A stretch of 64,000 nucleotides of DNA, from NCBI GenBank assembly GCA_900541205.1, contig UQIV01000001.1, positions 97,593 through 161,592 of the forward strand. Direction: 5' to 3'. The stretch comes from an uncultured Collinsella sp. (lineage in GTDB: Bacteria > Actinomycetota > Coriobacteriia > Coriobacteriales > Coriobacteriaceae). The notes under the pieces were generated by a model that ran no database searches, was not told the DNA's origin, and saw nothing but the letters and a program-made list of their open reading frames with translations. How positions within the stretch are numbered: the stretch's first letter is position 1; each line of letters opens with the position of its first letter. Below are positions 1 to 64,000 of this stretch, one piece after another. Position numbers and translations under genes: made by a program.

Positions 1-307
1 CTTGCCGATGCGCTCGAGCGTGGAGCGCAGGTTTTGCTCCTTGGCGGCGAGCTGTGCCGTGCGTGAGAGATTGCCCCACGAGCAGCCGCCGCAGATGCCC
101 ACGAAGGGGCAGGGAGGCTGAATGCGATCGGGGCTTGGCTCCAGAATCTCGGTGGTGCGGGCGCGCATGAACGACTTCCCGTCCTGTACGACCTCGGCCT
201 CGACGGTGTCGCCTGCCACGGCGCCCTGCACAAAGACGGCTTTACCGTTGTCGGCGTGCGCCAGACCGTCGGCGCCGTAGGTCATCGATTCTATAGTGAG
301 CTTCATA
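1..307 (-). CDS. 5' part of a TRAM-domain 23S rRNA (uracil-5-)-methyltransferase, RlmD/RumA-like; the rest lies beyond the window start
   Basis: Reverse strand translates from an ATG at ~305-307 as MKLTIESMTYGADGLAHADNGKAVFVQGAVAGDTVEAEV...PCPFVGICGGCSWGNL. This is a TRAM domain followed by the Cys cluster typical of RumA-family methyltransferases. The frame stays open to position 1. Confidence 0.55.
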
Positions 308-419
308 TCCCTGCCTGTCATTCGCGTTGTTGCTCGCACCATGGTAGCAGGGAAAAGCGCCCCGCATCCGAGGCTTTCCTCAAATGCGGGGCGCTTCTAC
401 AAACTGCTTCTACAAACGA

Positions 420-2921
420 CTATTTCGTCTTGCCGGTAATGAGCGTCTTAAGACCCAGGCCAATCAGGCCCAGGCCCATGCGCACGCGGCCGGGGCGATG
501 GCGCTCGATGGCCTTGGTCTTGCCGGCGGGCTTATCGCGACGGGCGCTCGTCTCGGGTGCGGGCTTGGTGACCTGCGGCTCGGGCTGAGGTGCAGGTGCA
601 GGCTCGGGATCAATGACGGTCACCTGGACCTTCTGAACCTCGGGCGCTTTCTCCACGGCGGGCTCTGCGGCAGCCTCGGGCTCATTCACCGGGGGAGCGG
701 CAATCGCTTCCGGTTTGGCAACTGCCCTATGTTCAACCTCGGCCTGAATAGCTTCTTCGGCCACGCGTTCCTTCTCCTGTGCGCGCTGCTGCGCGGCCGC
801 CTCGGCGTTGCGATAGGCACGCTCCAGCAGAGCTTCCTGTGAGTTGAAGGGCCTCTCGCCCTCGTGGCGCTCCACGGGAACCCAGGTGCCGTCGCTCGTG
901 AGGCTGCGGGCCTTCACGTTGTCGCGCAGCTGCATGCCCATGTACTCGTGTACCAGTGCGCGGCAGGTGGGGTCGAGCACGGGGAAGGCGATCTCCACGC
1001 GGTGCTCGGTGTTGCGCGTCATCATGTCGGCCGAGCTCAGATAGATCATGTCCGAGTCCACGCCAAAGGCGTAGACGCGCGCATGCTCCAAAAAGCGTCC
1101 GACGATGGAGCGTACGTGCACGTTCTCGGTCTTGCCCGGAACACCGGGCTTGAGGCACGAGATGCCGCGGATGATCATGTCTACGCGGACTCCTGCGCAC
1201 GATGCCTCGGCGATCTTGTCGATGACTTCGCGGTCGGTGAGCGAGTTGAGCTTAAAGAACACACGGGCGGGTTCGCCAGCGAGGGCGCGCTGGATTTCGC
1301 GATCCAGGCCGCGCATGATGAGCGGCTTCAGGCCGACCGGCGCCACGCCCAGGAAGCGGTAATCGCCGCGCAGGTTGCCCAGCGACAGATTGCGGAAGAA
1401 CAAGTTGGCGTCCTCGCCGATGCCGGGATGGGCGGTCATGAGCATAAAGTCGCTGTAGAGCTTGGCCGTCTTCTCGTTAAAGTTGCCGGTGCCCAACAGC
1501 GTCAGGCGTGTAAGCGCCATGCCCTCGCGATAGGTGAGCTGGCAGATCTTGGAGTGGCACTTAAAGCCTTCGGAGCCGTAGATGACGGTGCAGCCTGCCT
1601 CTTCCAGACGCTCGGCCCACTCGATGTTGTTCTGCTCGTCGAAGCGGGCGCGGAGCTCCATGAGCACCGTGACCTCTTTGCCGTTCTCGGCGGCATCGAT
1701 CAGCGACTCGCACAGGCGGCTCTGCTTAGCCACGCGGTAGAGCGTGATGCGCAGTGAGATGCACTCGGGGTCGTAGGCGGCCTCGTGTACCAGATCCAGG
1801 AAGGGGTTCATGGCCTCATAGGGATAAAAGAGCAGCTTGTCGTGCTGAAGTACCTGCTCGCGGATGGAGCGGGTCATATCGATGGTGGGGTTGGGCTGCG
1901 GCTTAAACGGCGTAAAGAGCAGCTCGTTGCGCAGGTGCTCGGGAATCTTGCCCTCAATGCCAAAGACATAGCCCAGGTTGAGCGGGATGTCGCAGGTAAA
2001 GACCGAGCGACGCGAGAGCTCGAGCGCCTTGCGGATAGTCTTGAGCGTCTGCTTCTCGAGTGAGCCCGAGACGGCGAGCACTACCGGCTGCAGGCGCAAG
2101 CGCTTCTTGAGGATGCGCTTCATATGCTGGCGGTAGTCCTCTTCCTCCTCGACGCCCTCGCCGTCCGGATCGATATCGGCATTGCGGGTGACGCGGATGA
2201 GCGCGCGGTCGAGCGGCTTATAGGAGCCAAAGCAGCTGTCCAGGCAGGCGAGGATGACGTCCTCGAGCAGAATGTAGGAGTAGGTGCCGGTGGGCGAGGG
2301 GATCTCGACCACGCGGTTCATCGAGGCGGGAATCTCGATCAGGCCCAGCAAGCTTTCCTCGTCGGTGACGCCGTCCAGGCCGCAGGCCAGGTAAAGTGCG
2401 CCGTTGCGCAGGTTGGGGAAGGGGTGGCGCGGGTCGATCACCAGCGGTGAGATGACCGGCGACACGTAGGCCTGGAAGTAGCGGGTTACAAAGGTGCGCT
2501 CCTCGGGCGTAAGCGAATCGATGCGGGCGCGGTGAACGCCCAGGGTGTCGAGCTTGCCCTCGATGCTCTTAAAGATGGACTCCCAACGGGTAAGGAGCCC
2601 GGGCAGCTCCGCCATGACAGCATCGACCTGCTCCGAGGCGGTCATATTGCTCTTGTTGTCGACAGGTTGCTTTTTGAGCTCGGCAAGGTCGGACAGGCCA
2701 CCCACGCGCACCATGAGGAACTCATCGAGGTTTGACTCGAAGATCGAGACGAACTTAAGGCGCTCGAACAGCGGCACGGACTCATCAAAAGCCTCGTCGA
2801 GCACACGGTTGTCAAAGCGTAGCCAGCTGAGCTCTCGGTTCTGCGTGTACGAGAAGTCGCGCGGCGGTTTGCGCAGCTTTGCGGCGGCTTGCTTTTTTTC
2901 GATTTTGCTCGGCATATGCAT
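420..2921 (-). CDS. ppk: polyphosphate kinase 1, with a long Pro/Glu/Ala-rich C-terminal extension
   Basis: The 846-aa ORF carries PPK1 N-terminal signatures (SKIEKK...RELSWLRFDNRVLDEAFDESVPLFERLKFVSIFESNLDEFLMVRVGGL). The likely start is MHMPSK at 2921 (or 2915), not the ORF-track start at 2960. The C-terminal ~150 aa are low complexity. Confidence 0.9.
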   Translation of the reverse strand: MHMPSKIEKKQAAAKLRKPPRDFSYTQNRELSWLRFDNRVLDEAFDESVPLFERLKFVSIFESNLDEFLMVRVGGLSDLAELKKQPVDNKSNMTASEQVDAVMAELPGLLTRWESIFKSIEGKLDTLGVHRARIDSLTPEERTFVTRYFQAYVSPVISPLVIDPRHPFPNLRNGALYLACGLDGVTDEESLLGLIEIPASMNRVVEIPSPTGTYSYILLEDVILACLDSCFGSYKPLDRALIRVTRNADIDPDGEGVEEEEDYRQHMKRILKKRLRLQPVVLAVSGSLEKQTLKTIRKALELSRRSVFTCDIPLNLGYVFGIEGKIPEHLRNELLFTPFKPQPNPTIDMTRSIREQVLQHDKLLFYPYEAMNPFLDLVHEAAYDPECISLRITLYRVAKQSRLCESLIDAAENGKEVTVLMELRARFDEQNNIEWAERLEEAGCTVIYGSEGFKCHSKICQLTYREGMALTRLTLLGTGNFNEKTAKLYSDFMLMTAHPGIGEDANLFFRNLSLGNLRGDYRFLGVAPVGLKPLIMRGLDREIQRALAGEPARVFFKLNSLTDREVIDKIAEASCAGVRVDMIIRGISCLKPGVPGKTENVHVRSIVGRFLEHARVYAFGVDSDMIYLSSADMMTRNTEHRVEIAFPVLDPTCRALVHEYMGMQLRDNVKARSLTSDGTWVPVERHEGERPFNSQEALLERAYRNAEAAAQQRAQEKERVAEEAIQAEVEHRAVAKPEAIAAPPVNEPEAAAEPAVEKAPEVQKVQVTVIDPEPAPAPQPEPQVTKPAPETSARRDKPAGKTKAIERHRPGRVRMGLGLIGLGLKTLITGKTK

Positions 2922-3110
2922 CTGTCCGTTCAGTCCCCGCGGGGGACGGTAGCCTAACACTATTCACTATTGTCTCAATTTAGTCGACTTGTGGCACGGA
3001 CGTATTGTGCGAACGGTATCTTAACCTACTTCTTACGCTGCCAATGCATGCAACTAACTGCCTGACTCGTTTTGAAAACAATCCATATCCATACTCAACT
3101 GGTGAGGATG

Positions 3111-3150
3111 TATGAATAAGAATGATTGCGAGCTGAATATAATCGAATCC
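3111..3150. promoter_or_regulatory. candidate tandem ARG boxes (ArgR/AhrC-like operator) upstream of arcA copy 1
   Basis: TATGAATAAGAATGATTG (3111-3128) and CTGAATATAATCGAATCC (3133-3150) contain TGAAT-A/T-rich motifs. Box 1 matches the Bacillus AhrC consensus CATGAATAAAAATKCAAK at about 13 of 18 positions. Spacing is ~22 bp. Confidence 0.3.
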
Positions 3151-3345
3151 AAATCGAATCGCGGACAAACGACATATATATGCAGAAAACCGTTTTAGCT
3201 ATGCAATTCCTAAACATGAAAATATTTGTGCAATCTGGCTTAATTCCTTAGAAAAAAGAACGTTTACCTTTGAAAACCTGCTTTAGAAAACTGAAGTGCA
3301 TCATGGGGGAATCATATGCGATATACCGTTCATCGCACTTTGCTG

Positions 3346-3473
3346 ACCGTTCGGGGGCGAGGTGGAATTGCGGGTGGTTTTTGGATATAACTAGAGCTGT
3401 CAGCAAGCAGCGTCCCATACGGAGGGGCGCTGATACATTCGGCCAGTAAGGCCCGAAAGAAAGGTAGGAGGCC
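3346..3473 (+). promoter_or_regulatory. conserved arcA leader/promoter region, copy 1 (the homologous copy is at 6437-6563)
   Basis: The blocks CCGTTCGGGGGCGAGGTGGAA, TTTTGGATATAA (extended -10-like), ACGGAGGGGCGCT and a short hairpin before the RBS GGTAGGAGG sit at the same offsets upstream of both arcA copies. The sequence between the blocks differs. Confidence 0.4.
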
Positions 3474-4715
3474 ATGACGAAAGGTCTGCACGTGCCTTCC
3501 GAGATCGGCAAGCTCAGGAAGGTCTGCCTGCACCGTCCCGGCGACGAGCTCCTCAACCTGCCGCCCGACGAGCTCGAGCGACTCCTGTTCGACGACGTCC
3601 CGTTCCTGGAGGTCGCACAGCAGGAGCACGACACCTTCGCCCAGATCCTGAGGGACCAGGGCGTGGAGGTCCTCTACCTCGAGAACCTCGTCGCCGAGGT
3701 GTTCGACCAGGTCCCCGGCGCCCGCGCCGAGTTCACCGACCAGTACATCGCCGAGGCCGGCATCCGCGGCCAGCACATGCCGCAGATCGTCCGCGAGAAG
3801 CTGGACTCCATCGAGGACAACCTCGAGTTCGTCAAGAAGACCATGGCCGGCATGACCAAGGCCGAGATCGACATGCCCCTCACGGCGTCCACGACCCTCG
3901 ACTCCCTGGTCAACTCCGAGTCCGAGTCCGACCTGATCATCGACCCGATGCCCAACCTCTACTTCACCCGCGACCCGTTCGCGGTCGTCGGCGAGGGCGT
4001 CAACCTCAACCGCATGTACTCGGTCACCCGCAACCGCGAGACCCTGTACGGCAAGTACGTCTTCAAGTACCACCCCGACTACAAGGACGTCTCCCTGTAC
4101 TTCCGCCGCGACTGCCAGTTCCACACCGAGGGCGGCGACGTGCTGAACATCAACGAGAAGACCCTCGCCGTCGGCATCTCCCAGCGCACCCAGGCCGCGG
4201 CCATCGACGTCATGGCCCAGAACATCTTCTGGAACTCCGACTCCAAGGTCGAGCGCATCCTGGCCTTCGACATCCCGGTCTCGCGCGCCTTCATGCACCT
4301 CGACACGGTCTTCACCCAGATCGACGTCGATAAGTTCACGATCCACCCCGCCATCATGGGCACCCTGCGCGTCTACGAGCTGACCGCCGGCAAGAACCCG
4401 GGCGACGTGAACATCCGCCTGATCGAGGACACCCTCGAGCACGTCCTGGAGGACGCCACCGGCGTCGACCAGGTCAAGCTGATCCCCTGCGGCGGCGGCG
4501 ACCCGATCGCGGCCTCCCGCGAGCAGTGGAACGACGGCTCCAACACCCTGTGCGTCGAGCCCGGCAAGATCTGCGTCTACGCCCGCAACACCGTCACCAA
4601 CGACGTGCTGTACAAGGAGGGCCTGGACCTTCTCGTCGTGCCCTCCGCCGAGCTCTCCCGCGGCCGCGGCGGCCCGCGCTGCATGAGCATGCCCTTCTGG
4701 CGCGAGGACCTCTAA
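3474..4715 (+). CDS. arcA: arginine deiminase, copy 1
   Basis: The 413-aa protein MTKGLHVPSEIGKLRKVCLHRPGDEL... is full-length ADI family. The RBS GGTAGGAGG lies 5 nt upstream. It is nucleotide-identical to the ORF at 6564-7805. Confidence 0.95.
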   Translation: MTKGLHVPSEIGKLRKVCLHRPGDELLNLPPDELERLLFDDVPFLEVAQQEHDTFAQILRDQGVEVLYLENLVAEVFDQVPGARAEFTDQYIAEAGIRGQHMPQIVREKLDSIEDNLEFVKKTMAGMTKAEIDMPLTASTTLDSLVNSESESDLIIDPMPNLYFTRDPFAVVGEGVNLNRMYSVTRNRETLYGKYVFKYHPDYKDVSLYFRRDCQFHTEGGDVLNINEKTLAVGISQRTQAAAIDVMAQNIFWNSDSKVERILAFDIPVSRAFMHLDTVFTQIDVDKFTIHPAIMGTLRVYELTAGKNPGDVNIRLIEDTLEHVLEDATGVDQVKLIPCGGGDPIAASREQWNDGSNTLCVEPGKICVYARNTVTNDVLYKEGLDLLVVPSAELSRGRGGPRCMSMPFWREDL

Positions 4716-4776
4716 GGTCTTCAAGGACCCGTACAGGTCTTAATACATACATCTAGCTGCCATTAGATGTCTCCCA

Positions 4777-4816
4777 TTGGGGCGGTGCGGGTATTCGCAC
4801 CGCCCCAATCTTGTAT
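4777..4816 (+). terminator. intrinsic-terminator-like hairpin after arcA copy 1
   Basis: Perfect 13-bp stem TTGGGGCGGTGCG/CGCACCGCCCCAA with a 6-nt loop, followed by TCTTGTAT. Confidence 0.5.
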
Positions 4817-5989
4817 GAGGAACGTCAACACGATTGGATGACTGCTTTTGTAAGGAGCTTGGCCATGGATATCAAGACAATCGGCGTTGAGGAATGGCTT
4901 AACGTTTGGGAGAAGAACGCTACGTGGGATATCGCCCAGTCGACGATTTCGTCGCTTACCATGGGCGAGCTTCGCGCGCTCGACGATCAAGATGGTGCCA
5001 CGTTCTACGAGCGCCTGGACCGCGAGAAAATGAACTACGGCTGGATTGAGGGTTCGCCGGAGTTTAAGGCCGAGGTTGCCAAGCTGTATCGTCATGAGGT
5101 CAATCCCGATCATATTCTGCAGACCAATGGCTGCACGGGTGCCAACCTCAACGCCATCATGGCCGTGGTCGAGCCCGGCGGCCATGTGATTGCCGAGTGG
5201 CCCACCTATGCGCCGCTCTATGAGATCCCGCGTACACTCGGCGCCGAGGTTGAGTATTGGGAGCTTTGCGAGGAGCTCGGATGGAAACCCGATATCGAAC
5301 AGCTCAAGCGCCTCGTTCGCCCCAACACCAAGCTCATTTGCATCAATAACGCATCGAACCCTATCGGTACGGTGCTCGATGCCGATACGCTCGGCCAGAT
5401 CGCCGAGATTGCCCGCTCGGTTGGCGCCTATGTGCTGTGCGACGAGGTGTACCTGCCGCTTGAGAACACCGAGGACTTTTTGTCGATGGCCGATGTGTAC
5501 GAGAAGGCCATCGTCACCAACTCGGTGTCCAAGACCTATTCGACGCCTGCGGCCCGTGTGGGCTGGGTTGTGGCAGATGAAGAGGTGTCCAACCGCATTC
5601 GCACTTACCGCGACTACACCATGATTTGCGGCGGCGTGTTCAACGATGCCCTGGCGACCTATGTGCTCAAGCACAAGGACAAAATCCTCGAGCGCAATCG
5701 CAAGATCGTGTTTGGCAATCGCGATATCGCACAGGCTTGGATCGACACACAACACCGTGTCTCCTGGACGGCCCCGCAGGGTGTGTCCACCTCGTTTATC
5801 CAGCTGGACATTCCCGAGGATGACGAGGAGTTCTGCAAGCGCCTGCTGTCCGAGAGGGGAGTGCTGCTGGTACCTGGCAGCCGCTTTGAGCTTCCCTGCG
5901 GCGCGCGCCTAGGTTACTGCGCGAGCGAGGACGTTCTGCGCGAGGGCCTGAGGCTTTTGGGCGAGGCGCTGGCGGAGTTCGATCGCTAG
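4811..5989 (+). CDS. PLP-dependent aminotransferase, class I/II fold
   Basis: The 392-aa ORF has an NSVSKTYS block containing the PLP-Lys SxSK motif and aminotransferase-like overall composition. It sits between the two arcA copies. The start may be one of several in-frame Met codons between 4811 and 4870. Confidence 0.7.
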   Translation: MYEERQHDWMTAFVRSLAMDIKTIGVEEWLNVWEKNATWDIAQSTISSLTMGELRALDDQDGATFYERLDREKMNYGWIEGSPEFKAEVAKLYRHEVNPDHILQTNGCTGANLNAIMAVVEPGGHVIAEWPTYAPLYEIPRTLGAEVEYWELCEELGWKPDIEQLKRLVRPNTKLICINNASNPIGTVLDADTLGQIAEIARSVGAYVLCDEVYLPLENTEDFLSMADVYEKAIVTNSVSKTYSTPAARVGWVVADEEVSNRIRTYRDYTMICGGVFNDALATYVLKHKDKILERNRKIVFGNRDIAQAWIDTQHRVSWTAPQGVSTSFIQLDIPEDDEEFCKRLLSERGVLLVPGSRFELPCGARLGYCASEDVLREGLRLLGEALAEFDR

Positions 5990-6036
5990 GATCACGACTC
6001 CCTCCGAAGGCCGTATTCAAATTGGCCGACGATAAT

Positions 6037-6078
6037 CGAAAACGGACCCGTTTCCCTAGGGAATCGGGTCCGTTTTTC
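6037..6078 (+). terminator. strong intrinsic terminator after the aminotransferase
   Basis: Near-perfect ~20-bp palindrome GAAAACGGACCCGTTTCCCTA/TAGGGAATCGGGTCCGTTTTT, followed by a T-run. Confidence 0.7.
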
Positions 6079-6436
6079 TATACCGAGAAGTCAAGTTGTT
6101 ACAAATGGAGACGCAAGATCGATTGGGTATTCGACCAGCCTTATACTGAGCTTCCGGTGAACGGTATCCAACGTCTGGTAAACGGTAATCTGTTTGCCAA
6201 AAATGAATAGGACGAACTTTATTCTGAATAAAAATCAAAATGGTTGAGACGAAGCGAGAATTGCGAATTCTATTCATATCGGTGCGCGAAATATGCAATT
6301 TGAGGGTGGTTTAATAAAGATTAGTTTCAATTGATCTTTGGATTGAAAACGCATTTAAGCACGTAAATACACTTTATTAAATCAAAGTGTGCCATGCGTG
6401 AAGTATATGTGTATGCCGTTCACCCCTCATATAAAA

Positions 6437-6563
6437 CCGTTCGGGGGCGAGGTGGAAGTATGGACTGATTTTGGATATAAATATGTCGTCAGCAATAACG
6501 CCTCACACGGAGGGGCGCTAACGAATCGGCCCTGACAGGGGCCCGAAAGAAAGGTAGGAGGCC
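6437..6563 (+). promoter_or_regulatory. conserved arcA leader/promoter region, copy 2
   Basis: Same conserved blocks as at 3346-3473. The final ~33 nt including the RBS are identical to copy 1. Confidence 0.4.
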
Positions 6564-7805
6564 ATGACGAAAGGTCTGCACGTGCCTTCCGAGATCGGCA
6601 AGCTCAGGAAGGTCTGCCTGCACCGTCCCGGCGACGAGCTCCTCAACCTGCCGCCCGACGAGCTCGAGCGACTCCTGTTCGACGACGTCCCGTTCCTGGA
6701 GGTCGCACAGCAGGAGCACGACACCTTCGCCCAGATCCTGAGGGACCAGGGCGTGGAGGTCCTCTACCTCGAGAACCTCGTCGCCGAGGTGTTCGACCAG
6801 GTCCCCGGCGCCCGCGCCGAGTTCACCGACCAGTACATCGCCGAGGCCGGCATCCGCGGCCAGCACATGCCGCAGATCGTCCGCGAGAAGCTGGACTCCA
6901 TCGAGGACAACCTCGAGTTCGTCAAGAAGACCATGGCCGGCATGACCAAGGCCGAGATCGACATGCCCCTCACGGCGTCCACGACCCTCGACTCCCTGGT
7001 CAACTCCGAGTCCGAGTCCGACCTGATCATCGACCCGATGCCCAACCTCTACTTCACCCGCGACCCGTTCGCGGTCGTCGGCGAGGGCGTCAACCTCAAC
7101 CGCATGTACTCGGTCACCCGCAACCGCGAGACCCTGTACGGCAAGTACGTCTTCAAGTACCACCCCGACTACAAGGACGTCTCCCTGTACTTCCGCCGCG
7201 ACTGCCAGTTCCACACCGAGGGCGGCGACGTGCTGAACATCAACGAGAAGACCCTCGCCGTCGGCATCTCCCAGCGCACCCAGGCCGCGGCCATCGACGT
7301 CATGGCCCAGAACATCTTCTGGAACTCCGACTCCAAGGTCGAGCGCATCCTGGCCTTCGACATCCCGGTCTCGCGCGCCTTCATGCACCTCGACACGGTC
7401 TTCACCCAGATCGACGTCGATAAGTTCACGATCCACCCCGCCATCATGGGCACCCTGCGCGTCTACGAGCTGACCGCCGGCAAGAACCCGGGCGACGTGA
7501 ACATCCGCCTGATCGAGGACACCCTCGAGCACGTCCTGGAGGACGCCACCGGCGTCGACCAGGTCAAGCTGATCCCCTGCGGCGGCGGCGACCCGATCGC
7601 GGCCTCCCGCGAGCAGTGGAACGACGGCTCCAACACCCTGTGCGTCGAGCCCGGCAAGATCTGCGTCTACGCCCGCAACACCGTCACCAACGACGTGCTG
7701 TACAAGGAGGGCCTGGACCTTCTCGTCGTGCCCTCCGCCGAGCTCTCCCGCGGCCGCGGCGGCCCGCGCTGCATGAGCATGCCCTTCTGGCGCGAGGACC
7801 TCTAA
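6564..7805 (+). CDS. arcA: arginine deiminase, copy 2 (identical to copy 1)
   Basis: Protein identical to the 3474-4715 product. The DNA is identical from ~30 nt upstream of the ATG through the stop codon. Confidence 0.95.
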   Translation: MTKGLHVPSEIGKLRKVCLHRPGDELLNLPPDELERLLFDDVPFLEVAQQEHDTFAQILRDQGVEVLYLENLVAEVFDQVPGARAEFTDQYIAEAGIRGQHMPQIVREKLDSIEDNLEFVKKTMAGMTKAEIDMPLTASTTLDSLVNSESESDLIIDPMPNLYFTRDPFAVVGEGVNLNRMYSVTRNRETLYGKYVFKYHPDYKDVSLYFRRDCQFHTEGGDVLNINEKTLAVGISQRTQAAAIDVMAQNIFWNSDSKVERILAFDIPVSRAFMHLDTVFTQIDVDKFTIHPAIMGTLRVYELTAGKNPGDVNIRLIEDTLEHVLEDATGVDQVKLIPCGGGDPIAASREQWNDGSNTLCVEPGKICVYARNTVTNDVLYKEGLDLLVVPSAELSRGRGGPRCMSMPFWREDL

Positions 7806-7817
7806 GTCTTTCCGTTT

Positions 7818-7865
7818 CCGGTGCGGTCCCCCTACAACCGCACCGGTTTCGCCCGTCAAACGGGC
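7818..7865 (+). terminator. hairpin(s) between arcA copy 2 and arcB, possible partial terminator or attenuator
   Basis: Perfect 10-bp stem CCGGTGCGGT/ACCGCACCGG followed by TTT, then a second small hairpin GCCCGTcaaACGGGC. The T-run is short, so read-through into arcB is plausible. Confidence 0.35.
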
Positions 7866-7910
7866 AACATTAATACTTACGTAATTCATTTTTTCGAAAG
7901 GAAACGAACC

Positions 7911-8906
7911 ATGGGTGTTAACCTCTCCGGCCGTAGCTTCCTCAAGCTTCTCGACCTCACCACCGAGGAGATCGAGTACCTGCTCAAGCTCTCCAAGAAC
8001 TTCAAGGACATGAAGCGCGCTGGCGTTCCGCACCGCTATCTCGAGGGCAAGAACATCGTTCTGCTCTTCCAGAAGACCTCCACTCGTACCCGCTGCGCCT
8101 TCGAGGTCGGCGGCATGGATCTGGGCATGGGCGTCACCTACCTCGATCCCGGTTCGTCGCAGATGGGCAAGAAGGAGTCCATCGAGGACACCGCCCGCGT
8201 TCTCGGCCGCATGTATGACGGCATCGAGTTCCGTGGCTTTGCCCAGGACGACGTCGAGGAGCTCGCTGCTAAGTCCGGCGTGCCCGTGTGGAACGGCCTG
8301 ACCACTGAGTGGCATCCCACCCAGATGCTCGCCGACATCCTGACCGTCCAGGAGAACTTCAACTACGACATCAAGGGCAAGACCCTCGTCTTCATGGGCG
8401 ACTGCAAGAACAATGTCGCTCGCTCCCTCATGGTTGTCTGCTCCAAGCTCGGCATGAACTTCGTGGCCTGCGGCCCCGAGGAGTGCATGCCCGCTGACGA
8501 CGTCATCGAGGCCTGCAAGCCCATCGCCGAGGCTAACGGATGCACCATCAAGCTGACCACCGACGTCAAGGACGGCGTCACCGGTGCCGACGTTATCTAC
8601 ACCGACGTGTGGGTCTCCATGGGCGAGCCCGACGAGGTCTGGGCCGAGCGCATCGCTCAGCTCACCCCGTATCGCGTTACCTCCGAGGTCATGGCTATGG
8701 CCAACCCGGGTGCCATCTTCCTGCACTGCCTGCCCAGCTTCCACGACATCAACACCACCATTGGCGCCGAGAAGTGCGAGCAGTTCGGCATCACCGAGCA
8801 GGAGGTCACCGACGAGGTCTTCGAGAGCCCCGCTTCCAAGGTCTTCGACGAGGCCGAGAACCGCATGCACACCATCAAGGCTGTCATGTACGCCACGCTC
8901 AAGTAA
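7911..8906 (+). CDS. arcB: ornithine carbamoyltransferase (catabolic type expected in an ADI locus)
   Basis: STRTRCAFE carbamoyl-phosphate-binding motif and HCLP motif present. The 331-aa product starts at MGVNLSG with the RBS GGAAACGAACC upstream. Confidence 0.9.
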   Translation: MGVNLSGRSFLKLLDLTTEEIEYLLKLSKNFKDMKRAGVPHRYLEGKNIVLLFQKTSTRTRCAFEVGGMDLGMGVTYLDPGSSQMGKKESIEDTARVLGRMYDGIEFRGFAQDDVEELAAKSGVPVWNGLTTEWHPTQMLADILTVQENFNYDIKGKTLVFMGDCKNNVARSLMVVCSKLGMNFVACGPEECMPADDVIEACKPIAEANGCTIKLTTDVKDGVTGADVIYTDVWVSMGEPDEVWAERIAQLTPYRVTSEVMAMANPGAIFLHCLPSFHDINTTIGAEKCEQFGITEQEVTDEVFESPASKVFDEAENRMHTIKAVMYATLK

Positions 8907-9053
8907 GAGCATCTAGCATCTCGCTCGGGGTGTCTTGCTGCACACCCCGAGCGGCTTTGTCTGGTAAATATCTCGCGTCGGGCGGTGGGCACGGCACGGA
9001 AGATCCGCTTCGCGCGAGAAAGTTAAATGATTTATGAAGGGGGGATGAGAACC

Positions 9054-10532
9054 ATGACTGAGACCGCTAAGAAAAAGCGCGGTATGCCTTCATCGTTCAC
9101 CATTCTTCTAGCTCTGCTGGCAATTGTTGCAGTGATTACCGTTATCGTCTCCGGCACGTCCGGCGGCGCGGTTACTGCAGCCCGCCTGAGCGATTTCTGC
9201 ACCGCCCCGATCCTGGGCTTCGCTGACGCTCTGCCCGTCTGCCTCTTCGTTATGATCCTGGGCGGCTTCCTCGGTATGATGACCGAGACCGGCGCTCTGG
9301 ACAACGGCATCGCCGTTCTGGTGCAGAAGCTTAAGGGCAACGAGATCATGCTCGTTCCTGTCCTTATGCTCATCTTCTCCCTCGGTGGTACCACCTATGG
9401 TATGTGCGAGGAGACCGTTCCCTTCTACGCCCTGCTCGCCGCTACCATGATGGCCGCCGGCTTCGACCCCATGGTCGGCGCCGCTACCGTCCTGCTCGGC
9501 GCTGGCTGCGGCTGCCTGGGCTCCACGGTTAACCCGTTCGCCGTCGGCGCTGCCGTCGACGCTCTGACCGGCGTTGGCATTGAGGTCAACCAGTCCATCA
9601 TCATCGGCCTCGGTGCCGTCCTGTGGATTGTCACTACCGCTATGTCCATCGTCTTCGTGATGAACTATGCCAAGAAGGTCAAGGCTGACAAGGGCTCCAC
9701 CATCCTGTCGATGCAGGAGCTCAAGGACGCCGAAGAGGCTCACGGCAAGGCTGCTTCCGAGGTCCACAAGGAGGTCAAGCTCACCGGTCGTCAGAAGGGT
9801 GTTCTGATCGCCTTCGCCTTCACCTTCGTCGTCATGATCGTCGGCTTCATTCCGCTGGCCGACCTCAACGAGGGCGTCGCCAACTTCTTCGACGCTGGCG
9901 CTGTCTACGACGCCGACGGTAACGCCGTCGTCCAGGGCTGGTCTGCCCTGATCACCGGCCTGCCCATTGGCCAGTGGTACTTCGACGAGGCTTCCACCTG
10001 GTTCTTCCTCATGGCCGTCCTGATCGGTATCATCGGTGGCCTGTCCGAGAAGCAGATCGTTAACACCTTCATCACCGGCGCTGCCGACATGATGTCCGTT
10101 GTTCTCGTCATCGCCCTCGCCCGTGGTATCTCCGTCCTCATGGCTAACACCGGCCTCGACGTCTTCGTCCTCGACGCTGCCGCCAATGCCCTGGCTGGCC
10201 TGTCCGGCGTGATCTTCGCTCCCATGAGCTTCCTGGTCTACTTCGGCCTGTCCTTCCTGATCCCCTCGACCTCTGGTATGGCTACCGTCTCCATGCCCAT
10301 CATGGGACCGCTGGCTGTTAAGCTCGGCTTCTCGCCCGAGGTCATGGTCATGATCTTCTCCGCTGCTATCGGTGTCGTGAACCTGTTCACCCCGACCTCC
10401 GGTGCCATCATGGGCGGTCTCGCCCTGGCCAAGATCGAGTGGACGACCTGGCTCAAGTTTGCCCTTAAGCTCATCGTCGCGCTCTCCGTTGTCTGCGCCA
10501 TCATCCTGACCGTCGCCTGCGTGTTGCTCTAA
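9054..10532 (+). CDS. YfcC/DcuC-family membrane transporter, putative arginine/ornithine antiporter of the ADI locus
   Basis: About 490 aa, multi-pass hydrophobic, positioned directly after arcB. The start at 9054 is preferred because the RBS GAAGGGGGG lies 8-9 nt upstream. The ORF track starts at 9027. Confidence 0.75.
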   Translation: MTETAKKKRGMPSSFTILLALLAIVAVITVIVSGTSGGAVTAARLSDFCTAPILGFADALPVCLFVMILGGFLGMMTETGALDNGIAVLVQKLKGNEIMLVPVLMLIFSLGGTTYGMCEETVPFYALLAATMMAAGFDPMVGAATVLLGAGCGCLGSTVNPFAVGAAVDALTGVGIEVNQSIIIGLGAVLWIVTTAMSIVFVMNYAKKVKADKGSTILSMQELKDAEEAHGKAASEVHKEVKLTGRQKGVLIAFAFTFVVMIVGFIPLADLNEGVANFFDAGAVYDADGNAVVQGWSALITGLPIGQWYFDEASTWFFLMAVLIGIIGGLSEKQIVNTFITGAADMMSVVLVIALARGISVLMANTGLDVFVLDAAANALAGLSGVIFAPMSFLVYFGLSFLIPSTSGMATVSMPIMGPLAVKLGFSPEVMVMIFSAAIGVVNLFTPTSGAIMGGLALAKIEWTTWLKFALKLIVALSVVCAIILTVACVLL

Positions 10533-10635
10533 GTACCCAACGGGTACCCCACGGAAACCTTGACGATCCTGTAAAGGATCATCTGGTCATCGTCTGTCCG
10601 GTGGGGTCAACCCACCGGTAGACTCCTACCTTTAG

Positions 10636-10700
10636 CCCCCTCCCGTTCCGTGCGCGGGAGGGGGCGCTCTTGTGTTCCGGCGTTTTACCAAACGCCGGAA
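10636..10700 (+). terminator. tandem hairpins after the transporter gene
   Basis: Stem CCCCCTCCCG/CGGGAGGGGG followed by CGCTCTTGTGTT, then TTCCGGCGTTTtaccAAACGCCGGAA with a perfect 11-bp stem. Confidence 0.5.
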
Positions 10701-11088
10701 CCACTCGACGCTGCGCGCCGCCCAGGACGACAATTTGTCATTCAAAAGACAAGGCATGACCAGAAGGTCTATGCCTTGCCTTTTTCATGCCAACTTATAC
10801 GTCCTGGACGTCGCTCGCTGACTTATGCTCAACCTGCGACGTTCCCCTTGTTGGTGCAGGGGGCAGCTTGCTCGCTCTGGCGGGCGCTCGTTGACTTTGG
10901 CTCTGCCTGTGACGTTTCCATTGTTGGTGCGGAGCGACTTGGTCATTGCTTCAAATTAGCTACCCCGGGTCCCCGGTGGTTGTGGTGGGCGTGTTTGGTT
11001 GGTGCCTGTTGATGGTCTGGGTATCGGGGAGGGCGGGCTCCGTTATAATCGCCTAGAACATTAATTGGAAACGGGACGGGAGCCATAC

Positions 11089-12570
11089 ATGCGCCAGGGT
11101 TTCGACAACGCGAAGTATATCGAGCTGCAGGCCGCTCATATTAAGGAGCGCATCTCGCAGTTTGGCGGCAAACTCTATTTGGAGTTTGGCGGCAAGCTGT
11201 TTGACGACTATCACGCGAGCCGCGTGCTGCCGGGTTTTGAACCGGATAGCAAGTTTCGCATGCTCAAGAGCATTGCCGATGACGTCGAGGTCATCATCGC
11301 CATTAACGCGAACCACATCGAGAAGAACAAGGCTCGCGGTGACCTGGGCATTACCTATGACGAGGACGTTTTGCGCCTGGTCGACCTGTTCCGCGGCAAC
11401 GGTTTTGCTGTCGCGGCCGTGGTCATCACCCAGTACGCCGGCCAGCCCGCCGCCGATGTGTTCCGCAATCGCCTGAACGCGCTCGGCATTCCCGCCAAGT
11501 TGCACTATCCCATCGAGGGCTATCCGCACGACGTCGACCTGATCGTGTCCGACGACGGCTATGGCAAGAACGAGTTTGTCGAGACCACTCGTCCGCTCGT
11601 CGTGGTCACCGCCCCCGGCCCCGGCTCGGGCAAGCTCGCCACCTGCCTGTCTCAGCTCTATCACGAGCACAAGCACGGCACCGCTGCCGGCTACGCCAAG
11701 TTCGAGACCTTCCCGGTCTGGAACCTTCCCCTCACGCATCCGGTCAACATCGCCTACGAGGCCGCCACGGCCGACCTTGACGATGCCAATATCATCGACT
11801 CCTTCCACTTGGAGGCCTATAACAAGACTACGGTCAACTACAACCGCGACGTCGAGGCCTTCCCGGTGGTCCGTGCCCTGATGGAAAAGATCCTGGGCAA
11901 GAGCCCCTACCAGAGCCCCACGGACATGGGCGTCAATATGGTCGGCTTTGCCATCACCGATGACGATGCCTGCCGCGACGCTTCCAAGATGGAGATTGTC
12001 CGCCGCTACTTTACCGCGGTCGAAAATGTGCGCCGTACCGGCGTGGGCGATGAACAGGTTGATCGTCTCAAGATCATTATGAAGAAGGCCGGTATCGACA
12101 AGAACTACTCGCCGGCGCGCTCGGCCGCCCTTACCAGGGAGCAGCTGACGGGTGGCCCCGTAGGCGCCATGGTCATGCCCGACGGCTCCGTGGTGACCGG
12201 CAAGACTTCCACGCGCCTGGGCGCCGCGAGCTCGCTCATCATGAATGCACTTAAGCATGTCTCGGGCGTTGACCTTGAGCTCGAGGTCATCAGCGATGAG
12301 GCGATCGAGCCTATCAGCAAGCTCAAGACGCATTTCCTGGGTAGCAAGAACCCGCGCCTGCACACCGACGAGACGCTTATGGCGCTCTCGATCACCTCGG
12401 CAACGAGCGAGACGGCGGCCCGCGTCCTTTCGGGCCTGGAGCAGCTGCGCGGGTGCGATGCCTTCTTTAGCGTGATCATCTCGCCGACGGACGAGACGGT
12501 GTTGCGCAAGCTGGGCATCAACGTGTGCTGCGAGCCCAAGTTTGAGCGCCGTGGTTTCTTCCACCGCTAA
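11089..12570 (+). CDS. UPF0371/DUF1846 family protein
   Basis: About 490 aa. Sequence and length (MRQGFDNAKYIELQAAHIKERISQFGGKLYLEFGGKLFDDYHASRVLPGFEPDSKF...) are typical of the UPF0371 family found in Gram-positives. Start chosen at MRQGF. Confidence 0.65.
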   Translation: MRQGFDNAKYIELQAAHIKERISQFGGKLYLEFGGKLFDDYHASRVLPGFEPDSKFRMLKSIADDVEVIIAINANHIEKNKARGDLGITYDEDVLRLVDLFRGNGFAVAAVVITQYAGQPAADVFRNRLNALGIPAKLHYPIEGYPHDVDLIVSDDGYGKNEFVETTRPLVVVTAPGPGSGKLATCLSQLYHEHKHGTAAGYAKFETFPVWNLPLTHPVNIAYEAATADLDDANIIDSFHLEAYNKTTVNYNRDVEAFPVVRALMEKILGKSPYQSPTDMGVNMVGFAITDDDACRDASKMEIVRRYFTAVENVRRTGVGDEQVDRLKIIMKKAGIDKNYSPARSAALTREQLTGGPVGAMVMPDGSVVTGKTSTRLGAASSLIMNALKHVSGVDLELEVISDEAIEPISKLKTHFLGSKNPRLHTDETLMALSITSATSETAARVLSGLEQLRGCDAFFSVIISPTDETVLRKLGINVCCEPKFERRGFFHR

Positions 12571-12590
12571 GCCTGGATAAATTGGTCTGA

Positions 12591-12630
12591 AAGGGGCACA
12601 TCGGGTATGCATTCGGTGTGCCCCTTTTAT
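12591..12630 (+). terminator. rho-independent terminator after the UPF0371 gene
   Basis: GGGGCACA-16 nt loop-TGTGCCCC followed by TTTT. Confidence 0.75.
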
Positions 12631-12819
12631 CAACAAAGCTACCGTTTAACCTAAAAATAGCCCGCTTACCTGCCTATAAGCGATTTGGGCGGTATACAAT
12701 AACCCTAATTGTTTCATCCTTTTGCGGGGATGCCGCATGATGGATGTTGCCGGCCATCATGGGGTGTGCCGGTCGCGCACGGTGCAAGTGATGCCCGTGC
12801 TCGGTTTGAGGAGGCTGCC

Positions 12820-13158
12820 ATGGCTGGCAAGGGTCGTGCGAGTGTCAACGATATGAAGCGTGTCGAGGTGCAGGTGCTGATGGAGATCGCACGGCTGTCC
12901 GAAGACAACGGCGGATTTTATGGCTTTTCGCGCAAGACGCTTGCCGAGCGTGTGGGGGTGTCTCCGTATCGCGCCCGCGCGGCAATTGAGCGCTTGGAAT
13001 CCGAAGACATCATCGAGGTCGTCTCGCGCTACAGCGACGACGGCGGCCAGCTCGCAAATGGTATTTGTCTCACGGAGCGTGGCGAGTGGTATCTAGAGGG
13101 CATCCGTGCCGGTATGCTCGTGCAGGACTTGATCAAGGACGAAATTGCCGATCGATAA
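12820..13158 (+). CDS. small hypothetical protein with a probable winged-helix DNA-binding fold
   Basis: 112 aa starting at MAGKGRASVNDMKR. The RBS GAGGAGG lies 7 nt upstream. The internal segment LAERVGVSPYRARAAIERLESEDIIEVV looks HTH-like. No family assignment was possible from sequence alone. Confidence 0.4.
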   Translation: MAGKGRASVNDMKRVEVQVLMEIARLSEDNGGFYGFSRKTLAERVGVSPYRARAAIERLESEDIIEVVSRYSDDGGQLANGICLTERGEWYLEGIRAGMLVQDLIKDEIADR

Positions 13159-13330
13159 CAGCGCGCATTCATAGTGGAAACGACGCCGCCTGGGCAACCG
13201 GACGGCGTTTTGTTTCGAGATAGAGAAATGCGATTGCGCGTAAGAAAAATTGCGTGCGGCGCGCGTCGCGAGTATTACAATGAAGACCCGTAAGATGTGT
13301 ATGGACAACTTCTACGGGAAGCGCAGGTAA

Positions 13331-14998
<1,668 letters not shown>

Positions 14999-15000
14999 GG

Positions 15001-15942
15001 GTGCCGGAGAACCAAGAACATACCGAAGCTACTCCCTCGTCGCTCGCTGTGGTGGCGGGGGAGTATCTCGATTACCTTGCGGTCGAGCGGGGTTTGGCGC
15101 GCAATACGATTGCTGCCTACCGTCGTGACCTGACGACGTACTGCGCCTATCTGGAGCGGGCGGGCATTGTGTCTTTTGAAGAGGTGACCCGTCAGGTCGT
15201 GGAGGACTTTGTTGCCGATCGCCGCGACGGAGGCTATTCCGACGCCTCGGTGGAGCGCGCGCTTGCTGCCGTGAAGGGCCTGCATGCCTTTTTGGTGCGC
15301 GATGGGGCCGTGGCCCAAAACCCGACGGCGGCGTTGCGCCTGCCCAAAAAGGCAGATCGCCTGCCGGAATACCTTTCGGTGGAGGACGTCTCGGCACTGC
15401 TGGATCAAGACTTTCCCGAGGGCGAGATGGGACTGCGCGATCACGCCATCTTGGAAGTGCTTTACGGTTGCGGCTTGCGCGTGAGTGAGCTGGTTGGGCT
15501 CGATGTGGGCGATATCCATATCGATGACGGGTTTGTCCTGGTGCGCGGTAAGGGCTCCAAGGAGCGTCTGGCCCCGTTGGTGGGAAGCGCGGCGCGTGCC
15601 CTGACACACTATCTAGGTGACGGGCGCACTCTCCTGGCCGCCCATGCTCACGGGACGGAGACCTCGGCGGTCTTTTTAAATAAGAACGGACGTCGCCTGT
15701 CGCGTCAGGCCGTGCATGCGATATGCGAGCGGTATGGGCGCCAGGTGGGGCTGGTGGGGCTCCATCCCCATACCTTGCGCCACTCCTTTGCCACCCATAT
15801 GCTCGCGGGCGGTGCCGACCTGCGTGTGCTACAGGAGATTTTGGGCCATGCCGATATTTCGACCACGCAGGTCTACACGCATGTCGACCGCACGCAACTG
15901 ACCGAGGTCTATCTGGCGGCGCATCCGCTGGCACAGCGCTAG
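15001..15942 (+). CDS. xerD: tyrosine recombinase XerD/XerC
   Basis: N-terminal core-binding domain (LDYLAVERGLARNTIAAYRRDL) and C-terminal catalytic region with HTLRHSFATHMLAGGADLRVLQEILGHADISTTQVYTHV. 313 aa. Confidence 0.85.
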   Translation: MPENQEHTEATPSSLAVVAGEYLDYLAVERGLARNTIAAYRRDLTTYCAYLERAGIVSFEEVTRQVVEDFVADRRDGGYSDASVERALAAVKGLHAFLVRDGAVAQNPTAALRLPKKADRLPEYLSVEDVSALLDQDFPEGEMGLRDHAILEVLYGCGLRVSELVGLDVGDIHIDDGFVLVRGKGSKERLAPLVGSAARALTHYLGDGRTLLAAHAHGTETSAVFLNKNGRRLSRQAVHAICERYGRQVGLVGLHPHTLRHSFATHMLAGGADLRVLQEILGHADISTTQVYTHVDRTQLTEVYLAAHPLAQR

Positions 15943-15977
15943 CACCTCGCTGACCTGCATATTTATAAATATTAAAG

Positions 15978-16046
15978 GGGACGGGCCCCAGATTGCCGAG
16001 ACGCACTTTTGCGCGCATGGGCAATCTGGGGCCCGTCCCATTTTTC
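15978..16046 (+). terminator. very strong terminator after xerD
   Basis: Perfect 20-bp stem GGGACGGGCCCCAGATTGCC/GGCAATCTGGGGCCCGTCCC with a 22-nt loop, then ATTTTT. Confidence 0.8.
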
Positions 16047-16059
16047 GCCAGACATCGAC

Positions 16060-16330
16060 GCGGTGGTGGGCCGTGTGTGCCGTGGGTGGGGGAGTTTGGG
16101 GGCGATGTGAACGGCGTGTAAAGGGACGTAAAAATCACCTCAAGGTCAACTTGAAGGTTGAGGTTCACGGACGTGGTTCTACAGGTGGCATCCCGCCTCT
16201 GCTGCAAACACAACATATTGTGTTTTCGAACATATGCTCGGGGGTGTTTTACAACATATTGGGAGTGGAGTGGTGGGGCGGGGTGGGGGAAGGGGTGGGG
16301 AAAGGTGTTGAAAAATGGGGCGGTTCCCCA
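16060..16330 (+). promoter_or_regulatory. mra promoter region with GTGGG-rich direct repeats (MraZ-box-like) and palindromic motifs
   Basis: Many GTGG[GT] repeats lie at 16060-16100 and 16261-16310. There is an inverted repeat AACACAAcataTTGTGTT at 16207-16224, a direct repeat GTGTTTTnnAACATAT at 16220-16236 and 16244-16260, and CGAACATATGCTCG at 16227-16240, which is one mismatch from the Gram-positive LexA box GAAC-N4-GTTC. Confidence 0.4.
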
Positions 16331-16404
16331 TATTATTGATGACGTCGACAGGCGGGGTGGTTCCCCGCGTACGTGCCATCTGAGTAACCGAGGGGAGGGC
16401 GCAC

Positions 16405-16839
16405 ATGGGAATGACGGGTGCATACGAGCGCAATCTCGATGCAAAAGGTCGTCTATCCCTGCCTGCACCCCTTCGCGAGGAGCTTGGAGAGCACGTTCGC
16501 GTGTTCAAAGCCCTGGATGTCGATGCTCTGTACGTGTTCTCTGCCGAGGCCTTCGATAAGTGGGTCGAAGGACTCTTCGCGGGTCGTGAGGGCCACGAGG
16601 GTTTTAACCCGCGTGACATCAACGACCAGAAGCTCATGAGGGCGATCAACAAGCGCACCACGTCGATGGATGTGGACAGCGCGGGTCGTATCGGTCTTTC
16701 TGAGTCTCTCCGCAAGCAGGCGAACCTCGACCGCGAGGTCACGGTTGTGGGCAACTACGACCACCTTGAGGTTTGGGACCGCGCTACGGCCGATGAGGAC
16801 GATGACGACGAGGCCCTGCTGGACCTCTTCTTCTCGTAA
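16405..16839 (+). CDS. mraZ: transcriptional regulator MraZ
   Basis: Tandem MraZ domains: ...YERNLDAKGRLSLPAPLREEL... and ...TTSMDVDSAGRIGLSESLRKQANL... 144 aa. Confidence 0.9.
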   Translation: MGMTGAYERNLDAKGRLSLPAPLREELGEHVRVFKALDVDALYVFSAEAFDKWVEGLFAGREGHEGFNPRDINDQKLMRAINKRTTSMDVDSAGRIGLSESLRKQANLDREVTVVGNYDHLEVWDRATADEDDDDEALLDLFFS

Positions 16840-16859
16840 GGGCAAGGCACGAGTAACGG

Positions 16860-17825
16860 ATGGAGCGTGGGATCTTGACACAAGAATATCGGCATGAACC
16901 TGTCATGCTCGGCGAAGTGCTTGAGTCGCTGCAGCTAAAGAGCGGCTCCGTCGTCTGCGACTGCACCCTTGGCGGTGCCGGCCATTCGGTAAAGATGGCC
17001 GCGCAGGTGGGGGAGACCGGCCTTTTGCTCGGCGTCGATCAGGACGACATGGCCCTCGAGGCCGCTGGCGCCCGTCTGGACCGCGAGGTTCCCGGCGTAC
17101 CGCACCAGCTGCTGAAGGGCAACTTCGGCGACTTGGACGAGCTGCTTTGCTCGGCCGAGGTGCCCGGGGTCGATGGCTTCCTGTTCGACTTGGGCGTTTC
17201 GTCGCCGCAACTCGATATCCCTGGCAGGGGCTTTTCGTACAACGAGGACGCCCCATTGGACATGCGGATGGATCCGGGTAACAACACCTTAAACGCAGCT
17301 GAGGTCATCAACACCTATAACGAACACGACCTCGCCCGGATTCTACGCGTCTACGGCGAAGAGAAGTTCGCCTCGCAGATCGCGCGCGAGATCGTGCGCC
17401 GCCGCGAGCATGAGCCGATCGAAACCACCGGCCAGTTTGTCGAGATCATCAAGGCTGGTATCCCCGCTGCCGCTCGTCGGCATGGCGGACACCCAGCCAA
17501 GAAGAGTTTCCAGGCCATTCGCATCGAGGTCAATCACGAACTCGATGTGCTCGAGCGAGGGCTTGACGCCGCCACAAGGTGGCTCAACCCGGGCGGACGC
17601 ATCTGCGTCATCTCGTATCACTCGCTCGAGGACCGTATCGTAAAGAACCACTTTAAGGAGATGAGCCAGGGGTGCACGTGTCCGCCGGAGATTCCGGTGT
17701 GCGTGTGCGGCAACGTGCCGATACTCAAGGTCATCACCCGCAAACCCCTGGTTGCCCAACCCGATGAGGTTGCGCGCAACCCTCGGGCGAGATCAGCCAA
17801 GATCCGCGTGGCGCAGCGTCTGTAG
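16860..17825 (+). CDS. rsmH: 16S rRNA (cytosine1402-N4)-methyltransferase
   Basis: PVMLGEVLESL...VCDCTLGGAGHS SAM-binding motif and DLGVSSPQLD motif. 321 aa. Confidence 0.9.
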   Translation: MERGILTQEYRHEPVMLGEVLESLQLKSGSVVCDCTLGGAGHSVKMAAQVGETGLLLGVDQDDMALEAAGARLDREVPGVPHQLLKGNFGDLDELLCSAEVPGVDGFLFDLGVSSPQLDIPGRGFSYNEDAPLDMRMDPGNNTLNAAEVINTYNEHDLARILRVYGEEKFASQIAREIVRRREHEPIETTGQFVEIIKAGIPAAARRHGGHPAKKSFQAIRIEVNHELDVLERGLDAATRWLNPGGRICVISYHSLEDRIVKNHFKEMSQGCTCPPEIPVCVCGNVPILKVITRKPLVAQPDEVARNPRARSAKIRVAQRL

Positions 17826-17915
17826 ACGCGACCGCGCGATATTGGACCTCCCGCTCGCACCATAAACGAAGCTTAGACACACTACCAACGTACTCGGGAT
17901 GGGAGGCGGCATATC

Positions 17916-18386
17916 ATGGGCTACAACACCTCAAACGCAGCACTCGCCTATGATATGAACGCCATGCCCGCCTATCGTGAGGCACCGCAGGCCCCCGTTG
18001 CTCCCCGCGAGCAGCGCACGCCGCGCTTTGATGTCTACACGGGCGCGGGCCGTCAGGCAAACCAGGCGGTAAGCCCGGTTTTCATGAGCGTTCTTAAAAC
18101 GTTTTGCATCATTGCGGCCATCTTCATGACGATCGGTGTCGCCCGCGTGGCGCTCGCCGGCGTTACGGCCCAGGTGCTCAACAGCAACGCCGCGCTTACC
18201 AACACGCTCGAGAAGGCGACCGACGAGAGCTCTGACCTGGAGGTCATGCATTCGGTCTATGGTGCCGACACGCGCATTCGCGACCTTGCGGGCGCTTATG
18301 GCATGGTGGAGCCCAGCGAGAGCGTTACACTTGATTTTTCGCAGGATGCAGCCGCGGGCGCTAGCTCGACCGCGACCGCTCAGTAA
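17916..18386 (+). CDS. ftsL: cell division protein FtsL-like (septum formation initiator)
   Basis: 156 aa with a disordered N-terminus, a single TM segment (VLKTFCIIAAIFMTIGVARVALAGV) and a short periplasmic coiled region. It sits in the canonical rsmH-ftsL-ftsI order. Confidence 0.55.
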   Translation: MGYNTSNAALAYDMNAMPAYREAPQAPVAPREQRTPRFDVYTGAGRQANQAVSPVFMSVLKTFCIIAAIFMTIGVARVALAGVTAQVLNSNAALTNTLEKATDESSDLEVMHSVYGADTRIRDLAGAYGMVEPSESVTLDFSQDAAAGASSTATAQ

Positions 18387-18403
18387 CAAGACGGTAGCTG
18401 AGT

Positions 18404-20269
18404 ATGACAAATGACTATCGCCGCGGCTCCGACGGGGGTCGCGGTTCTGGACGTCCCTCATCGCGGGGACGTTCTGGTTATCAAGGAACGGGTCGGCCAT
18501 CTTACAACGCGAGGCCGTCCTATGGCAACGACCCTGCGTCGCGTCTCCGTGGCTCGAGTGGTCCTCAAATGCATAACACCAGACCGCGCAAGAGCTCGTC
18601 GACCGAATGGCTCACGGGCACGCCGCTGCCCCGTCGCAAAGCCGTCATGGGCTTCATCGGGCTTGGCTTGGGTTTGGGCGCCCTTCGCCTTGCCGACTAT
18701 CAAATCGTGGAAGCCGATAAGTTGCGCGACCGCGCCGATGCACGTCGCTTGCTTGCGCAGACGCTGTATGCCAAGCGCGGTACCATCTACGACCGTAACG
18801 GCAACGTGCTGACGTCGTCGGTCGAATGCCGCAACATCGCCGTGAATCCTCAGCTTATCGAGGACGTTGACAAGACGGTGTCGGCGCTGGTCAAAGCTAC
18901 GGGAATCGATAAAAAGACCTGTCGCGAGCTCGTTGAGTCGGATGGCACCTGGGTGTATATCAAACGTCAGGTGGACGAGGACGATGTCGCGGCGCTGGAG
19001 AAGAAGAACCTGCCTGGCGTGCTCTTTGAGCAGGCCATGAAGCGCGTGTACCCCTACGGCAACCTGGCATCGCAGGTGCTTGGCGTGGTAAACGTGGACA
19101 ACGACGGTCTGACGGGCCTCGAAAAACAGTACAACAAGCTTTTGACCGGAACGAACGGTTCGCTGGTGCGCGAGCGGGCGAGGGACGGTAGCTATATCGC
19201 GGGCGGCGCCTATAAGAAGGTTGCCGCGGTGGACGGCGTGGACATCGTGACGACGCTCGATGTCAATATCCAGCGTGCCGCCGAGGACGCCCTGGCCGAG
19301 GCGGTCGAAAAGACCAAGGCCAAGAATGGCTCGGCCCTGGTCACCGATCCCACGACGGGCGAGATTCTGGCGGCATGCTCGTATCCGACATATGACCAGA
19401 CCGATCTGGAAAATGCCAAGACCGAGGACATGAACTTGCGCCTGGTTACCGATGCCTACGAGCCCGGCTCGGTCTTTAAGACGCTCGTGGCAGGTGCCGG
19501 CTTCGACTTGGGTGCCGTGCGTTCGAGCACGTCGTTTGAGGTACCGGCGAGCATTAAGGTTGGCGACGACACCGTTACCGACGTCGATAAGCGCGACTAC
19601 ACCATGACCATGGACGTGCGCGAGATGATGCGCCGTTCGTCCAATGTGGGCTTTGTCCTGGTGGGACGCAAGATCGGTGCAGATGATTTTGCCACCTATG
19701 TGGACAAGTGGGGTATCGGTCATAGCTCCGGTGTCGATTTTCCGGGTGAGAGCCTGGGCATCGTCAAGGAGCGCGACCAGTACGACGGCGCCACGCTGGG
19801 CTCGATGAGCTTTGGCCAGGCGCTGTCCGTCTCGCCGATTGAGGTCGCACGTGCCGTGGGCGGCATCGCGAACGGCGGCGTGATGATGACTCCGCACTTC
19901 TATAAGTCCAGCAAGGGCGATGAGAAGGACTGGGGCGAAGGCGAGCGTGCGATTTCGGAGGACGCTGCCGCCCAGGTGACATCGTGCATGCAGACGGTCG
20001 TGTCCGAAGGCACGGGCGTTGGCGGTGCGGTCGATGGCTATGACGTGGCGGGCAAGACCGGTACGGCCGAGCGTGCTGACGAGAACGGCGGTTACCTCAA
20101 GGAGAACTACATGTCGTCCTTTATGGGCTTTGCGCCGGCACAATCGCCCAAGGTGCTGTGCTATATCACACTCGATGGAACGCCGAGCGGCTCGGATGCC
20201 GCCGCGGTGCCATTCCAGTCCATTATGGCCAACGCACTCGACGTGCTGGGTATCCCGCGCACGAAGTAG
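18404..20269 (+). CDS. ftsI: penicillin-binding protein (class B transpeptidase, FtsI-like)
   Basis: 621 aa with an N-terminal Gly/Arg-rich disordered region, a TM segment and a PBP dimerisation domain. The transpeptidase SVFK (SxxK), SSN and KTGT motifs are present. Confidence 0.85.
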   Translation: MTNDYRRGSDGGRGSGRPSSRGRSGYQGTGRPSYNARPSYGNDPASRLRGSSGPQMHNTRPRKSSSTEWLTGTPLPRRKAVMGFIGLGLGLGALRLADYQIVEADKLRDRADARRLLAQTLYAKRGTIYDRNGNVLTSSVECRNIAVNPQLIEDVDKTVSALVKATGIDKKTCRELVESDGTWVYIKRQVDEDDVAALEKKNLPGVLFEQAMKRVYPYGNLASQVLGVVNVDNDGLTGLEKQYNKLLTGTNGSLVRERARDGSYIAGGAYKKVAAVDGVDIVTTLDVNIQRAAEDALAEAVEKTKAKNGSALVTDPTTGEILAACSYPTYDQTDLENAKTEDMNLRLVTDAYEPGSVFKTLVAGAGFDLGAVRSSTSFEVPASIKVGDDTVTDVDKRDYTMTMDVREMMRRSSNVGFVLVGRKIGADDFATYVDKWGIGHSSGVDFPGESLGIVKERDQYDGATLGSMSFGQALSVSPIEVARAVGGIANGGVMMTPHFYKSSKGDEKDWGEGERAISEDAAAQVTSCMQTVVSEGTGVGGAVDGYDVAGKTGTAERADENGGYLKENYMSSFMGFAPAQSPKVLCYITLDGTPSGSDAAAVPFQSIMANALDVLGIPRTK

Positions 20270-20394
20270 GGGGTTACAATCTTGAGCGTGGTCTGCCGTT
20301 TGATCTGAAGGGTGTTCACATGCCCTGCACCACGCGCGCATGGCACTGGGATACAATACGCCGATAGCATTATTAGGTTTACAGGGGAGCTGCA

Positions 20395-21819
20395 ATGATA
20401 GAGATCGCCGTCAACAACCTCGCGGCCTCAACGGGGGCCCGAACCGTGACGGAAGAAGTCGATCGGGTATGCCGCGGGTGCGTTATCGACTCGCGTCAGG
20501 TCGAGGAGGGGACGATCTTTGTCGCCTTCCCCGGCGAAAAGGTCGACGGCAATGATTTTGCCTCCCGTGCCATCGAGTCGGGTGCCGGTGCCGTTGTGAT
20601 GACGCGCGAGCCCGATGCCGAGCTGGTTTCGTTGGCGCAGGACAAGGGATGCGCCATCTTGCTGACCGACGACCCCGAGGAGTTCTTGCTGCGCCTGGCG
20701 CATGTATATCGTTTGGAGCTTGGCTGCCTGGTCGTCGGCATTACCGGTTCGATTGGCAAGACGACGACCAAGGACGTGCTCGCCGCCGTGCTCGCCAAGC
20801 GTTATCGCGTCTGGGCCACGAAGGGCAATTTCAACAACTTGATCGGCATGCCGCTCACGGTGCTTTCCGCTCCGGCCGATACCGAGGTCCTGGTGCTCGA
20901 GATGGGCATGAACCATTTTCATGAGATTGAGCGCCTGTCCCAGTCTGCCAACCCCAATCTTGCCATCGTGAGCAAGATCGGAACCTCCCACATCGGTATC
21001 CTGGGCAGCCGCGAGAACATCGCCCGTGCCAAGTCCGAGATTGTCCAGGGCATGTGCGCCGCCGGCGACTTCTCGCCGCTGCTGGTTTTGGGCGGCGAGG
21101 ACGACTTTACGCCGTTCATTCGCGATACGTTCGCCCAGCCTGCGGGTATTGACGTGATGCTGGCCGGTGTCTCGGACGACGACGAGGTCCGCGCGCGCGA
21201 CATTCGCGTCGACGACGAGGGCCATCCGGTCTTTACGCTCGACTTTGGTCAGGGCGACACGGTCGATACCATGTTGGCTATTCCCGGTGTGCAGTCCGTG
21301 CCCAATGCCGTCAAGGCCGCCGCGGTCGCCTATCGTCTGGGCGTGACGCCCGAGCAGATCGATGCTGCCTTTAGGGGCCTTACGATCACCGGTCACCGTC
21401 AGGAGATCAAGCGCGCCAAGAGCGGAGCACGCATCATCGACGACTCCTATAACGCCAGTGCCGAGTCTATGGCTGCCGGCCTCGATTTGTTGTGCTCGCT
21501 CATCTGTGACGGTTCGCGCATGGCGATCCTGGGCGAGATGGGCGAGATGGGTGACGAGGCTCCCCGCATGCATGAGCTCGTGGGCGCCTATGCCGCCGCC
21601 AAGAAGCTCGACATGCTCGCGTGCGTCGGCGGCGAGCTGGCTCAGCTCATGGCCGATGCCGCACGTATGATGGGTATGGATGAGGACCGCATCCAGGTGT
21701 TCTCCGATTATCAGCAGGTGCTCGACCGCATGGGCGGCGCGCTTGAAAATCATGATGTTGTACTGGTCAAGGGTTCCCGTTTTGTTGAGCTCGACCGCTT
21801 TGTGGAAGGTGTGTGCTAG
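20395..21819 (+). CDS. murF: UDP-MurNAc-tripeptide--D-alanyl-D-alanine ligase
   Basis: VIDSRQVEEGTIFVAFPGEKVDGNDF, VVGITGSIGKTTTKD and the MurF-specific KGNFNNLIGMPLT signature. Confidence 0.85.
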   Translation: MIEIAVNNLAASTGARTVTEEVDRVCRGCVIDSRQVEEGTIFVAFPGEKVDGNDFASRAIESGAGAVVMTREPDAELVSLAQDKGCAILLTDDPEEFLLRLAHVYRLELGCLVVGITGSIGKTTTKDVLAAVLAKRYRVWATKGNFNNLIGMPLTVLSAPADTEVLVLEMGMNHFHEIERLSQSANPNLAIVSKIGTSHIGILGSRENIARAKSEIVQGMCAAGDFSPLLVLGGEDDFTPFIRDTFAQPAGIDVMLAGVSDDDEVRARDIRVDDEGHPVFTLDFGQGDTVDTMLAIPGVQSVPNAVKAAAVAYRLGVTPEQIDAAFRGLTITGHRQEIKRAKSGARIIDDSYNASAESMAAGLDLLCSLICDGSRMAILGEMGEMGDEAPRMHELVGAYAAAKKLDMLACVGGELAQLMADAARMMGMDEDRIQVFSDYQQVLDRMGGALENHDVVLVKGSRFVELDRFVEGVC

Positions 21820-21822
21820 CCC

Positions 21823-22842
21823 ATGTTCGGCAATCCCTCGTATCCTACGTATCAGGCCTTTTTGGGACTTGGCATCGCTGCCGCCATTGCGCTGCTGCTT
21901 ATGCCGTGGTGGATCAAGCTGCTGAAGGTCGAGGGTATCGGCCAGCAGGTCCGAGCCGACGGCCCCAAGCGTCATTTGATTAAACAGGGTACGCCGACCA
22001 TGGGCGGCGTCATCATCCTTGTCGCGATCTCGCTGACCTGCCTGCTGATGGGCAAGCTCACCACCGAGCTCGTGCTCGTGCTGCTTGCCACGCTGGCCAC
22101 CGGCGTTCTGGGTCTCATCGACGACCTGACCTCCGTCACGCATGGTCGCTCGCTCGGCCTGACGCCTCACGCCAAGATGATCGGTCTGACCATCATCTGC
22201 GTCACCTTTACCGTGCTCGCCGTCAATTGGTGCGGCGTCGCCCCCGAGATTCGTTTTCCCGGCGGCCTGACGATTGACCTCGGTGTTCTTTCGACCACCA
22301 TCTGCGGCCTTTCGTTCCCGTGGCTCTACATTGTATTTTGCTGGCTGATGATTGCTGGTCTTTCCAATGCCGTGAACCTGACCGATGGTCTGGACGGCCT
22401 TGCCGGTGGCACTTCCATGATCGCCATGCTCGCCATGGCCGCCATGGCGTTTTTGCACGGTGACGTGAACCTGTCCATCTTCTGCACGGCGTGCGCCGGT
22501 GCCTGCCTGGGCTTTTTGTGGTTCAACTGCTACCCGGCGAGCATCTTTATGGGCGATACCGGCTCACTTGCCCTGGGTGCCGCTTTTGCCTGCACCTCCA
22601 TCATGACCAACACCGAAGTCGTTTCCCTCATCATCGGCGGTCTGTTTATCGTCGAGACTCTGTCGGTCATGATCCAGGTTGTCTATTTCCACTTTACGCA
22701 CAAGCGCGTCTTCCTTATGGCGCCCATTCATCATCATTTCGAAAAGAAGGGCTGGGCCGAGACCAAGGTCGTTATCCGTTTTTGGATTATCGCCGCGGCC
22801 TTTGGCGCCGTTGGCCTCGCCCTGTTCTTCCAGTTGGGATAG
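21823..22842 (+). CDS. mraY: phospho-N-acetylmuramoyl-pentapeptide transferase
   Basis: 339-aa polytopic protein with NAVNLTDGLDGLA and FMGDTGSLALG motifs. Confidence 0.9.
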   Translation: MFGNPSYPTYQAFLGLGIAAAIALLLMPWWIKLLKVEGIGQQVRADGPKRHLIKQGTPTMGGVIILVAISLTCLLMGKLTTELVLVLLATLATGVLGLIDDLTSVTHGRSLGLTPHAKMIGLTIICVTFTVLAVNWCGVAPEIRFPGGLTIDLGVLSTTICGLSFPWLYIVFCWLMIAGLSNAVNLTDGLDGLAGGTSMIAMLAMAAMAFLHGDVNLSIFCTACAGACLGFLWFNCYPASIFMGDTGSLALGAAFACTSIMTNTEVVSLIIGGLFIVETLSVMIQVVYFHFTHKRVFLMAPIHHHFEKKGWAETKVVIRFWIIAAAFGAVGLALFFQLG

Positions 22843-22851
22843 TGGTCTTTC

Positions 22852-24258
22852 ATGCCTCTTGCTGATGTCTTTAGCCTGCTTGTTTTGGGGCAGGGTAAAT
22901 CCGGTCTCGATGTCGCCCGTTGGGCGTTGGCTCACCCCGAGCGCGTGAGCGCCACGACCGTGTATGGCGGCGGTAGCTCCGAGCCCAATGACGCCACGCG
23001 TGCGCTCGAGGCGCAGGGCGCGTCGTTTGTCTACGGCACCGAGCAGGTCGAGGGTGCCTATGACGTGTGCGTGACATGCCCGGGTATCTCGGAGTTCTCG
23101 GCCTTCTTTAAGGCTGGGCGTGAGCATGCCGCTCAGATTATGGGCGAGCCCGAGTTTGCCTATTGCCTGTCTCCCCAAAATTGGATCGCCATCACGGGCA
23201 CCAACGGCAAGACAACTACTACGTCGCTGACCGATTATCTGCTCAAGGCCGCCGGTGAAGCCAGCGTGGCCGTCGGCAATATCGGTGAGCCGCCGGTGAA
23301 CGAGATCGACGGCCGCGCACACAATGAGTGGTTTGTGGCCGAGCTGTCGAGTTATCAGATTGCTACGACCGCCGAGCTTCATCCTCGCGTGGCGGTACTG
23401 CTCAACATCACGCCCGACCACCTGGGCTGGCACAAGAGCCACAAGAACTATGCGCTTGCCAAGATCAAGTTGTTCGAGAATATGGTCGACGACGACCTCG
23501 TGGTTATCGATGTTGAGGATGCCGGCATCCATGAGTTCGATGAGTACATCTACACGCCGGGTCGCCGCATCTGCAAGGTCGCTTTTGACGAGCCCGAGGG
23601 TGCAGACGCCGCCTTTGTGCGCGACGGCAAGATGGTCGTCCGCCTGAAGGGTGTCGAGACTCAGCTTGTCGCCACGTCCGAGCTCAAGATCTCGGGCCAT
23701 CACAATGTCATCAATGCCCTATGTGCCGCCACGGCTGCTCTGGCCGTCGGTGCCGATCCCGAGGGCGTTTGCCGCGGTTTGGCATCGTTCCAGCCACTCG
23801 AACACCGCGTTGAGCCCTGTGGCGAGATCGATGGCGTGCGCTACGTTAACGATTCCAAGGCAACGAACACCGATGCAGTCGAAAAGGCTCTGACGGCGTT
23901 TCCCGACGACGACGTGATCTTGCTGCTCGGCGGCCACGATAAGGGCACGCCGCTTGCGGACTTTGCCCGCGTCGTTATGGACAACGTGCGCTCGGTCGTT
24001 TGCTTTGGCGATGCGCGCGAGCGCTTTACTGCCGCTATGGACGAGGCCGATGTCGATGGTGACGTGGATATCGCCCAGGCCGATGATCTGCGCGATGCCG
24101 TTGACGTTGCCCGCTCGCTCTCGAGCCGCGGCGACGTGATCCTGCTTTCGCCCGCCTGCTCTTCGTTCGACGAGTTCTCGGGCTACGAGGAGCGCGGTCG
24201 CGTGTTTAAGGACTACGTGGCCCAGCTTGCCGCAGCAGCGAAATCGCAAACGGAATAG
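22852..24258 (+). CDS. murD: UDP-MurNAc-L-alanine--D-glutamate ligase
   Basis: AITGTNGKTTTTSL P-loop, Mur ligase middle and C-terminal domains, 468 aa. Position follows mraY. Confidence 0.8.
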   Translation: MPLADVFSLLVLGQGKSGLDVARWALAHPERVSATTVYGGGSSEPNDATRALEAQGASFVYGTEQVEGAYDVCVTCPGISEFSAFFKAGREHAAQIMGEPEFAYCLSPQNWIAITGTNGKTTTTSLTDYLLKAAGEASVAVGNIGEPPVNEIDGRAHNEWFVAELSSYQIATTAELHPRVAVLLNITPDHLGWHKSHKNYALAKIKLFENMVDDDLVVIDVEDAGIHEFDEYIYTPGRRICKVAFDEPEGADAAFVRDGKMVVRLKGVETQLVATSELKISGHHNVINALCAATAALAVGADPEGVCRGLASFQPLEHRVEPCGEIDGVRYVNDSKATNTDAVEKALTAFPDDDVILLLGGHDKGTPLADFARVVMDNVRSVVCFGDARERFTAAMDEADVDGDVDIAQADDLRDAVDVARSLSSRGDVILLSPACSSFDEFSGYEERGRVFKDYVAQLAAAAKSQTE

Positions 24259-24261
24259 GGG

Positions 24262-25788
24262 TTGCCGGTGAGAGAGGAGAGCCCCCGAAGTGATATGAGG
24301 AGGCCCGACTCGGACCGTGCTTCCTCGCTGCGTAGCACGCCGCGTTCCGGACGCGGCGGGCAGACGTTCAGTGAGCGCTATATTGCCGGCGTCCCCGCCC
24401 GCATCATGCGCCCCCGTTTGATATTTATGGCTTGCCTGTTTAGCTTGGTTTGCTTTGGCTTGCTGATGGTGTACTCGGCATCTTCGGTCGAGGCGATGCA
24501 CGAGAATGGTTCGGCGACGTTTTTCCTGTTTCGACAGGCCGCGTTTGCCGGAGTTGGCGTGCTGGCTATGGTTGCCATCGTGCGCGTCTTGCCGGACAGT
24601 TGGTTTGGGGAAGACGTGCTCAGGATCTTCCTCATGGGCATGATAGGGCTACTGGTTCTGGTGTTCTTTATGGGTAGCGGCAGTCGTGGCGCCACGCGTT
24701 GGCTCAACATCGCCGGTATTCAGTTCCAGCCGTCTGAGTTTTTAAAGCCGTTCGCCATCGCGTATTCGGCCATCATGCTCGACCGCATCTTTTCGCCCGG
24801 CGGCAACATCAACGAGTTTCTTCGCAACATGGGCGTTTACCTGGGCATTTCGCTCTTTCTAATCTTTGTTCAGCCCGATTTTGGCACCGTTCTGATCATC
24901 TTGTTGACCCTCATGTGCATGGCGTTGTTTGCGGGATTGGACCCCAAATATATCGTTTGGACGGTCGTTGCCGGCATCGCCGTCATTGCGATCGCCCTTA
25001 TCGCCGAGCCGTATCGTATGACGCGTGTCGAGGTTGCTTGGAATCCTTGGGCAGACGAATATGGTGACGGCTATCAGGCCACGCTTGCCATCATGGCGTT
25101 TGCCTCGGGCGGCCTGTTCGGTCGCGGTATCGGCAACTCCACCATGAAGTACTCGTATTTGCCCGAGGCGCATAACGACTACATCTTGGCTATTATCGGC
25201 GAGGAAGTTGGCTTTATCGGAACCGTGCTGTTCTTCTTGGTGTTTGCGATGCTGATCTACTCGGCGTTTCGCATTGCCGAGCAGGCGACCGACCGTCGCG
25301 GAGCACTTATGGTATCGGGTTCCGCGGTCATCCTTGCGGTGCAGTTTTTGATCAACGCGCTGGGCATTCTCAATGTGTTTCCCATGACGGGCAAGCCGCT
25401 GCCGTTTATTAGCTACGGCGGCTCCTCGATTATTGTGTCGCTTATGCTCGCCGGTCTGATCCTGCGCGTTTCGTATGAGAGCGCCCGTCGCGATGAGTAC
25501 GACCGTCGTCGCGAGAGCTTTGCCGTTATGGATGAGAGTACCGCCGGCGTGCCCCACGTGCGCGGCGAGCGATCTTCGCGTAACGGCTTTACCGTCCTGG
25601 ATGGCTCTGCGACCGAGCCGGCGGCCCGTCCGCGTCAGCGAACGGCGCCGCAAGGTCGTCCGCAGCGCCCCACTCCCCGCAATGCGGGCGGCGGATATAA
25701 TCGAATCGATTTGAATTCGGACCCGTCGGCGCGTTTGCGCACCGATGACCAGGGGCCGCGTGTACGAAGGGATTACCATGACCGATAA
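24262..25788 (+). CDS. ftsW: SEDS-family peptidoglycan glycosyltransferase FtsW
   Basis: Polytopic SEDS core (QPSEFLKPF...), disordered Arg-rich N- and C-terminal tails, 508 aa as called. The true start may be an internal Met near 24405. Confidence 0.8.
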   Translation: MPVREESPRSDMRRPDSDRASSLRSTPRSGRGGQTFSERYIAGVPARIMRPRLIFMACLFSLVCFGLLMVYSASSVEAMHENGSATFFLFRQAAFAGVGVLAMVAIVRVLPDSWFGEDVLRIFLMGMIGLLVLVFFMGSGSRGATRWLNIAGIQFQPSEFLKPFAIAYSAIMLDRIFSPGGNINEFLRNMGVYLGISLFLIFVQPDFGTVLIILLTLMCMALFAGLDPKYIVWTVVAGIAVIAIALIAEPYRMTRVEVAWNPWADEYGDGYQATLAIMAFASGGLFGRGIGNSTMKYSYLPEAHNDYILAIIGEEVGFIGTVLFFLVFAMLIYSAFRIAEQATDRRGALMVSGSAVILAVQFLINALGILNVFPMTGKPLPFISYGGSSIIVSLMLAGLILRVSYESARRDEYDRRRESFAVMDESTAGVPHVRGERSSRNGFTVLDGSATEPAARPRQRTAPQGRPQRPTPRNAGGGYNRIDLNSDPSARLRTDDQGPRVRRDYHDR

Positions 25789-26893
25789 GATGACCGTTGC
25801 TATTGCAGCCGGCGGCACGGCAGGACATATCAACCCCGCGCTCGCCTTGGCCGAGGAGCTGCGTGACCGCGGTCATCACGTTGTGTTCGTGGGCCAGTCG
25901 CGCAAGCTCGAGGGCCGTCTGGTTCCCGAGGCCGGATTCGATTTTGTGCCCATCACGGTCACGGGCTTCGATCGCTCCCGTCCCTGGACGGCGCTGACTT
26001 CGCTGTGGCGCGTCAACAAGGCGAAGCGTGCGCTTGCCCGTCACTTCTCGAAGGTCGGTAAGCCCGATGCCGCTATCGGCTTTGGTGCTTACGTTGAGGT
26101 CCCGCTGCTGGGTTGGTGCAAGGACGCCGGCGTTCCGTATCTGCTGCACGAGCAGAACTCTGTTCCGGGTCTGGCCAATAAGATGATGAACTCACATGCC
26201 GCCCGCGTGTGCATTTCGGTACCTGCGGCCCGCGCGGTCTTTGAGCGCGAGGGCGACCCCGACCATGTGCTCATGACGGGCAATCCCGTGCGTCGTTCGG
26301 TGATCGAGGGCGATCGCGCTCGCGGTCGCAAGACGCTCGGTGTGCCCGAGGACGCGACGCTTCTGCTCGTCTTTGGTGGTTCGCTCGGTGCTCAGCATCT
26401 CAACGAGCGCGTTGCCTCGCTCAAGAGTGAGCTGCTGACCCGCGAGAATCTCTACATTTTGCATTCGACGGGTGCCGACGGCTTTGAGGAGACCGAGCGC
26501 GCTTTGGCGCTGACGCCCGAGGAGGCGAAGCGCTATCGAGTCCAGCCCTACATCGACAACATGGGCGATATGCTGGCTGCGGCCGATTTGGTGCTCTCGC
26601 GTTCCGGTGCCTCGAGCGTGGCCGAGATCGCCGCGCTTGCCGTGCCCTCGGTACTCGTGCCGTATCCGCACGCCACGGCCGACCACCAGACCACGAATGC
26701 GCGCTACCTGGTCGATGCCGGCGCCGGCGTGCTTTGCGCCGATGCCGATATCGATGCCCCTGCCTTTGCCGACGAGCTGCTGCACCTGATCGATGACGCT
26801 GCGGCGCGTGATGCCATGCGTCAGGCGGCGCGTGGCTTGGCCCAGGACCGTGCCGCCGCGCTTTTGGCCGACGCGGTAGAGGGATTGCGTTAG
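25778..26893 (+). CDS. murG: UDP-GlcNAc--undecaprenyl-PP-MurNAc-pentapeptide GlcNAc transferase
   Basis: MTVAIAAGGTAGHINPALALAEEL motif. Start chosen at MTDKMTV, overlapping the ftsW stop. The ORF track starts at 25745. Confidence 0.85.
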   Translation: MTDKMTVAIAAGGTAGHINPALALAEELRDRGHHVVFVGQSRKLEGRLVPEAGFDFVPITVTGFDRSRPWTALTSLWRVNKAKRALARHFSKVGKPDAAIGFGAYVEVPLLGWCKDAGVPYLLHEQNSVPGLANKMMNSHAARVCISVPAARAVFEREGDPDHVLMTGNPVRRSVIEGDRARGRKTLGVPEDATLLLVFGGSLGAQHLNERVASLKSELLTRENLYILHSTGADGFEETERALALTPEEAKRYRVQPYIDNMGDMLAAADLVLSRSGASSVAEIAALAVPSVLVPYPHATADHQTTNARYLVDAGAGVLCADADIDAPAFADELLHLIDDAAARDAMRQAARGLAQDRAAALLADAVEGLR

Positions 26894-26990
26894 TTAGACG
26901 GGATATCGCCGGTCGCCCTCGCGCGGATGCGGTAGGTGCGGTACAGTTAACGGGTTACAGGCAGTGTTTACGCAAGGAGTACACGAGCAC

Positions 26991-28409
26991 ATGGCTGATT
27001 CCCAGACTGCAACCTCCGCGCCCGAGTTCAAGAGCGCCCACTTTATCGGTATCGGTGGCGCCGGCATGAGCGGCATCGCCCTCGTCCTGCACGAGCGCGG
27101 TTATACCGTTACCGGCTCCGACCTTAAGACGTCGCGCTATATTCGCCAGCTTACCCGCGCCGGCGTGAAGGTCCACGTGGGCCACGAGGCTGCGACGATC
27201 GACGAGGTCAAGCCCGACGTGGTCGTGGTCTCCACTGCAATTCCCGAGTCCAACCCCGAGCTCGTGCGTGCCCGCGAGCTCGGTATTCCCGTGTGGCCCC
27301 GTGCCAAGATGCTCTCGGCCCTGGGCCACGGCTACACCACCGTCGCCGTTGCCGGCACGCACGGCAAGACCACGACCTCTTCGATGTGCGCCACCATGCT
27401 CGACCGCATGGGCCTGGACCCCAGCTTTTTGATCGGCGGCATTGTCGAGGGTTATGATACCAACGGTAAGAACGGCTCGGGTGACTACTTTGTCGCCGAG
27501 GCCGACGAGTCCGACAGCTCGTTCCTGTTCTTGAACCCCAACGTGGTCATCGTGACCAACGTCGAGGCCGACCATCTCGATCACTACTCGGGCATCGAGG
27601 AGATCGAGGCCACCTTTGCCAAGTTTATGGGGCTGGTGGGCGAGGACGGCACCGTCATCGTTTGCGGCGAGGACCCGCATCTGGTCGAGCTCGCCAAGTC
27701 GACGGGCCGTCATGTGCTTTCCTATGGCTTTGCCGAGAACAACGACATCGTCTGCGTACATCCGGATGTCAAGGGCATCCAGAGCGACTTTATCGTTCGC
27801 TTTGAGGACGGCACCGAGCACGCTGTCGAGATTAAGAGCAACCCCGGTCGTCACAACATGCTCAACGCCACGGCCGTCCTGACCGTCGCCCATGTCCTGG
27901 GCCTCGATATCGACGCCGCCGCTAAGGCGCTTTCGAGTTTTGAGGGCGTCCGCCGTCGCTTTACCCACGTGGGCGATATCGACGGCATCACGGTGGTTGA
28001 CGATTACGGCCATCATCCCACCGAGATCAAGGCGACGCTCGCTGCTGCCTCTTCGCTGGGCTACAAGCATGTCGACGTCGTGTTCCAGCCGCACCGCTAT
28101 TCGCGCCTGCAGGCTCTGTGCGATGACTTTGCCGATGCCTTTGCCAACGCCGATAAGCTGCTGCTGATCGATGTGTTCTCCGCCGGCGAGATGCCGATTC
28201 CGGGCGTTACCTCCAAGATGCTCGCAGATACCGTTCGCGCCAAGCACCCCGGCAAGGAGGTCGTGTACTGCTCTAGCCGTCTTGAGCTCAACCAGGAGCT
28301 TGAGAAGCTCGTGGGCGAGGGCGACCTGTTGCTCACTATGGGTGCCGGCGACGTTACGACCGTCGGCCCCGAGTTCATCGAGTATCTGACTGCCAAGAAA
28401 GACGCTTAA
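26991..28409 (+). CDS. murC: UDP-MurNAc--L-alanine ligase
   Basis: HFIGIGGAGMSGIALVLHERGYTVTGSD and AVAGTHGKTTTSSM motifs. Start chosen at MADSQT. The ORF track starts at 26964. Confidence 0.85.
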   Translation: MADSQTATSAPEFKSAHFIGIGGAGMSGIALVLHERGYTVTGSDLKTSRYIRQLTRAGVKVHVGHEAATIDEVKPDVVVVSTAIPESNPELVRARELGIPVWPRAKMLSALGHGYTTVAVAGTHGKTTTSSMCATMLDRMGLDPSFLIGGIVEGYDTNGKNGSGDYFVAEADESDSSFLFLNPNVVIVTNVEADHLDHYSGIEEIEATFAKFMGLVGEDGTVIVCGEDPHLVELAKSTGRHVLSYGFAENNDIVCVHPDVKGIQSDFIVRFEDGTEHAVEIKSNPGRHNMLNATAVLTVAHVLGLDIDAAAKALSSFEGVRRRFTHVGDIDGITVVDDYGHHPTEIKATLAAASSLGYKHVDVVFQPHRYSRLQALCDDFADAFANADKLLLIDVFSAGEMPIPGVTSKMLADTVRAKHPGKEVVYCSSRLELNQELEKLVGEGDLLLTMGAGDVTTVGPEFIEYLTAKKDA

Positions 28410-28414
28410 CCTCT

Positions 28415-29326
28415 ATGGGTCTCTTTAACGCCGTCATGGCGCTTTCGGGCATGATCGACACGGACGTGGTCGAGGACGAACGTCTTGCACGCCATACAAG
28501 CTATCGTATCGGCGGCAAGGCCGACCTCTTTGTGACGTGCCATAGCTACCATGCCCTGCGTCGCGCCGTGGCGGTGCTTGACCGCGAGCAGGTGCCGTGG
28601 GTGATTATCGGTAAAGGGTCCAACCTGTTGGTTGCCGATGCCGGTTATCGCGGCGCCGTTATTTCGCTGGGACGTGAGTTTCAGCGCACAGTTGTTGCCG
28701 AGGACGGCTGCACGCTGACCGTTGGTGCGGGCGTGATGTTCGCGCGTTTGGTCAACGACGCCTTGTCGCGCGGGCTTTCGGGCCTTGAGTTCGCGGTCGG
28801 TATTCCCGGTTCGGTCGGCGGCGCCGTGTCCATGAACGCAGGAACGCGGACCGAGTGGATCGGCTCCCTTATCGAGGACGTGGTCACGTTTGATCCGGCG
28901 TCCGGTATTAAGCACTATGCAGGGTCCGAGATCGCTTGGGGGTATCGCGAGTGCAGCTTGCCGCGTAACGAGATCATTCTTGAGTGCGTGCTTAAGCTCA
29001 AGGCCGCGCCCAAGGCCGACATTCGCGAGCGTATGGAGCGGTATCTGACGCGCCGCAAGCGCACGCAGCCCATGGGCCGTGCATCCTGCGGATCGGTCTT
29101 TCGCAACCCGCCCGACGCAAGCGTGGGCAAGTTGATTGAGGATTGTGGATTAAAGGGTTTTTCGGTTGGCGGTGCGGAAGTTTCGCCCGTACACGCTAAT
29201 TTTATCGTTAACAACGGAACCGCCTCGGCCGATGACGTGGCCGCGGTTATCAGGCATGTGCACGGAAAGGTGAGGGAGGCGTATGGCATCGAGCTCAGAC
29301 CGGAAGTTAAATTCCTCGGCTTCTAG
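28415..29326 (+). CDS. murB: UDP-N-acetylenolpyruvoylglucosamine reductase
   Basis: FAD-binding RIGGKADLFV and IIGKGSNLLV motifs, 303 aa. Confidence 0.85.
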   Translation: MGLFNAVMALSGMIDTDVVEDERLARHTSYRIGGKADLFVTCHSYHALRRAVAVLDREQVPWVIIGKGSNLLVADAGYRGAVISLGREFQRTVVAEDGCTLTVGAGVMFARLVNDALSRGLSGLEFAVGIPGSVGGAVSMNAGTRTEWIGSLIEDVVTFDPASGIKHYAGSEIAWGYRECSLPRNEIILECVLKLKAAPKADIRERMERYLTRRKRTQPMGRASCGSVFRNPPDASVGKLIEDCGLKGFSVGGAEVSPVHANFIVNNGTASADDVAAVIRHVHGKVREAYGIELRPEVKFLGF

Positions 29327-30548
29327 AGCATCGAAACCAACCTTCCGCCGCGCCGGAGGGCGTTCCGGCGCACCTGCCCAGCTTCAACATAAGCCCGCCA
29401 TGCCCTCCAAGTCTGTTGGGCCCGTTCGTCCTGCCAAGCGCCCGGTCGTCGGCTCGCAGCTGGGAGGACGCCCCGCTTCTAAAAAGACGAGTCGTCCGGC
29501 TCCGCGTCCTTCGGTGACGCCCAAGCCGGCGATGGGCGCCAAGACCTCCCGACCCATGGCGACGCCCAAGCCTTCGCTGGGAGCTCGTGCGCCGCATGCC
29601 GGCCGTACGTTGGCTGGCGCTAAGCCGCGTTCACTGACATCGGTGCCCGCTGCCAAGGCGTCTTCGGCAAAAAAGGGCATCAATCCTCTGTCATCGCTTG
29701 GTGCCATGGCAGGTAAGGCGACCGACGCCGCTTCTGCCATGAAGGGTAAGGGCAAGATCGCGGGCGGCATCCTAGCGGCCGTGGCCGTACTTGCCATTGT
29801 TGCCATCGTCGTCATTAACTCCGGCCTGTTTTCCGCCACCGATATTCAGATTCATGGCAGCGAGCATGTGACCAAGCACGACGCCATGCAGCTCATCAGT
29901 CTTCCCGAGAATACGTCGCTCTTTAACGTGGATCCCGATCAGATCACCGAGGGCCTCAAGCAAAACCCGTGGGTCTCGGGCGTGGATGTCCAGCGCCAGT
30001 TTCCCCATACGCTTATCATCACGCCGACGGAGCGTAAGGTTATCGCCATTGCGTATATCAGCTCCGATGACCTTGCCTGGGCTATCGGAGACGATGACAC
30101 CTGGATTGCTCCGCTGTCGACGTCTGTCGAGGTGGACGACCAGGGGAACGTCATTACATCGGGGGAGGGTGCCAAAACCCTGACCGGCATCGATGCGGCC
30201 CTGGCGCTTGCCAAGCACTACGGCGCCGTGCTGTTGACTGACGTCTCGGCCGATGTCGCACCGGTTTCGGGTCGGGCGGTGAGCTCCAAGGCCGTCAAGG
30301 CCGGCCTGGATTACGCACGCGGCTTTTCGAGCGAGTTCTTGGACCAGGTGAAGGATATTTCCACGCCTTCCGTTGAGGCTATCTCGGCAAATCTCGACAA
30401 CGGCGTCGAGGTGTCGCTGGGCGATTCGGACGATATCGCCAAGAAAGAACGCATCGTGACCAAGCTACTTTCGCAGGTAGAGGGCGTGACCTATATCAAT
30501 GTGCGCTCTCCGGGCAACTACACGTTTAGGAACGCACCGACCGCCTAG
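29283..30548 (+). CDS. ftsQ: cell division protein FtsQ/DivIB
   Basis: About 150-aa basic, Pro/Ser/Ala-rich cytoplasmic tail, then a TM segment (IAGGILAAVAVLAIVAIVVI) and a POTRA-like domain (TDIQIHGSEHVTKHDAMQLISLPENTSLFNVDPDQI). The start is uncertain and overlaps the murB end. Confidence 0.7.
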   Translation: MASSSDRKLNSSASRASKPTFRRAGGRSGAPAQLQHKPAMPSKSVGPVRPAKRPVVGSQLGGRPASKKTSRPAPRPSVTPKPAMGAKTSRPMATPKPSLGARAPHAGRTLAGAKPRSLTSVPAAKASSAKKGINPLSSLGAMAGKATDAASAMKGKGKIAGGILAAVAVLAIVAIVVINSGLFSATDIQIHGSEHVTKHDAMQLISLPENTSLFNVDPDQITEGLKQNPWVSGVDVQRQFPHTLIITPTERKVIAIAYISSDDLAWAIGDDDTWIAPLSTSVEVDDQGNVITSGEGAKTLTGIDAALALAKHYGAVLLTDVSADVAPVSGRAVSSKAVKAGLDYARGFSSEFLDQVKDISTPSVEAISANLDNGVEVSLGDSDDIAKKERIVTKLLSQVEGVTYINVRSPGNYTFRNAPTA

Positions 30549-30747
30549 CATCCTAAACGGCTTTGTTGAGGGGCCACACCACGCCGTTTATCTGGTTTGT
30601 TTGGTTTTCACGGTCAATTATTTGACTGAAACGTTCATAATGTGCAAACATAATACGGTTTACCTTTGCATTTACTTTCAACCTGAAGGTTAATGTGCGC
30701 AGGGGTCAACCCATGCTATGGCTATAACCTTTGTTCGGAGGACCGAC

Positions 30748-31902
30748 ATGCACGAGACAGAGATCAACAACTACCTTGCCGTCATTAAGGTGGTCGGCGT
30801 CGGCGGCGGCGGTACCAACGCGGTCAATCGAATGATCGAAGAGGGCATCCGCGGCGTCGAGTTTGTTGCCATCAACACCGATGCTCAGGCGCTCGCGATC
30901 TCTGATGCCGATATCAAGGTGCACATCGGCACCGACCTTACCCGCGGCCTGGGCGCCGGCGCCAACCCCGAGGTTGGCCGCAAGGCTGCCGATGAGTCCC
31001 GCGACGATATCGCCGAGGCGCTCGCTGGCGCCGACATGGTGTTCATCACCTGCGGCGAGGGCGGTGGTACCGGTACCGGCGCTGCTCCCATCGTTGCCGA
31101 TATCGCGATGAACGAGGTCGGTGCGCTGACCGTCGCCGTCGTGACCAAGCCCTTCACCTTCGAGGGACGCAAGCGCAAGAAGAGCGCCGAGGAGGGCATC
31201 AAGACCCTCTCCGATTGCGTCGACACCATGATCGTTATCCCTAACGACAAGCTGCTCGACATCGCCGAGAAGAAGACCACGATGCTCGAGGCGTTCGCAA
31301 TTGCCGATGGCGTCCTTTCCCAGGGCACCCAGGGCATCACCGACCTCATCACCGTCCCGGGTATCATCAACCTGGACTTCGCCGATGTTAAGACCATCAT
31401 GAAGCAGGCCGGTACCGCCATGATGGGTATCGGTACCGCTTCTGGGGACACCCGTGCCGTCGACGCTGCCCAGCAGGCTATCTCCAGTCCGCTGCTCGAG
31501 AGCTCCATCGATGGCGCCACGCGCGTCCTGCTTTCCATCGCCGGCTCCAAGGACCTGGGCATCCAGGAGATCAGCGACGCCGCCGACGTTGTCGCCAATG
31601 CTGTCGACCCCGAGGCCAACATCATCTTCGGTACCGTTGTTGACGAGTCCCTGGGCGACCAGGTGCGCATCACCGTTATCGCTACGGGCTTCTCCGACTC
31701 CAACGTCAACCGTCAGGACGAGCTCTTCGCTGCCCAGCAGTCCCAGAGCAAGGCTGCTGCTTCTGCTGAGCCGCAGCGCACTGCTCCGACTGCCAGCCCC
31801 GCTCAGGCTGCCCCGACTCGCAACGTCGGTGGTACCGAGCTGCCCAACTTTGGCAACGATCAGTTTGAGCTTCCCGACTTCCTCAAGCGCGGCAGCTTCT
31901 AA
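30748..31902 (+). CDS. ftsZ: cell division GTPase FtsZ
   Basis: [22 protein letters not shown] tubulin GTP-binding signature. Start at MHETEI with the RBS GGAGGA 6 nt upstream. The ORF track starts at 30718. Confidence 0.9.
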
Positions 31903-31925
31903 GTCGTTCTTCGCATTGTTTTGCA

Positions 31926-31958
31926 CAGGGGCGCGTCCGTATGGATGCGCCCTTTTTG
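31926..31958 (+). terminator. terminator-like hairpin after ftsZ
   Basis: GGGGCGCGTCCgtatgGATGCGCCC followed by TTTTTG. Confidence 0.5.
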
Positions 31959-32112
31959 TTTCTCGTTTGTAAACGAAAGCCTCCAATCTCCTTACGTTCC
32001 CTTTACGTTTGGTCCCTACCGCTGCGGGTATCCTTTTAAACAAGTATGACAGCCGTATAAACACGGACTGCGCGGCGACGCCGCGGTACTTGTTGTAATA
32101 GGAGGCTTTAGT

Positions 32113-32913
32113 ATGGCAGCACGTGCGGACAACGTTTCGCGTGTCGACCATGATGGAGTTACGTTGGTAGAGGGCGCGACGCACGATGTCCGCTTTGCCT
32201 TTACCGAGCGCACCGGTGGCGTTTCCGAAGACGCGTACTCCTCGCTCAATCTGGGCTCGCATGTAGGCGATGACCCCTTTGCCGTTCAAGAAAATCGTCG
32301 TCGAGCGCTCGAGGCCATGGGCGCCGCCGAGTGCGAGCACAACTTGCTTGTCCCCAATCAGGTACACGGTGACCATGTCGTGACGGTGACCTCGAACGGC
32401 GCCGAAGATCTCGAGAACATTCGTGAGCAGATTGCCGAGGGCTGTGATGCCCTCGTCTGCACGGCGCATAAGGTGCCCGTGATGCTCTGCTTTGCCGATT
32501 GTGTTCCCGTGGTGCTGGTGGTTCCCGGCGGCTTTGCCGTGGTGCATTCTGGCTGGAAGGGCACGATTGCGCGCATTTCCGCCAAGGCCTGCCAAGCACT
32601 CTGCGACGCGGCTGGCTGCAAGCCGGAGGACATCTCTGCCTATATTGGGCCCCATATCCTGGGCGACGAGTATGAGGTGTCCCAAGAACTTATGGATCGC
32701 TTTGCCGCCGAGTTCGCGTGCATCGATGCTACCGCTTCCCGTATGCTCGATCTTTCCGCCGCCATTCGCGAGGCGCTGGTGGATGCCGGTGTCGATGTGA
32801 ATGGCATTGTGGACACCAAACTTTCCACCGTGCGTCAAAACGACCGCTTTTATTCCTATCGCAACGAGGGCGGGACCTGTGGGCGCCATGCTGCGATCGG
32901 CGTGATGCTATGA
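32113..32913 (+). CDS. YfiH/PgeF family (laccase-domain, purine nucleoside phosphorylase-like) protein
   Basis: DUF152 hallmarks HSGWKG and the CFADCVPVVL His/Cys region. It holds the conserved position after ftsZ seen in Gram-positive dcw clusters. Confidence 0.8.
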   Translation: MAARADNVSRVDHDGVTLVEGATHDVRFAFTERTGGVSEDAYSSLNLGSHVGDDPFAVQENRRRALEAMGAAECEHNLLVPNQVHGDHVVTVTSNGAEDLENIREQIAEGCDALVCTAHKVPVMLCFADCVPVVLVVPGGFAVVHSGWKGTIARISAKACQALCDAAGCKPEDISAYIGPHILGDEYEVSQELMDRFAAEFACIDATASRMLDLSAAIREALVDAGVDVNGIVDTKLSTVRQNDRFYSYRNEGGTCGRHAAIGVML

Positions 32914-33746
32914 GAAAGATCGCATCGGTCCTGAGTGCAGCAGTGCTCGCGCTCACGCTGTGCGCCTGCTCCTCGGGATCTTCTACCTCTTCCATCACCG
33001 TGGCCGGCTCGACCACCTGCCTTCCCATTGCCGAGATTGCGGCCGAGGGCTTTAAGGAAGAGACCGGCATCGACGTGCTCGTCTCCGGCCTTGGCTCATC
33101 TGCTGGCATCGAAGCTGTTAGCGCCGGCACCGCCGACATCGCCAGCTCGTCTCGTGGCCTCAATGCCGACGAGCAGGATTTGGGCCTGACGCCTATCGTT
33201 ATCGCACACGACGGCATTGCAGTCATCGTGAACGACGACAACCCGGTCGACAATCTCTCGACCGAGCAGCTCCGCGATATTTACGCCGGCAAGATCACCA
33301 ACTGGAAAGAAGTCGGCGGAGAGGACCTGAAGATTCAGGTTATCAACCGCGACGAGGCGTCCGGTACGCGCGAGGCCTTCCGTACCATCGTGATGGACGG
33401 CACGCCGTTCGATCGCCGCTCGGCTGTTCTTTCGGGCACGGGCCAGGCACGCGATGTCGTGTCCCGCTCGCGTGGCGCCATTGGCTACATCTCGCTTGGT
33501 TTTGTCGAGAGCCTCAACGCCAAGACCTCGGTTAAGGCCGTTTCGGTCAACCATGTCGAGGCATCCGAGAAGTCGGTCGCAAGTGGCGGCTATCCCATCT
33601 CGCGTGACCTTTACTTCTTTGTGAAGGGTACGCCTTCACAGCAGGCGCAGGACTACATCGACTATGTGACGTCCGAGAAGATGGACAAGCAGATTCGCGA
33701 GGCGGGCTTTATTCCCGTCACCAACGACGGAAAGGGGAGTGAGTAG
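32910..33746 (+). CDS. pstS: phosphate ABC transporter substrate-binding lipoprotein
   Basis: MRKIASVLSAAVLALTLCACSS lipoprotein signal, then a PstS-type PBP domain (TVAGSTTCLP...SGLGSSAGIEAV). The ATG overlaps the yfiH TGA in an ATGA arrangement. Confidence 0.85.
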   Translation: MRKIASVLSAAVLALTLCACSSGSSTSSITVAGSTTCLPIAEIAAEGFKEETGIDVLVSGLGSSAGIEAVSAGTADIASSSRGLNADEQDLGLTPIVIAHDGIAVIVNDDNPVDNLSTEQLRDIYAGKITNWKEVGGEDLKIQVINRDEASGTREAFRTIVMDGTPFDRRSAVLSGTGQARDVVSRSRGAIGYISLGFVESLNAKTSVKAVSVNHVEASEKSVASGGYPISRDLYFFVKGTPSQQAQDYIDYVTSEKMDKQIREAGFIPVTNDGKGSE

Positions 33747-34671
33747 CGTGGAAGCACAGGAAACCCCCCAGGTTGAGCATGAGGCGCAGGCGCCCAAAAA
33801 GCGTGAGTTGGCGTTGGTGTCACGCAGCACCTATCTTAAGGAGAAGGCGCTGCAGTGGATTTTCTTTGCCTGCGCGTTCTTGGCGGTCGTCACCGTCATC
33901 CTGATTTTTGTCTTTACCACGTACTCGGCGCTGCCGGTCTTTACCGACATCGGTCTGGCGGACTTCTTTAGCTTTACGTGGGCGCCCTCTGAGGGTCACT
34001 ACGGCATTATGTCGCTGCTAGCGGGCTCTGGCCTGGTGACGGTCGGTGCGCTCGCCATGGGCGTGCCCCTGGGTGTGGGTACGGCTGTGTATCTGGTCGA
34101 GATTGCCAGCAAGCGCGTGCGCAAGCTCATCAGCCCCGCCGTCGATCTGCTGGCGGGCATCCCCTCCATCATCTACGGTTTCTTTGGCATGGTCATCATC
34201 CGCCCGTTTATCGCGCAGCTAACCGGCGGCCTTGGCTTTGGCGCGCTGACAGCGTGGTTCGTGCTCGCCATCATGATCGTCCCCACCATTACGACGCTCA
34301 CCATCGATGCCCTCAATTCCATTCCCATGGGCATTCGCGAGGCGTCCTATGCCATGGGTGCCACCAAGTGGCAGACCATCTACAAGGTCGTGCTTCCTGC
34401 AGCCAAGCTGGGCATTGTCGATGCGATTGTCTTGGGCATGGGGCGTGCCATCGGTGAGACCATGGCCGTGCTGATGGTCGTGGGCAACGCCCCGGTCATT
34501 CCGGATAGCATCTCGAGCCCCATCTCGACGCTCACGAGTCAGATTGCGCTCGATATGAGTTATTCCTCGGGCCTGCACCGCTCGGCTCTGTTCGGCATGG
34601 GCGTTGTCCTGTTTATCATCTCCGCTGCACTGGTGGGTATCGTCCGCCTGATTTCCAAGAAGAGGGGGTAG
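33739..34671 (+). CDS. pstC: phosphate ABC transporter permease PstC
   Basis: Polytopic permease with the EAA-like motif region ...GIREASYAMGATKWQTIYKVVLPAA... GTG start overlapping the pstS end. Confidence 0.85.
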   Translation: MSSVEAQETPQVEHEAQAPKKRELALVSRSTYLKEKALQWIFFACAFLAVVTVILIFVFTTYSALPVFTDIGLADFFSFTWAPSEGHYGIMSLLAGSGLVTVGALAMGVPLGVGTAVYLVEIASKRVRKLISPAVDLLAGIPSIIYGFFGMVIIRPFIAQLTGGLGFGALTAWFVLAIMIVPTITTLTIDALNSIPMGIREASYAMGATKWQTIYKVVLPAAKLGIVDAIVLGMGRAIGETMAVLMVVGNAPVIPDSISSPISTLTSQIALDMSYSSGLHRSALFGMGVVLFIISAALVGIVRLISKKRG

Positions 34672-34674
34672 GCT

Positions 34675-35580
34675 ATGTCCGATTCCGTTGACACGACGGT
34701 CGATACGACCTCGTCGCGTGAGCGCATCAAGCGTGCCCTTTCCCATGGCAAGAAGGGCCGCATCAACAAGGATCTGTCCAACAAGATCATGCTCGGCGTG
34801 TTTCGCGCCGCGGCCTATATCACCACGCTGGTGCTGATCGCCATCATCGCCTACGTGGTCATCAACGGCCTGCCGCATATCTCGCTCGACTTTATCTTTG
34901 GCTGGCCCCAGGGCGTAAACGCCGAAGGCGGCATTTGGCCCACGATCGTCTCGACCATCTACGTGACGGCGCTTGCCATGCTCATCTGCACGCCGGTTGC
35001 CGTCCTGGCTGCGGTCTATCTGGCCGAGTACGCCAAGCAGGGCAAGGTCGTCGATATCATTCGCTATGCTGCCGATGCCCTGGCCTCGGTGCCCTCCATT
35101 GTTATGGGCCTCTTTGGCTACGCCTTGTTTGTCGAGGCTATGGGTCTGGGCCTTTCGATGGTCTCGGCCGCCCTGGCGCTGGCGCTTCTGATGCTCCCCA
35201 TCGTCATGCGCACCACCGAGGAGGCAATCCGCGCCGTTCCACGCTATATCCGTTGGGGCGCATATGGCCTGGGCGCCACCAAGTGGCAGGTCGTCTCCAA
35301 GATTGTGCTTCCTTCGGCTTTTGGCCGCATCGCCACCGGCATCGTGCTTGCCATCGGCCGCGCCATCGGCGAGACCGCCGTGGTGCTCTACACCATGGGC
35401 CAGGCCATCAACCTGCCTATTTCGCCGCTCGATTCCGGTCGTCCCATGACCGTTCACCTTTATCTGCTTGCCAATGACGGCATCAACATGAACGCAGCCT
35501 ACGGCACCGCGCTTTTGCTGATGGCGATTATTCTGGCCTTCAACCTGTTTGCGCGCTATCTGTCGCGCAAGCGCCGCTAG
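34675..35580 (+). CDS. pstA: phosphate ABC transporter permease PstA
   Basis: Second permease with ...EEAIRAVPRYIRWGAYGLGATKWQVVSKIVLPSA..., 301 aa. Confidence 0.85.
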   Translation: MSDSVDTTVDTTSSRERIKRALSHGKKGRINKDLSNKIMLGVFRAAAYITTLVLIAIIAYVVINGLPHISLDFIFGWPQGVNAEGGIWPTIVSTIYVTALAMLICTPVAVLAAVYLAEYAKQGKVVDIIRYAADALASVPSIVMGLFGYALFVEAMGLGLSMVSAALALALLMLPIVMRTTEEAIRAVPRYIRWGAYGLGATKWQVVSKIVLPSAFGRIATGIVLAIGRAIGETAVVLYTMGQAINLPISPLDSGRPMTVHLYLLANDGINMNAAYGTALLLMAIILAFNLFARYLSRKRR

Positions 35581-35592
35581 TTAAGGAGTCCC

Positions 35593-36396
35593 ATGTCCGT
35601 CTATCAGTCCGCTCCCACGCCGGAGCAAGCGGCCATCACGGCCAAGGATTTCAACTTTTGGTACGGTGACTTTCACGCGCTGACGGGGCTCGACCTCAAC
35701 ATCGCCAAAAACGCCATCACCTCGTTTATCGGCCCTTCGGGCTGCGGCAAATCGACGTTTTTGCGCTGCATCAACCGTATGAACGACCTTATCGAGGGCA
35801 CCCGCGTCGAGGGCACCATGACGCTCGACGGCAACGATATCTATGCCGAGGGCGTCGACCCGGTCGACCTTCGCCGCCGCGTGGGCATGATTTTTCAGCA
35901 GCCCAACCCGTTTCCCAAATCCATCTACGAGAATGTCGCTTTTGGCCCTCGTCTGCAGGGCGTGACTAGCAAAAGCGACCTCGATGACATCGTGGAAGAA
36001 TCTCTCAAGCGCGCCAACCTCTGGAAAGAGGTATCCAATCAGCTCAACAAGGATGGTTTGGCGCTCTCGGGTGGTCAGCAGCAGCGTCTGTGCATCGCGC
36101 GTGTGCTTGCGGTGCAGCCCGATGTCCTTCTGATGGACGAGCCCTGCTCCGCCATCGACCCCACGTCCGTCTCTAAGGTCGAGGATCTGATGGCCGAGCT
36201 GGCGCCCGAGATGACGATCATCATCGTCACGCATTCTATGCAGCAGGCCGCTCGTATTAGCGACTACACCGCATTTTTCTTGCAAGAAGTTGCCGGCGAG
36301 CCCGCCACGCTCATCGAGTATGGTCAAACCGACGCGATCTTCACCAGCCCGGCGGATTCGCGGACGGAAGACTATATCACCGGCCGCTTTGGCTGA
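35593..36396 (+). CDS. pstB: phosphate ABC transporter ATP-binding protein
   Basis: Walker [10 protein letters not shown], signature [16 protein letters not shown] and Walker [12 protein letters not shown], 267 aa. Confidence 0.9.
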
Positions 36397-36488
36397 TCGG
36401 TGCGACTAGTCCCAAACCGATCGGACCTGGTCCGGTGCGTATTCACTGTGCGGGCGGCATGACCGCACCCAACTGATTGGAGTGAACC

Positions 36489-37346
36489 ATGCGCAAACTG
36501 TTTTCCCGTCAGCTCATCGAGGCCCGTCACGAGATGCTGAGCATCTACGAGGCTGTTGACCTGGCGCTTCACGACGCCGTGAAGGCCTATGTGACCGACG
36601 ATCGCAAGCTCGCCACCAAGACCAAGAAGCGCACGCTTTCGATTGACGCGCGTTGCGCCAACTTGGAGGCCGTGTGCTACAACCTGATCGCTACGCAGTC
36701 GCCGGTCGCCTCCGACTTCCGCTTGCTGCAGACAATCATCTACGTCGACTTTAACCTGCAGCGCATGACCGATAAGGTTCGCCAGGTCTGCCGCGCCACG
36801 CGTCACATGGTCAAGGCCGACATCTCGCTGCCTCAGGAGCTTGTCGGTACGGTTGAGGCCGAGGCCGAAGCTGTTTACCAGGTGCTGGGTTCGTCGATTT
36901 CTGCGCTCGTCACCAACGACATGTCCATCATCTGCAATCTGGCCGTCGAGGACGGGCCGGTGCATGCGGCGTACGAGAAGTTCTTCCGTACCTTCAACCG
37001 CATGGATGCCGGCGAGTTTATGGATGACAACAGCAATTACGACGACCTGCGCCGCGCCATTATGGTTTCGCGCTACCTCGATCGTATCGCCTCGATTTCC
37101 ATCGATGCTGCCTGTCGTCTGACCTTCCTGTTGACTGGTCAGCGTATGAATGCCGGCGATATCGCCCGTACGGATGAGGATGAGCTCGAGAGCATGCGCG
37201 TGCCTTCGGGCGAGGGCGTCATCATGAGGCCCGCCGTCGACGCGCGTTACGTTGCCAAGGTGCCCGCTAACGAGGTCAGCGAGGGTCTTCGCTACCTGCT
37301 CGATCATCTTGAGGATGAGGACGATGGCGAGGACGACGAGGAGTAA
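36489..37346 (+). CDS. phoU: phosphate signalling regulator PhoU with an acidic C-terminal tail
   Basis: Two PhoU-like helical repeats. The C-terminus ends DHLEDEDDGEDDEE. 285 aa. Confidence 0.75.
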   Translation: MRKLFSRQLIEARHEMLSIYEAVDLALHDAVKAYVTDDRKLATKTKKRTLSIDARCANLEAVCYNLIATQSPVASDFRLLQTIIYVDFNLQRMTDKVRQVCRATRHMVKADISLPQELVGTVEAEAEAVYQVLGSSISALVTNDMSIICNLAVEDGPVHAAYEKFFRTFNRMDAGEFMDDNSNYDDLRRAIMVSRYLDRIASISIDAACRLTFLLTGQRMNAGDIARTDEDELESMRVPSGEGVIMRPAVDARYVAKVPANEVSEGLRYLLDHLEDEDDGEDDEE

Positions 37347-37382
37347 GTAACCCCGTTCGTCGAAAGATTGTAAATACCTAAG

Positions 37383-37420
37383 TGAGCGCGGCCTTGCACA
37401 TGCGGGGCCGCGCTCTTGCG
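37383..37420 (+). terminator. hairpin after phoU
   Basis: Perfect 10-bp stem GAGCGCGGCC/GGCCGCGCTC with a 12-nt loop, then TTGCGTT. Confidence 0.45.
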
Positions 37421-37465
37421 TTAGCATGGGACTACTTGTTTGGCTGTCAGCGGAGGCGATTGGCA

Positions 37466-38203
37466 ATGGATAACTATTTGGACTTGATGCGCGCTCGCCG
37501 CGAGCAGATTCTGGAACGTTTTTATGCGGCGCTCGATCGCGCAGGCCGCCCCCACGACGCCGCGCGCCTCATTGCCGTGTCAAAGACCGTTGGTGTCGAT
37601 GAGACCGTTGCCGCCATCCAGACGGGGTATCGCCATTTTGCCGAGAACCGCCCGCAGGAGCTGGTTCGCAAGCTCACGGGTCTGGCGGAGCATCCGGAGC
37701 TGCCCGAGGTGCGCTTCGATATGATCGGGAACCTGCAGACCAATAAGATCAATGCGGTGCTGGGCTCAGCCGAGCTGATTCACTCGGTGGGTTCGCTGCA
37801 TCTGGCGCAGGCGATCTCGAGCCGTGCTGCCCGCAAGATTGAGGCAGGCGAGCTCGCCGGCCCTCAGCGTGTGCTCATTGAGGTCAATGTGAGTGGTGAG
37901 GAGTCGAAGGGAGGCTTTTCGCCCGATGAGATTCGCGCCGCCGCGGGCGAGCTTGCGGAACTTGAGGGAATTTGCGTACAGGGGCTTATGACTATGGCGC
38001 CTCGGGGGAATAAGGATGTGGCACGCCGCACCTTTGCGGGGCTTCGTGAGCTGAGGGATGAGCTGGAGGCGGCGCATCCCGATTTGAACCTGCCTGAGCT
38101 TTCCTGCGGCATGAGCGAAGACTTTGAGCCTGCCCTTGAGGAGGGCTCTACGCTCGTTCGCCTGGGCAGGGTAGTATTTAGCCCGGAGTTTGCAGTAAAA
38201 TAA
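37466..38203 (+). CDS. yggS: YggS-family PLP homeostasis protein
   Basis: LIAVSKTVGVDETVAAIQTGYRHFAENRPQEL shows the alanine-racemase-N fold with the PLP-Lys. Start at MDNYLD. The ORF track starts at 37382. Confidence 0.8.
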   Translation: MDNYLDLMRARREQILERFYAALDRAGRPHDAARLIAVSKTVGVDETVAAIQTGYRHFAENRPQELVRKLTGLAEHPELPEVRFDMIGNLQTNKINAVLGSAELIHSVGSLHLAQAISSRAARKIEAGELAGPQRVLIEVNVSGEESKGGFSPDEIRAAAGELAELEGICVQGLMTMAPRGNKDVARRTFAGLRELRDELEAAHPDLNLPELSCGMSEDFEPALEEGSTLVRLGRVVFSPEFAVK

Positions 38204-38263
38204 GGCTCTGAAGTGCGCACTGATTATCGGGGCGCCTGCACTAAACCGCGAGAGGACACAACC

Positions 38264-38986
38264 ATGGGCTTCCTTGACGAGATTAAAAATAAGATGCACC
38301 TGGGCGGCCAGCAGGGTTACGACCAGGGTTATGGCCAGGACGACGACTACGGCTACGATGATGGCTATGACGATGGCTATCAGGGCAACGGCTACAGCGG
38401 TGCTTCGGGCGAGGGCTTCTACACCCAAGACGAGCCGAGCAACGGCCTGCTTGGTCAGACGCGCCGTGGTGAAGCTGAGTCGGTTGCCGTGTATACACGC
38501 TCCGGGCAGCTGGTCGGCGATGACTCCCGCCATGCCACGACGTATAACCCGCCTTCGCGCTCGCAGGACAGTGTTGCGAGCGGTTATCGTCCTGGTGCCT
38601 ATGACACGCCGTCGAGCTACGCCGAGAACACCCGCGCCCGTGCCGCCGCTGCGCCCGCGCCTACACCGAGCGATGCCTCGGCCTATGCGAGCAATATCAT
38701 CAACGCCACACCGCAGCTGCCGGCCTATGTCCTGCGCCCCGAGAGTTATGACGACGTGGAGACCGTGGTGCGTCGCGTTCGCACCAAGCAGCCTGTCGCA
38801 CTGATTTTTGTGGGCGTACGTACCGAAGTTGCCAAGCGCGTCTTGGACTTCTCTTACGGCTTTGCCTGCGGTCTGGGTGCTACGGTCAAGGAGGTGGGCG
38901 ACCGCGTGTTCATGGTGCTGCCCGCCGGTTGCGAGGTCAAAGATTCCGATCTCAAGAAGCTTCGTGCGGACGGCTACCTTAAGTAA
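38264..38986 (+). CDS. sepF: cell division protein SepF
   Basis: The C-terminal SepF domain (PVALIFVGVRTEVAKRVLDFSYGFACGLGATVKEVGDRVFMVLPAGCEV) is preceded by a Tyr/Gly/Asp-rich low-complexity linker. Start at MGFLDEIKNK. Confidence 0.8.
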   Translation: MGFLDEIKNKMHLGGQQGYDQGYGQDDDYGYDDGYDDGYQGNGYSGASGEGFYTQDEPSNGLLGQTRRGEAESVAVYTRSGQLVGDDSRHATTYNPPSRSQDSVASGYRPGAYDTPSSYAENTRARAAAAPAPTPSDASAYASNIINATPQLPAYVLRPESYDDVETVVRRVRTKQPVALIFVGVRTEVAKRVLDFSYGFACGLGATVKEVGDRVFMVLPAGCEVKDSDLKKLRADGYLK

Positions 38987-39001
38987 AGACAAGACGAGGA
39001 G

Positions 39002-39289
39002 ATTCCCATCAACATCTACACTATCGTCCAGCTGGTCAACACGCTGTTCAACTTCTATTCCACGCTCATTGTCGTCTACTGCTTTATGACGTGGATTCCC
39101 ATGAAGCAGGGTGGTTTGCTTCAGGATATTGCCGCGGTGCTTGATAGCGTGTGCGGTCCGTGGCTCAACCTGTTCCGTCGTTTCATCCCGCCGATGGGCG
39201 GTATCGATTTTTCGCCGGTCGTTGCGATTATTGCGTTGCAGTTGGTGCAGAGGCTGGTTCTGCAGCTTCTTATAGGTATACTCGTGTAG
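39002..39289 (+). CDS. yggT: YggT-family small membrane protein with no canonical start codon
   Basis: The conserved YggT N-terminus (IYTIVQLVNTLFNFYSTLIVVYCFMTWIP) is in frame directly after the sepF stop. There is no ATG, GTG or TTG before it. GAGGAG at 38995-39000 precedes ATT (39002) and ATC (39008). The ORF track only calls from the internal Met at 39086. Confidence 0.5.
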   Translation: MPINIYTIVQLVNTLFNFYSTLIVVYCFMTWIPMKQGGLLQDIAAVLDSVCGPWLNLFRRFIPPMGGIDFSPVVAIIALQLVQRLVLQLLIGILV

Positions 39290-39350
39290 AACTGACTTAG
39301 TAACTTACGTCGGGCGTGTAGCGCCAAGGCGATGAAAAAGGAGACTTGTT

Positions 39351-40025
39351 ATGGCTATTACCCCTGCAGACATCCAGGCTCAGACTTTCTCTGAGGCCAA
39401 GCGTGGCTACGATCCTGCCGAGGTCGACGTCTTCTTGGAGACGCTGTCCTCTGAGGTTGACGCTATGCTCGCTAAGATCGTCGACCTTAAGGGTCGTCTG
39501 ACTGCTACCGAGCAGCAGCTTGCCGATGCGCAGGCTCAGCTTGCCCAGGCTCAGGATGCCCCCGCCCAGGCCGTTCCTGCCGCCCCCGTGGCTGCTCCCG
39601 CCCCTGACTTCTCCGCTCAGGAGCGCCAGATTTCCGCTGCCCTGATCGCTGCCCAGCAGACCGCTGAGACCATCGTCAACGATGCCAATGAGAACGCTGA
39701 GCGTATTCGCAACGAGGCTGACGCCAAGGCCCGCGAGGTTATCCGCCAGGCTCTGACCGAAAAGCAGGCCGAGCTCGAGGAGATCGATCGTCTCAAGGCT
39801 TCCCGTGAGGAGTTCAAGGCAGAGTATCTCAAGCTCATCCAGCACTTTATGGACGATGCCCAGAATTCCTTCCCGGCCGATCTGATGGCCTCCACGCCGG
39901 TCGGTTCTGCCGCTTCTCCTGCAGTGACTGTTCCCGCCGAGCCGCTGCCCGTCGCTGACCCGGTTGTCCCCGTGGCCGATCCCTTCGCCCCGATCGACAA
40001 CTTCGCTGCCGACGACCTGGACTAA
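39351..40025 (+). CDS. divIVA: DivIVA (Wag31-like) coiled-coil cell division protein
   Basis: MAITPADIQAQTFSEAKRGYDPAEVDVFLE is a conserved DivIVA N-terminus, followed by a coiled coil. 224 aa. Confidence 0.85.
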   Translation: MAITPADIQAQTFSEAKRGYDPAEVDVFLETLSSEVDAMLAKIVDLKGRLTATEQQLADAQAQLAQAQDAPAQAVPAAPVAAPAPDFSAQERQISAALIAAQQTAETIVNDANENAERIRNEADAKAREVIRQALTEKQAELEEIDRLKASREEFKAEYLKLIQHFMDDAQNSFPADLMASTPVGSAASPAVTVPAEPLPVADPVVPVADPFAPIDNFAADDLD

Positions 40026-40051
40026 CATTCGGCCTACAATTTAGTGCCTAG

Positions 40052-40082
40052 AAAGGACCCGCAGCTTGCGGGTCCTTTTTTA
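40052..40082. terminator. terminator between convergent divIVA and nitroreductase genes
   Basis: GGACCCGCagctTGCGGGTCC followed by TTTTTT. An A-run lies on the opposite side. Confidence 0.75.
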
Positions 40083-40191
40083 TGACTGTACCGGGGCGCG
40101 CAACATAAAAAACCGAGCCCTGCACATAGTGGCGCAGAACTCGGCGAACCGGTGAGCGGTCAAGGATAGGTTTTAGGGCATGTCCCAAAAT

Positions 40192-40722
40192 CTACTTGAG
40201 GAGGAAGTCGGAGAGGGGAATGGTACGGGCCTCGCGATGCTCGGAATCGGCGATGTGGTCGGCAGGATAGCCACAGACGAGCATGTGATAGGGATAGACG
40301 CCCTTGGGCGGGTTGAACTGCTCCTGTGCCACCTCGGGCTTAAAATGGCATACCCAGCACGTTCCCAGGCCCTGCTCGGTGGCCTCCATCATCATCTGAT
40401 CGCACACGATGGACGTATCGATTTCACTGGAATTCATCTTGTCATACGGGCGCACCCAAGCATCATCAGTAACGCTGCAAATAAGGAAGACAAGCGGAGC
40501 CCCAAAGATAGACCCATCACGAGCAAACCGAGGCTGACAAGCAGCAGCCTTCTCCAGAAGCTCAGGCGTATCCAACACCATCACACGGGTTGGATGATTA
40601 TTACAAGCAGAAGGAGCAATACGCCCAGCCTCAACAATGGCATCCACCACAGCTTGCTCAACAGCCCGATCTTCAAACTCACGACAAGAATACCGACCCC
40701 GAGCCAGATCCAAATAAGACAT
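40192..40722 (-). CDS. nitroreductase-family flavoprotein
   Basis: Start at MSYLDLARGRYSCREF. SACNNHPTRV and the following core are typical of NAD(P)H nitroreductases. 176 aa. Confidence 0.7.
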   Translation of the reverse strand: MSYLDLARGRYSCREFEDRAVEQAVVDAIVEAGRIAPSACNNHPTRVMVLDTPELLEKAAACQPRFARDGSIFGAPLVFLICSVTDDAWVRPYDKMNSSEIDTSIVCDQMMMEATEQGLGTCWVCHFKPEVAQEQFNPPKGVYPYHMLVCGYPADHIADSEHREARTIPLSDFLLK

Positions 40723-40905
40723 ACAAGCCCTCCAACAATTAAAAATCAAACAAACCCAAAGTAACCCAAACAGTACCCAAAGCAGCAATCAGCCAAACGC
40801 TCATCAAGGGCCAAAGTGTCCGAACGGATACCAAAGGTCCCTTCAGCCAAACCCCCATTGCGCTAAACCTATCAGCCAAAGTTCCCAATGGTGGTGCATA
40901 AGGGA

Positions 40906-40983
40906 GCGGGCCCGGCCACTAATAACCTTTTGAACGACTCTGCTTGCAGCCGGAGTGAAAAAGGTATTAGTGGTCGGGCCCGC
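40906..40983. repeat. long imperfect inverted repeat (~24-bp arms, ~30-nt loop) downstream of the DUF47-pit operon
   Basis: GCGGGCCCGGCCACTAATAACCTTTT ... AAAAAGGTATTAGTGGTCGGGCCCGC. Confidence 0.5.
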
Positions 40984-41007
40984 GACCGGTGGGATACGTA
41001 CCCCCAA

Positions 41008-41631
41008 TTAACTGTTCTTCATGACAATCGAATCCACGACATCGGCCACATTCTCGCAGCAGTCGGCGCAGTACTCCAGGAATGCGTAGACGTCACGCCA
41101 GGCGATGACCTCGAGCGGATCCTTGCCGTTAACGTGCAGGTTGCGCATGGCATTGATGTAGAGTTCGTCGGCCTCGGACTCGATGGTGTTGATCTGGATG
41201 ACGAGCTCGCGCAGGGTCTTGGACTTGCGGTAGTTGGGAAGCTCGACCATCAGGTCTTTCATGGCGCGGCAGGCGTCAGTCACCTTGTGGGCGATGACGA
41301 TGGCGTCGGGATGGATGCTCTGAATGTTGGTGAAGTAGACGCGCTGCACGACGCCCTCAATACGGTCGAGCACGGTGTCGAGCGCGCAGCTCATCAGATC
41401 CAGATCCTCGCGCTCGAGCGGGGTGATAAAGGCGGTGAGCAGGGCGTCTTCGAGCTCGTGGTGCTTCTTGTCTGCCGCATGCTCAATCGCATGCATCTTA
41501 TTGAGCATGTCGTGAATCTGCGCGGGATCGAAGTTCTCAAAAATCTGGGTAAGCAGCTCGGCGGCCTGGACGGCGAGGTCGGCGCAGGCGACGTAGTTGT
41601 CAAAGTAGAACGAATCGGGTTTCTTAGCCAT
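41008..41631 (-). CDS. DUF47 (PhoU-like) protein paired with PiT
   Basis: 207 aa, helical. The gene-pair context with the pit gene is typical. Confidence 0.75.
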   Translation of the reverse strand: MAKKPDSFYFDNYVACADLAVQAAELLTQIFENFDPAQIHDMLNKMHAIEHAADKKHHELEDALLTAFITPLEREDLDLMSCALDTVLDRIEGVVQRVYFTNIQSIHPDAIVIAHKVTDACRAMKDLMVELPNYRKSKTLRELVIQINTIESEADELYINAMRNLHVNGKDPLEVIAWRDVYAFLEYCADCCENVADVVDSIVMKNS

Positions 41632-41698
41632 GGGTGGGTCCTTTCGAGGCGAAGACGGGTGGGCGAAGTGTTGCGGTCCAGATGGACGTTCGGTTTGA

Positions 41699-42748
41699 CT
41701 AGAGGAACATCATGAACAGCTTGGCCATGACAAAGCTGATGAGTCCGCAGGCGGGGAAGGTGAAGAACCAGGTGAACATCATGTCCTTAACGACGCCGAA
41801 GTTGATGGCCGAGAGGCGCTTGACGGCACCGACGCCCATGATGGCGCAGGTCTTGATGTGTGTGGAGGACACGGGGATGCCGGTAAGGGTGGCAAGCAGC
41901 AGGTTCGCGGCGCCCGCGAGGTCGGCGGAGAAGCCCTGATACTTCTCGAGCTTAACCATGCTCTGGCCGACGGACTTTATGATGCGCTCGCCGCCGACGC
42001 TGGTGCCGATACCCATGGTGGCCGAGCACAGCAGCATAATCCAGATGGGGATGCCGGCATCGCCGACGCTGGTCTGGCCGTTTGCGAAGGCCACGCCTAA
42101 AAAGAGCACGCCGATGAACTTCTGTCCATCCTGCGCGCCGTGCATAAAGCTCATGGCCGCAGCGCTCGCGATCTGAGCGTATTTAAAGAAGACATTGGCA
42201 CGTCGCCTGTTGGCGGCGGCGAAAAGAATCGAGACGAGTTTGCACAGGACCCAGCCCATGACAAAGCCCAGGCCGATGGAGAGCGCCAGGCCGTAGATGA
42301 CCTTCATCCACTCGTGGACGTTGACGCTGCTCGCGCCGCCGAGGGCGATAGCGGCACCGGTCAGGCCGGCGATAAGGCTGTGGCTTTGCGAAGTGGGGAT
42401 GCCAAAACGCGATGCTGTGGCGCCGTAGACGACGATGGAGAACAGCGCTGCGCAGAGGCACGCGAGCGCCATGGTGCTGTTTCCGCCAAAGTCGACGATA
42501 TGTGAGATGGTGTTGGCGACGCTCGCATTAAAGTGCGTCATGATGAGCACGCCGAGGAAGTTGAATGCGGCGCTCATGAGAATGGCGGCGCGGGCGGGCA
42601 TGCAACGCGTAGTGACGCAGGTCGCGATGGCGTTGGGCGCGTCGGTCCATCCATTGACGAAGATGGCGCCGAGCGCGAGGATCACGGTGACGGCAAGGAC
42701 TGGGTTCGACACAATTTGGCCGAGGAAGGTTGAGAACGTTACGTCCAT
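41699..42748 (-). CDS. pit: inorganic phosphate transporter, PiT family
   Basis: GWTDAPNAIAT and MHGAQDGQKF motifs of the PHO4/PiT family, polytopic, 349 aa. Confidence 0.85.
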   Translation of the reverse strand: MDVTFSTFLGQIVSNPVLAVTVILALGAIFVNGWTDAPNAIATCVTTRCMPARAAILMSAAFNFLGVLIMTHFNASVANTISHIVDFGGNSTMALACLCAALFSIVVYGATASRFGIPTSQSHSLIAGLTGAAIALGGASSVNVHEWMKVIYGLALSIGLGFVMGWVLCKLVSILFAAANRRRANVFFKYAQIASAAAMSFMHGAQDGQKFIGVLFLGVAFANGQTSVGDAGIPIWIMLLCSATMGIGTSVGGERIIKSVGQSMVKLEKYQGFSADLAGAANLLLATLTGIPVSSTHIKTCAIMGVGAVKRLSAINFGVVKDMMFTWFFTFPACGLISFVMAKLFMMFL

Positions 42749-42977
42749 ATATGGGCTTTCTCGAAGTTTGCAGGCACGTTACAAAAACATGATAAATCGT
42801 TTCACCTCCTGCGGGTCTCTTTACCGAGTTCTGATGGGAGAAGTGAACTTTTTGGCACTAAAATTGAATATTAGCCCTGTTGACCGCGGGTGTTCTTTTT
42901 GCTAACACGCCATGCGGACACGTGCGATTACTACGACACTCCAAAACCACAGCCTGTTCGCTTTACAACATGCAAAC

Positions 42978-43337
42978 ATGAGTTCGATAATAGGAGGCAT
43001 GGAATATCGACAGACAGACGGCAAAACTCGGCGCGTACACAAGCAGTATGTGGACGTCGTGGCTCGCATCCTCGCGGGCGGACAAGTCGTGCCGGTCACC
43101 GTCTGCTGGGTCGACGGACGTTGTTTTACAATCGATGAAATTATCTCGACCACCGGGTTTGGCCTGACGGTCCACGGCATCCGTACGGCGACCTATAAGG
43201 TGCGTTTTGGCGGGCACGCGACCGAGTTGTATCTGGAGGACCAGACGCGCGAGCGGGCGGACGGCTCGCAGGCACACGTGATGCGTTGGTGGGTCTGGGC
43301 CTTTGATCGCACGCTCGAGGGCGAGCGCCGTAGGTAA
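42978..43337 (+). CDS. hypothetical protein
   Basis: 119-141 aa ORF with no recognisable motif. An AGGAGG sits immediately before an internal ATG at 42999, so the start is uncertain. Confidence 0.3.
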   Translation: MSSIIGGMEYRQTDGKTRRVHKQYVDVVARILAGGQVVPVTVCWVDGRCFTIDEIISTTGFGLTVHGIRTATYKVRFGGHATELYLEDQTRERADGSQAHVMRWWVWAFDRTLEGERRR

Positions 43338-43420
43338 GGACGTACGGCATTCGGGTACAATGACAGGAATCTTGTCATCTGCTGCGCCGTCTTTCACGGC
43401 GCTTTGTGAAAGGACGAAGT

Positions 43421-44116
43421 ATGAACGATATCCAGGGCTATCAGAACGGCCCCATCGAAACTGGCGCAAGCCGTGCCAAGGAGATGTCGCCGCGTGCGTA
43501 CAATCTCACCATGTCTGCCCTCATCTTCTTGGGCTTTTGTGCCATGGGCGCTGGTGCTTACTTTACGAGCACCATGGCGTTTGCCCGCATGATGATGAGC
43601 GGCGCCGCCCTGCCACTGGTCTTTGGCTCGTTTATCCTGACTATTGTCGGCATCGTCATGATGTCGGCTGCTGCCAGCAAACAGTCCGTGGGCCTGTCGC
43701 TCGTGGGTTACGTGATCTTTGCGAGCACCTTTGGCCTGACCGCGTCGTTTGGCCTTGCCAACTATGACCTGCCCACCATCAACACCGCCTTTATCGCCAC
43801 CGCTGCCATCACCTTTGTCTTTGGCGCCTTGGGCGTGACGCTCCCCAAGTTTTTCCAGCGCGTATATGGCATTGGTTTTGGCATCCTGCTTGCCACGATT
43901 CTGGTCGAGATCGTGCTGATGTTCATGGGCGTTTCGCAGTCCATCACCGATCTGATCGTGATCGTGGTGTTCGCCGGGTTTATTGGCTACGACACCTATG
44001 TTGCCACGACGGTGCCGCCCACGCTGCCCAATGCGGTGCTCATGGCGTCCAATCTGTTCGTGGACATTATCAACGTGTTCCTGCGCATTTTGAACATCCT
44101 TGGCCGTCGCGACTAG
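43421..44116 (+). CDS. Bax inhibitor-1/YccA family membrane protein
   Basis: 7-TM protein of ~230 aa. Its hydrophobicity pattern and the C-terminal ...FVDIINVFLRILNILGRRD motif are typical of BI-1/UPF0005. Confidence 0.7.
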   Translation: MNDIQGYQNGPIETGASRAKEMSPRAYNLTMSALIFLGFCAMGAGAYFTSTMAFARMMMSGAALPLVFGSFILTIVGIVMMSAAASKQSVGLSLVGYVIFASTFGLTASFGLANYDLPTINTAFIATAAITFVFGALGVTLPKFFQRVYGIGFGILLATILVEIVLMFMGVSQSITDLIVIVVFAGFIGYDTYVATTVPPTLPNAVLMASNLFVDIINVFLRILNILGRRD

Positions 44117-44253
44117 TGGCGAATCGCGGCGGTGCTTGCCATGCGTGCAAATCGATGCGAAAGGCGGTCCTTCGGGGCCGTCTTTTTTGTACGCGGCGGG
44201 GTATCATGGATGGGAAAAGCCGATAGCGGCAGCGACAGGAAAGGTGGCCACGT

Positions 44254-45387
44254 ATGGCAGACGTCGACAACAGGAACCGTAACCGCAGGTCCAACCGAGC
44301 GGGTCAGCCCAATCCCAAGCGCGAGGCCCGTGCCAAGGCCGCCGAGCGTCACGTGGCAACTGTGTCCGAAGCGTGCGCCAAGGATATCGAGCGTTCGCTT
44401 GCCGGCGTGTGCGAGTTCGATGGTATGCCTGCCGGTTTTGTCGCGGCGATGAAGGCCAAGGCCCAAGCGGCCGACGCTGTCGAGGAACAGGTTGCCGAGG
44501 AGTCTGAGGCCGCCGAGGCCGAGACCGCTGAGGTTGCGTCCGCCGAGACCGAGGTTACGGCCGAGCCTGCACCCGCAGAGGAGGCCACGGAGACCGAGTC
44601 CGCGCCTGCCGCCGAGGAGCCCGCTCCGGTCCTGCCCGAGGTCACCGTGCTCGACGCCTCTGCCACGCAGGCCATTCTGGATAACGGCCGAGGCTACGCG
44701 CAATTCTGCGACATGGCCGTGCTCGCCTTTGCCTCGTTCACCAACCCGGGCGGCGGCTACATCCAGGGCTATCTGGGTCAGGAGGCCACGCTCTGTGCCG
44801 ATTCGTACCTGTACAACGTGCTCGATAAACAGCGCAAATGGTACGGCGAGAACCGTCGCCGCAACATCAACTGCGAGCTTTATCGCAACCGTGCGTTGGT
44901 GGTGCCTGCGGTGCGCTTCGACCGCAACCACGTGCATGCGTATGCCGACGTGATCGTGGCCGCCGCGCCCAACGCCAAGCGCGCTCGCCAGGAGTACCGC
45001 GTGAGCGACGATGCCTTGCTGGACGCTCTGCGCGATCGCATCCGCTTTGTGCTTGCCATCTGCGACGAGCTGGGCCGCGAGAAGCTCGTGCTGGGCGCAT
45101 GGGGCTGCGACAACAACGGCTTTGACGCCGAGGCCGTGGCCGAGCTCTTCCGCAAGGAGCTCGCATCGGGCGACTTCAAGGTCAAGCAGGTCTTCTTTGC
45201 TGTGCCCTCTACGCGCTGGGACGAGGACTTCGCCAAGTTCGAGCACGTGCTGGCAAACTTCCCCGAGCGCAACGAGGAGTCCTATGCTCAGGTTGCCGCC
45301 CGCGCCGCAGCAGCCCGTGCCGCCGAGCAGGCCCAGGCTGCTACCGAGGATGATGAGGACGAGGACGATTGGCGCAAGTACCTGTAA
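44254..45387 (+). CDS. TIGR02452/DUF2263 macro-domain-like protein (bacterial PARG-like) with an acidic disordered N-terminal half
   Basis: The C-terminal domain has LVLGAWGCDNNGFDAE, the signature of the DUF2263 macro-like family. The N-terminal ~130 aa are Glu/Ala-rich low complexity. Confidence 0.55.
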   Translation: MADVDNRNRNRRSNRAGQPNPKREARAKAAERHVATVSEACAKDIERSLAGVCEFDGMPAGFVAAMKAKAQAADAVEEQVAEESEAAEAETAEVASAETEVTAEPAPAEEATETESAPAAEEPAPVLPEVTVLDASATQAILDNGRGYAQFCDMAVLAFASFTNPGGGYIQGYLGQEATLCADSYLYNVLDKQRKWYGENRRRNINCELYRNRALVVPAVRFDRNHVHAYADVIVAAAPNAKRARQEYRVSDDALLDALRDRIRFVLAICDELGREKLVLGAWGCDNNGFDAEAVAELFRKELASGDFKVKQVFFAVPSTRWDEDFAKFEHVLANFPERNEESYAQVAARAAAARAAEQAQAATEDDEDEDDWRKYL

Positions 45388-45465
45388 TCGGTACGCGCTG
45401 ACGGATATGTCGAGCCGACGGGGGAGGCTGCTCCCGTCGGCTTTTTACCGAGCGAGGGGCTTACG

Positions 45466-46125
45466 ATGAAAAACGTTCTATGCTTTGGCGACAGCAACAC
45501 CTATGGTTACGATCCGGCGGGCATGCGCGACGGCACCGCGGTGCGCTATGCGCGGGATGTGCGCTGGTGTGGCGTGGCCCAACGTGACTTAGGCGAGGGC
45601 TGGCATGTAATTGAAGAAGGCCTCAACGGCCGCACGACGGTACGCGACGACATGTGCCATCTGGACACCAATCTTAACGGCATCCGCGCGCTGCCGATGC
45701 TGCTCGAGGCCCATAAGCCGCTGGATGCGATCGTTATTATGCTGGGAACTAACGATTGCAAGACGGTCTTTGGTGTGACGGCCTCCGATATTGCCCGTGG
45801 CGCCATGGCGCTGATTCGCGCGGTGCGTGCATTTCCCTGGACCAATGCCGCACCCTGCCCGCGTATTCTGCTGATGGCACCTATCAAGATCAAGCCGCAA
45901 ATCGCCGATGTATATATGACCGATTTTGACGAGCGTTCCGTCGAGGCCTCGGAGCATTTTGGTGAGTACTACGCACATGTGGCTGAGCAGTTTGGCTGCG
46001 ACTTTTTGAATGCAGCGGAGTTTGCCGAGCCGGGCGATATCGACTATCTGCATATGATGCCCGAAAGCCACGAGAGCCTGGGTCACGCCGTGGCAGCCAA
46101 GCTCCAAGAGATGCTCGGTGAGTAG
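45466..46125 (+). CDS. SGNH/GDSL hydrolase
   Basis: CFGDSNTYG block I, GTND block III and a DxxH block V. 219 aa. Confidence 0.7.
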   Translation: MKNVLCFGDSNTYGYDPAGMRDGTAVRYARDVRWCGVAQRDLGEGWHVIEEGLNGRTTVRDDMCHLDTNLNGIRALPMLLEAHKPLDAIVIMLGTNDCKTVFGVTASDIARGAMALIRAVRAFPWTNAAPCPRILLMAPIKIKPQIADVYMTDFDERSVEASEHFGEYYAHVAEQFGCDFLNAAEFAEPGDIDYLHMMPESHESLGHAVAAKLQEMLGE

Positions 46126-46134
46126 CGCGACCCC

Positions 46135-46179
46135 AAACCACCGCAAAGGTGCCTATCCCCTTTGCGGTGGCTTGGGCTG
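46135..46179. terminator. bidirectional hairpin between the convergent SGNH hydrolase and thiD
   Basis: 18-bp stem CCCAAACCACCGCAAAGG/CCTTTGCGGTGGCTTGGG with one mismatch and a 9-nt loop. Confidence 0.55.
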
Positions 46180-46185
46180 CGAATC

Positions 46186-47016
46186 TTAATACTGCCACAT
46201 GTGGTTGACGGGGCCGGAACCTTTGCCCATGTCAAGGCCGGCGGCGAGGGCGCCCGTTAGGTAGGCCTTGCCGGCGTTGACGGCATCGGCAAGATCCATG
46301 CCCTGAGCCAGCGCGCAGGCGATGGCGGACGAGAGCGTGCATCCGGTGCCGTGCGTGTTGTCGGTCTCGATGCGCTTGTGGCGGAACCACGTGGTGAGTG
46401 GATCTCCCAGATGGTTGCCCTCGTCATCGAGTGGCGCGGGTTCGGCCAGTACATCGTTGGCCTCGTTGACAAGATGCCCACCCTTAACGAGGGATGCGCA
46501 ACCAAAGCGGCGGGTGAGGAGCATGGCAGCATTTTGCTGCGTGCGCTCGGAGTCGACCTCGTAGTCGAGCAGGGCCATGGCCTCGGGAATATTGGGCGTG
46601 ATAACCGTCGCTAGCGGGAACAGGCGGCGGGTGAGCGCCTCGGCGGCATCTTCGGCAATCAGCCGTGCGCCCGAGGTGGCTATCATGACGGGGTCGACTA
46701 CCACGTTTGTCGCGTTCCAGGCGCTCAGGCGGTCGGCGATAACATCGATAATCTCGACAGAGGAAACCATGCCGATCTTGACCGCGCTCGGGCGGATATC
46801 GTCAAAAACGGCGTCAATTTGCGCGGCTACGATATCTGGTGAGATATCCTGCACGGCGGTGACGCCCAGGGTGTTCTGTGCGGTGATGGCGGTGATGGCC
46901 GTCTCGGCATACAGGCGGTGCGCCGTGATGGTCTTGATGTCGGCCTGAATGCCGGCGCCGCCGCTGGAATCGGATCCCGCGATGGATAGAACGGCAGGTA
47001 CCTTACTGCGATCCAT
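46186..47016 (-). CDS. thiD: hydroxymethylpyrimidine/phosphomethylpyrimidine kinase
   Basis: VLSIAGSDSSGGAGIQADIKT and the ribokinase-like fold. 276 aa. Sits downstream of thiC on the same strand. Confidence 0.85.
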   Translation of the reverse strand: MDRSKVPAVLSIAGSDSSGGAGIQADIKTITAHRLYAETAITAITAQNTLGVTAVQDISPDIVAAQIDAVFDDIRPSAVKIGMVSSVEIIDVIADRLSAWNATNVVVDPVMIATSGARLIAEDAAEALTRRLFPLATVITPNIPEAMALLDYEVDSERTQQNAAMLLTRRFGCASLVKGGHLVNEANDVLAEPAPLDDEGNHLGDPLTTWFRHKRIETDNTHGTGCTLSSAIACALAQGMDLADAVNAGKAYLTGALAAGLDMGKGSGPVNHMWQY

Positions 47017-47198
47017 GTTCGCTCCCTTGTTCGGTCGGAATCAAATGGGTCTATAAGCCAGCATTATAAAGATGCCCGAGCCGACTCTATGTCGAACCCG
47101 GGCGGGCGATGCAATCTTTACGCAAATGCAAGCAAATGTTCACATGTCAACAATTGACAGGCACCAGCTCGCCGCCAGAAGCGGCCGCGGCGACAGGG

Positions 47199-48533
47199 CT
47201 AGTCCTCCATGCCGAGGTCGATCGTGGTGCCCTCGAAGATTTTGTTGACGGTGCGGACGGCGCACATCTTGCCACACATGGTGCAAGTGCCCTCGGTGGC
47301 GGCGGGGGACTCCTCGTAGCGCTTCTTGCCCGTAACCGGGTCGAGCGCGCACTTCCACATGGCGTCCCAGTCGAGCTTGCGGCGTGCCTGGCCCATCTTG
47401 TCGTCCATATCGCGGGCGTGGGGCACCTTTTTGGCGATGTCGGCGGCGTGTGCGGCGATCTTGGTGGCCATGAGGCCGTCGAGCACATCCTGGGCGTTAG
47501 GCAGACATAGGTGCTCTGCCGGTGTCACGTAGCACAGGAAGTCGGCACCGGAACTGGCGGAGATGGCGCCGCCGATGGCAGCGGTGATGTGGTCGTAGCC
47601 CACGCCGATATCGGTCACCAGCGGCCCGAGCACATAGAACGGGGCGTTGTGACACAGGCGCTTCTGCAGCTTCATGTTGGCGGCAATCTCGTCGAGCGCC
47701 ATGTGACCCGGGCCCTCGACCATGACCTGGACGCCGGCGGCCCAAGCGCGCTTGCACAGCTTGCCCAGCTCGATCATCTCGGCGGTCTCGGTGGCGTCGT
47801 TGGAGTCGTAGAGGCAGCCCGGGCGGCAGGAGTCGCCGAGCGAAATCGTCACGTCGTACTCATGGCAAATCTCGAGCAACTCGTCGTAGAACTCATAGAA
47901 CGGGTTCTCGTTACCGGTGACCTCCATCCAGCCAAACAGCAGTGAGCCGCCGCGGCTCACGATGTTCATCAGGCGGCCGGTCTCCTTAAAGGTCTTGGTG
48001 ACCGACTTGTTGATGCCGCAGTGAATGGTCATAAAGTCCACGCCGTCCTCGGCATGCGCGCGCACGACTTCGAACAGGTCGTCCTTGGTGAGCTTGACCA
48101 GCGGCTTTTCCATGTAGCCGATGGCGTCGTACATGGGGACGGTGCCTACCATGAGCGGCGTCTCGTCGATGAGCTGCTGGCGGAACTGGCGCGTCTTGCC
48201 CGAGTTGGAGAGGTCCATGATGGCGTCGGCGCCAAAGTCCTCGGCGATCTTGACCTTCTTCCATTCCTCAGCGGCGTCGGCCTTGTCGCCCGAGATGCCC
48301 AAGTTCACGTTGACCTTGGTGGACAGGCCCTCGCCGACGCCAAAGGCACGCATGCCCTTTTTGATATGCACGATGTTGGCGGGGATGGCGATGCGGCCGT
48401 TGGCCACGCGTTCGCGAATGTACTCGGGGTCGCGATGCTCGCGCTCGGCGACTTCCTTCATCTGCGGTGTGATCTGCCCGGCGCGGGCGAAGTCGATTTG
48501 CGTGACGAGCTTGGGCTCGGTCTGTGTGCTCAT
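47199..48533 (-). CDS. thiC: phosphomethylpyrimidine synthase
   Basis: The radical-SAM ThiC C-terminus has the CTMCGKMC motif. Start placed at MSTQTEP (48533) because the upstream ATG at 48557 lies inside the riboswitch. Confidence 0.9.
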   Translation of the reverse strand: MSTQTEPKLVTQIDFARAGQITPQMKEVAEREHRDPEYIRERVANGRIAIPANIVHIKKGMRAFGVGEGLSTKVNVNLGISGDKADAAEEWKKVKIAEDFGADAIMDLSNSGKTRQFRQQLIDETPLMVGTVPMYDAIGYMEKPLVKLTKDDLFEVVRAHAEDGVDFMTIHCGINKSVTKTFKETGRLMNIVSRGGSLLFGWMEVTGNENPFYEFYDELLEICHEYDVTISLGDSCRPGCLYDSNDATETAEMIELGKLCKRAWAAGVQVMVEGPGHMALDEIAANMKLQKRLCHNAPFYVLGPLVTDIGVGYDHITAAIGGAISASSGADFLCYVTPAEHLCLPNAQDVLDGLMATKIAAHAADIAKKVPHARDMDDKMGQARRKLDWDAMWKCALDPVTGKKRYEESPAATEGTCTMCGKMCAVRTVNKIFEGTTIDLGMED

Positions 48534-48539
48534 TGGCAC

Positions 48540-48655
48540 GGCTCCCTTCGTTGGCATTACCCATATCAGGTTTGCGGGTCAGGGCGGGCGCGCCCAGTCT
48601 CAGCCTGTCGTCTTGTCCTGCAAGCTCCCCGTTTATGTGGTGGGCTCAAGTATAG
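48540..48655 (-). ncRNA. TPP (thiamine pyrophosphate) riboswitch controlling thiC-thiD
   Basis: The reverse strand reads ...GGCUGAGA...AACCUGAUAUGGGUAAUGCCAACGAAGGGAGCC directly upstream of thiC. CUGAGA and ACCUGAU-N-GG-UAAUGCCA-CG-AGGGA are the invariant THI-box elements. The thiC RBS (GAAGGGAG) is part of the 3' conserved strand. Confidence 0.8.
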
Positions 48656-48704
48656 CCTGAATGGGTACGATTGGGCCAACGAGCGTGCCTGTGGGGAGGC
48701 GAAC

Positions 48705-49220
48705 ATGGAAGACAAGCATCTATATCGAGAGACGAAATGGGATGTATCGGCCGAGGAAAGCCGTGCGCACCATGGCCTTGTCGCGATTGGCTTTGCGGTG
48801 CTTGCCGTGCTGGTGATTGCCTTTTGCATTTGGACGTTTGGCGGTCGCGGCGGCGCTGCCTGGGAATTTGAGGCCGACGATGCCCTGCCGATCATGACGG
48901 TGAAGGTCGCTGGCGGTAACACGGTGGCCGCGCCGGGTGACTATTGGTATCCGCGCGACGAGTTTGTGCAGCTGCAGTTGAGCGGCGGGTCTATTCCGGG
49001 TGAAGAAATCGAACGCGTGACGTTTGATGAGGCACTCAAAACACTCATGGTGGAGCTCAAAGATCAAGGGGATGTGCCCACGACGATGGATATCGCGCTG
49101 ACGGAATGGCGCCTGGAACCTCCGTCGGGTGTTACGGTATCCGACGTAGAGCACGTTAAGATTACCTACCAAGATGGCTCGACAAGCGAGATTGCAAAGG
49201 CCGATGGCTTGGCGGAGTAA
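48705..49220 (+). CDS. hypothetical single-pass membrane protein
   Basis: 171 aa with a GGGAGG RBS 5 nt upstream, one TM (LVAIGFAVLAVLVIAFCIWTF) and an extracytoplasmic domain. No family recognised. Confidence 0.4.
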   Translation: MEDKHLYRETKWDVSAEESRAHHGLVAIGFAVLAVLVIAFCIWTFGGRGGAAWEFEADDALPIMTVKVAGGNTVAAPGDYWYPRDEFVQLQLSGGSIPGEEIERVTFDEALKTLMVELKDQGDVPTTMDIALTEWRLEPPSGVTVSDVEHVKITYQDGSTSEIAKADGLAE

Positions 49221-49243
49221 CGGGGTGTTTGGAAACGGCGGGC

Positions 49244-50053
49244 CTATTGTGCCTGCGCGTTCATGAAAACCAGGGTGTTTTTGTCTGAAAGCTCGGGGAT
49301 GTGACGATAGCCGATGTTGAATGCGGTAAGTTTGCTTGCATCCTCGAGCTTGTTTTCTGCCATCCACCGCACCATGGAGCCGCGCGCCTTTTTGCTGGCG
49401 GTCGACCGTTGGATGGGCTTCCCGTTGCGGATACCCTCGCCAAAGAGGCATGTGACGGCCGTGGCGTCGCCCGCGAGGTGGGGCAGAACGGCTTTGGCAT
49501 ACTCTACGCTGGCGAGGTTGACGATCGTGGTGTTTGAGCCTGCCGGGGCGATAGCCCGCGCGAGCTTGTCGCTCCAAAACGCGTAGAGGTCTCGGGCATC
49601 GTCAACGGCGAGCTTCGCGCCCATCTCCAGCCGATACGGTTCGACGGCATGAAAGGGACGAACGCATCCGTAAAGGCCCGAGAGGATCCACAGATGGTCT
49701 TGCAGCCATGCGAGCTGCGCTGAATCCATCACCTCGGGTGCCATGCTCTGGTATTGAATGCCGTGATAGGACATGACGGCAGGGGAGAGGTGACGGGCGA
49801 GTGAGGGATTGTCGAGATCGCTGCTTTTCAGGATGGGCCCGAACTCATGCAGTGTGTTGAGGCAAGGTCCCAGCAGTTTGTCACTCACGTTCCACAGCGC
49901 CTGCAGGCCGCCGCTGCCTTCATTCCGCTCGATATCTAGCAGTGCGCGGTGGAGGCGAGCCGTCTCGCGCACAAAGGGTGGGATGCCCAGGACTTCAAAA
50001 GCATCTTGGGCCGCGCGCATCTGCTTGGCGGGCGAAATGATGACCTGCAGCAT
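49244..50053 (-). CDS. yaaA: YaaA/UPF0246 (DUF328) peroxide-stress family protein
   Basis: Starts MLQVIISPAKQM, the invariant YaaA N-terminus. About 270 aa. The ORF-track upstream extension is not coding. Confidence 0.8.
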   Translation of the reverse strand: MLQVIISPAKQMRAAQDAFEVLGIPPFVRETARLHRALLDIERNEGSGGLQALWNVSDKLLGPCLNTLHEFGPILKSSDLDNPSLARHLSPAVMSYHGIQYQSMAPEVMDSAQLAWLQDHLWILSGLYGCVRPFHAVEPYRLEMGAKLAVDDARDLYAFWSDKLARAIAPAGSNTTIVNLASVEYAKAVLPHLAGDATAVTCLFGEGIRNGKPIQRSTASKKARGSMVRWMAENKLEDASKLTAFNIGYRHIPELSDKNTLVFMNAQAQ

Positions 50054-50153
50054 GGACTCTCCTCTGCCAAAAAAGTTGCGGTGGAATACGGTCTGTTTTG
50101 GCCGTTTATGGGCCAGTTTAGTCCGTATTTCACCGCAACTGATGAAGGGTTGG

Positions 50154-51550
50154 TTAGGCTCGCTCGATGAAGGCCTTGTAACCGCGATATGCCTCGTAGA
50201 TGTCGGCCTTGTTGGCGACCTCCCACAGGGCGTGCATGGACAGGACGGCAACGCCGGAGTCGATGACGTTCATGCCGTACTTGGCCATGATGTAGGCGAT
50301 GGTGCCGCCGCCACCAGCGTTGACGCGGCCGAGCTCGCAGGTCTGGAAGTCCACGCCGGCCTCGTCCATGATGTCGCGGACGAGGGCCACATACTCGGCG
50401 TCGGCGTCGTTAGAGCCGCCCTTGCCGCGGCTGCCCGTGTACTTGTTAAAGCACAGGCCGCGACCCATGAAGGCGGCGTTCTTGGTCTCGAACTTGCCGG
50501 CATAGCCCGGGTCGAAGCCGGCGGACACGTCGGAGGAGAGCATACGGCTGCGGGCGAGCGCGCGGCGCAGAGCCAGCGGGCTGTCCTCGCCGGCGAGCAT
50601 CATGATCTCGGCGACGGTGTTCTCGAAGAAGCGACTCGTCATGCCGGTGGCACCCACGGAACCGATCTCCTCCTTGTCGACGATGAGCGTGATGCTCGTG
50701 CGCTCCACGTTGGTGACGTTGATCTGGGCGAGCATGGAGGGGTAGGCACAGACGCGGTCGTCATGGCCATAGCCCAGAATCATGGAGCGGTCGAGGCCCA
50801 TGTCGCGGGCGGGGCCGGCGGGCACGACCTCGATCTCGGCGGAGAGGAAGTCCTCCTCCTCGACGTCGTACTGCTCCTTGAGGATATCCAGGAACATCTG
50901 CTTGACGGGCTCCTTGGGGGCGTCCTTGTCGTCCTCGTCAAACTTGACGGGACGGCCGCCCACGATCACGTCGAGGATCTCGGCGTCGACGGCGTCCTTG
51001 GCGGGCTTGGACATCTGCTCGCTCGAGAGGTGGATCAGCAGGTCGGAGATGGTAAAGACCGGATCGTCTGCCTTGTCGCCGATGTTGATGTCGACGGTGG
51101 TGCCGTCCTTTTTGCAGATGACGCCCACGAGTGCAAGCGGGGAGGCCACCCAGTGGTAGCTCTTGACGCCGCCGTAGTAGTGCGTGTCGAGGTAGGCCAT
51201 GTCGCCGGCCTCGAAGGCGGGATTCTGCTTAAGGTCCAGGCGCGGCGAGTCCACGTGAGCACCCAGGATGTTAAAGCCCTGCTCGAGCGGGACGGTGCCC
51301 AGGTTGACGAGCATGAGGTCTTTGCCGTGATTGGCGGCGTACACCTTGTCGCCGGCCTTGAGCGTGCGGCCCTCGGCAATCACGGTCTCCAAGTCGACGT
51401 AGCCCGCCTCCTCGGCCATCTTGATGCCGGTCTTGACGCACAGGCGCTCGGTCTTATTCTCGCTCAAAAACTGCTTATAGCCGCGGCAAAGCTCCTCGAG
51501 TTCCTCGACTTGCTGTGGCGTGTACTTTTTCCATGCGCAGGGACGCTCCA
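50154..51550 (-). CDS. M18-family aminopeptidase
   Basis: Start MERPCAWKKYTPQQVEEL. HVDSPRLDLKQNP and the later His/Asp metal ligands are typical of M18 aspartyl aminopeptidases. 465 aa. Confidence 0.75.
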
Positions 51551-51717
51551 TGACGCAGGCTCCTTTCGGATCGATCGTGCTGGTTGATGTACCGTGAGCC
51601 ATCGTATCACGCGCGGGCCCGCGGCGGCAGGGAAGCCTGATGTGCGGTGGCCGCGGGGCGGGGAGCGTGTAAACTGGTGTGAGCAAACCGTGCCCAGCCC
51701 AAAGCGAGGTATTCAAT

Positions 51718-54468
51718 ATGTCTGACAAGCGCCGCACCTTTGCCGTTATCGACGGCAACTCGCTCATGCACCGCGCCTTCCACGCCGTGCCGCCCACCAT
51801 GAATGCGCCGGACGGGCGCCCCACCAACGCGATCTTCGGCTTTCTGAACATGTTTCTCAAGATGATCGATGCCTTTAACCCCGACGGTGTGGTCGTGGCG
51901 TTTGACAAGGGCAAACCGCGCGTGCGCATGGAGATGCTGCCGCAGTATAAGGCGCAACGCCCGCCCATGGACCCCGATCTGCATGCGCAGTTTCCGATGA
52001 TCAAGGAGCTGCTCACCGCGCTCAACGTGCCGATTCTGCAGTCCGAGGGCTGGGAAGGCGACGATATCCTGGGAACCATGGCGCGCCTGGGTGAAGAGGC
52101 CGGCTGCGACATGCTGCTGGTGACCGGCGACCGCGACATGTATCAACTCGTGACCGAGCACGTCAACGTGGTCTCGACCCGCAAGGGCCTGTCCGACGTG
52201 GCGATCATGACGCCCGAGAGCGTGGACGACCTGTATCACGGCATTACGCCGGCGCTCGTGCCCGATTTTTACGGTCTAAAGGGCGATACGTCGGACAACA
52301 TTCCCGGCGTACCGGGCATCGGCCCCAAAAAGGCGAGCGCGCTCATCGCACAGTACGGCAGCTTGGACGAGGTCATCGCGCATGCCGACGAGGTCAAGGG
52401 CAAGATGGGCGAGAACCTGCGTGCGCACATCGACGATGCGCTGCTGAGCCGCAAGGTCGCAACCATTCGCACCGATGCGCCCGTCGAGCTCGACTTTGAC
52501 GAAACGTCCTTCCCGGCGTTTTCTGCCGACGAAGTGTCCGCGGCGCTGGGCACGCTTGGTATCACCGCCATGCAGAACCGTTTCTTGGCGCTGATCGGCG
52601 GCGAGGGCGGGGCTGCTGCTGCCTCCAGTGTGTTTGAGATACCTGCGATGGTTCGCGCAGCCGCCGGCGATGCCGACGCGCTTGGTGCCGTTGCGGCTGA
52701 GGTTTCCCGCGCGATTGATGCCGGCGAGTGGGTCGCCGCCGTGGTGGACGACGACAAGGAAGAGGGCGCGCTCTTTGGACTGACGCGCACGCTGTGGTTG
52801 GCGACGTCCAAGGGCCTGTTCGCGCTCGAGGAGGGCGACGGCGGTACCACTGCCGTAGTCGATGGCTTCAACTTCGCCCACGGCGTGATTGCCGGCGTGC
52901 TTGCGCGCCTGTTTGTGGAGGGCCGCGTGGCGAGCCCGGATATGAAGGCGTTGTTGCACGAGCTTTCGCCCATCGATTCTTCTGAACTCGAGCTCATGGA
53001 TCCGCTCGCTACCGATTCCACGCGTATCTTCGATACCGTGGTCGCTGCCTATCTGCTGGATTCCGATCGCTCCGAGTTCGATGAGGCATATCTTGCCGAT
53101 ACGTATCTGCAGATGGCGCTGCCTGCGGCGCGCGGCGCAGAGGGTGCTGGTGAGGACGCTCCGGCGCCTGCCGCCCGTACTGCGGCTCTGACGCTGGCGC
53201 TCGTGGCACCGTTGCGCGAGTGCATGGCCCGTGAGAATGCCGCCAACGTGTTCGATGGCATCGAGATGCCGCTCGTTCCGGTACTTGCCAAGATGGAGCG
53301 CGCGGGCATGCTCGTGGACCCCGACCGTCTGCACAGTCTGTCCGAGGGTCTGGCGACCCAGATTACCGAGATTGAGCGCAGTATTCGCGACCTGGCGGGT
53401 GACGAGACCTTTAATATTGGCAGTCCCATGCAGCTGTCGCATGTGCTCTTTGATGTGATGGGGCTTCCGACCAAGGGCCTCAAGAAGACTAAGCGCGGCT
53501 ATTATTCGACCAACGCCAAGGTGCTGAGCGACCTTGCGCGTGACCACGAAATCGTGCGTCTGATCTTGGACTGGCGTGAGAAGTCTAAGATCAAGTCCAC
53601 CTATCTGGACACCCTGGGCCCGCTACGCCGTGGTGACGGTCGCGTACACACTACGTACAACCAGACCATCACGGCAACGGGGCGTCTGTCCTCGAGCGAC
53701 CCGAACCTGCAGAACATCCCGACGCGCTCGGAGCTGGGTCGTACCGTCAAGACGGCGTTTTCGGCAGGCGAGGGAAGCGTCTTTTTGGCGGTGGACTACT
53801 CGCAGATCGAGCTGCGTCTGCTGGCGCATCTCTCGGGTGACGAGCACTTGGTGCGCGCCTTTAACGAGGGCGAGGACTTCCATGCCGAGACGGCGGCGCG
53901 CGTGTTCGGCGTGCCGGTGTCCGAGGTAACGCCCGACCTGCGCAGTCGCGCCAAGGCCGTGAACTTTGGCATCGTGTATGGTCAGCAGGCCTACGGCCTG
54001 TCGCAGTCGCTGCATATCTCGATGGCCGAGGCGCGCGACATGATCGACCGCTACTACGAGGCCTACCCGGGCGTGCGCACGTTCCTCGACAACGTGGTGG
54101 CGCGCGCCAAGCAGACGGGCTACGCCGAGACCATGTACGGCCGCCGTCGTCATATTCCGGAGCTCAAGGCCAAAAATCCGCAACTCCGCGGCTTTGGCGA
54201 GCGCACGGCCATGAACCATCCCATGCAGGGCACCGCCGCCGACATCATCAAGATCGCCATGGCCCGCGTAAGCCGCCGCCTGGAAGAAGAGGGCTTTGCC
54301 GCCCACATGATCCTGCAAGTGCACGACGAACTGGACTTTGAGTGCCCCATCGACGAAGTCGAGCGCCTAACCACCATGGTCCGCGACGTCATGGAACACG
54401 TAGTAGTCCTCCGCGTCCCCCTAATCGCCGAAGCTTCGACTGGAGTGACCTGGGCAGACGCCAAGTAA
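51718..54468 (+). CDS. polA: DNA polymerase I
   Basis: A 5'-3' exonuclease N-terminus (RTFAVIDGNSLMHRAFHA) and Klenow-like polymerase motifs (RRHAKAVNFGIVYG, HDELDFE). 917 aa from MSDKRR. Confidence 0.9.
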   Translation: MSDKRRTFAVIDGNSLMHRAFHAVPPTMNAPDGRPTNAIFGFLNMFLKMIDAFNPDGVVVAFDKGKPRVRMEMLPQYKAQRPPMDPDLHAQFPMIKELLTALNVPILQSEGWEGDDILGTMARLGEEAGCDMLLVTGDRDMYQLVTEHVNVVSTRKGLSDVAIMTPESVDDLYHGITPALVPDFYGLKGDTSDNIPGVPGIGPKKASALIAQYGSLDEVIAHADEVKGKMGENLRAHIDDALLSRKVATIRTDAPVELDFDETSFPAFSADEVSAALGTLGITAMQNRFLALIGGEGGAAAASSVFEIPAMVRAAAGDADALGAVAAEVSRAIDAGEWVAAVVDDDKEEGALFGLTRTLWLATSKGLFALEEGDGGTTAVVDGFNFAHGVIAGVLARLFVEGRVASPDMKALLHELSPIDSSELELMDPLATDSTRIFDTVVAAYLLDSDRSEFDEAYLADTYLQMALPAARGAEGAGEDAPAPAARTAALTLALVAPLRECMARENAANVFDGIEMPLVPVLAKMERAGMLVDPDRLHSLSEGLATQITEIERSIRDLAGDETFNIGSPMQLSHVLFDVMGLPTKGLKKTKRGYYSTNAKVLSDLARDHEIVRLILDWREKSKIKSTYLDTLGPLRRGDGRVHTTYNQTITATGRLSSSDPNLQNIPTRSELGRTVKTAFSAGEGSVFLAVDYSQIELRLLAHLSGDEHLVRAFNEGEDFHAETAARVFGVPVSEVTPDLRSRAKAVNFGIVYGQQAYGLSQSLHISMAEARDMIDRYYEAYPGVRTFLDNVVARAKQTGYAETMYGRRRHIPELKAKNPQLRGFGERTAMNHPMQGTAADIIKIAMARVSRRLEEEGFAAHMILQVHDELDFECPIDEVERLTTMVRDVMEHVVVLRVPLIAEASTGVTWADAK

Positions 54469-54604
54469 GGGCACACCCACAATTCCAAAGTAATCAAAAC
54501 CAGAAGGACGCCCCTCATCAACAAGGAGCGTCCTTCGTTCAATAAAAATCAGCCAAAGTATCTAGGCGCCAAGACGCCATCCAGGCGGCAAACAAGTCAA
54601 CGTA

Positions 54605-54730
54605 GCCATGCCCGGGGCCGGCCGTTTGATTTTTGTAGATTCCGCACGAGCCGGAAAGCACTTAATGTGCTTTCCGAGCGAGCCCAGGACCTGACCGAGC
54701 AAAAATCAAACGGCCGGCCCCGGGCATGGC
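54605..54730. repeat. compound perfect inverted repeat: 31-bp arms flanking 64 bp that contain a nested 10-bp hairpin
   Basis: GCCATGCCCGGGGCCGGCCGTTTGATTTTTG (54605-54635) is the exact reverse complement of 54700-54730. The inner hairpin is CGGAAAGCACttaatGTGCTTTCCG (54652-54676). It lies between the convergent polA and Cof hydrolase genes. Confidence 0.85.
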
Positions 54731-54741
54731 GACGAGATAGA

Positions 54742-55569
54742 TTACCGAGCCGCCAAGATGGCGTCGATGAGCGTCAGTACGCCCCCGTCGTTGTTGCTCG
54801 GAATGCGCCACTTGGCGTGCGCGTTCATATGCTCCTCGGCGTTGTCCACGATAAAGCTATGCCCGACGCGCTCCAGCATGGGGATGTCGTTGTAGGTATC
54901 GCCCACGGCGGCAGCATCGGCAATATCGATGCCCAGGTGCTCGCACAGGTGAGCGATGCCGGCGCCCTTGTCGACGCCCAGGTTCATAAAGTCGATCCAC
55001 TCGCGCCCGGCGTTGGTGACGTAGAGCTTGTCCGAGAACTCGGGGCTATAGGTCTCGCGGAAAGCGGGCTCGGCGTCGTAGCCTGGGAAGAAGACCGAAA
55101 TCTTGTTGGACTCGAAATCGATGCCCTCAAAGCTGTCGACGTAGTTGATTGTGTTGTAGTAGACGCTGATCTCGTCGTGGTATTGATGGTCGCGGGCAAG
55201 CACGTAGAACTCGTCGAAGCAGCACAGGACGGGGACAGCGCGAGGATCCTCCGAGGCACGGCTCAAGACCTGCTGATACAGCTCCACGTCAATATTGCTC
55301 TTATAGATATAGCTGCCGCGATAGATCACGCACGCTCCGTTATCGGGACAAAAAGCGAGGCGGTTCTTAATGCCCTCGAACATCTCTTCGAGCTTGGGGG
55401 CGGGACGTCCGCTGGCGGGGCAGAATACGATGCCGGCGTCGGCGAGCTTGTCCAGACGCTCGTCGAGACCCTGGGGCAGCACGCGATCGTCGGTCAGCAG
55501 CGTCTTGTCCATATCGACGGCGAGAATCTTAATGTTGCCGATGTTGGCGTCCGATTCGTAAGTTTGCAT
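54742..55569 (-). CDS. Cof-type HAD-IIB phosphatase
   Basis: LAVDMDKTLL motif I and the C-terminal GDTYNDIPMLE motif IV. 275 aa. Confidence 0.75.
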   Translation of the reverse strand: MQTYESDANIGNIKILAVDMDKTLLTDDRVLPQGLDERLDKLADAGIVFCPASGRPAPKLEEMFEGIKNRLAFCPDNGACVIYRGSYIYKSNIDVELYQQVLSRASEDPRAVPVLCCFDEFYVLARDHQYHDEISVYYNTINYVDSFEGIDFESNKISVFFPGYDAEPAFRETYSPEFSDKLYVTNAGREWIDFMNLGVDKGAGIAHLCEHLGIDIADAAAVGDTYNDIPMLERVGHSFIVDNAEEHMNAHAKWRIPSNNDGGVLTLIDAILAAR

Positions 55570-55679
55570 AAAAATGCGCCTTTCGTTTCGAGATTGTTTC
55601 AGACGTTATAACCATCAACTAGTAGTCGAGCGTATTTTCGCAGGAATGGTGCGTATTTGCACTGCAATTCACAAACTAA

Positions 55680-55707
55680 TGAAAAAACTTTTCAGAAATT
55701 TGAATTT
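55680..55707. promoter_or_regulatory. AT-rich palindromes in the 550-bp low-GC region shared by the divergent Cof hydrolase and argG promoters
   Basis: TGAAAAAACTTTTCA (55680-55694) is a perfect TGAAAA/TTTTCA palindrome. AAATTTGAATTT (55696-55707) is a near-palindrome containing TGAAT. Both resemble ARG-box half-sites. Confidence 0.25.
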
Positions 55708-56123
55708 GTCGCTTGCGCAGCGTGCACTTTATCGTAATATAGCGAACATCGAAAACGGAGACGGCAAAAGAGCCGTTTACCGAGGAAAAGGTACCGTTTG
55801 CGATATTTGAATTGCGCCCGGCGATACGTGAAGGGAGAGGCAGATGCAGTTCGTAAAGATCATCACCACTGCAGACAATGCCATCCGACGCCAGCGCGCA
55901 ATTTCCCGACGACGATAACAATCGTCTCTGTCCGCATGGGGCGCAATGCCTCAACAGAGTCATTTTGAGGTCGTTGGGTTTAAGCACGACATAGCCGCAT
56001 GTTTCTAGGGCATGCCTGTGATGCATTCTGCTGAATAACCTGATATTGCACGGTTTTTGACCTCAAGGTGACTTGCAACTGACCGATGTTCTAACTAGCT
56101 ACCAAGGGCGAAAGGAAACAGCC

Positions 56124-57350
56124 ATGAGCAAGGAAAAAGTCGTTCTCGCATATTCCGGTGGTCTTGATACATCCGTATGTGTCAAGTGGCTCCAGGACGA
56201 GAAGAATCTCGATGTCGTTTGTGTCTGCGGCAACGTGGGCCAGGAAGAGACCGGACTAGATGCCAAGAAGCAGAAGGCGCTCGACCTGGGCGTTCTCGAT
56301 TGCCAGGTGCTCGACCTGCGCGACGAGTTCTCCGATGAGTTCCTGACCAAAGCCATCGCAGCAAACTCCATGTACGAGAACAAGTACCCGCTGCTCTCCG
56401 CCCTGTCTCGCCCGCTGCTTGCCAAGAAGCTTGTTGAGGTCGCCCACGAGTTTGGCGCGACCTACGTCGCCCACGGCTGCACCGGCAAGGGTAACGACCA
56501 GGTCCGTTTTGAGGCCGCCGTCAAGGCCCTCGACCCCGAGCTCAAGGTTATCGCCCCGGTTCGCGAGTGGGACCTGAAGTGCCGTCCCGACGAGGTCGCC
56601 TATGCCCACGCCCACAACGTGCCGGTTCCCGAGGGTGCCAACGACAACCCCTACTCCATCGACGACAACCTGTGGGGTCGTGCCATTGAGTGCGGCCACC
56701 TGGAGGATCCCTGGAACGAGCCGCTCGACGACGCCTGGGTTATGACCAAGAACCCCGAGGACACGCCGGACACCCCGACCTACACCGAGATTGAGTTTGA
56801 GGCCGGCAAGCCCGTCGCCGTAGACGGCAAGAAGATGAAGCTCTCCGAGATCGTCATCGCCCTCAACAAGATCTCCGGCGACAATGGCTTTGGCCGTCTC
56901 GATCTGGTCGAGGATCGCCTGGTGGGCCTTAAGAGCCGCGAGTGCTATGAGGTCCCCGGAGCCCTGACGCTCATCACCGCCCACAAGGCGCTCGAGGACA
57001 TCTGCGTCGAGGGCGACCTGCTCAAGACCAAGATCAAGCTCGAGCAGGATTGGGCCACCGCCGTGTACAACGGCCAGTGGTACAGCCCGCTCAAAAACGC
57101 GCTCGATGCCTTTATGGCCGATACCCAGAAGTTCGTGACCGGCACTGTCCGTCTGAAGTTCTTTAAGGGCAACTGCCATGTCGTCGGCCGCAAGAGCCCC
57201 TTCAGCCTCTACGACTACGGTCTGGCTACCTACGACCGCGACACCACGTTTGACGAGAAGGCCAGCGCCGGTTTTATCGAGATCGATACGCTGTCGCTCA
57301 AGACGTGGGCAAAGGTCCAGGGCCCCAGCTCTGCTGCCGCCCAGGCCTAG
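56124..57350 (+). CDS. argG: argininosuccinate synthase
   Basis: AYSGGLDTS PP-loop motif, 408 aa from MSKEKVV, RBS AAAGGAAACA upstream. Confidence 0.9.
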   Translation: MSKEKVVLAYSGGLDTSVCVKWLQDEKNLDVVCVCGNVGQEETGLDAKKQKALDLGVLDCQVLDLRDEFSDEFLTKAIAANSMYENKYPLLSALSRPLLAKKLVEVAHEFGATYVAHGCTGKGNDQVRFEAAVKALDPELKVIAPVREWDLKCRPDEVAYAHAHNVPVPEGANDNPYSIDDNLWGRAIECGHLEDPWNEPLDDAWVMTKNPEDTPDTPTYTEIEFEAGKPVAVDGKKMKLSEIVIALNKISGDNGFGRLDLVEDRLVGLKSRECYEVPGALTLITAHKALEDICVEGDLLKTKIKLEQDWATAVYNGQWYSPLKNALDAFMADTQKFVTGTVRLKFFKGNCHVVGRKSPFSLYDYGLATYDRDTTFDEKASAGFIEIDTLSLKTWAKVQGPSSAAAQA

Positions 57351-57503
57351 CGCCTCCTTCCCTTGGTATCCGCGCGGCCCATCCGCGTGATACATAACGG
57401 GCGCACGGGGTCCCTACCTTTCGTTATGCTTGCTGACACTTCTTAACATCGGTGGCCCCTACGTTCCGCCCGCATATATGATGCCGCGTCTGCGGCTGAG
57501 TCC

Positions 57504-57540
57504 GAGCCCCGCCGGGGTTGTCCGGCGGGGCTCCTTCTAT
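57504..57540 (+). terminator. hairpin between argG and argH
   Basis: Perfect 12-bp stem GAGCCCCGCCGG/CCGGCGGGGCTC with a 7-nt loop, then CTTCTATCAATTT. Confidence 0.5.
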
Positions 57541-57584
57541 CAATTTGGCGGCTCTGCGCCTATATATATGAGGAGTATCCATTA

Positions 57585-57755
57585 TGTTCAATGCTATCGC
57601 GCATGCTTTACTTGCCCTCGCGCCCGAGTTCGATGCTGCAAGGGTCGAGGACGTCCCTATGAGCCTGAAGGCCTGGATCGATGGTTCGCAGGGCAACATC
57701 CGGAGGGAGACGTTGGGCGCCAAGTGCATGGCGCGTCACTTCTTTGCAAATTAGC
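57585..57755 (+). CDS. small hypothetical ORF (56 aa) between argG and argH
   Basis: MFNAIAHALLALAPEFDAARVEDVPMSLKAWIDGSQGNIRRETLGAKCMARHFFAN, with a GAGGAG RBS ~9 nt upstream. No homology inferable. Confidence 0.25.
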
Positions 57756-57872
57756 TACATGGCTCCGCACACGGTGGGGAATGTGTAAAACTAGCGGTTG
57801 AAAAATCGCTTTAGCGATATGGCGCATTGCTTTGGGCGCTTGTTTTGGTATTTGGAGAAAGGGGACGGTTCC

Positions 57873-59303
57873 ATGGCTCTTTGGGGCGGTCGTTTTGAGG
57901 CAGGCGTGGCCGAGGTCACGCAGGAGTTTGGCGCGTCGTTGCCGGTCGACAAACATCTCTATAAGCAGGACATCGCCGGATCTAAGGCACATGCCAGGAT
58001 GCTGGCGGCCCAGGGCATTATCAGCGCCGAGGACGAGCAAGCGATTGCCGAGGGTCTGACCGGAATCGAACAGGATATCGATGCCGGCAACTTCACCTTC
58101 GACATCAACGACGAGGACATTCATATGTCCATCGAGAGCGAGCTGACGCGTCGCATCGGCGAGGCTGGCAAGCGCTTGCATACCGGACGTTCGCGCAACG
58201 ACCAGGTGGCGACCGACACACGTCTGGGCGTCAAGGCGCTGGCCAAGGAGCTCATGGGGGCCAATCTTGAGCTGCGCCATGTGCTGGTGGATGCGGCTAA
58301 GAAGTACGACAAGGTGATTCTGCCGGGCTACACGCACATGCAGCACGCTCAGCCCGTGCTGCTGTCGCATCATCTGCTGGCGTATTCCTGGATGTTCGCG
58401 CGCGACTTTACACGCCTGAAGGCAGCCTTTGATGCCGCCGACAACTGTCCGCTGGGCGCTGCCGCGCTTGCCGGCACGAGCTATCCGCTCGATCGTCAGA
58501 TGACGGCTGCCGAACTTGGCTTTGCGGGCGTGATTCCCAACTCGCTCGATGCGGTTTCCGACCGTGATTTCCTCCTCGACCTGCATTACGCCGGCTCCGT
58601 CATGGCGATGCACCTGTCGCGTCTTTCCGAGGAGATCGTGCTGTGGTCGAGCTCCGAATTTGGCTTTATCACGCTTTCCGACTCTTACTCCACTGGTTCG
58701 TCCATCATGCCGCAGAAGAAGAACCCCGACTTTGCCGAGCTTATCCGCGGCAAGAGCGGCCGAGTCTATGGCAACCTGGTGCAGCTGCTCGTGACCATGA
58801 AGGGCTTGCCGCTCGCTTATAACAAGGACTTGCAGGAGGACAAGGAGGGCGCGCTCGATACCGCCCATACGCTCATGCAGTGCCTGTCCGTTATGGCCGG
58901 TATGATTTCGACCTGGACCGTCAACGAGGATGCCATGGCGCGCGAGTGCGGCGTGGGGCACCTTGCCGCCACCGATGTTGCCGATTACCTGGCCAAGCGT
59001 GGCCTGCCGTTCCGCGAGGCGCACGCCGTGGTGGGCCATTTGGTCCTGATGTGCGAGAAGCGCGGCTGCAATCTTGAGGACCTGCCGTTTGAGGTGTTCC
59101 AGGAGGCAAGCCCGCTCTTTGAGCACGACATAACCGAGGCGCTCGACATCCCGTCGATTGTCGCCGCGCGCACGACCGAGGGCGGTACCGCCCCTGCCGC
59201 CGTTGCCGTGCAGCTGCAGCGTGCCGAGGCACAACTCGTTGCCGACGAAGGCGTGTTTGGATCGCTGACCAAGGTCGTCGAGATGGGCCACGGGATAAAG
59301 TAA
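57873..59303 (+). CDS. argH: argininosuccinate lyase
   Basis: MALWGGRF start and the fumarate-lyase signature GSSIMPQKKNPD. 476 aa. Confidence 0.9.
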   Translation: MALWGGRFEAGVAEVTQEFGASLPVDKHLYKQDIAGSKAHARMLAAQGIISAEDEQAIAEGLTGIEQDIDAGNFTFDINDEDIHMSIESELTRRIGEAGKRLHTGRSRNDQVATDTRLGVKALAKELMGANLELRHVLVDAAKKYDKVILPGYTHMQHAQPVLLSHHLLAYSWMFARDFTRLKAAFDAADNCPLGAAALAGTSYPLDRQMTAAELGFAGVIPNSLDAVSDRDFLLDLHYAGSVMAMHLSRLSEEIVLWSSSEFGFITLSDSYSTGSSIMPQKKNPDFAELIRGKSGRVYGNLVQLLVTMKGLPLAYNKDLQEDKEGALDTAHTLMQCLSVMAGMISTWTVNEDAMARECGVGHLAATDVADYLAKRGLPFREAHAVVGHLVLMCEKRGCNLEDLPFEVFQEASPLFEHDITEALDIPSIVAARTTEGGTAPAAVAVQLQRAEAQLVADEGVFGSLTKVVEMGHGIK

Positions 59304-59688
59304 GGGTTTGGTCGAAGCCGTTTTTGCCATTTATTGAGGAATCGTATTTTGCTTTACGGGCGTCTGCTGATGTGGGCGTCCGTATTTTGTTGCTATGGGG
59401 GAGAGGCTTGTCGAGAACTTCTGTAGGACCTTTGGGCAGGTTGTGAAGGGGGTACGTTTGCGGGCGGCAACCGACCGTCTGCTCTGTTCGATACGGTTGA
59501 TGGGCAGTCGGATGGTACTCTAATCGGACTTCGAAACAGAAGTGACACATATGGAACGCTTCAATAAATTGCAACGTTTCAATAAACAGCTTTTTGTTTA
59601 ACTGCAGCTAAAACTCTGTTACGATGCAGTCCAGGCGGGTGCCGGAATGGGACTTGGGCACACGCGAACCTACTTGAAAGGCTACCTT

Positions 59689-60093
59689 ATGGCTATCGAG
59701 AAGACCTTCATCATGATTAAGCCCGACGCCGTGCGCGACCGCAAGATCGGCGAGATTGTTGCTCGCATCGAGCGCAGCGGCCTTGTCATCGAGCGCATGG
59801 AGATGACCACGCTCGAGCGCGCTACCGTCGAGGAGCACTACGCCCATCTGGCCGACAAGCCCTTCTTTGGCGGTCTCTGCGACTTTATGACGAGCGGTCC
59901 GGTCGTCAAGATGGTCGTTTCCGGTCTCTCCGCTGTTGCTAAGATGCGCACCCTCATGGGCGCTACTAATCCGCTTGACGCCGCTCCTGGTACCATCCGC
60001 GGCGACTTTGCCGTCGATGTCAACGCCAACGTGATCCACGGCTCCGACTGCCTGGAGAACGCCGAGATTGAGATCGAGCGCTTCTTTGGCTAA
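59689..60093 (+). CDS. ndk: nucleoside diphosphate kinase
   Basis: MAIEKTFIMIKPDAV ... NVIHGSD, where the His of NVIHGSD is the active site. 134 aa. Confidence 0.9.
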   Translation: MAIEKTFIMIKPDAVRDRKIGEIVARIERSGLVIERMEMTTLERATVEEHYAHLADKPFFGGLCDFMTSGPVVKMVVSGLSAVAKMRTLMGATNPLDAAPGTIRGDFAVDVNANVIHGSDCLENAEIEIERFFG

Positions 60094-60244
60094 ACCAGCT
60101 TTGACTCCTTAAAGCTGTTAGCGTGTGGCTTGGGCGCCGCGGAACTCCATCCGCGGCGCCCTTTTATTCCAAAATCTATGAAGGGGCCCGTTCGGTCATG
60201 AGTTCCGAGCGGGCCCCTGCTGTTAGCTTGTGGCACTGAGTTGT

Positions 60245-60712
60245 TTAGGCCTCGTCGACGACCTTGAGACCGCGCGTGTGGTCAATCTCGTTGAGGAGGT
60301 TAACGCGACGCTCGTGACGACCGCCCTCAAACTCGGCGTCGAGCCACTCGTCGACAATCATCTTGGCGAGCTCGGAGCCCACGACGCGGGCGCCAAAGGC
60401 GAGCACGTTGGTATTGTTGTGCATGCGGGAGAGCTTGGCGCTGAAGGGCTCGGAGCACACGACGGCGCGTACGCCCTCGACCTTGTTGGCAGCCAGGCTA
60501 ATCCCGACACCGGTGCCACAGATGAGGATGCCCAGGTCGACGTCGCCGTTGGCAACGGCCTTACCCACCTTGTAGCCGGCGATGGGGTAGTCAAAGCTCT
60601 CGGAGGTGTCGGTGCCAAAGTTCACGACCTCGCAGCCGCGCTCCTTCAGGTGCTCGGAGATGATGTTCTTGAGCTCGACGGCGGCGTGGTCGTTACCGAT
60701 ACCGATCTTCAT
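60245..60712 (-). CDS. rpiB: ribose-5-phosphate isomerase B (RpiB/LacAB family)
   Basis: MKIGIGNDHAAVELK ... ILICGTGVGISLAANK. About 155 aa. The long ORF-track N-terminal extension is unlikely to be real. Confidence 0.8.
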   Translation of the reverse strand: MKIGIGNDHAAVELKNIISEHLKERGCEVVNFGTDTSESFDYPIAGYKVGKAVANGDVDLGILICGTGVGISLAANKVEGVRAVVCSEPFSAKLSRMHNNTNVLAFGARVVGSELAKMIVDEWLDAEFEGGRHERRVNLLNEIDHTRGLKVVDEA

Positions 60713-60984
60713 GGATGGTTCCTCTCTGGTCTGTGCGGCGCAAATGCTAAAGGTGTTTACCGCGTTCGACTGCATGATAGCGCGACTTTTGCGTAAACGC
60801 TCGAGCGTTTTTTGGTCAAACGCTTTAGCAGGCAACAAGACTGGCTTCTCGTGAATGAATGTCGTCAGTTTGCGCTTGAGCGCCGTCCGCCGGAACCATG
60901 GTTGCGGTTTTTGATGCATTGTTATCAAATAAAGGAGCTAACATTTTTTGAGAGCCTAGCCCGTTATGCAAGCAGGAGATACCT

Positions 60985-62304
60985 ATGCCTACCGATTCCA
61001 TCCGTGATGCCGCGTTTTGCGATGTTTTGAACCGCGAACTTGTCTGTGCACTCGGCTGCACCGAGCCCATTGCCGTTGCCTATGCAGCGGCGCTGGCGAG
61101 TCAGACGCTCGGTTGCGAACCCGATCATATGGATGTTGCATGCTCGGGCAACATCATCAAGAACGTTAAGAGCGTGACCGTGCCCAACTCGGGCGGTATG
61201 CACGGTATTGAAGCCGCGGCCGTGCTGGGTGCCGTGGGCGGCGACGCTAAGAGCGCTCTCGAGGTGCTCGAGAGCGTTGACGACGAAGATCGTGCTCGCG
61301 TGACCGAGCTCCTCACCGACGCCGGCTACTGCGATGTGTCGCTTGTCGAGGGTGTGTCCAACCTCTACATCAAGGTGACTGCGACGGCCGGGGGCCATAC
61401 CGCGGTCGTCGAGATTACCGACCACCACACCAATGTCACGTGCCATACCCTCGACGGTATTCCGGTGTGCGGCAAGTCGGCGGGGGAGTGTGCCGCCTGC
61501 GCCGAGCGCGTCGTGGCCGAGCGGGCGGCGGATAAGGCCGATGCCCCTATGAGCATTGAGTCCATCATCGACTTTATCGAGGACGGTGACATTGAGGACG
61601 CCCGCGCTGCCGTTGAGCGTCAGATTGAGCTGAATGGCGCAATCAGTGCCGAGGGCCTTGCGCACGCTTGGGGCGCCGAGGTGGGTCGTACGCTGCTGGG
61701 TGCTCGTGCCGATGACGTCGCCTGCCGTGCCCGTGCCCGTGCGGCCGCCGGGTCCGACGCCCGCATGAACGGCTGCGCGCTGCCGGTCGCCATTGTGTGC
61801 GGCTCGGGCAATCAGGGCATTACCTGCGCATTGCCCGTCATGGAGTATGCCGAGTACCTGCGTTGCGACCACGAGCGTCTGGTGCGCGCCGTGATGCTGT
61901 CCGATCTTATCGCCGTGCATATCAAGAGCTATATTGGTGCGCTCTCGGCGTTTTGCGGTGCTATTTGCGCCGCGTGCGGCGCCGGCGCCGCGATTACCTG
62001 GCTGTGCGGTGGCACGCGCGAGCAGATTGGCGCGACGGTCTCGAATACGCTCGGTAACGTGGGCGGCATCGTGTGCGATGGCGCCAAGGCGAGTTGCGCG
62101 GCTAAGATTTCCGCTGCCGTTGATGCTGCGATTCTGGGCCACGATATGGCCATGCAGGGCCGCGGCTTCCGCGCCGGCGAGGGTCTCATTCAGGATACCG
62201 TCGAGCAGACGATTGCCAGCATGGGCTACGTGGGCCGCGTGGGCATGAAGGACACCGACATCGAGATCCTCAACATCATGATCGGTAAAACCCAGGTCTG
62301 CTAG
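60985..62304 (+). CDS. UPF0597/L-cysteine desulfidase-like (serine dehydratase-like) protein
   Basis: 439 aa. ALGCTEPIAVAYAAA and several conserved Cys/Gly-rich blocks (CGAICAACGAGAA, VCDGAKASCAAK) are characteristic of this family. Confidence 0.6.
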   Translation: MPTDSIRDAAFCDVLNRELVCALGCTEPIAVAYAAALASQTLGCEPDHMDVACSGNIIKNVKSVTVPNSGGMHGIEAAAVLGAVGGDAKSALEVLESVDDEDRARVTELLTDAGYCDVSLVEGVSNLYIKVTATAGGHTAVVEITDHHTNVTCHTLDGIPVCGKSAGECAACAERVVAERAADKADAPMSIESIIDFIEDGDIEDARAAVERQIELNGAISAEGLAHAWGAEVGRTLLGARADDVACRARARAAAGSDARMNGCALPVAIVCGSGNQGITCALPVMEYAEYLRCDHERLVRAVMLSDLIAVHIKSYIGALSAFCGAICAACGAGAAITWLCGGTREQIGATVSNTLGNVGGIVCDGAKASCAAKISAAVDAAILGHDMAMQGRGFRAGEGLIQDTVEQTIASMGYVGRVGMKDTDIEILNIMIGKTQVC

Positions 62305-62396
62305 ATATTAAGTTGCGGTGAGATAGTTCCTAAAATTACCCGGGTGAGGGGCAAACAGGAACTATCTCACCGCAACTGCGCTAGATGTTCTGGCGC

Positions 62397-63263
62397 CTAC
62401 GATAGTTCGTTGGCTATTTGGTGTTCGTAGAAGGCTTCGATTACGGCGTTAAAGTCGCGGGCGAAGTCTTCCATGGTTCCGCGCCAGGTGGCTCGGCTGG
62501 GCTTGCCTTGGCCCACAAAGGCGGTTTGGATGCCGCAATCGGGGGACGGGAAGTCGCGTTTGGGATCGTTGCCCACCATAAGGACCTCGTGTGGCTCGAG
62601 TCCCATCACCTGAAGCTGCTCTAGATAGTAGGTGGCATCGGGCTTGCAGCGGGTGGTGTTTCCCATGTGCGTGACGAGCTCAAAGGGGGCGTCGGCCAGG
62701 TCGCCCCAGCCCATGCGGCACTCGATGGCCCCCTGGGGAAAGCTGGGGTTGGTAAAGAGCGCGCAACGCAGCCCTGCGTCCTGTACGGCCTGGAGCGCGG
62801 CGTGTGCGCCCGGCATGGCGTGGGCGTTAATGACATCGTCGTTCTTGTACGGAAGAACTTCGCGGTCATAGTAGGTAAACGCCTCGTAGATGAGGGGATC
62901 GGAGAGGCGGATCCCGCATCGGCGCTCAACCTCTTCTTGGTAAAACTCAAGATTGGTGCGGTTGTCCGTGCCGCTGCGGCGATTGGCGTTGAGGTCGACC
63001 AGGATGGTGCCGAGGCGTGCCATCGTGCCACCGCGGCTGCGGCGCCCGATATCCGCGAGCATCGAAGAGACATCCTTAAAATAGCGAAGGATGAACGCGT
63101 TGAGGTTGATGCTGAGAAGCGTCTCGTCCATATCGAAAACGACTGCTTTGAGCACGCGGGCACCTTTCTCGAAAAATCGATCTAGAATCGTTGGCTCCGG
63201 ATACTTTACCCCAAAGCCGAATGCCTGGCTGGTTATCGTCAAGTTGCGGAGACGTGTGTTCAT
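62397..63263 (-). CDS. HAD-superfamily hydrolase
   Basis: VVFDMDETLL motif I and the GNDPKRD motif IV region. Start chosen at MNTRLR. The ORF track starts at 63326. Confidence 0.6.
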   Translation of the reverse strand: MNTRLRNLTITSQAFGFGVKYPEPTILDRFFEKGARVLKAVVFDMDETLLSINLNAFILRYFKDVSSMLADIGRRSRGGTMARLGTILVDLNANRRSGTDNRTNLEFYQEEVERRCGIRLSDPLIYEAFTYYDREVLPYKNDDVINAHAMPGAHAALQAVQDAGLRCALFTNPSFPQGAIECRMGWGDLADAPFELVTHMGNTTRCKPDATYYLEQLQVMGLEPHEVLMVGNDPKRDFPSPDCGIQTAFVGQGKPSRATWRGTMEDFARDFNAVIEAFYEHQIANELS

Positions 63264-63470
63264 AAGATTACGAAAAAGTCTCCACACGAGTAAAAAATCG
63301 CAGTTCACGCTTGAAATCGAACTCATTTCCCCGTAACCTATACGAACGTGATTGCATAAGCGTCACATTAGTATCTGTCGGCTCCCGAGTGTTCCTAAAC
63401 GTTGTGTGCTTGTCGCACCCTTCTGTAGGTCCTAGCAATCGGGGCCCCGTAGTTCGAAAGGGGTCCACCT

Positions 63471-64000
63471 TTGAGTGAGATTCAGAACTCGTCCATTTTC
63501 TCTCTTGACGATGTCAACGAGGAGGAGATGAACAACCTCATCGACGGTACGATTACCGACTTTGATGAGGGCGATCTCGTTAACGGCACTGTCGTTAAGA
63601 TCGAGCATGACGAGGTGCTCGTTGACATCGGATTCAAGTCCGAGGGCGTTATCCCGGTCCGCGAGCTGTCCATCCGCAAGGACGCTAACCCTGCAGACAT
63701 CGTTGCACTCGGTGATCCCATCGAGGCTCTGGTTCTCCAGAAGGAGGACAAGGACGGTCGTCTGGTCCTGTCCAAGAAGCGTGCCGAGTACGAGCGTGCT
63801 TGGAACCGCATCGAGGAGAAGTTCAACTCCGGCGAGAACGTCGAGGGCGAGGTTATCGAGGTTGTCAAGGGCGGCCTGATCCTCGACATCGGCCTGCGTG
63901 GCTTCCTGCCCGCTTCCCTCGTCGACCTCCGTCGTGTCAAGGACCTCACCTCCTACATGGGCACCCGCATTGAGGCCCGCGTCATCGAGATGGACCGCAA
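63471..64000 (+). CDS. rpsA: 30S ribosomal protein S1 (5' part)
   Basis: TTG start at 63471 with the RBS GAAAGGGG 7 nt upstream. S1 domains follow (GDLVNGTVVKIEHDEVLVDIGFKSEGVIPVRELS). Continues beyond the window end. Confidence 0.85.
   Translation, partial: MSEIQNSSIFSLDDVNEEEMNNLIDGTITDFDEGDLVNGTVVKIEHDEVLVDIGFKSEGVIPVRELSIRKDANPADIVALGDPIEALVLQKEDKDGRLVLSKKRAEYERAWNRIEEKFNSGENVEGEVIEVVKGGLILDIGLRGFLPASLVDLRRVKDLTSYMGTRIEARVIEMDR

Follow-up and report, generated by a model that had tools for sequence, protein, structure and literature searches.

Two identical arcA genes lie in a perfect direct repeat

The window analysed here, a 64,000-nt stretch of an uncultured Collinsella sp. assembly (contig UQIV01000001.1, positions 97,593 to 161,592), carries an arginine deiminase pathway cluster in which arcA and arcB are both present by equivalog scores and arcA occurs twice, in direct orientation and at a spacing of 3.1 kb. 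The two genes, arcA1 (3474..4715, + strand) and arcA2 (6564..7805, + strand), encode identical 413-aa arginine deiminases that pass the NCBIfam arcA equivalog TIGR01078 (494.5 bits against a cut-off of 489.1). A position-by-position comparison at an offset of 3090 revealed a single perfect run of 1267 nt, positions 3450..4716 (+) being identical to 6540..7806 (+), and a repeat search of the window, which caps its matches at 300 nt, found the same direct-repeat pair. A perfect repeat of 1267 nt cannot have arisen by chance. The complete DNA identity of the two genes described in the earlier note is therefore real, but its limits need adjustment: the repeat starts 24 nt before the arcA ATG, not ~30 nt, and includes the ribosome-binding site, and the end that had been placed exactly at the stop codon lies 1 nt after the TAA. 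Beyond this point the 3' flanks are unrelated, as had also been described. The long antisense ORFs (3330-4724 and 6489-8912) were set aside, since GC3-rich coding gives rise to such frames as a by-product.

Between ppk and the first repeat copy lies an intergenic region (2961..3449, + strand) containing promoter/leader 1, assigned by homology to leader 2, motif enrichment and the fold of the UTR. Downstream of arcA1 (ENC 24.5, GC3 0.978) is a strong GC-rich hairpin (4776..4809, +; seen in sequence and fold) with a stem of about 14-15 bp and no clear U-tract; the fold of 4716-4830 reaches -48.3 kcal/mol (z = -5.8), and the hairpin probably acts as a partial terminator or stabilises the 3' end of the mRNA. 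The gene transcribed behind arcA1 (4865..5989, +) encodes a 374-aa class I/II PLP aminotransferase that matches NCBIfam PRK07324 (NF005593; 529.9 bits, cut-off 476) as well as Pfam PF00155, and whose nearest solved structure is 3op7. An intrinsic-terminator-like hairpin with a T-run follows at 6040..6079 (+). Both this hairpin and that after arcA1 were read by eye, as a terminator scan missed them.

Promoter/leader 2 (6080..6539, +), recognized by sequence comparison, motif enrichment and fold as a diverged duplicate of leader 1, precedes the second repeat copy. Two hairpins predicted by folding between arcA2 and the next gene (7818..7865, +) are unrelated in sequence to the post-arcA1 hairpin. 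There follow arcB (7911..8906, +; start adopted from called genes in related loci), encoding a 331-aa catabolic ornithine carbamoyltransferase (OTC; TIGR00658, 403.5 bits against a cut-off of 280.85), and a gene for a putative 492-aa arginine/ornithine exchanger of the ArcE type (DcuC/YfcC family; 9054..10532, +; PF03606, 272 bits), which scores under the cut-off of NF008611 YfcC (203.6 bits against 500) and sits in the ArcE position. A conserved terminator hairpin lies 3' of arcE at 10635-10665. No carbamate kinase gene (arcC) is found among the annotated genes of this locus from ppk to pyrG. We propose that the locus is read as two units, P1-arcA1-(hairpin)-aminotransferase-terminator and P2-arcA2-OTC-ArcE-terminator, each of which would have its own diverged copy of an ancestral arc promoter/leader.

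The leaders of the two copies are homologous but diverged

The leaders are homologous from about -215 to -25 relative to arcA, with 72% identity over about 150 nt by blastn, perfect blocks of 22 nt (3346-3367) and 12 nt (3379-3390), and weaker collinear islands extending to about -330 or further. The collinear upstream homology reported before holds, at ~72% identity, while its extent of ~110 bp was put too short. Motif enrichment places WACCGTTY-type boxes in leader 1 at 3011-3018(-), 3188-3195(+) and 3324-3331(+), with a related box, GACCGTTC, at 3347-3354 and a -10-like TATAAC at about 3386-3391. Leader 2 has boxes at 6159-6166(-), 6180-6187(-) and 6435-6442(+), a related box, TGCCGTTC, at about 6414-6421, and a -10-like TATAAA. 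Single-sequence folds predict a two-hairpin 5'UTR in both leaders. A sigma-70 promoter scan returned nothing in either leader, and a search of the whole window with Rfam at the gathering threshold returned no known RNA family in them. RNAalifold on 11 leaders yielded 8 weak pairs only (-2.9 kcal/mol), because outgroup leaders align poorly, and we therefore claim no conserved RNA element beyond the single-sequence folds.

The repeat is not an assembly artefact

Perfect identity beside diverged leaders raises the question whether an assembler pasted one arcA onto a diverged paralogue, or copied the collapsed consensus of a single gene or of two diverged genes into both places. Short-read assemblers do collapse this repeat: in six isolate or MGnify assemblies it stands alone as a contig, of exactly 1267 nt in five and of 1273 nt in the sixth, and the protein is restricted to contigs under 2 kb in 5825 of 13566 index blocks, both of which are expected when a two-copy repeat is collapsed. 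Chimeric or looped contigs also arise around it (L019, L072 and L089). Against an artefact, however, the layout ppk / arcA1-aminotransferase / arcA2-OTC-arcE recurs in complete and Mb-scale assemblies of the Collinsella aerofaciens group, and the complete genome CP024160.1, which we take to be a PacBio genome, has two copies, each between its own unique flanks, as do at least six further contigs, independent of one another and 1.5-2.6 Mb long. Both arcA copies are likewise visible in an OPERA-MS hybrid contig, and where real differences exist they are resolved, as in the 1.5-2.6 Mb contig of genome L010, whose copies differ at 7 sites, all of them natural alleles. Since two-copy identity persists in assemblies that span the repeat, the artefact raised as an alternative in the earlier note is already largely refuted, and we reject it as exceedingly improbable.

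arcA copies are near-identical within genomes but differ between them

We compared the locus across related genomes. The two arcA copies differ at 0 sites in 39 of 52 genomes, at 1 site in 12 and at 7 sites in one. Between genomes, by contrast, arcA differs at about 9 sites on average and at up to 23, a diversity biased downward by the choice of genomes on arcA protein similarity, which leaves the contrast within versus between genomes unaffected; across genomes the distance from copy 1 to copy 2 equals that from copy 1 to copy 1. Most of the 52 are short-read assemblies or MAGs in which zero differences are partly forced, because assemblers collapse and reuse any repeat that exceeds the insert size, so that the independent weight for concerted evolution comes from roughly eight long contigs. 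In each of these eight long-contig genomes, both copies carry a silent-site haplotype specific to that genome. No genome had two divergent arcA genes. A candidate for such a second gene in C. phocaeensis (P0019) proved to be the same protein called from a different start, and P0022 (91% identity), considered as an intermediate lineage, was rejected as an error-ridden hybrid assembly of the same locus.

Two genomes capture intermediate states. L010 is a mosaic, its seven differences falling into two clusters (201-327 and 759-834) and consisting of alleles that are polymorphic among other strains too. In L045, leader-1 sequence has replaced that of leader 2 from the conserved TTTTGGATATAA block as far as the ATG, a converted tract that reaches about 85 nt further into the 5'UTR. 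At the 3' edge, the third base of the stop codon differs between the copies in 8 genomes.

One could argue that the copies are identical because the duplication is very recent and they have had no time to diverge, with no need for conversion. The zero differences in the window agree with this, but the leaders duplicated along with the gene are about 28% diverged between the paralogues, and the two-copy architecture is common to the species complex. Leader 1, leader 2, the aminotransferase gene and the OTC gene are orthologous and collinear in every two-copy locus; flanking DNA is orthologous and 2-20% diverged from one of these genomes to another (4-15% for leader 2 and the aminotransferase gene), and the duplication must therefore be old and predate the radiation. 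The same architecture is seen in the L110 lineage, whose arcA is 7.6% diverged. Together with the genome-specific silent variants found in both copies, these data make a very recent origin about as improbable as an artefact.

Extreme purifying and codon-usage selection might instead freeze both copies without any exchange. The codon usage of arcA (ENC 24.5, GC3 0.978) and its very low silent diversity (dS 0.021) point in that direction, yet the sequence is not frozen: 135 arcA copies comprise 90 distinct haplotypes with many G/C silent polymorphisms. Selection alone is already contradicted by the co-variation of these haplotypes, the same variant appearing in both copies of a genome, as it is not credible that as many as 23 sites per genome pair became fixed independently and in parallel; moreover, the overwritten 5'UTR of L045 lies outside the coding sequence. 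We consider this explanation very unlikely.

The comparison thus supports the proposal of ongoing gene conversion confined to the coding region beside diverged regulatory DNA. We conclude that a genuine, ancient arcA duplication in the C. aerofaciens species complex has very probably been kept uniform by intrachromosomal gene conversion continually homogenising the coding copies. Homogenisation would occur by non-reciprocal homologous recombination of one copy onto the other, for which we infer RecA dependence and directionality. Conversion tracts would begin inside the 1.27 kb of perfect identity and would be limited on the 3' side by the stop codon, where homology ends, and on the 5' side by leaders too diverged to sustain heteroduplex. 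Because tracts would stop at the limits of homology, the boundary would reinforce itself and be crossed only rarely.

Recombination between the repeats and copy number

Recombination between the direct repeats that excises or deletes the aminotransferase gene is plausible. One may then ask whether the repeats mainly serve programmed copy-number switching of the arcA-aminotransferase unit, their identity being a by-product. Contigs with the predicted deletion product, ppk-leader1-arcA-OTC, do exist (eight, including the two isolates L042 and L088), as does the reciprocal junction aminotransferase-leader2-arcA-aminotransferase (L072 and L019). However, both junction paths are normal output of a de Bruijn assembler for a repeat-loop graph, and L019 is a chimera, because the aminotransferase alleles at its two ends are not the same, one being 90% and the other 96% identical to that of the window. 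The single-copy form is, moreover, absent from all Mb-scale contigs, and we regard programmed switching as unlikely, though a little less so than the explanations weighed above.

A probable origin by duplication of the whole operon

Seven single-copy relatives were examined, and all seven have one arcA heading an arcA-OTC-transporter operon. The aminotransferase gene lies later in the same operon in four of the seven (69-82% aa identity), preceded by a permease gene in two of those four; its orthologue is the last gene in three relatives, with arcE following in an Atopobiaceae contig. This permease gene is still found between arcA1 and the aminotransferase gene in L045 and L110. Because the single-copy relatives carry the arcA-OTC-transporter operon, four of them with the aminotransferase, the likeliest origin is a tandem duplication of the whole operon with reciprocal deletions. 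An ancestral operon leader-arcA-OTC-arcE-(permease)-aminotransferase would have been duplicated in tandem, the first unit then losing OTC-arcE and the second permease-aminotransferase. A search of the window's intergenic regions for remnants of OTC, arcE, permease and aminotransferase genes gave nothing convincing.

Silent sites of the duplicated arcA are biased toward GC

The duplicated arcA is a compositional outlier (GC3 0.98) with a silent diversity four times lower than that of the OTC gene. When third-position changes were polarised with Enorma, arcA had 13 W>S to 1 S>W, against 2 to 14 for the OTC gene and 4 to 31 for arcE (Fisher p = 2e-5 for arcA versus OTC and 2e-8 for arcA versus arcE). 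T-ending Ala/Val/Gly/Arg codons make up 29-37% in OTC and arcE but 2% in arcA. The five single-copy relatives tested all have a lower GC3 in arcA than in OTC, an order that is reversed only for the duplicated arcA. At codon positions 1 and 2, arcA shows no bias (10 W>S to 9 S>W).

This bias could reflect stronger codon selection or GC-biased conversion. The window has no ribosomal-protein or tuf genes, and without such canonical highly expressed genes optimal codons are not definable. We advance only tentatively, as the less probable reading, that GC-biased conversion, beyond stronger codon selection, has purged AT-ending silent variants since the duplication, raising arcA GC3 to 0.98 from a level of about 0.88-0.92, as in single-copy relatives, while the genes transcribed with it drifted toward AT, and lowering silent diversity about four-fold under that of OTC. 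Lassalle et al. (2015, PLoS Genetics) are said to have proposed GC-biased gene conversion for bacteria. As in their proposal, a high-conversion locus shows an AT-to-GC silent excess and a GC3 far above that of its neighbours and single-copy orthologues. Their proposal concerns allelic recombination between strains, whereas the conversion at arcA is between paralogues, and the arcA bias, which does not extend to codon positions 1 and 2, is confounded with translational selection.

Discussion

The tufA/tufB genes of Salmonella and E. coli are concertedly evolving prokaryotic paralogues. Others are amoA and haoA (Wang & Chen 2018, PMC6053082), and such genes are proposed to benefit through dosage and optimised codon usage (PMC6053082). 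As in these systems, the Collinsella arcA genes are a very highly expressed pair that stays nearly identical in any one genome while orthologues of different lineages diverge, and homogenisation is limited to the coding region, with flanks and regulation that differ. Unlike them, the arcA copies are only 3.1 kb apart in direct orientation, and deletion or amplification is therefore a constant risk. The depth documented for arcA is one species complex, compared with hundreds of millions of years for the known cases. A metagenome scan for the divergent L110 lineage gave no contig with both copies. arcA is not among the 26 genes of the Wang & Chen survey (PMC6053082), and our literature searches found no description of an arcA duplication in Collinsella; the pair is a clean, not an unprecedented, case of concerted evolution.

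Arc clusters with accessory or duplicated genes are known from Lactococcus lactis (arcA-B-D1-C1-C2-T-D2) and Streptococcus pneumoniae (arcA-B-C-E-T; Noens & Lolkema 2017, PMC5300872), the source also of the ArcE exchanger concept (PMC5300872). Like these, the Collinsella cluster combines arcA and arcB with a putative exchanger of the ArcE type (non-APC) and has a putative transaminase attached, to which some strains and relatives add an APC permease. Unlike them, it has no arcC, and where L. lactis-type clusters have duplicated arc genes, in Collinsella it is arcA itself that is duplicated and heads two units.

The duplication likely pays off by doubling the dosage of a very highly expressed enzyme and placing it under dual regulation, and as a result deiminase capacity likely exceeds carbamoyltransferase capacity. 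This fits the accumulation of citrulline above ornithine in C. aerofaciens culture (bioRxiv 10.64898/2026.08.03.742426).

In practical terms, the 1.27-kb repeat, which is 98.7-100% identical to the window's copy in 89 of 89 contigs from different strains and GTDB species, causes breaks or wrong joins at this locus in short-read and metagenome assemblies and can create false aminotransferase 'deletions'. For biology, the locus offers a case of ongoing gene conversion of textbook quality, documented across dozens of genomes of a highly prevalent human gut actinomycetotan among which a mosaic genome and a genome with an extended tract represent rare intermediates. It is tractable for measuring, in an anaerobe, how fast conversion proceeds, where its tracts end and whether it favours GC, and, if the GC-biased reading is true, the arcA pair would be a natural experiment exposing GC-biased gene conversion in a bacterium. 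Finally, two deiminase genes against one carbamoyltransferase gene suggest why C. aerofaciens overproduces citrulline.

The arcA repeat is genuine

The two arginine deiminase genes of the window, arcA1 and arcA2, lie in direct repeats: comparison of the sequence with itself at an offset of 3090 nt gave one perfect run of 1267 nt (3450-4716 = 6540-7806), and a repeat search gave the same pair. The earlier note had rightly described identical genes with diverged leaders and unrelated 3' flanks, differing only in small details of extent: the repeat begins 24 nt 5' of each ATG, includes a common ribosome-binding site (AAGGTAGGAGG) and ends one base beyond TAA. The ORFs at 3474-4715 and 6564-7805 have identical 413-aa products, which score above the NCBIfam arcA equivalog threshold. 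The two upstream intergenic regions are homologous, clearly so from about -215 to -25, with ~72% identity over some 150 nt, perfect blocks of 22 and 12 nt, and weaker collinear islands farther upstream. Antisense ORFs of 464 aa (3330-4724, minus strand, over arcA1) and 807 aa (6489-8912, minus strand, over arcA2 and the adjoining carbamoyltransferase gene) are most likely a by-product of near-total GC3 in the sense frame.

The exact arcA protein occurs in 13,566 blocks of indexed public assemblies, and the organism belongs to the Collinsella aerofaciens group. The alternative that an assembler copied one arcA onto a diverged paralogue is contradicted by the complete genome CP024160.1 and by independent contigs of 1.5-2.6 Mb, which carry both copies between the same unique flanks. 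The duplication is real, rather than an assembly product, and it has practical consequences for assembly. The gene is found solely on contigs below 2 kb in 5825 of the 13,566 blocks, and in five isolate or MGnify short-read assemblies the repeat forms a contig by itself, exactly 1267 nt long (a sixth has one of 1273 nt), the expected de Bruijn output for a two-copy repeat with these boundaries. An OPERA-MS hybrid contig contains both copies, one with frameshift errors. Positions 9800-9976 of an isolate contig (L089) carry 79 nt from the start of the repeat and then 98 nt, followed by the full repeat, probably a k-mer-length path glitch of the assembly rather than biology.

Gene order and regulatory features of the arc cluster

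From ppk1 (minus strand), the cluster runs leader 1, arcA1, a hairpin, a PLP aminotransferase gene (PRK07324) and a terminator, then leader 2, arcA2, the catabolic ornithine carbamoyltransferase gene (arcB, henceforth OTC), an ArcE-type DcuC-family transporter gene (arcE, putatively an arginine/ornithine exchanger) and a terminator, followed by genes for DUF1846 and HTH proteins and pyrG. No carbamate kinase (arcC) gene was found in or beside the cluster (window 420-14998); any gene for the ATP-yielding step must therefore lie elsewhere.

A separate promoter/leader precedes each arcA, and strong hairpin(s) follow each gene, with no sequence relationship between those of the two copies. Common to both leaders are WACCGTTY boxes: 6 of the 11 matches in the window fall in the two arcA upstream intergenic regions (3011-3018, 3188-3195, 3324-3331, 6159-6166, 6180-6187 and 6435-6442; near-matches at 3347 and 6414), with 4.8 expected per whole 64-kb window. 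The boxes form pairs ~22 nt apart near the promoter, with inverted boxes 250-310 nt upstream, and the proximal ones are also kept in single-copy relatives, making WACCGTTY a candidate operator for an arc regulator. Both leaders have a -10-like TATAA(C/A), and both 5'UTRs (3395-3476 and 6485-6566) fold into two hairpins, with predicted pairing of a conserved GTCAG element with the start-codon region. Pairing in hairpin 1 is mostly kept across natural variants (AGCGTCC/GGGGCGCT, AGCGCCC/GGGTGCT and AGCACCC/GGGTGCT). No Rfam family matched anywhere in the window, arcA 5'UTRs included.

A probable whole-operon duplication behind the present gene order

We compared the locus with that of seven single-copy relatives, each of which has one arcA heading an arcA-OTC operon that includes an ArcE-type gene. 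The aminotransferase gene is the final operon gene in Collinsella phocaeensis (L091) and contig L102. It follows an APC-family amino-acid permease gene as the last two genes in L106, a Collinsella-level relative, and the same pair precedes the ArcE-type gene in the Atopobiaceae contig L107. These aminotransferases share 69-82% amino-acid identity with that of the window. Contig L093 and Enorma (L104) have no aminotransferase gene at the locus; L100 also lacks one, but 79 nt of its 5' end persist behind arcE (11222-11300), which indicates that the operon there once ended in this gene and that repeated losses have occurred.

The permease gene, directly upstream of the aminotransferase gene (L106 5401-6879; L107 5438-6910), is retained by L045 (8273-9826, between arcA1 and the aminotransferase gene) and the more divergent L110 (3-1274), both of the duplicated clade. 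The L045 permease is 78.5% identical to that of L106, in line with vertical descent. Most C. aerofaciens genomes, the window included, have cleanly lost it. The most economical history would be a tandem duplication of the whole leader-arcA-OTC-arcE-permease-aminotransferase operon, after which OTC-arcE would have been dropped from the first unit and permease-aminotransferase from the second. This history yields the exact gene order observed, and explains why the duplication takes in the entire ~460-nt upstream region and why homology ends at the arcA stop codon; no gene remnants were found in the intergenic regions of the window. L110, from a rarer lineage, has a rearranged architecture (permease-aminotransferase-leader-arcA-OTC), and the one arcA copy recovered from it (2975-4216) differs from that of the window by 7.6% at the DNA level and by 22 amino-acid changes.

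The two copies evolve in concert

The proposal in the earlier note that gene conversion keeps the copies identical is upheld by related genomes. Among 52 genomes with both copies complete, the copies differ at no site in 39, at one site in 12 and at seven sites in one, while copies from different genomes differ at ~9 sites on average (maximum 23), and copy 1 is equally distant from copy 1 and copy 2 of another genome. Since short-read assemblies partly force copy identity, we compared eight long contigs and the window separately: each genome has a distinctive set of silent variants that its two copies share, with distances of 1-13 between genomes. Independent recent duplications are excluded, as leader 2, the aminotransferase gene and every flank are orthologous from genome to genome despite 2-20% divergence.

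Two genomes show homogenisation under way. The seven differences in L010 (a 2.29-Mb contig) form two clusters, and all their alleles also segregate in other strains, identifying it as a true mosaic; foreign DNA may, for example, have been imported into one copy, with homogenisation still pending. In L045 (1.47 Mb), leader-1 sequence has replaced the copy-2 5'UTR, starting at the conserved TTTTGGATATAA block and reaching the ATG, so the usual -24 boundary can be crossed. At the extreme 3' edge of the tract, the copies of eight genomes end in different stop codons (TAG versus TAA, a third-base difference). We infer that conversion is limited on the 3' side simply because homology stops at the stop codon, and on the 5' side because the leaders are ~28% diverged and heteroduplex formation and extension need near-identity. 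Tracts starting in the identical block would halt as soon as they meet heterology; identity within the block and divergence beyond it would then reinforce each other, and selection for two distinct regulatory regions may further hold the boundaries.

The tuf genes are an established example of duplicated, highly expressed bacterial genes under coding-restricted gene conversion. A survey of concerted evolution by conversion gives 26 such genes (PMC6053082), arcA not among them, and our literature search found no paper mentioning arcA duplication in Collinsella. The arcA pair is an unusually well-documented new case of this established phenomenon.

Recombination between the repeats, which the earlier note expected to excise the aminotransferase gene, would leave junctions exactly like those seen in ten contigs, and assembler loop-skipping paths in the repeat-loop graph would leave indistinguishable ones. 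Eight contigs run ppk-leader 1-arcA-OTC without the aminotransferase gene (L016, L027, L039, L041, L042, L051, L087 and L088), two of them from isolates (OF03-4AA and MSK.8.10), and two (L072 and L019) have the reciprocal junction, as expected of a circle or an amplification. Because the aminotransferase alleles joined in L019 differ, that contig is a chimera of two strains, and none of the Mb-scale contigs is single-copy. A real copy-number polymorphism is possible.

Silent-site composition of arcA

In GC3 and ENC, arcA lies far beyond any other gene of the window. Its GC3 is 0.978 (OTC, 0.886; arcE, 0.813; aminotransferase, 0.755), and its ENC of 24.5, with all other genes at or above about 28-30, marks the strongest codon bias, which indicates very high expression. 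T-ending Ala, Val, Gly and Arg codons make up 2% in arcA versus 29-37% in OTC and arcE. Each of the five single-copy relatives tested has a lower GC3 in arcA (0.88-0.92) than in OTC (0.89-0.95); in the divergent L110 lineage of the duplicated clade the arcA value is 0.983. For the C. aerofaciens branch, we used Enorma to polarise silent changes at third positions. Since the split from single-copy relatives, those in arcA are almost all AT-to-GC (13 W>S, 1 S>W), whereas those in the co-transcribed OTC (2 and 14) and arcE (4 and 31) are mostly GC-to-AT (Fisher p = 2e-5 for arcA versus OTC, 2e-8 versus OTC and arcE). Single-copy arcA lineages go in the opposite direction (0 W>S, 10-19 S>W).

Silent diversity of arcA within the complex is four-fold below that of OTC (dS 0.021 versus 0.081; arcE, 0.11; ppk, aminotransferase and DUF1846 genes, 0.28-0.40), a value that may be somewhat deflated, as genomes were picked by arcA protein similarity; dS to outgroups is similar for arcA and OTC (0.41 and 0.35). 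G/C silent polymorphisms account for 36% of those at third positions in arcA and 4% in OTC. Two readings remain: stronger selection for GC-ending codons, alongside a doubled gene dosage, or GC-biased conversion between the copies. Codon positions 1 and 2 of arcA have no W>S bias, which favours selection, though a weak conversion bias may still contribute. The locus may thus bear on the debate over GC-biased conversion.

Probable function

The permease-aminotransferase pair of L045, L110, L106 and L107 is reminiscent of ArcD2 and ArcT of Lactococcus lactis. For the arc cluster of that species, the ArcT transaminase together with an APC exchanger has been suggested to provide part of an arginine transaminase route (PMC5300872). 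The aminotransferase of the window is a candidate for such a route. With two deiminase genes to a single carbamoyltransferase gene, citrulline should tend to overflow, and an overflow from this 2:1 dosage would agree with the reported accumulation by C. aerofaciens of more citrulline than ornithine (bioRxiv 10.64898/2026.08.03.742426).

Follow-up and report, generated by a model that had tools for sequence, protein, structure and literature searches.

The canonical distal ylm/dcw cluster of Bacillus and Streptomyces runs ftsZ-ylmD/yfiH-ylmE/yggS-sepF-ylmG/yggT-(ylmH)-divIVA. The PhoP boxes of Bacillus subtilis are TT[A/T/C]ACA hexamers recurring every 11 bp, and pst operons are, to our knowledge, phosphate-regulated in essentially every system studied. 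In the DNA of the gut bacterium Collinsella aerofaciens analyzed here (a 64-kb stretch, hereafter the window), the genes flanking the pst operon and their order are those of the canonical cluster. The Collinsella locus differs from it, however, by a pst-phoU insert and by a terminator separating ftsZ from yfiH.

This interruption had been proposed in a sequence-only reading of the same DNA, and the ORF calls and family matches bear it out: 4.4 kb of pst and phoU genes lie between ftsZ-yfiH and yggS-sepF-divIVA, all on the plus strand. The gene ftsZ (30718-31902), whose product contains Pfam Tubulin and FtsZ_C domains and is 97-100% identical to Collinsella FtsZ, is the last of the upstream dcw transcription unit. 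It is followed by pgeF, also called yfiH (32113-32913), of the Cu-oxidase_4 family, which would be the first cistron of the operon. Its product matches PF02578 over the full length (E = 8.7e-67) and reaches 132.5 bits with TIGR00726, marginally below the 141-bit cut-off. PgeF is a peptidoglycan editing factor with a proofreading function in the cell wall (PMC12280929). Then come pstS (32910-33746), pstC (33739-34671), pstA (34675-35580) and pstB (35593-36396), tightly packed at distances of -8, +3 and +12 nt. PstS is a phosphate-binding lipoprotein of the Firmicute type (244.6 bits with TIGR02136, whose cut-off is 206.6; E = 2.7e-53 with Pfam PBP_like_2), in whose sequence a lipoprotein signal peptide, MRKIASVLSAAVLALTLCAC, and a lipobox can be read. 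The permeases PstC (TIGR02138, 273.8 bits) and PstA (TIGR00974, 275.9 bits) and the ATPase PstB (TIGR00972, 378 bits) all score above their NCBIfam cut-offs. The gene set of a Pst ABC transporter, a PstS-family binding protein with adjacent PstC, PstA and PstB, is thus all present. By these family matches PstSCAB is a standard high-affinity phosphate importer, predicted to transport phosphate and to be induced by its limitation.

The gene phoU (36489-37346) is placed after pstB, as expected. Its product, a divergent PhoU, has about 65 additional, acidic residues at the C-terminus. It aligns full-length with TIGR02135, through residues 5-220 of its 285 aa, but scores 87 bits where the cut-off is 130; a single Pfam PhoU domain was found where two are characteristic, and the Collinsella orthologues measure 274-293 aa. 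The division-cluster order picks up again with yggS (37466-38203; TIGR00044, 141 bits, above the cut-off), for which a start at GTG 37382 was rejected in favor of ATG 37466, and continues with sepF (38213-38986, Pfam SepF) and divIVA (39351-40025, Pfam DivIVA). Between the latter two, a short ORF (39086-39289), for which an NCBIfam search gave no match, occupies the position where YggT is annotated in the related loci L081-L083. The other phosphate genes announced by the sequence-only reading were also located, all on the minus strand: PiT (PHO4, 41699-42748), its DUF47 partner (41008-41631), which lies downstream of PiT and not upstream, and ppk1 (420-2960). No two-component system genes were found in the 64-kb window.

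The layout recurs in all loci of the C. aerofaciens complex that are long enough, about 70 of the 80 fetched, and so is neither due to chance nor an assembly artefact. It is also present in eight more distant Collinsella loci, namely seven fetched through PstS homologs (L081-L087, PstS 71-87% identical) and L064 (77%). Two species have secondarily lost it, and Atopobiaceae and Olsenella have the uninterrupted form. The arrangement is therefore lineage-specific above the level of the genus. Within it, since nearly all Collinsella carry the arrangement, it is a conserved trait and not peculiar to this genome, the outcome for which the earlier reading had said that it would be merely conserved. 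The pst region and its flanks have the same GC content, hence there is no sign of recent transfer.

The sequence-only reading had further concluded that at least part of pst expression must ride on division-cluster transcripts. What lies between ftsZ and yfiH does not support this. An intrinsic terminator directly follows ftsZ (31927-31963, plus strand), with a 12-bp stem, a GUAU loop and then UUUUUGUUU. It was called by the terminator scan as a GC-rich hairpin of 11-12 bp with a U tract, and its fold has a z-score of -3.5. In an alignment of 13 variants, none of the 11 pairs is broken, three show compensatory double changes and the T run is always present. A GC-rich hairpin, a direct U tract and a conserved structure, the marks of a Rho-independent terminator, are thus found together.

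The 210-nt spacer between ftsZ and yfiH is itself conserved. A promoter-like region at 31966-32040 (plus strand) comprises TTTGTAAAC, two direct repeats, cTTACGTT and tTTACGTT (31991-31998 and 32002-32009), with an 11-nt period, and downstream of them a -10-like element, GGGTATCCT (32026-32034). Among 29 unique sequences these elements are the best-conserved intergenic blocks. The spacing from the repeats to the -10-like GGTATNCT is 23-24 nt, or 25-26 nt when counted from the second TTAC, in 72/72 loci carrying them, including L084, in which the spacer sequence has diverged and yet this distance is kept. In L052, an IS200 element is inserted just upstream of the promoter region, between terminator and promoter, both of which are intact. 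The repeats are laid out like a PHO box: they recur every 11 bp and stand at the -35 position, or upstream of it, in a putative promoter devoid of a good -35. From the second box to the -10, the "-35/-10" spacer would measure 20 nt, which is not typical of a plain sigma-70 promoter. The probable 5' leader of a yfiH-pst transcript (32041-32112, plus strand) would follow; it contains a strong Shine-Dalgarno sequence (AGGAGG) as well as a small structured element. A consensus fold of 14 leader variants retains the helices, with weak support because only one pair covaries, and a search of the whole window against Rfam gave no match at or above a family's gathering score.

One could still assume that pst has no promoter of its own, that its expression comes substantially from dcw read-through begun upstream of ftsZ, and that phosphate uptake is in this way tied to the division genes. 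The genes are indeed all on the same strand and closely packed, pstS overlaps yfiH, and intrinsic terminators are rarely 100% efficient. However, the terminator directly after ftsZ is canonical and covarying, its hairpin and T run are kept in every Collinsella lineage examined, the blocks of the 210-nt spacer are better conserved than synonymous sites, and yfiH has its own strong Shine-Dalgarno sequence. We thus regard this explanation as improbable. Given the ftsZ terminator and the promoter-like spacer, yfiH would be the only division-cluster gene with which pst rides.

The link between these two genes is close. The ATG of pstS overlaps the TGA of yfiH in an ATGA arrangement at 32910-32913 (...GTG ATG CTA TGA / ATG AGA AAG), exactly as first read, and the 20-nt junction is unchanged in 29 unique sequences; in other Collinsella species the overlap is 37-40 nt as called. 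In agreement with the earlier reading, the overlap leaves no room in this genome for a separate pstS promoter, and only a weak Shine-Dalgarno-like GCGUGAU precedes the gene. An overlap together with a weak ribosome-binding site is what characterizes translationally coupled pairs. Co-transcription of yfiH and pstS is the natural reading of this junction, and the two genes are probably coupled by termination and reinitiation.

On the other hand, the main pst promoter might be an undetected one inside yfiH, as seems possible for other Collinsella species, in which case the ATGA overlap would be mere compaction and pgeF would not be Pho-regulated. Supporting this idea, L081, L064 and L085 have PHO-like repeats within yfiH, at 235-247 nt from its junction with pstS, and no boxes upstream of yfiH. 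The matches in L064 and L081, however, are located within a coding region, whose codon content could account for them in part. As to the window, the matching yfiH segment is GC-rich and scores about 0 at best, where the upstream site scores 27, the position weight matrix for box scoring having been trained on the same sites that it scored. In this genome, the PhoP/PhoB-type box that the earlier reading had envisaged in the 3' part of yfiH was not found, nor was any second box from the stop codon of ftsZ to the start codon of pstS, and the promoter scan gave no sigma-70-like match within 32113-32910. An internal promoter therefore seems unlikely to us.

Evidence that the repeats have to do with phosphate comes from their distribution, for which regular-expression counts, unlike the position weight matrix, are independent evidence. 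TTAC-N7-TTAC occurs once in the 64-kb window, at the spacer repeat, and one further match lies upstream of PiT in L063. The broader pattern T[TG]AC[AG]-N6-T[TG]AC[AG] gives 10 matches in 279 kb, where 4.3 +/- 2.3 are expected. Eight of these 10, at six places, adjoin pst, phoU or PiT genes; of the 279 kb, less than about 2% consists of such regions. Overall, the motif stands next to these genes in L063, L067, L081, L084 and L087, the boxes near PiT in L067 being on the other strand. That the repeats are no phosphate-regulator site, that the promoter is a constitutive housekeeping promoter of pgeF and that the placement of pst is a frozen accident without regulatory logic is doubtful: the motif is short, a regulator for it is only presumed and the PiT operon of the window lacks it, but it stands at six independent phosphate-gene places in diverged species, its -10 spacing is conserved despite spacer divergence, and pst operons elsewhere are, as said above, phosphate-regulated.

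Altogether, the ftsZ terminator, the conserved spacer repeats and the motif near other phosphate genes lead us to propose, with moderate confidence, that pgeF-pstSCAB-phoU is a self-contained module with its own promoter, probably Pho-regulated and insulated from mraZ-ftsZ transcripts. An insertion of pst-phoU between yfiH and yggS, in some ancestor of Collinsella, would have given the six-gene operon pgeF(yfiH)-pstS-pstC-pstA-pstB-phoU. Transcripts of mraZ-ftsZ would mostly stop at the intrinsic terminator, and the spacer promoter would drive pgeF and pst jointly from the -10-like element and the 11-nt-phased TTACG repeats at about -35 to -46. The two repeats resemble PHO boxes of the PhoP/PhoB family, and the promoter is probably induced by phosphate limitation. 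For pstS, whose Shine-Dalgarno sequence is weak, at least part of translation would come from reinitiation at the ATGA.

At the other end, the hairpin reported between phoU and yggS is confirmed by the fold, as a GC-rich structure with a 14-bp stem (37384-37415, plus strand) that is nearly invariant in 27 unique intergenic sequences, the variants being mostly wobble-compatible. Its U tail, CUUGCGUU, is weak, so that the terminator scan did not call it; the direct U tract of a Rho-independent terminator is absent. The hairpin may mark where the operon ends, terminate only in part or else stabilize the RNA; in the proposed module it would end or attenuate the transcript before yggS-sepF-divIVA. 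Since it has no U tract, read-through into these genes is possible.

The initial premise that Gram-positive clusters are normally uninterrupted is not supported. In four of the four Clostridiaceae genomes sampled (Haloimpatiens L079, C. pasteurianum L088, the C. botulinum-named assembly L089 and Hathewaya L090), phosphate-regulon genes, phoPR and/or pstSCAB-phoU, directly follow pgeF downstream of ftsZ, in the order ftsZ-spoIIGA-sigE-sigG-ylmC-nrdR-pgeF-phoP-phoR-pstSCAB-phoU. As in Collinsella, PstS is of the PBP_like_2 type, and 11-nt-period repeats, here TTAAC-type, lie upstream of pstS. Unlike in Collinsella, phoPR stands between pgeF and pst (degraded in L089), a long AT-rich region precedes pst, start and stop codons do not overlap and yggS-sepF-divIVA do not come next. 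Compared with their Collinsella counterparts, the proteins share only some 31-33% identity and so were not recently transferred. It is conceivable, if rather speculative, that the link between pgeF and phosphate is functional and has arisen or been kept independently in Collinsella (Actinomycetota) and Clostridiaceae (Bacillota), with PgeF a true member of the Pho regulon, as the candidate PHO boxes upstream of pgeF in C. aerofaciens would suggest, and starvation read-through into yggS-sepF-divIVA. If so, it would be specifically when phosphate is limiting that PgeF's editing of peptidoglycan precursors, or its phosphate-consuming nucleoside phosphorylase activity, becomes important, and late division genes would be coupled to phosphate status, the reverse of the direction first proposed. 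The recurring pgeF-pho/pst linkage is the single point worth following.

A parallel can finally be drawn with the classical Pho systems. The Collinsella genes have the same five functions in the same order as an E. coli-type pstSCAB-phoU operon, phoU coming last, and, as in the E. coli Pho regulon, a -10 without a good -35 is preceded by direct repeats that recur every 11 nt. They differ from E. coli in that PstS is a short Firmicute-type lipoprotein (TIGR02136) and not of the TIGR00975 type, PhoU is divergent with an acidic tail, the first cistron is the non-phosphate gene pgeF, overlapping pstS, and the repeat is TTACG/TTACA and not CTGTCAT. The hexamers CTTACG, TTTACG, CTTACA, TTGACA and TTTACA, with their 11-nt period, resemble the PhoP boxes of B. 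subtilis and, like them, lie on the coding strand and overlap the -35 position, although the candidate box of C. aerofaciens has two repeats only. In sum, the Pst system of the Collinsella locus is itself ordinary, whereas its context is unusual, if conserved.

With an FtsZ 97-100% identical to that of more than 70 Collinsella loci, the window is DNA of the Collinsella aerofaciens species complex. On the forward strand, mraW (16860-17825), murB (28415-29326), ftsQ (29283-30548) and ftsZ (30718-31902) are followed by pgeF, also called yfiH (32113-32913), then by pstS (32910-33746), pstC (33739-34671), pstA (34675-35580), pstB (35593-36396) and phoU (36489-37346), and finally by yggS (37466-38203), sepF (38213-38986) and divIVA (39351-40025). 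Neighbouring genes in the yfiH-pstB series either overlap or have no more than 12 nt between them, and 92 nt separate pstB from phoU. The pstS ATG overlaps the yfiH TGA in an ATGA junction, and this start is real since the PstS N-terminus is a typical lipoprotein signal peptide. The four Pst proteins score above the NCBIfam equivalog or subfamily cut-offs. The alignment of PhoU with the PhoU model spans the full length, with a score under the cut-off. The importer is an ordinary Pst system. On the reverse strand are found PiT (41699-42748), its DUF47 partner (41008-41631) and ppk1 (420-2960). Domain matches and sequence thus bear out the sequence-only reading of a pstSCAB-phoU operon embedded in the division (dcw) cluster, ATGA-joined to yfiH and with PiT, DUF47 and ppk1 nearby; small adjustments concern the hairpin after phoU (stem 37384-37415), the yggS start and DUF47, which lies downstream of PiT and not upstream.

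Collinsella PhoU proteins (274-293 amino acids) are extended at the C-terminus by a conserved acidic, D/E-rich stretch, which is absent from the typical PhoU of about 220 amino acids, and they score under the NCBIfam PhoU cut-off; in the window, about 65 extra acidic residues (about 221-285) are observed. The minus-strand unit at 40192-42748, made of PiT, DUF47 and a nitroreductase, converges on divIVA and is closed by a strong canonical terminator (40112-40145, minus strand). Between this operon and a Bax1-I family gene lies a forward 112-amino-acid ORF (42999-43337) with a perfect Shine-Dalgarno sequence (AGGAGG), for which no Pfam match was obtained.

It had been proposed that at least part of pst expression rides on division-cluster transcripts. 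Directly 3' of ftsZ, we found a canonical intrinsic terminator, made of a 12-bp GC-rich stem and a GUAU loop followed by UUUUUGUUU. None of the 11 consensus pairs is lost in any of the 13 sequence variants of the species complex; three pairs show compensatory double substitutions, and the T run is present in every variant. In distant Collinsella species the sequence following ftsZ differs, yet a hairpin with a T run is again present. One metagenome-assembled genome (MAG; L052) harbors an IS200/IS605 tnpA element (11260-12060 of that locus) that separates the ftsZ terminator from the putative promoter region of yfiH; it is inserted exactly between the terminator and the TTACG-repeat block, leaving both undamaged, which is consistent with a boundary separating two transcription units. 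The pst mRNA is therefore most likely a dedicated pgeF-pstSCAB-phoU transcript insulated from ftsZ by the terminator. Hence, the part of the proposal that holds is a transcript shared with yfiH, to which pstS, judging from the junction, is probably coupled in translation, and the part that probably falls is the division-cluster transcript. At the other end, the 14-bp hairpin 3' of phoU is nearly invariant within the complex and has a poor U tail.

The 210-nt spacer between ftsZ and yfiH was compared over 29 unique sequences. Three blocks stood out as the most conserved, TTTGTAAAC, CCAATCTCcTTACGTTCCCTTTACGTTTG, which contains two TTACG repeats 11 nt apart, and GCGGGTATCCTTTT, together with a fourth running from the Shine-Dalgarno sequence through the first 16 codons of yfiH. 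These blocks are less variable than the neighbouring coding sequence, even at its synonymous sites. Twenty-three to 24 nt separate the second TTACG repeat from GGTATNCT in 72 of 72 loci, among them a more distant one (L084, PstS 84% identical) where the rest of the spacer sequence is different. Neither a promoter scan nor manual reading gave a sigma-70 -35/-10 pair at the canonical 16-18 nt spacing, from which we infer an activator-dependent promoter; the scan of the window did not detect any sigma-70-like site inside yfiH either. The stretch covering the Shine-Dalgarno sequence and the 16 codons (32100-32160) shows two variable sites in 61 nt across the 29 sequences, third codon positions included, and a further TTACGTTGG half-site lies within it and just beyond (32157-32165). 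As a scan of the whole window at Rfam gathering thresholds returned no family, a known riboswitch or leader does not explain this conserved 5' region, and a structured regulatory RNA is not claimed because the consensus fold has just one covarying pair. A (T)TTGTAAA(C/T) motif is conserved in both the ftsZ-yfiH (31966-31974) and the phoU-yggS (37366-37374) spacers, with no convincing -10 at the proper distance from it.

The TTACG repeats could form a PHO box, a putative site for a regulator of the PhoB/PhoP family. An exact TTAC-N7-TTAC occurs once in the 64 kb, upstream of yfiH. Among the other non-redundant loci, L063 has one copy, on the PiT strand and about 105 nt upstream of that gene. 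In L067 (Collinsella sp. An268), two overlapping copies make up a triple repeat that lies about 180 nt upstream of PiT but on the other strand. The generalised pattern T[TG]AC[AG]-N6-T[TG]AC[AG] gave 10 matches in 279 kb, against 4.3 +/- 2.3 expected from Markov simulations. Eight of them, at six places, adjoin phosphate genes: upstream of yfiH-pst in the window and in L084, within yfiH in L081, about 235 nt short of its junction with pstS, in the yfiH-phoU spacer of L067 and of L087 (there as ATGACA-N5-TTGACA-N5-TTTACA), and upstream of PiT in L067. Related sites lie inside yfiH in two further loci (L064 and L085). In the window genome, the stretch from the end of ftsZ to the start of pstS contains no second box. 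Some scans used a position weight matrix trained on the same sites that it rediscovers; neither this matrix nor a mismatch search revealed a PHO-like box upstream of PiT-DUF47 in the window. The minus-strand matches of the matrix in dcw coding genes (L063 7942, L064 8269, L082 3104) were discarded as background, being homologous coding positions. We propose T[TG]AC[AG] every 11 nt as a candidate PHO-box consensus for Coriobacteriia, and the pgeF-pstSCAB-phoU mRNA would probably be phosphate-regulated.

The order ftsZ-yfiH-pstSCAB-phoU-yggS-sepF-divIVA with the ATGA junction is found in every C. aerofaciens complex locus long enough to show it (about 70). In six more distant loci (L081-L086, PstS 74-87% identical) pst occupies the same position, the called pstS start lying within yfiH so that the two genes overlap by 37-40 nt, and in L064 (Collinsella sp.) a 33-nt gap separates the two genes. 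L087 (PstS 71% identical) also keeps the position; here yfiH and pstS are set apart by an extra phoU (1968-2807), hence no overlap, and a second phoU follows pstB (6737-6939). The sequence-only reading had left it to synteny to tell whether the insertion is lineage-specific; it proves genus-wide and not special to this genome. The cluster is uninterrupted in Atopobiaceae, Olsenella and one Coriobacteriaceae MAG (FtsZ 71-75%). Recent horizontal transfer of pst can be rejected, considering that its GC content equals that of the flanks, that the arrangement is genus-wide and that identity to the clostridial proteins is as low as about 31-33%. Since GC content and distribution agree, the insertion is an old, genus-level trait of Collinsella, neither a genome peculiarity nor a recent acquisition.

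Two loci depart from this arrangement. L067 keeps phoU alone between yfiH and yggS (12193-13062), with PHO-like phased repeats upstream and no pst gene remnant apart from this intact phoU. At the pst site L063 has just an IS3-family transposase remnant (12058-12564, ...SRKGSCIGNGAAEQVFDYMKEEL...) and no pst remnant; this looks like a secondary loss and suggests that it was IS-mediated. In the aerofaciens complex, YggS is dimorphic: its amino-acid identity to the window version is either 94-96% or 67-80%, against 99-100% for FtsZ, which points to allelic replacement through recombination; YfiH is also unusually divergent (89-98%). A Bacteroidota MAG labelled Sodaliphilus sp. (L009, CAVKNR010000028.1) contains a 100% identical Collinsella ftsZ-yfiH-pst locus, almost certainly through contamination during binning.

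For C. aerofaciens, an actinobacterium abundant in the human gut, almost no experimental genetics exists to our knowledge. The locus offers a concrete map of promoter, terminator and operon that can be tested, in which the distal dcw cluster is split into three modules, mraZ-ftsZ, pgeF-pst-phoU and yggS-sepF-divIVA. One study reports that PgeF acts as a proofreading amidase, removing Ser or Gly wrongly built into UDP-MurNAc-peptide precursors, and finds its purine nucleoside phosphorylase activity to be weak and without physiological relevance in bacteria (PMC12280929), whereas earlier work had presented the family, with YlmD and YfiH among its members, as phosphorolytic purine enzymes (PMC6978800). 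A further paper describes PhoU and DUF47 (PitR) as the cognate accessory proteins of the Pst and PiT importers, respectively (PMC13170248), and the window holds both pairs. Altogether, this literature gives no mechanistic reason for co-expressing pgeF and pst.

The premise that Gram-positive dcw clusters are normally uninterrupted is too broad. Haloimpatiens (L079, 14617-20782), the sole Firmicute among the FtsZ matches, displays ftsZ-spoIIGA-sigE-sigG-PRC-nrdR-pgeF-phoP-phoR-pstSCA. Three more Clostridiaceae were sampled through PgeF, namely C. pasteurianum (L088, 6001-12708), an assembly named C. botulinum (L089, 6001-11364) and Hathewaya massiliensis (L090, 6001-12693). In all four, ftsZ-spoIIGA-sigE-sigG is followed a few genes further downstream by pgeF, and pgeF directly by phoP-phoR and/or pstSCAB-phoU; in L089 phoPR has shrunk to a 78-amino-acid histidine-kinase fragment, so that pst comes almost directly after pgeF. 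In C. acetobutylicum, phoPR and pst are presumably also a few genes away from ftsZ. Our literature search on Collinsella pstS and C. acetobutylicum locus tags found no description of a pgeF-pst arrangement.

With proteins only about 31-33% identical between the two groups, the adjacency could be either ancient or convergent. Its recurrence hints at a so far unexplored tie of phosphate supply to cell-wall precursor proofreading or, alternatively, to the disputed phosphorolytic activity of the PgeF family. If the linkage were a frozen accident, it would be mere comparative-genomics bookkeeping. Discovery potential is limited to this recurrent linkage and to a possible read-through from the candidate Pho-type promoter into sepF and divIVA.

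A last parallel concerns the repeats themselves. PhoP boxes of B. subtilis read TT[A/T/C]ACA every 11 bp, a pattern that the Collinsella repeats resemble. The regions upstream of clostridial pstS contain TTAAC-type repeats with a period equal to that of the Collinsella ones, and the organisation conserved across the genus Collinsella is itself echoed in Clostridiaceae.

Follow-up and report, generated by a model that had tools for sequence, protein, structure and literature searches.

A long palindrome between polA and a Cof-type hydrolase gene is one copy of a family of intergenic long-hairpin repeats in Collinsella

The window, that is the whole stretch of DNA analysed, comprises 64,000 nucleotides from an uncultured Collinsella sp. 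of the C. aerofaciens group (contig UQIV01000001.1). The gene polA, encoding DNA polymerase I, occupies positions 51679 to 54468 of the plus strand (ORF of 929 amino acids; in related loci the called gene carries the Pfam domains 5'-3' exonuclease and DNA_pol_A). It converges, across a spacer of 273 bp, with a gene for a Cof-type HAD-IIB hydrolase located on the minus strand at 54742-55569 (ORF of 275 amino acids with Hydrolase_3 and Cof-type HAD domains). The original prediction had located a long palindrome between these two genes, and this position is confirmed. The stop codon of the Cof gene is found 7 to 11 nt before the palindrome, which places the element in the predicted 3' UTR of this gene. 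The spacer also contains, at 54493-54536, a canonical intrinsic terminator of the Cof strand (minus), composed of a 15-pair hairpin (54503-54536) followed by TGGTTTTGAT. This hairpin, overlooked in the original prediction, is the only canonical terminator-like site detected in the spacer by a consensus scan, and no U-tract terminator belonging to polA was found on the plus strand. The stem of the Cof-strand hairpin covaries. Because this terminator lies beyond the palindrome, the element would be included in the Cof 3' UTR; because it is also present in a relative devoid of the palindrome, it is a feature of the host located outside the repeat.

The inverted-repeat search and the folding delimit the whole palindrome to positions 54601-54734, with arms of 35 bp containing one mismatch and a centre of 64 nt. 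As had been claimed, the 31-nt arms at 54605-54635 (polA side) and 54700-54730 (Cof side) are exact reverse complements, and the recomputed coordinates leave the same 64 nt between them. The outer part of the polA-side arm is GC-rich and its inner part is T-rich (GTTTGATTTTTG). The arm sequence occurs at two places only in the window, where none is expected from 100 shuffles. The nested perfect 10-bp hairpin is likewise present, at 54652-54676 (CGGAAAGCAC/ttaat/GTGCTTTCCG). The predicted folding energy is -96.2 kcal/mol for the plus strand and -97.8 kcal/mol for the minus strand, against about -45 to -50 kcal/mol for shuffled sequences (z = -12.5 and -11.4, respectively), and none of 200 shuffles folds equally well. 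The symmetry also extends outside the arms: an inverted repeat of 17 nt (88%) links positions 54573-54589 of the spacer to positions 54749-54765 of the 3' coding end of the Cof gene. Since the spacer half is thus complementary to the last Cof codons, the palindromic symmetry spans about 190 nt. The symmetry score of this outer repeat is 24-30, against a shuffle maximum of 22-23, and the repeat reaches 27 nt in another locus (L005).

The 64 nt enclosed by the arms (54636-54699) form an asymmetric core, which is described here on the minus strand since this strand corresponds to the "pattern" orientation of the family defined below; the covariance model R1 scores the window copy at 124.6 bits on this strand. 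The core is composed of a 7-nt bulge CUCGGUC, the helices AGGU/AUCU and CUG/CGG (in the latter, one U-G pair is invariant), an internal loop and the apical 10-bp hairpin, whose 5-nt loop reads AUUAA on the minus strand. The apical stem covaries between strains and loci, with changes from A-U to G-C and from G-C to C-G. The 5' core motif is TCGGTCAGGTCCTG (54685-54698) and the 3' core motif is CGTGCGGAATCTAC (54635-54648); both represent the subtype of the window, the corresponding motifs of the majority type being CTC[TA/GGG/GGA]CAGTCCTGC and CGTGCGGAACTCGCGA. The core is conserved in 10 loci, which were selected solely by their identical Cof protein, as well as across the members of the family. 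Pairing is maintained in 96.5% of the cells of the core, against 84% in shuffles, and both sides have changed in 8 of 16 pairs. The consensus fold has 26 pairs on the pattern strand, among which U-G and G-U pairs are invariant, and 21 on the other strand; this fits a strand-specific RNA better than a feature existing purely at the level of DNA. The conservation of the core could also reflect concerted evolution between copies instead of a function. Two details of the core were considered and discarded. The string TAGATT on the plus strand (54638-54643) resembles a -10 box, but it is specific to the subtype of the window, has no -35 counterpart and is not reported as a promoter by the consensus scan. 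In some copies, the 5' bulge could pair over 5-6 bp with the GTTGAC-like tail described below and form a pseudoknot; this pairing displays no covariation and is broken in many others.

Several further loci of Collinsella genomes contain the core of the window element. Scanning genomes with the core pattern has recovered at least 120 stretches, which represent four or more genomic contexts, and several of these contexts can be found in a single genome. Among the matches listed, nearly all have titles naming Collinsella or Coriobacteriaceae, to which are added one MAG titled Slackia and one titled Subdoligranulum. From these data we have defined the family by the core motifs CA[A/G]G?TCCTG and GTGCGG[A/G]A on either side of an apical hairpin, by near-perfect arms of at least 24 bp and by an intergenic location. 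The 0.9-Mb record NZ_OY725717.1 of C. aerofaciens contains 13 copies at E < 1e-8, every one intergenic, with a unit length of 130-190 nt, perfect arms of 25-50 bp and folding energies from -107 to -157 kcal/mol. The window copy has the core motifs, arms of 31-35 bp and an intergenic position, and it is recognized with E = 6e-15 by an HMM built solely from the 13 copies of this other genome. The original prediction had proposed that the element might be repeated, and the check gives a multi-copy element, with more loci in other Collinsella genomes; since paralogous copies exist, it is not the single-copy feature that had been put forward as the argument against a repetitive element. The element is present in every Collinsella locus examined with the polA-Cof context, and a more divergent copy is found just 3' of valS in 21 of the 21 loci that reach that far. 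The genomic positions of the copies are conserved across many Collinsella species. The allele of the window is also that of C. aerofaciens ATCC 25986. The palindrome therefore belongs to a Collinsella/Coriobacteriia family of long-hairpin intergenic repeats, in which it represents a minority sequence subtype. In each copy, GC-rich arms of 25-50 bp and, inside them, a short A/T-rich arm segment enclose a conserved, structured and asymmetric core of about 64-75 nt. It is unlikely that the copies are unrelated hairpins. No description of the family was found in Rfam 15 or in the literature searched by motif string, organism and keywords, and the family is apparently undescribed. A weak match at 13667-13752 of the window falls inside an ORF of 553 amino acids and was taken as chance.

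The copies have a polarity relative to genes. It is the 5' end of the pattern strand that adjoins a stop codon or the start of a gene, and the same end is gene-proximal in 11 of the 12 copies located within 50 nt of a gene boundary. Nine copies lie 2-44 nt after a stop codon, in sense orientation and upstream of a terminator; for the copies at Cof, uvrD and hyp870, a canonical terminator follows the element. About half of the copies are located upstream of genes, in the opposite orientation; between thrC and thrB, the order is the thrC terminator, the element and the thrB ribosome-binding site. Inverted copies lie on both sides of valS, and at pnp-rnj and tsaD-cstA the paired copies display the succession of a stop codon, a pattern copy, an anti-pattern copy and a gene start. 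Copies are enriched just upstream of strongly expressed operons such as rplJ, rpsL, rplC and groES. On the gene-distal side, most copies carry a GTTGAC-like tail, represented in the window by the mildly T-rich flank GTTGACTTGTTTGCC (54586-54600, minus strand). The fraction of T is 0.32 in the gene-distal tails and 0.20 on the opposite side (p = 0.01).

This placement bears on whether the palindrome is simply a large bidirectional factor-independent ("I-shaped") terminator shared by polA and the Cof gene. The location between convergent genes, the GC-rich stem, the mildly T-rich flank of the pattern strand and the lack of a U-tract terminator for polA on its own strand would suit such a function. 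The palindrome nevertheless does not have the features of an intrinsic terminator: as the original prediction had noted, no T-run stands directly beside it, the T fraction of the tails of the copies is limited to 0.32 and the consensus scan retains only the hairpin at 54503-54536. The remark that a stem of this length is far beyond the needs of a terminator was right, the real terminator being that separate hairpin, 64 nt away on the Cof strand, which persists in the relative without the palindrome. The order of gene, element and terminator is also found at other copies, some copies abut the ribosome-binding sites of downstream genes (thrB, valS), and a conserved 64-nt centre common to dozens of loci is not needed for termination. 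We consider this explanation very improbable. The copies were also considered as small elements inserted into the loops of terminators, an idea discarded on account of arms that are far too long, of the lack of a U-tract after them and of the separate position of the true terminators.

Contrary to the cores, the arms differ from one locus to another, and even among the strains that share a locus. For Cof, the arms are 59-70% identical between allele classes while the coding sequence is 98.3-99.8% identical between strains, and yet the arms remain about 97% Watson-Crick paired, compensated transversions included. Arm pairing is observed in 92% of cells; shuffles give 68%, and sliding the partners gives no more than 46%. 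Both sides have changed in 24 of 25 pairs. In 50 comparisons of nearest alleles, 16 changes are compensated in both arms, five of them transversions, when about 0.1 would be expected if the arms changed independently. The mismatches of the arms (22 G-U and 29 A-C) show no strand bias, and a strand test on folding energies gave no significant difference, both strands folding equally well. Template switching is known to create and repair perfect hairpins (PMC8794818), and the arms display the signature of quasi-palindrome correction, namely an excess of simultaneous complementary changes, transversions included, without strand bias. The near alleles also contain 44 one-arm mismatches for the 16 compensated changes, which indicates that the correction is not instantaneous; some of these mismatches may be assembly noise of the MAGs. 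Between the window and the locus L004, the arms are identical and the apical hairpin differs by four compensated pairs, which points to the replacement of a patch. Some similarity also exists between arms of different loci: the uvrD copy and the B allele of the Cof locus share CGGACCTGGsCGGGCG (score 14-16.5 against a shuffle maximum of 9.5), and several arms begin with GGWCC. We have rejected the idea that the arms are inverted duplications of local host sequence, since the main arms are G-rich in their 5' halves, often start with GGWCC and are similar between loci. Concerning the outer extensions, where the symmetry runs into the coding end of Cof and into a copy of the rplJ promoter, a local duplication of host sequence may be the explanation.

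From these patterns we lean towards the view that the arms are kept complementary mainly at the level of DNA. During replication, one arm would probably serve as template for the other through an intrastrand switch of template, and short patches would be exchanged between copies. Compensatory selection on the RNA of one strand would not be the main cause of the arm complementarity.

An alternative in which RNA takes the main part is a structured non-coding or cis-acting RNA read from the pattern strand, with core bulges that would bind a protein or a ligand, or catalyse cleavage, and with the long variable stem as a scaffold or RNase III processing signal. The conserved asymmetric core and its covarying helices argue for it, among them the helix P2, which switches from AGU/ACU to AGGU/AUCU between subtypes; the invariant U-G and G-U pairs included in the 26 pairs of the pattern strand would be A-C mismatches on the other strand, and nine copies stand in sense orientation between a stop codon and a terminator. 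The copies oppositely oriented upstream of genes would, on the contrary, put the complementary strand on those mRNAs. On neither strand are G-U pairs in excess among the arm mismatches, the two strands do not differ in folding energy, and selection on RNA alone would hardly produce compensated transversions between strains that are nearly identical. A search of 144 kb including the window, and of another copy, gave no match at the gathering thresholds of Rfam 15; at E-values up to 10, only models of eukaryotic miRNA precursors were recovered, on the plain hairpin and below threshold. Short strings resembling SRP RNA and 5S rRNA (GGUCAGGUCC; ACCUGACC, GAACUC) belong to one subtype or to opposite strands and have no support in Rfam; mimicry of these RNAs was rejected on inspection. 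On balance, we judge an RNA of this kind unlikely.

The strand-symmetric behaviour of the arms would also suit a site acting at the level of DNA. A cruciform or hairpin would be extruded when transcription supercoils the DNA, or when the DNA is single-stranded. A protein would bind it asymmetrically, and the site could function as a boundary with polarity, in recombination or in the binding of a nucleoid protein or topoisomerase. The mirrored copies around valS, pnp-rnj and tsaD-cstA, the enrichment ahead of strongly expressed operons (rplJ, rpsL, rplC, groES) and the symmetry that reaches the Cof coding end and the copy of the rplJ promoter are consistent with this proposal. It is weakened by the 64-nt asymmetric spacer, which disfavours the extrusion of a cruciform, and the copies are not associated with any candidate for a binding protein or a recombinase. 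Chimeric arms found in some MAGs are more simply assembly artefacts than products of recombination. A DNA site of this type appears quite unlikely.

The original prediction had compared the element to a MITE or a REP-like element, and a mobile element of the MITE or REPIN type, non-autonomous or already decayed to a remnant, that spread by transposition without host function would account for a palindromic, multi-copy and intergenic family. The significant similarity between the arms of the uvrD copy and of the Cof B allele, the GGWCC start of several arms and the locus of one relative (L151), in which the Cof site is devoid of the inner 155 nt, go in the same direction. Target-site duplications were sought at the borders, as had been suggested, and are absent: the best direct repeat has a mean length of 3.15 nt for 20 copies and of 3.17 nt for random junctions. 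No terminal repeats are conserved between copies, apart from the residual similarity in a few locus pairs and the GGWCC terminus of some; the conservation of the centre and the variability of the long arms are the reverse of what is expected for a MITE. The copies occupy the same positions in dozens of GTDB species, and no insertion polymorphism was detected in about 1 Mb of related loci; the one relative devoid of the element retains a symmetric remnant of the arms. In the 0.9-Mb record, no RAYT (TnpA_REP) is annotated, IS200/IS605 is the sole HUH-type transposase and no related autonomous element was found; its two tnpA copies belong to ordinary insertion sequences with unrelated end hairpins, and a link with this family was discarded. 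Phage genomes gave no relevant match and viral contigs only three in 2.9 million, while the lone "plasmid" match is a mislabelled chromosome fragment, so that an origin from phages or plasmids was also rejected. The label of MITE is thus abandoned, and a mobile element as the explanation of the family is improbable. The resemblance to REP sequences stands for the multi-copy, intergenic and palindromic character, but the short conserved unit headed by GTAG and present in hundreds of copies is absent, GTAG or CTAC being confined to one core subtype.

The preferred explanation is that of palindromic repeats akin to, but distinct from, REP, ERIC and Correia elements, with arms templated at the DNA level and forming a hairpin at the boundary of transcription units; taken as a whole, it has in our opinion an even chance of being correct. 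The family cannot be equated with a plain terminator or with a classical mobile element. The proteobacterial REP, BIME and REPIN sequences are also intergenic, kept out of coding regions, palindromic, present in many copies per genome and often located at the 3' ends of transcription units, where their mRNA hairpins can stabilise upstream transcripts, and BIMEs consist of inverted palindromic units around a conserved central motif. REP units, however, measure 20-40 nt, have a conserved sequence including GTAG, reach hundreds of copies and are tied to the RAYT transposase, whereas the Collinsella family has long arms unique to each locus, a centre as its only conserved part, tens of copies and no RAYT annotated in the 0.9-Mb record. 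The ERIC/IRU elements of enterobacteria and the Correia/NEMIS elements of Neisseria are imperfect palindromes of about 100-160 bp, lying in either orientation in intergenic regions that are transcribed; their centre is functional (in Correia elements, an IHF site), and their long stems, once transcribed, are cut by RNase III. They differ in that their whole sequence is conserved, terminal inverted repeats included, and in that Correia elements generate TA target duplications, neither of which is found in the Collinsella family.

Other known systems share fewer or different traits with the family. MITEs are likewise small, non-coding and intergenic multi-copy elements with inverted-repeat arms, but the Collinsella copies have no target-site duplications, conserved terminal repeats or parent insertion sequence and occupy orthologous fixed sites. 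The attC sites of integrons, with which the original prediction had also drawn a parallel, are imperfect palindromes of 57-141 bp placed right after a stop codon in fixed orientation, with extrahelical bases and with a structure that is conserved while the sequence varies; the GTTGAC-like flank of the Collinsella copies loosely recalls their core site GTTRRRY. In attC, however, the base (R and L boxes) is conserved, the apex is variable and the sites form mobile cassette arrays next to intI, whereas in Collinsella the apex is conserved and the arms vary, the neighbours are housekeeping genes (polA, valS, rplJ, groES and similar) and no integrase gene is annotated or called beside any copy examined, so that this label is not retained. 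Intrinsic and "I-shaped" actinobacterial terminators are also GC-rich hairpins at gene ends that can fold on both strands; the Collinsella stem is 3-5 times longer, encloses a structured conserved centre of 64 nt, has no U-tract and is followed by a separate terminator. Finally, the quasi-palindromes corrected by template switching in E. coli and yeast, and the hairpins of RNA genes (PMC8794818), share with the family the apparent copying of a change from one arm to the other, which gives apparently simultaneous compensatory substitutions, transversions and multi-base patches, with a possible extension into the flanks. This is a mutational mechanism and not a family of elements, and it explains the perfect arms but not the conserved core or the polarity.

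Concerning the role of these palindromic repeats, we propose, tentatively and with somewhat less than an even chance, an exceptionally stable hairpin at the boundary of transcription units with the core as docking site of a host factor. In the window, the element would be transcribed with the 3' UTR of Cof, ahead of the true terminator (54503-54536), and the hairpin could protect or insulate transcript ends, or act as a processing or pause site, as for REP/BIME, ERIC and Correia elements, the conserved core being a putative docking site. A hairpin of purely structural function does not explain the asymmetry of the core or the polarity of the copies relative to genes. A long and perfect double-stranded RNA is also an expected substrate of RNase III, and could destabilise transcripts instead of stabilising them. 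A broader reading, which we regard as rather doubtful, is that of a class of polar, structure-specific elements in which a core read by a factor of the host or encoded by an element, as RNA or as single-stranded or cruciform DNA, would be carried by drifting arms that template each other and would mark the 5' and 3' boundaries of transcription units in Coriobacteriia. Such a class might turn out to be a signal for processing or insulation, a novel type of structured RNA or ribozyme, or a mobile element able to generate its own arms.

In the human gut, Collinsella aerofaciens ranks with the most abundant actinobacteria. If the preferred explanation is true, the family offers dozens of independent long palindromes in which the templated correction from arm to arm is measurable against flanking neutral sites, and it addresses the old question of the origin and persistence of perfect RNA and DNA stems; the asymmetric core of about 65 nt would also allow a partner (protein, RNase or recombinase) to be fished directly. 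It would carry a practical warning as well, since metagenome assemblies of Collinsella are broken or made chimeric by the shared core and the copies adjoin housekeeping genes that are used as phylogenetic markers. If the elements are neutral hairpins, the family remains as an annotated repeat family.

The arms of the palindrome located between polA and the Cof gene (54605-54635 and 54700-54730) are exact reverse complements of 31 nt, as originally reported, and the 64 nt that they enclose do contain a nested perfect 10-bp hairpin (54652-54676). The inverted repeat reaches 54601-54734, with 35-nt arms and one mismatch. The arm sequence has no further occurrence within the 64-kb window (0 expected from shuffles). 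The predicted folding energy is about -96 to -98 kcal/mol on either strand, approximately 12 SD below shuffled sequence. The genes for DNA polymerase I (polA, 929 aa, 51679-54468, plus strand) and for the Cof-type HAD hydrolase (Cof, 275 aa, 54742-55569, minus strand) face each other across a spacer of 273 bp, in agreement with the convergent setting described. A separate hairpin followed by TGGTTTTGAT on the minus strand (54503-54536), overlooked in the original prediction, is the sole canonical terminator-like site of this spacer. The sequence that follows it on the plus strand, 3' of the polA stop, is A-rich, the U-tract being found only on the opposite (Cof) strand, and polA is without a U-tract terminator on its own strand (54469-54540). 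Transcription of polA probably continues into the palindrome or relies on Rho.

Ten metagenomic or genomic loci encoding an exactly identical Cof protein were fetched. The search for paralogous copies and for the orthologous site that had been proposed with the original prediction was positive in both respects: other copies exist in related genomes, and the palindrome occupies the same site in all ten Cof loci. The 64-nt centre is nearly invariant among them; the arms are very different alleles, and arm-arm complementarity is kept within each sequence. A chance palindrome is ruled out by the same-site presence, the near-invariant centre and the complementary arms, and the same comparison rules out a structure in which arm sequence alone matters. 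The window allele is that of C. aerofaciens ATCC 25986. Among more distant Cof orthologues, the element is present at the same site at 69% protein identity and lacking at 63%. At 76% identity (locus L151), only the outer ~9 bp of each arm are left, fused as a mini-palindrome (CTGTCCGGATCCGGAGCC); 155 nt are missing, and the spacer and the terminator downstream are still intact. A palindromic hexamer occurs twice in the arms, and slippage between its copies would leave such a remnant, which is therefore read as a deletion, an ancestral empty site being the alternative. In this relative, a ParE/Phd toxin-antitoxin pair and a LacI-family regulator gene take the place of polA downstream of Cof (L151:2452-3022); the synteny of the junction is therefore not fixed within the genus.

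A pattern derived from two invariant core motifs gave at least 120 matches in a scan of one genome per species. Among the matches listed, nearly all are titled Collinsella or Coriobacteriaceae, the exceptions including MAGs titled Slackia (one) and Subdoligranulum (one). The matches are spread over several unrelated genomic contexts, different ones being represented within single genomes: 3' of the Cof gene, as in the window; the clpX-valS interval, where ~10 nt separate the end of one arm from the ribosome-binding site of valS; the interval from an aminotransferase gene to the promoter and L10 leader of rplJ; 3' of metG, alaS and nanE; and further sites. A covariance model built on 17 representatives detected an additional, more divergent copy right after the valS stop codon, present in 21 of the 21 loci that reach that far, so valS is bracketed by two inverted copies. 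The core used as BLAST query against PLSDB matched a 900-kb record of C. aerofaciens (NZ_OY725717.1), in which a core HMM search identified 13 copies (E < 1e-8). All 13 are intergenic, with perfect arms of 25-50 bp and predicted energies of -107 to -157 kcal/mol. At this density, a genome of 2.4 Mb would carry a few dozen copies. An HMM made from these 13 copies alone, all from another genome, recovers the window copy with E = 6e-15 and finds no second credible family copy in the whole window. The window palindrome is thus almost certainly a member of a genuine multi-copy family. Its core differs slightly from the majority type, so it belongs to a minority subtype. NZ_OY725717.1 (899,693 bp) is labelled "plasmid 6, complete sequence" of strain TSDC17.2-1.1 in PLSDB and RefSeq; it carries ribosomal-protein operons, rpoB/rpoC, recA, dnaE, secA, secY, rho and many aminoacyl-tRNA synthetase genes, and is plainly a piece of chromosome and no plasmid. 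Three MAG contigs (L040, L084, L106) contain chimeric elements with left and right arms from different alleles or loci, and another (L114) terminates within the core, in Nextera adapter sequence. The common core probably breaks or mis-joins Collinsella metagenome assemblies, the alternative being a real recombination at the core.

The family structure is well supported by covariation. The outer arms are GC-rich, with an excess of G in the 5' half of whichever strand is read, and GGWCC is a frequent start. They are followed by an A/T-rich inner segment (TAAGGTTT/AAACCTTA in the main type, GTTTGATTTTTG/CAAAAATCAAAC in the window). The asymmetric core has a 5-7-nt bulge on one strand and a helix of 3-4 bp, which reads AGU/ACU (AGGU/AUCU in the subtype of the window). 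Next come a helix CUG(C)/(G)CGG, whose U-G pair is invariant, and a middle helix in which some variants carry mismatches and others pair throughout. The apex is a 9-10-bp hairpin with the loop AUUAA. Both-side changes are observed in 24 of 25 arm pairs (92% of cells paired vs 68% in shuffled alignments) and in 8 of 16 core pairs (96.5% vs 84%). On the pattern strand, which is the family orientation and corresponds to the minus strand in the window, the core consensus has more pairs and invariant wobble pairs. This feature would fit a strand-specific structured RNA, a reading that we consider doubtful; the two strands as a whole fold equally well.

Between strains, the Cof coding sequence is 98.3-99.8% identical and the 3' end of polA mostly 94-99.7%, and the arms at this locus share just 59-70% identity between allele classes. 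Despite this divergence, ~97% of arm positions keep Watson-Crick pairing. In a minimum spanning tree of near-identical alleles (50 edges), we counted 44 one-arm changes and 16 compensated changes in both arms (5 of them transversions); independent mutation of the two arms, at the one-arm rate observed, predicts ~0.1 compensated changes. Transition mismatches are not biased towards a strand: 22 would be G-U pairs on the pattern strand and 29 would be so on the opposite one. The window copy and locus L004 have identical arms, four compensated pairs of the apical hairpin distinguish them, and the same handful of apical variants reappears at different loci, which points to the exchange of short patches between copies. 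The palindromic symmetry also outruns the perfect arms, reaching the last Cof codons and, at rplJ, a degenerate copy of the rplJ promoter in inverted orientation. Intrastrand template switching both creates and repairs perfect hairpins (PMC8794818). Compensated changes, strand symmetry, patch exchange and extended symmetry are the footprints expected of this process on a quasi-palindrome. From these footprints and the published mechanism we infer that one arm would template the other at the DNA level and that this would keep the arms perfect; this is somewhat more probable than compensatory selection on an RNA made from one strand. Concerning the rplJ locus, its leader (L013:2739-2886, minus strand, and equivalents in L016 and L132) matches the Rfam family L10_leader below threshold (31 bits, gathering score 44) and is preceded by a good TTGACC-17-CATAAT promoter; the inverted promoter copy, on the far side of the element, has a shortened spacer.

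The original prediction had also proposed a MITE, and none of the defining MITE features tested was found. There is no target-site duplication at the element borders and no conservation of long arms between copies. A few locus pairs keep significant arm similarity, which shows that an element passes on its arms and that these diverge afterwards. The element keeps its positions from species to species. The search for a related transposase was negative, the IS200 copies of NZ_OY725717.1 having unrelated ends, and no link to phages was detected. A decayed selfish mobile element is an improbable origin, and the attC site that had been suggested is not supported and has a negligible probability.

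The copies located 3' of a stop codon have a canonical U-tract terminator beyond the element at Cof (window) and at uvrD and a hypothetical gene (NZ_OY725717.1). In the thrC-thrB interval, the order is thrC terminator, element, thrB ribosome-binding site. The elements thus sit inside transcription units and are not themselves terminators; a terminator label is not supported, and a plain bidirectional terminator is very improbable. The pattern-strand 5' end is gene-proximal in 11 of the 12 copies less than 50 nt from a gene boundary, the exception being the rplC copy. It lies 2-44 nt after a same-strand stop at Cof, valS, manA, uvrD, tsaD, pnp, nanE and two hypothetical genes, and, at thrB and valS, directly next to the start of a gene on the opposite strand. 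Spacers with two copies (pnp-rnj and tsaD-cstA) have the order stop codon, pattern copy, anti-pattern copy, gene start. Many of the 5' copies are upstream of strongly expressed operons (rplJ, rpsL, rplC, groES, valS, rnj). Most copies have, on their gene-distal side, a mildly T-rich tail resembling GTTGAC, with a T fraction of 0.32; the opposite side has 0.20 and the genome 0.19 (p = 0.01). The mirrored copies around genes and the strand symmetry of the arms would suit a polar binding site or a cruciform acting at the DNA level, which we nevertheless hold to be unlikely.

REP/BIME, ERIC and Correia elements are described as protecting, insulating or processing transcript ends. By analogy with such intergenic palindromic repeats, the most alike in function, the Collinsella element could be an unusually stable hairpin bounding transcription units, which is the reading that we tentatively prefer. 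The window copy would be transcribed within the Cof 3' UTR, the hairpin would protect, insulate or process transcript ends, and the conserved core would be a candidate docking site for a factor. The asymmetry of the core and the polarity are the main feature that a pure hairpin function leaves unexplained. The repetitive or REP-like idea of the original prediction is partly right, as the 13 copies indicate. The element fails the membership tests of these bacterial repeat families and has the opposite conservation pattern, with a conserved centre and hypervariable, self-correcting arms. No Rfam family was matched and no description was found in the searchable literature. In a microbiome survey (PMC8040213), 250 palindromic candidate RNAs are listed without a name; their sequences are outside what could be searched, and the family may already be catalogued there without characterisation.

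Coriobacteriia in general appear to carry intergenic palindromic repeats. A second, unrelated family with arms GGGACAGGTTTATTTTGG... / ...CCAAAATAAACCTGTCCC has 4-7 copies in NZ_OY725717.1 (record positions 52654, or L134:2654; 537895, or L143:37895; 433461; and 680162). It directly adjoins main-family copies at rnj, at rpsL and, in L023, on the downstream side of the copy that precedes valS; this adjacency suggests a clustering of palindromic repeats or the targeting of one by another. In distant MAGs labelled Subdoligranulum CAG:314 and Slackia, another long palindrome follows each copy after 10-70 nt (L083:7450-7620, L087:1385-1550, L127:1335-1480). Its locus-specific arms and its own conserved centre, GTCTGCGTTCA...TGAACGCAGCCAG..GGGCGCATA..GA...CGGTAGC, define a second family of the same architecture. 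The spacers 3' of distant Cof orthologues from Paratractidigestivibacter and relatives (L154:2400-2760, L155:2340-2640) are full of other repeated hairpin units (GGACCAAGTGGAGCCGTTTTCTTGGC; CGGGAGCGTCGGTACCGACGCTCCCG). At window positions 62311-62377 lies a perfect inverted repeat of 21 bp (AGTTGCGGTGAGATAGTTCCT), its arms 25 nt apart. Its arm occurs once in NZ_OY725717.1, at 311441, adjoining IS21-family genes, and the repeat may thus be an insertion-sequence end remnant. Four further window hairpins (15974-16043, 355-396, 6039-6076 and 46132-46176), none with the family core, resemble ordinary intrinsic terminators. In one of them, arms of 31 nt that are 87% complementary enclose an 8-nt loop, and TTTTTCG follows the hairpin; the others are shorter.
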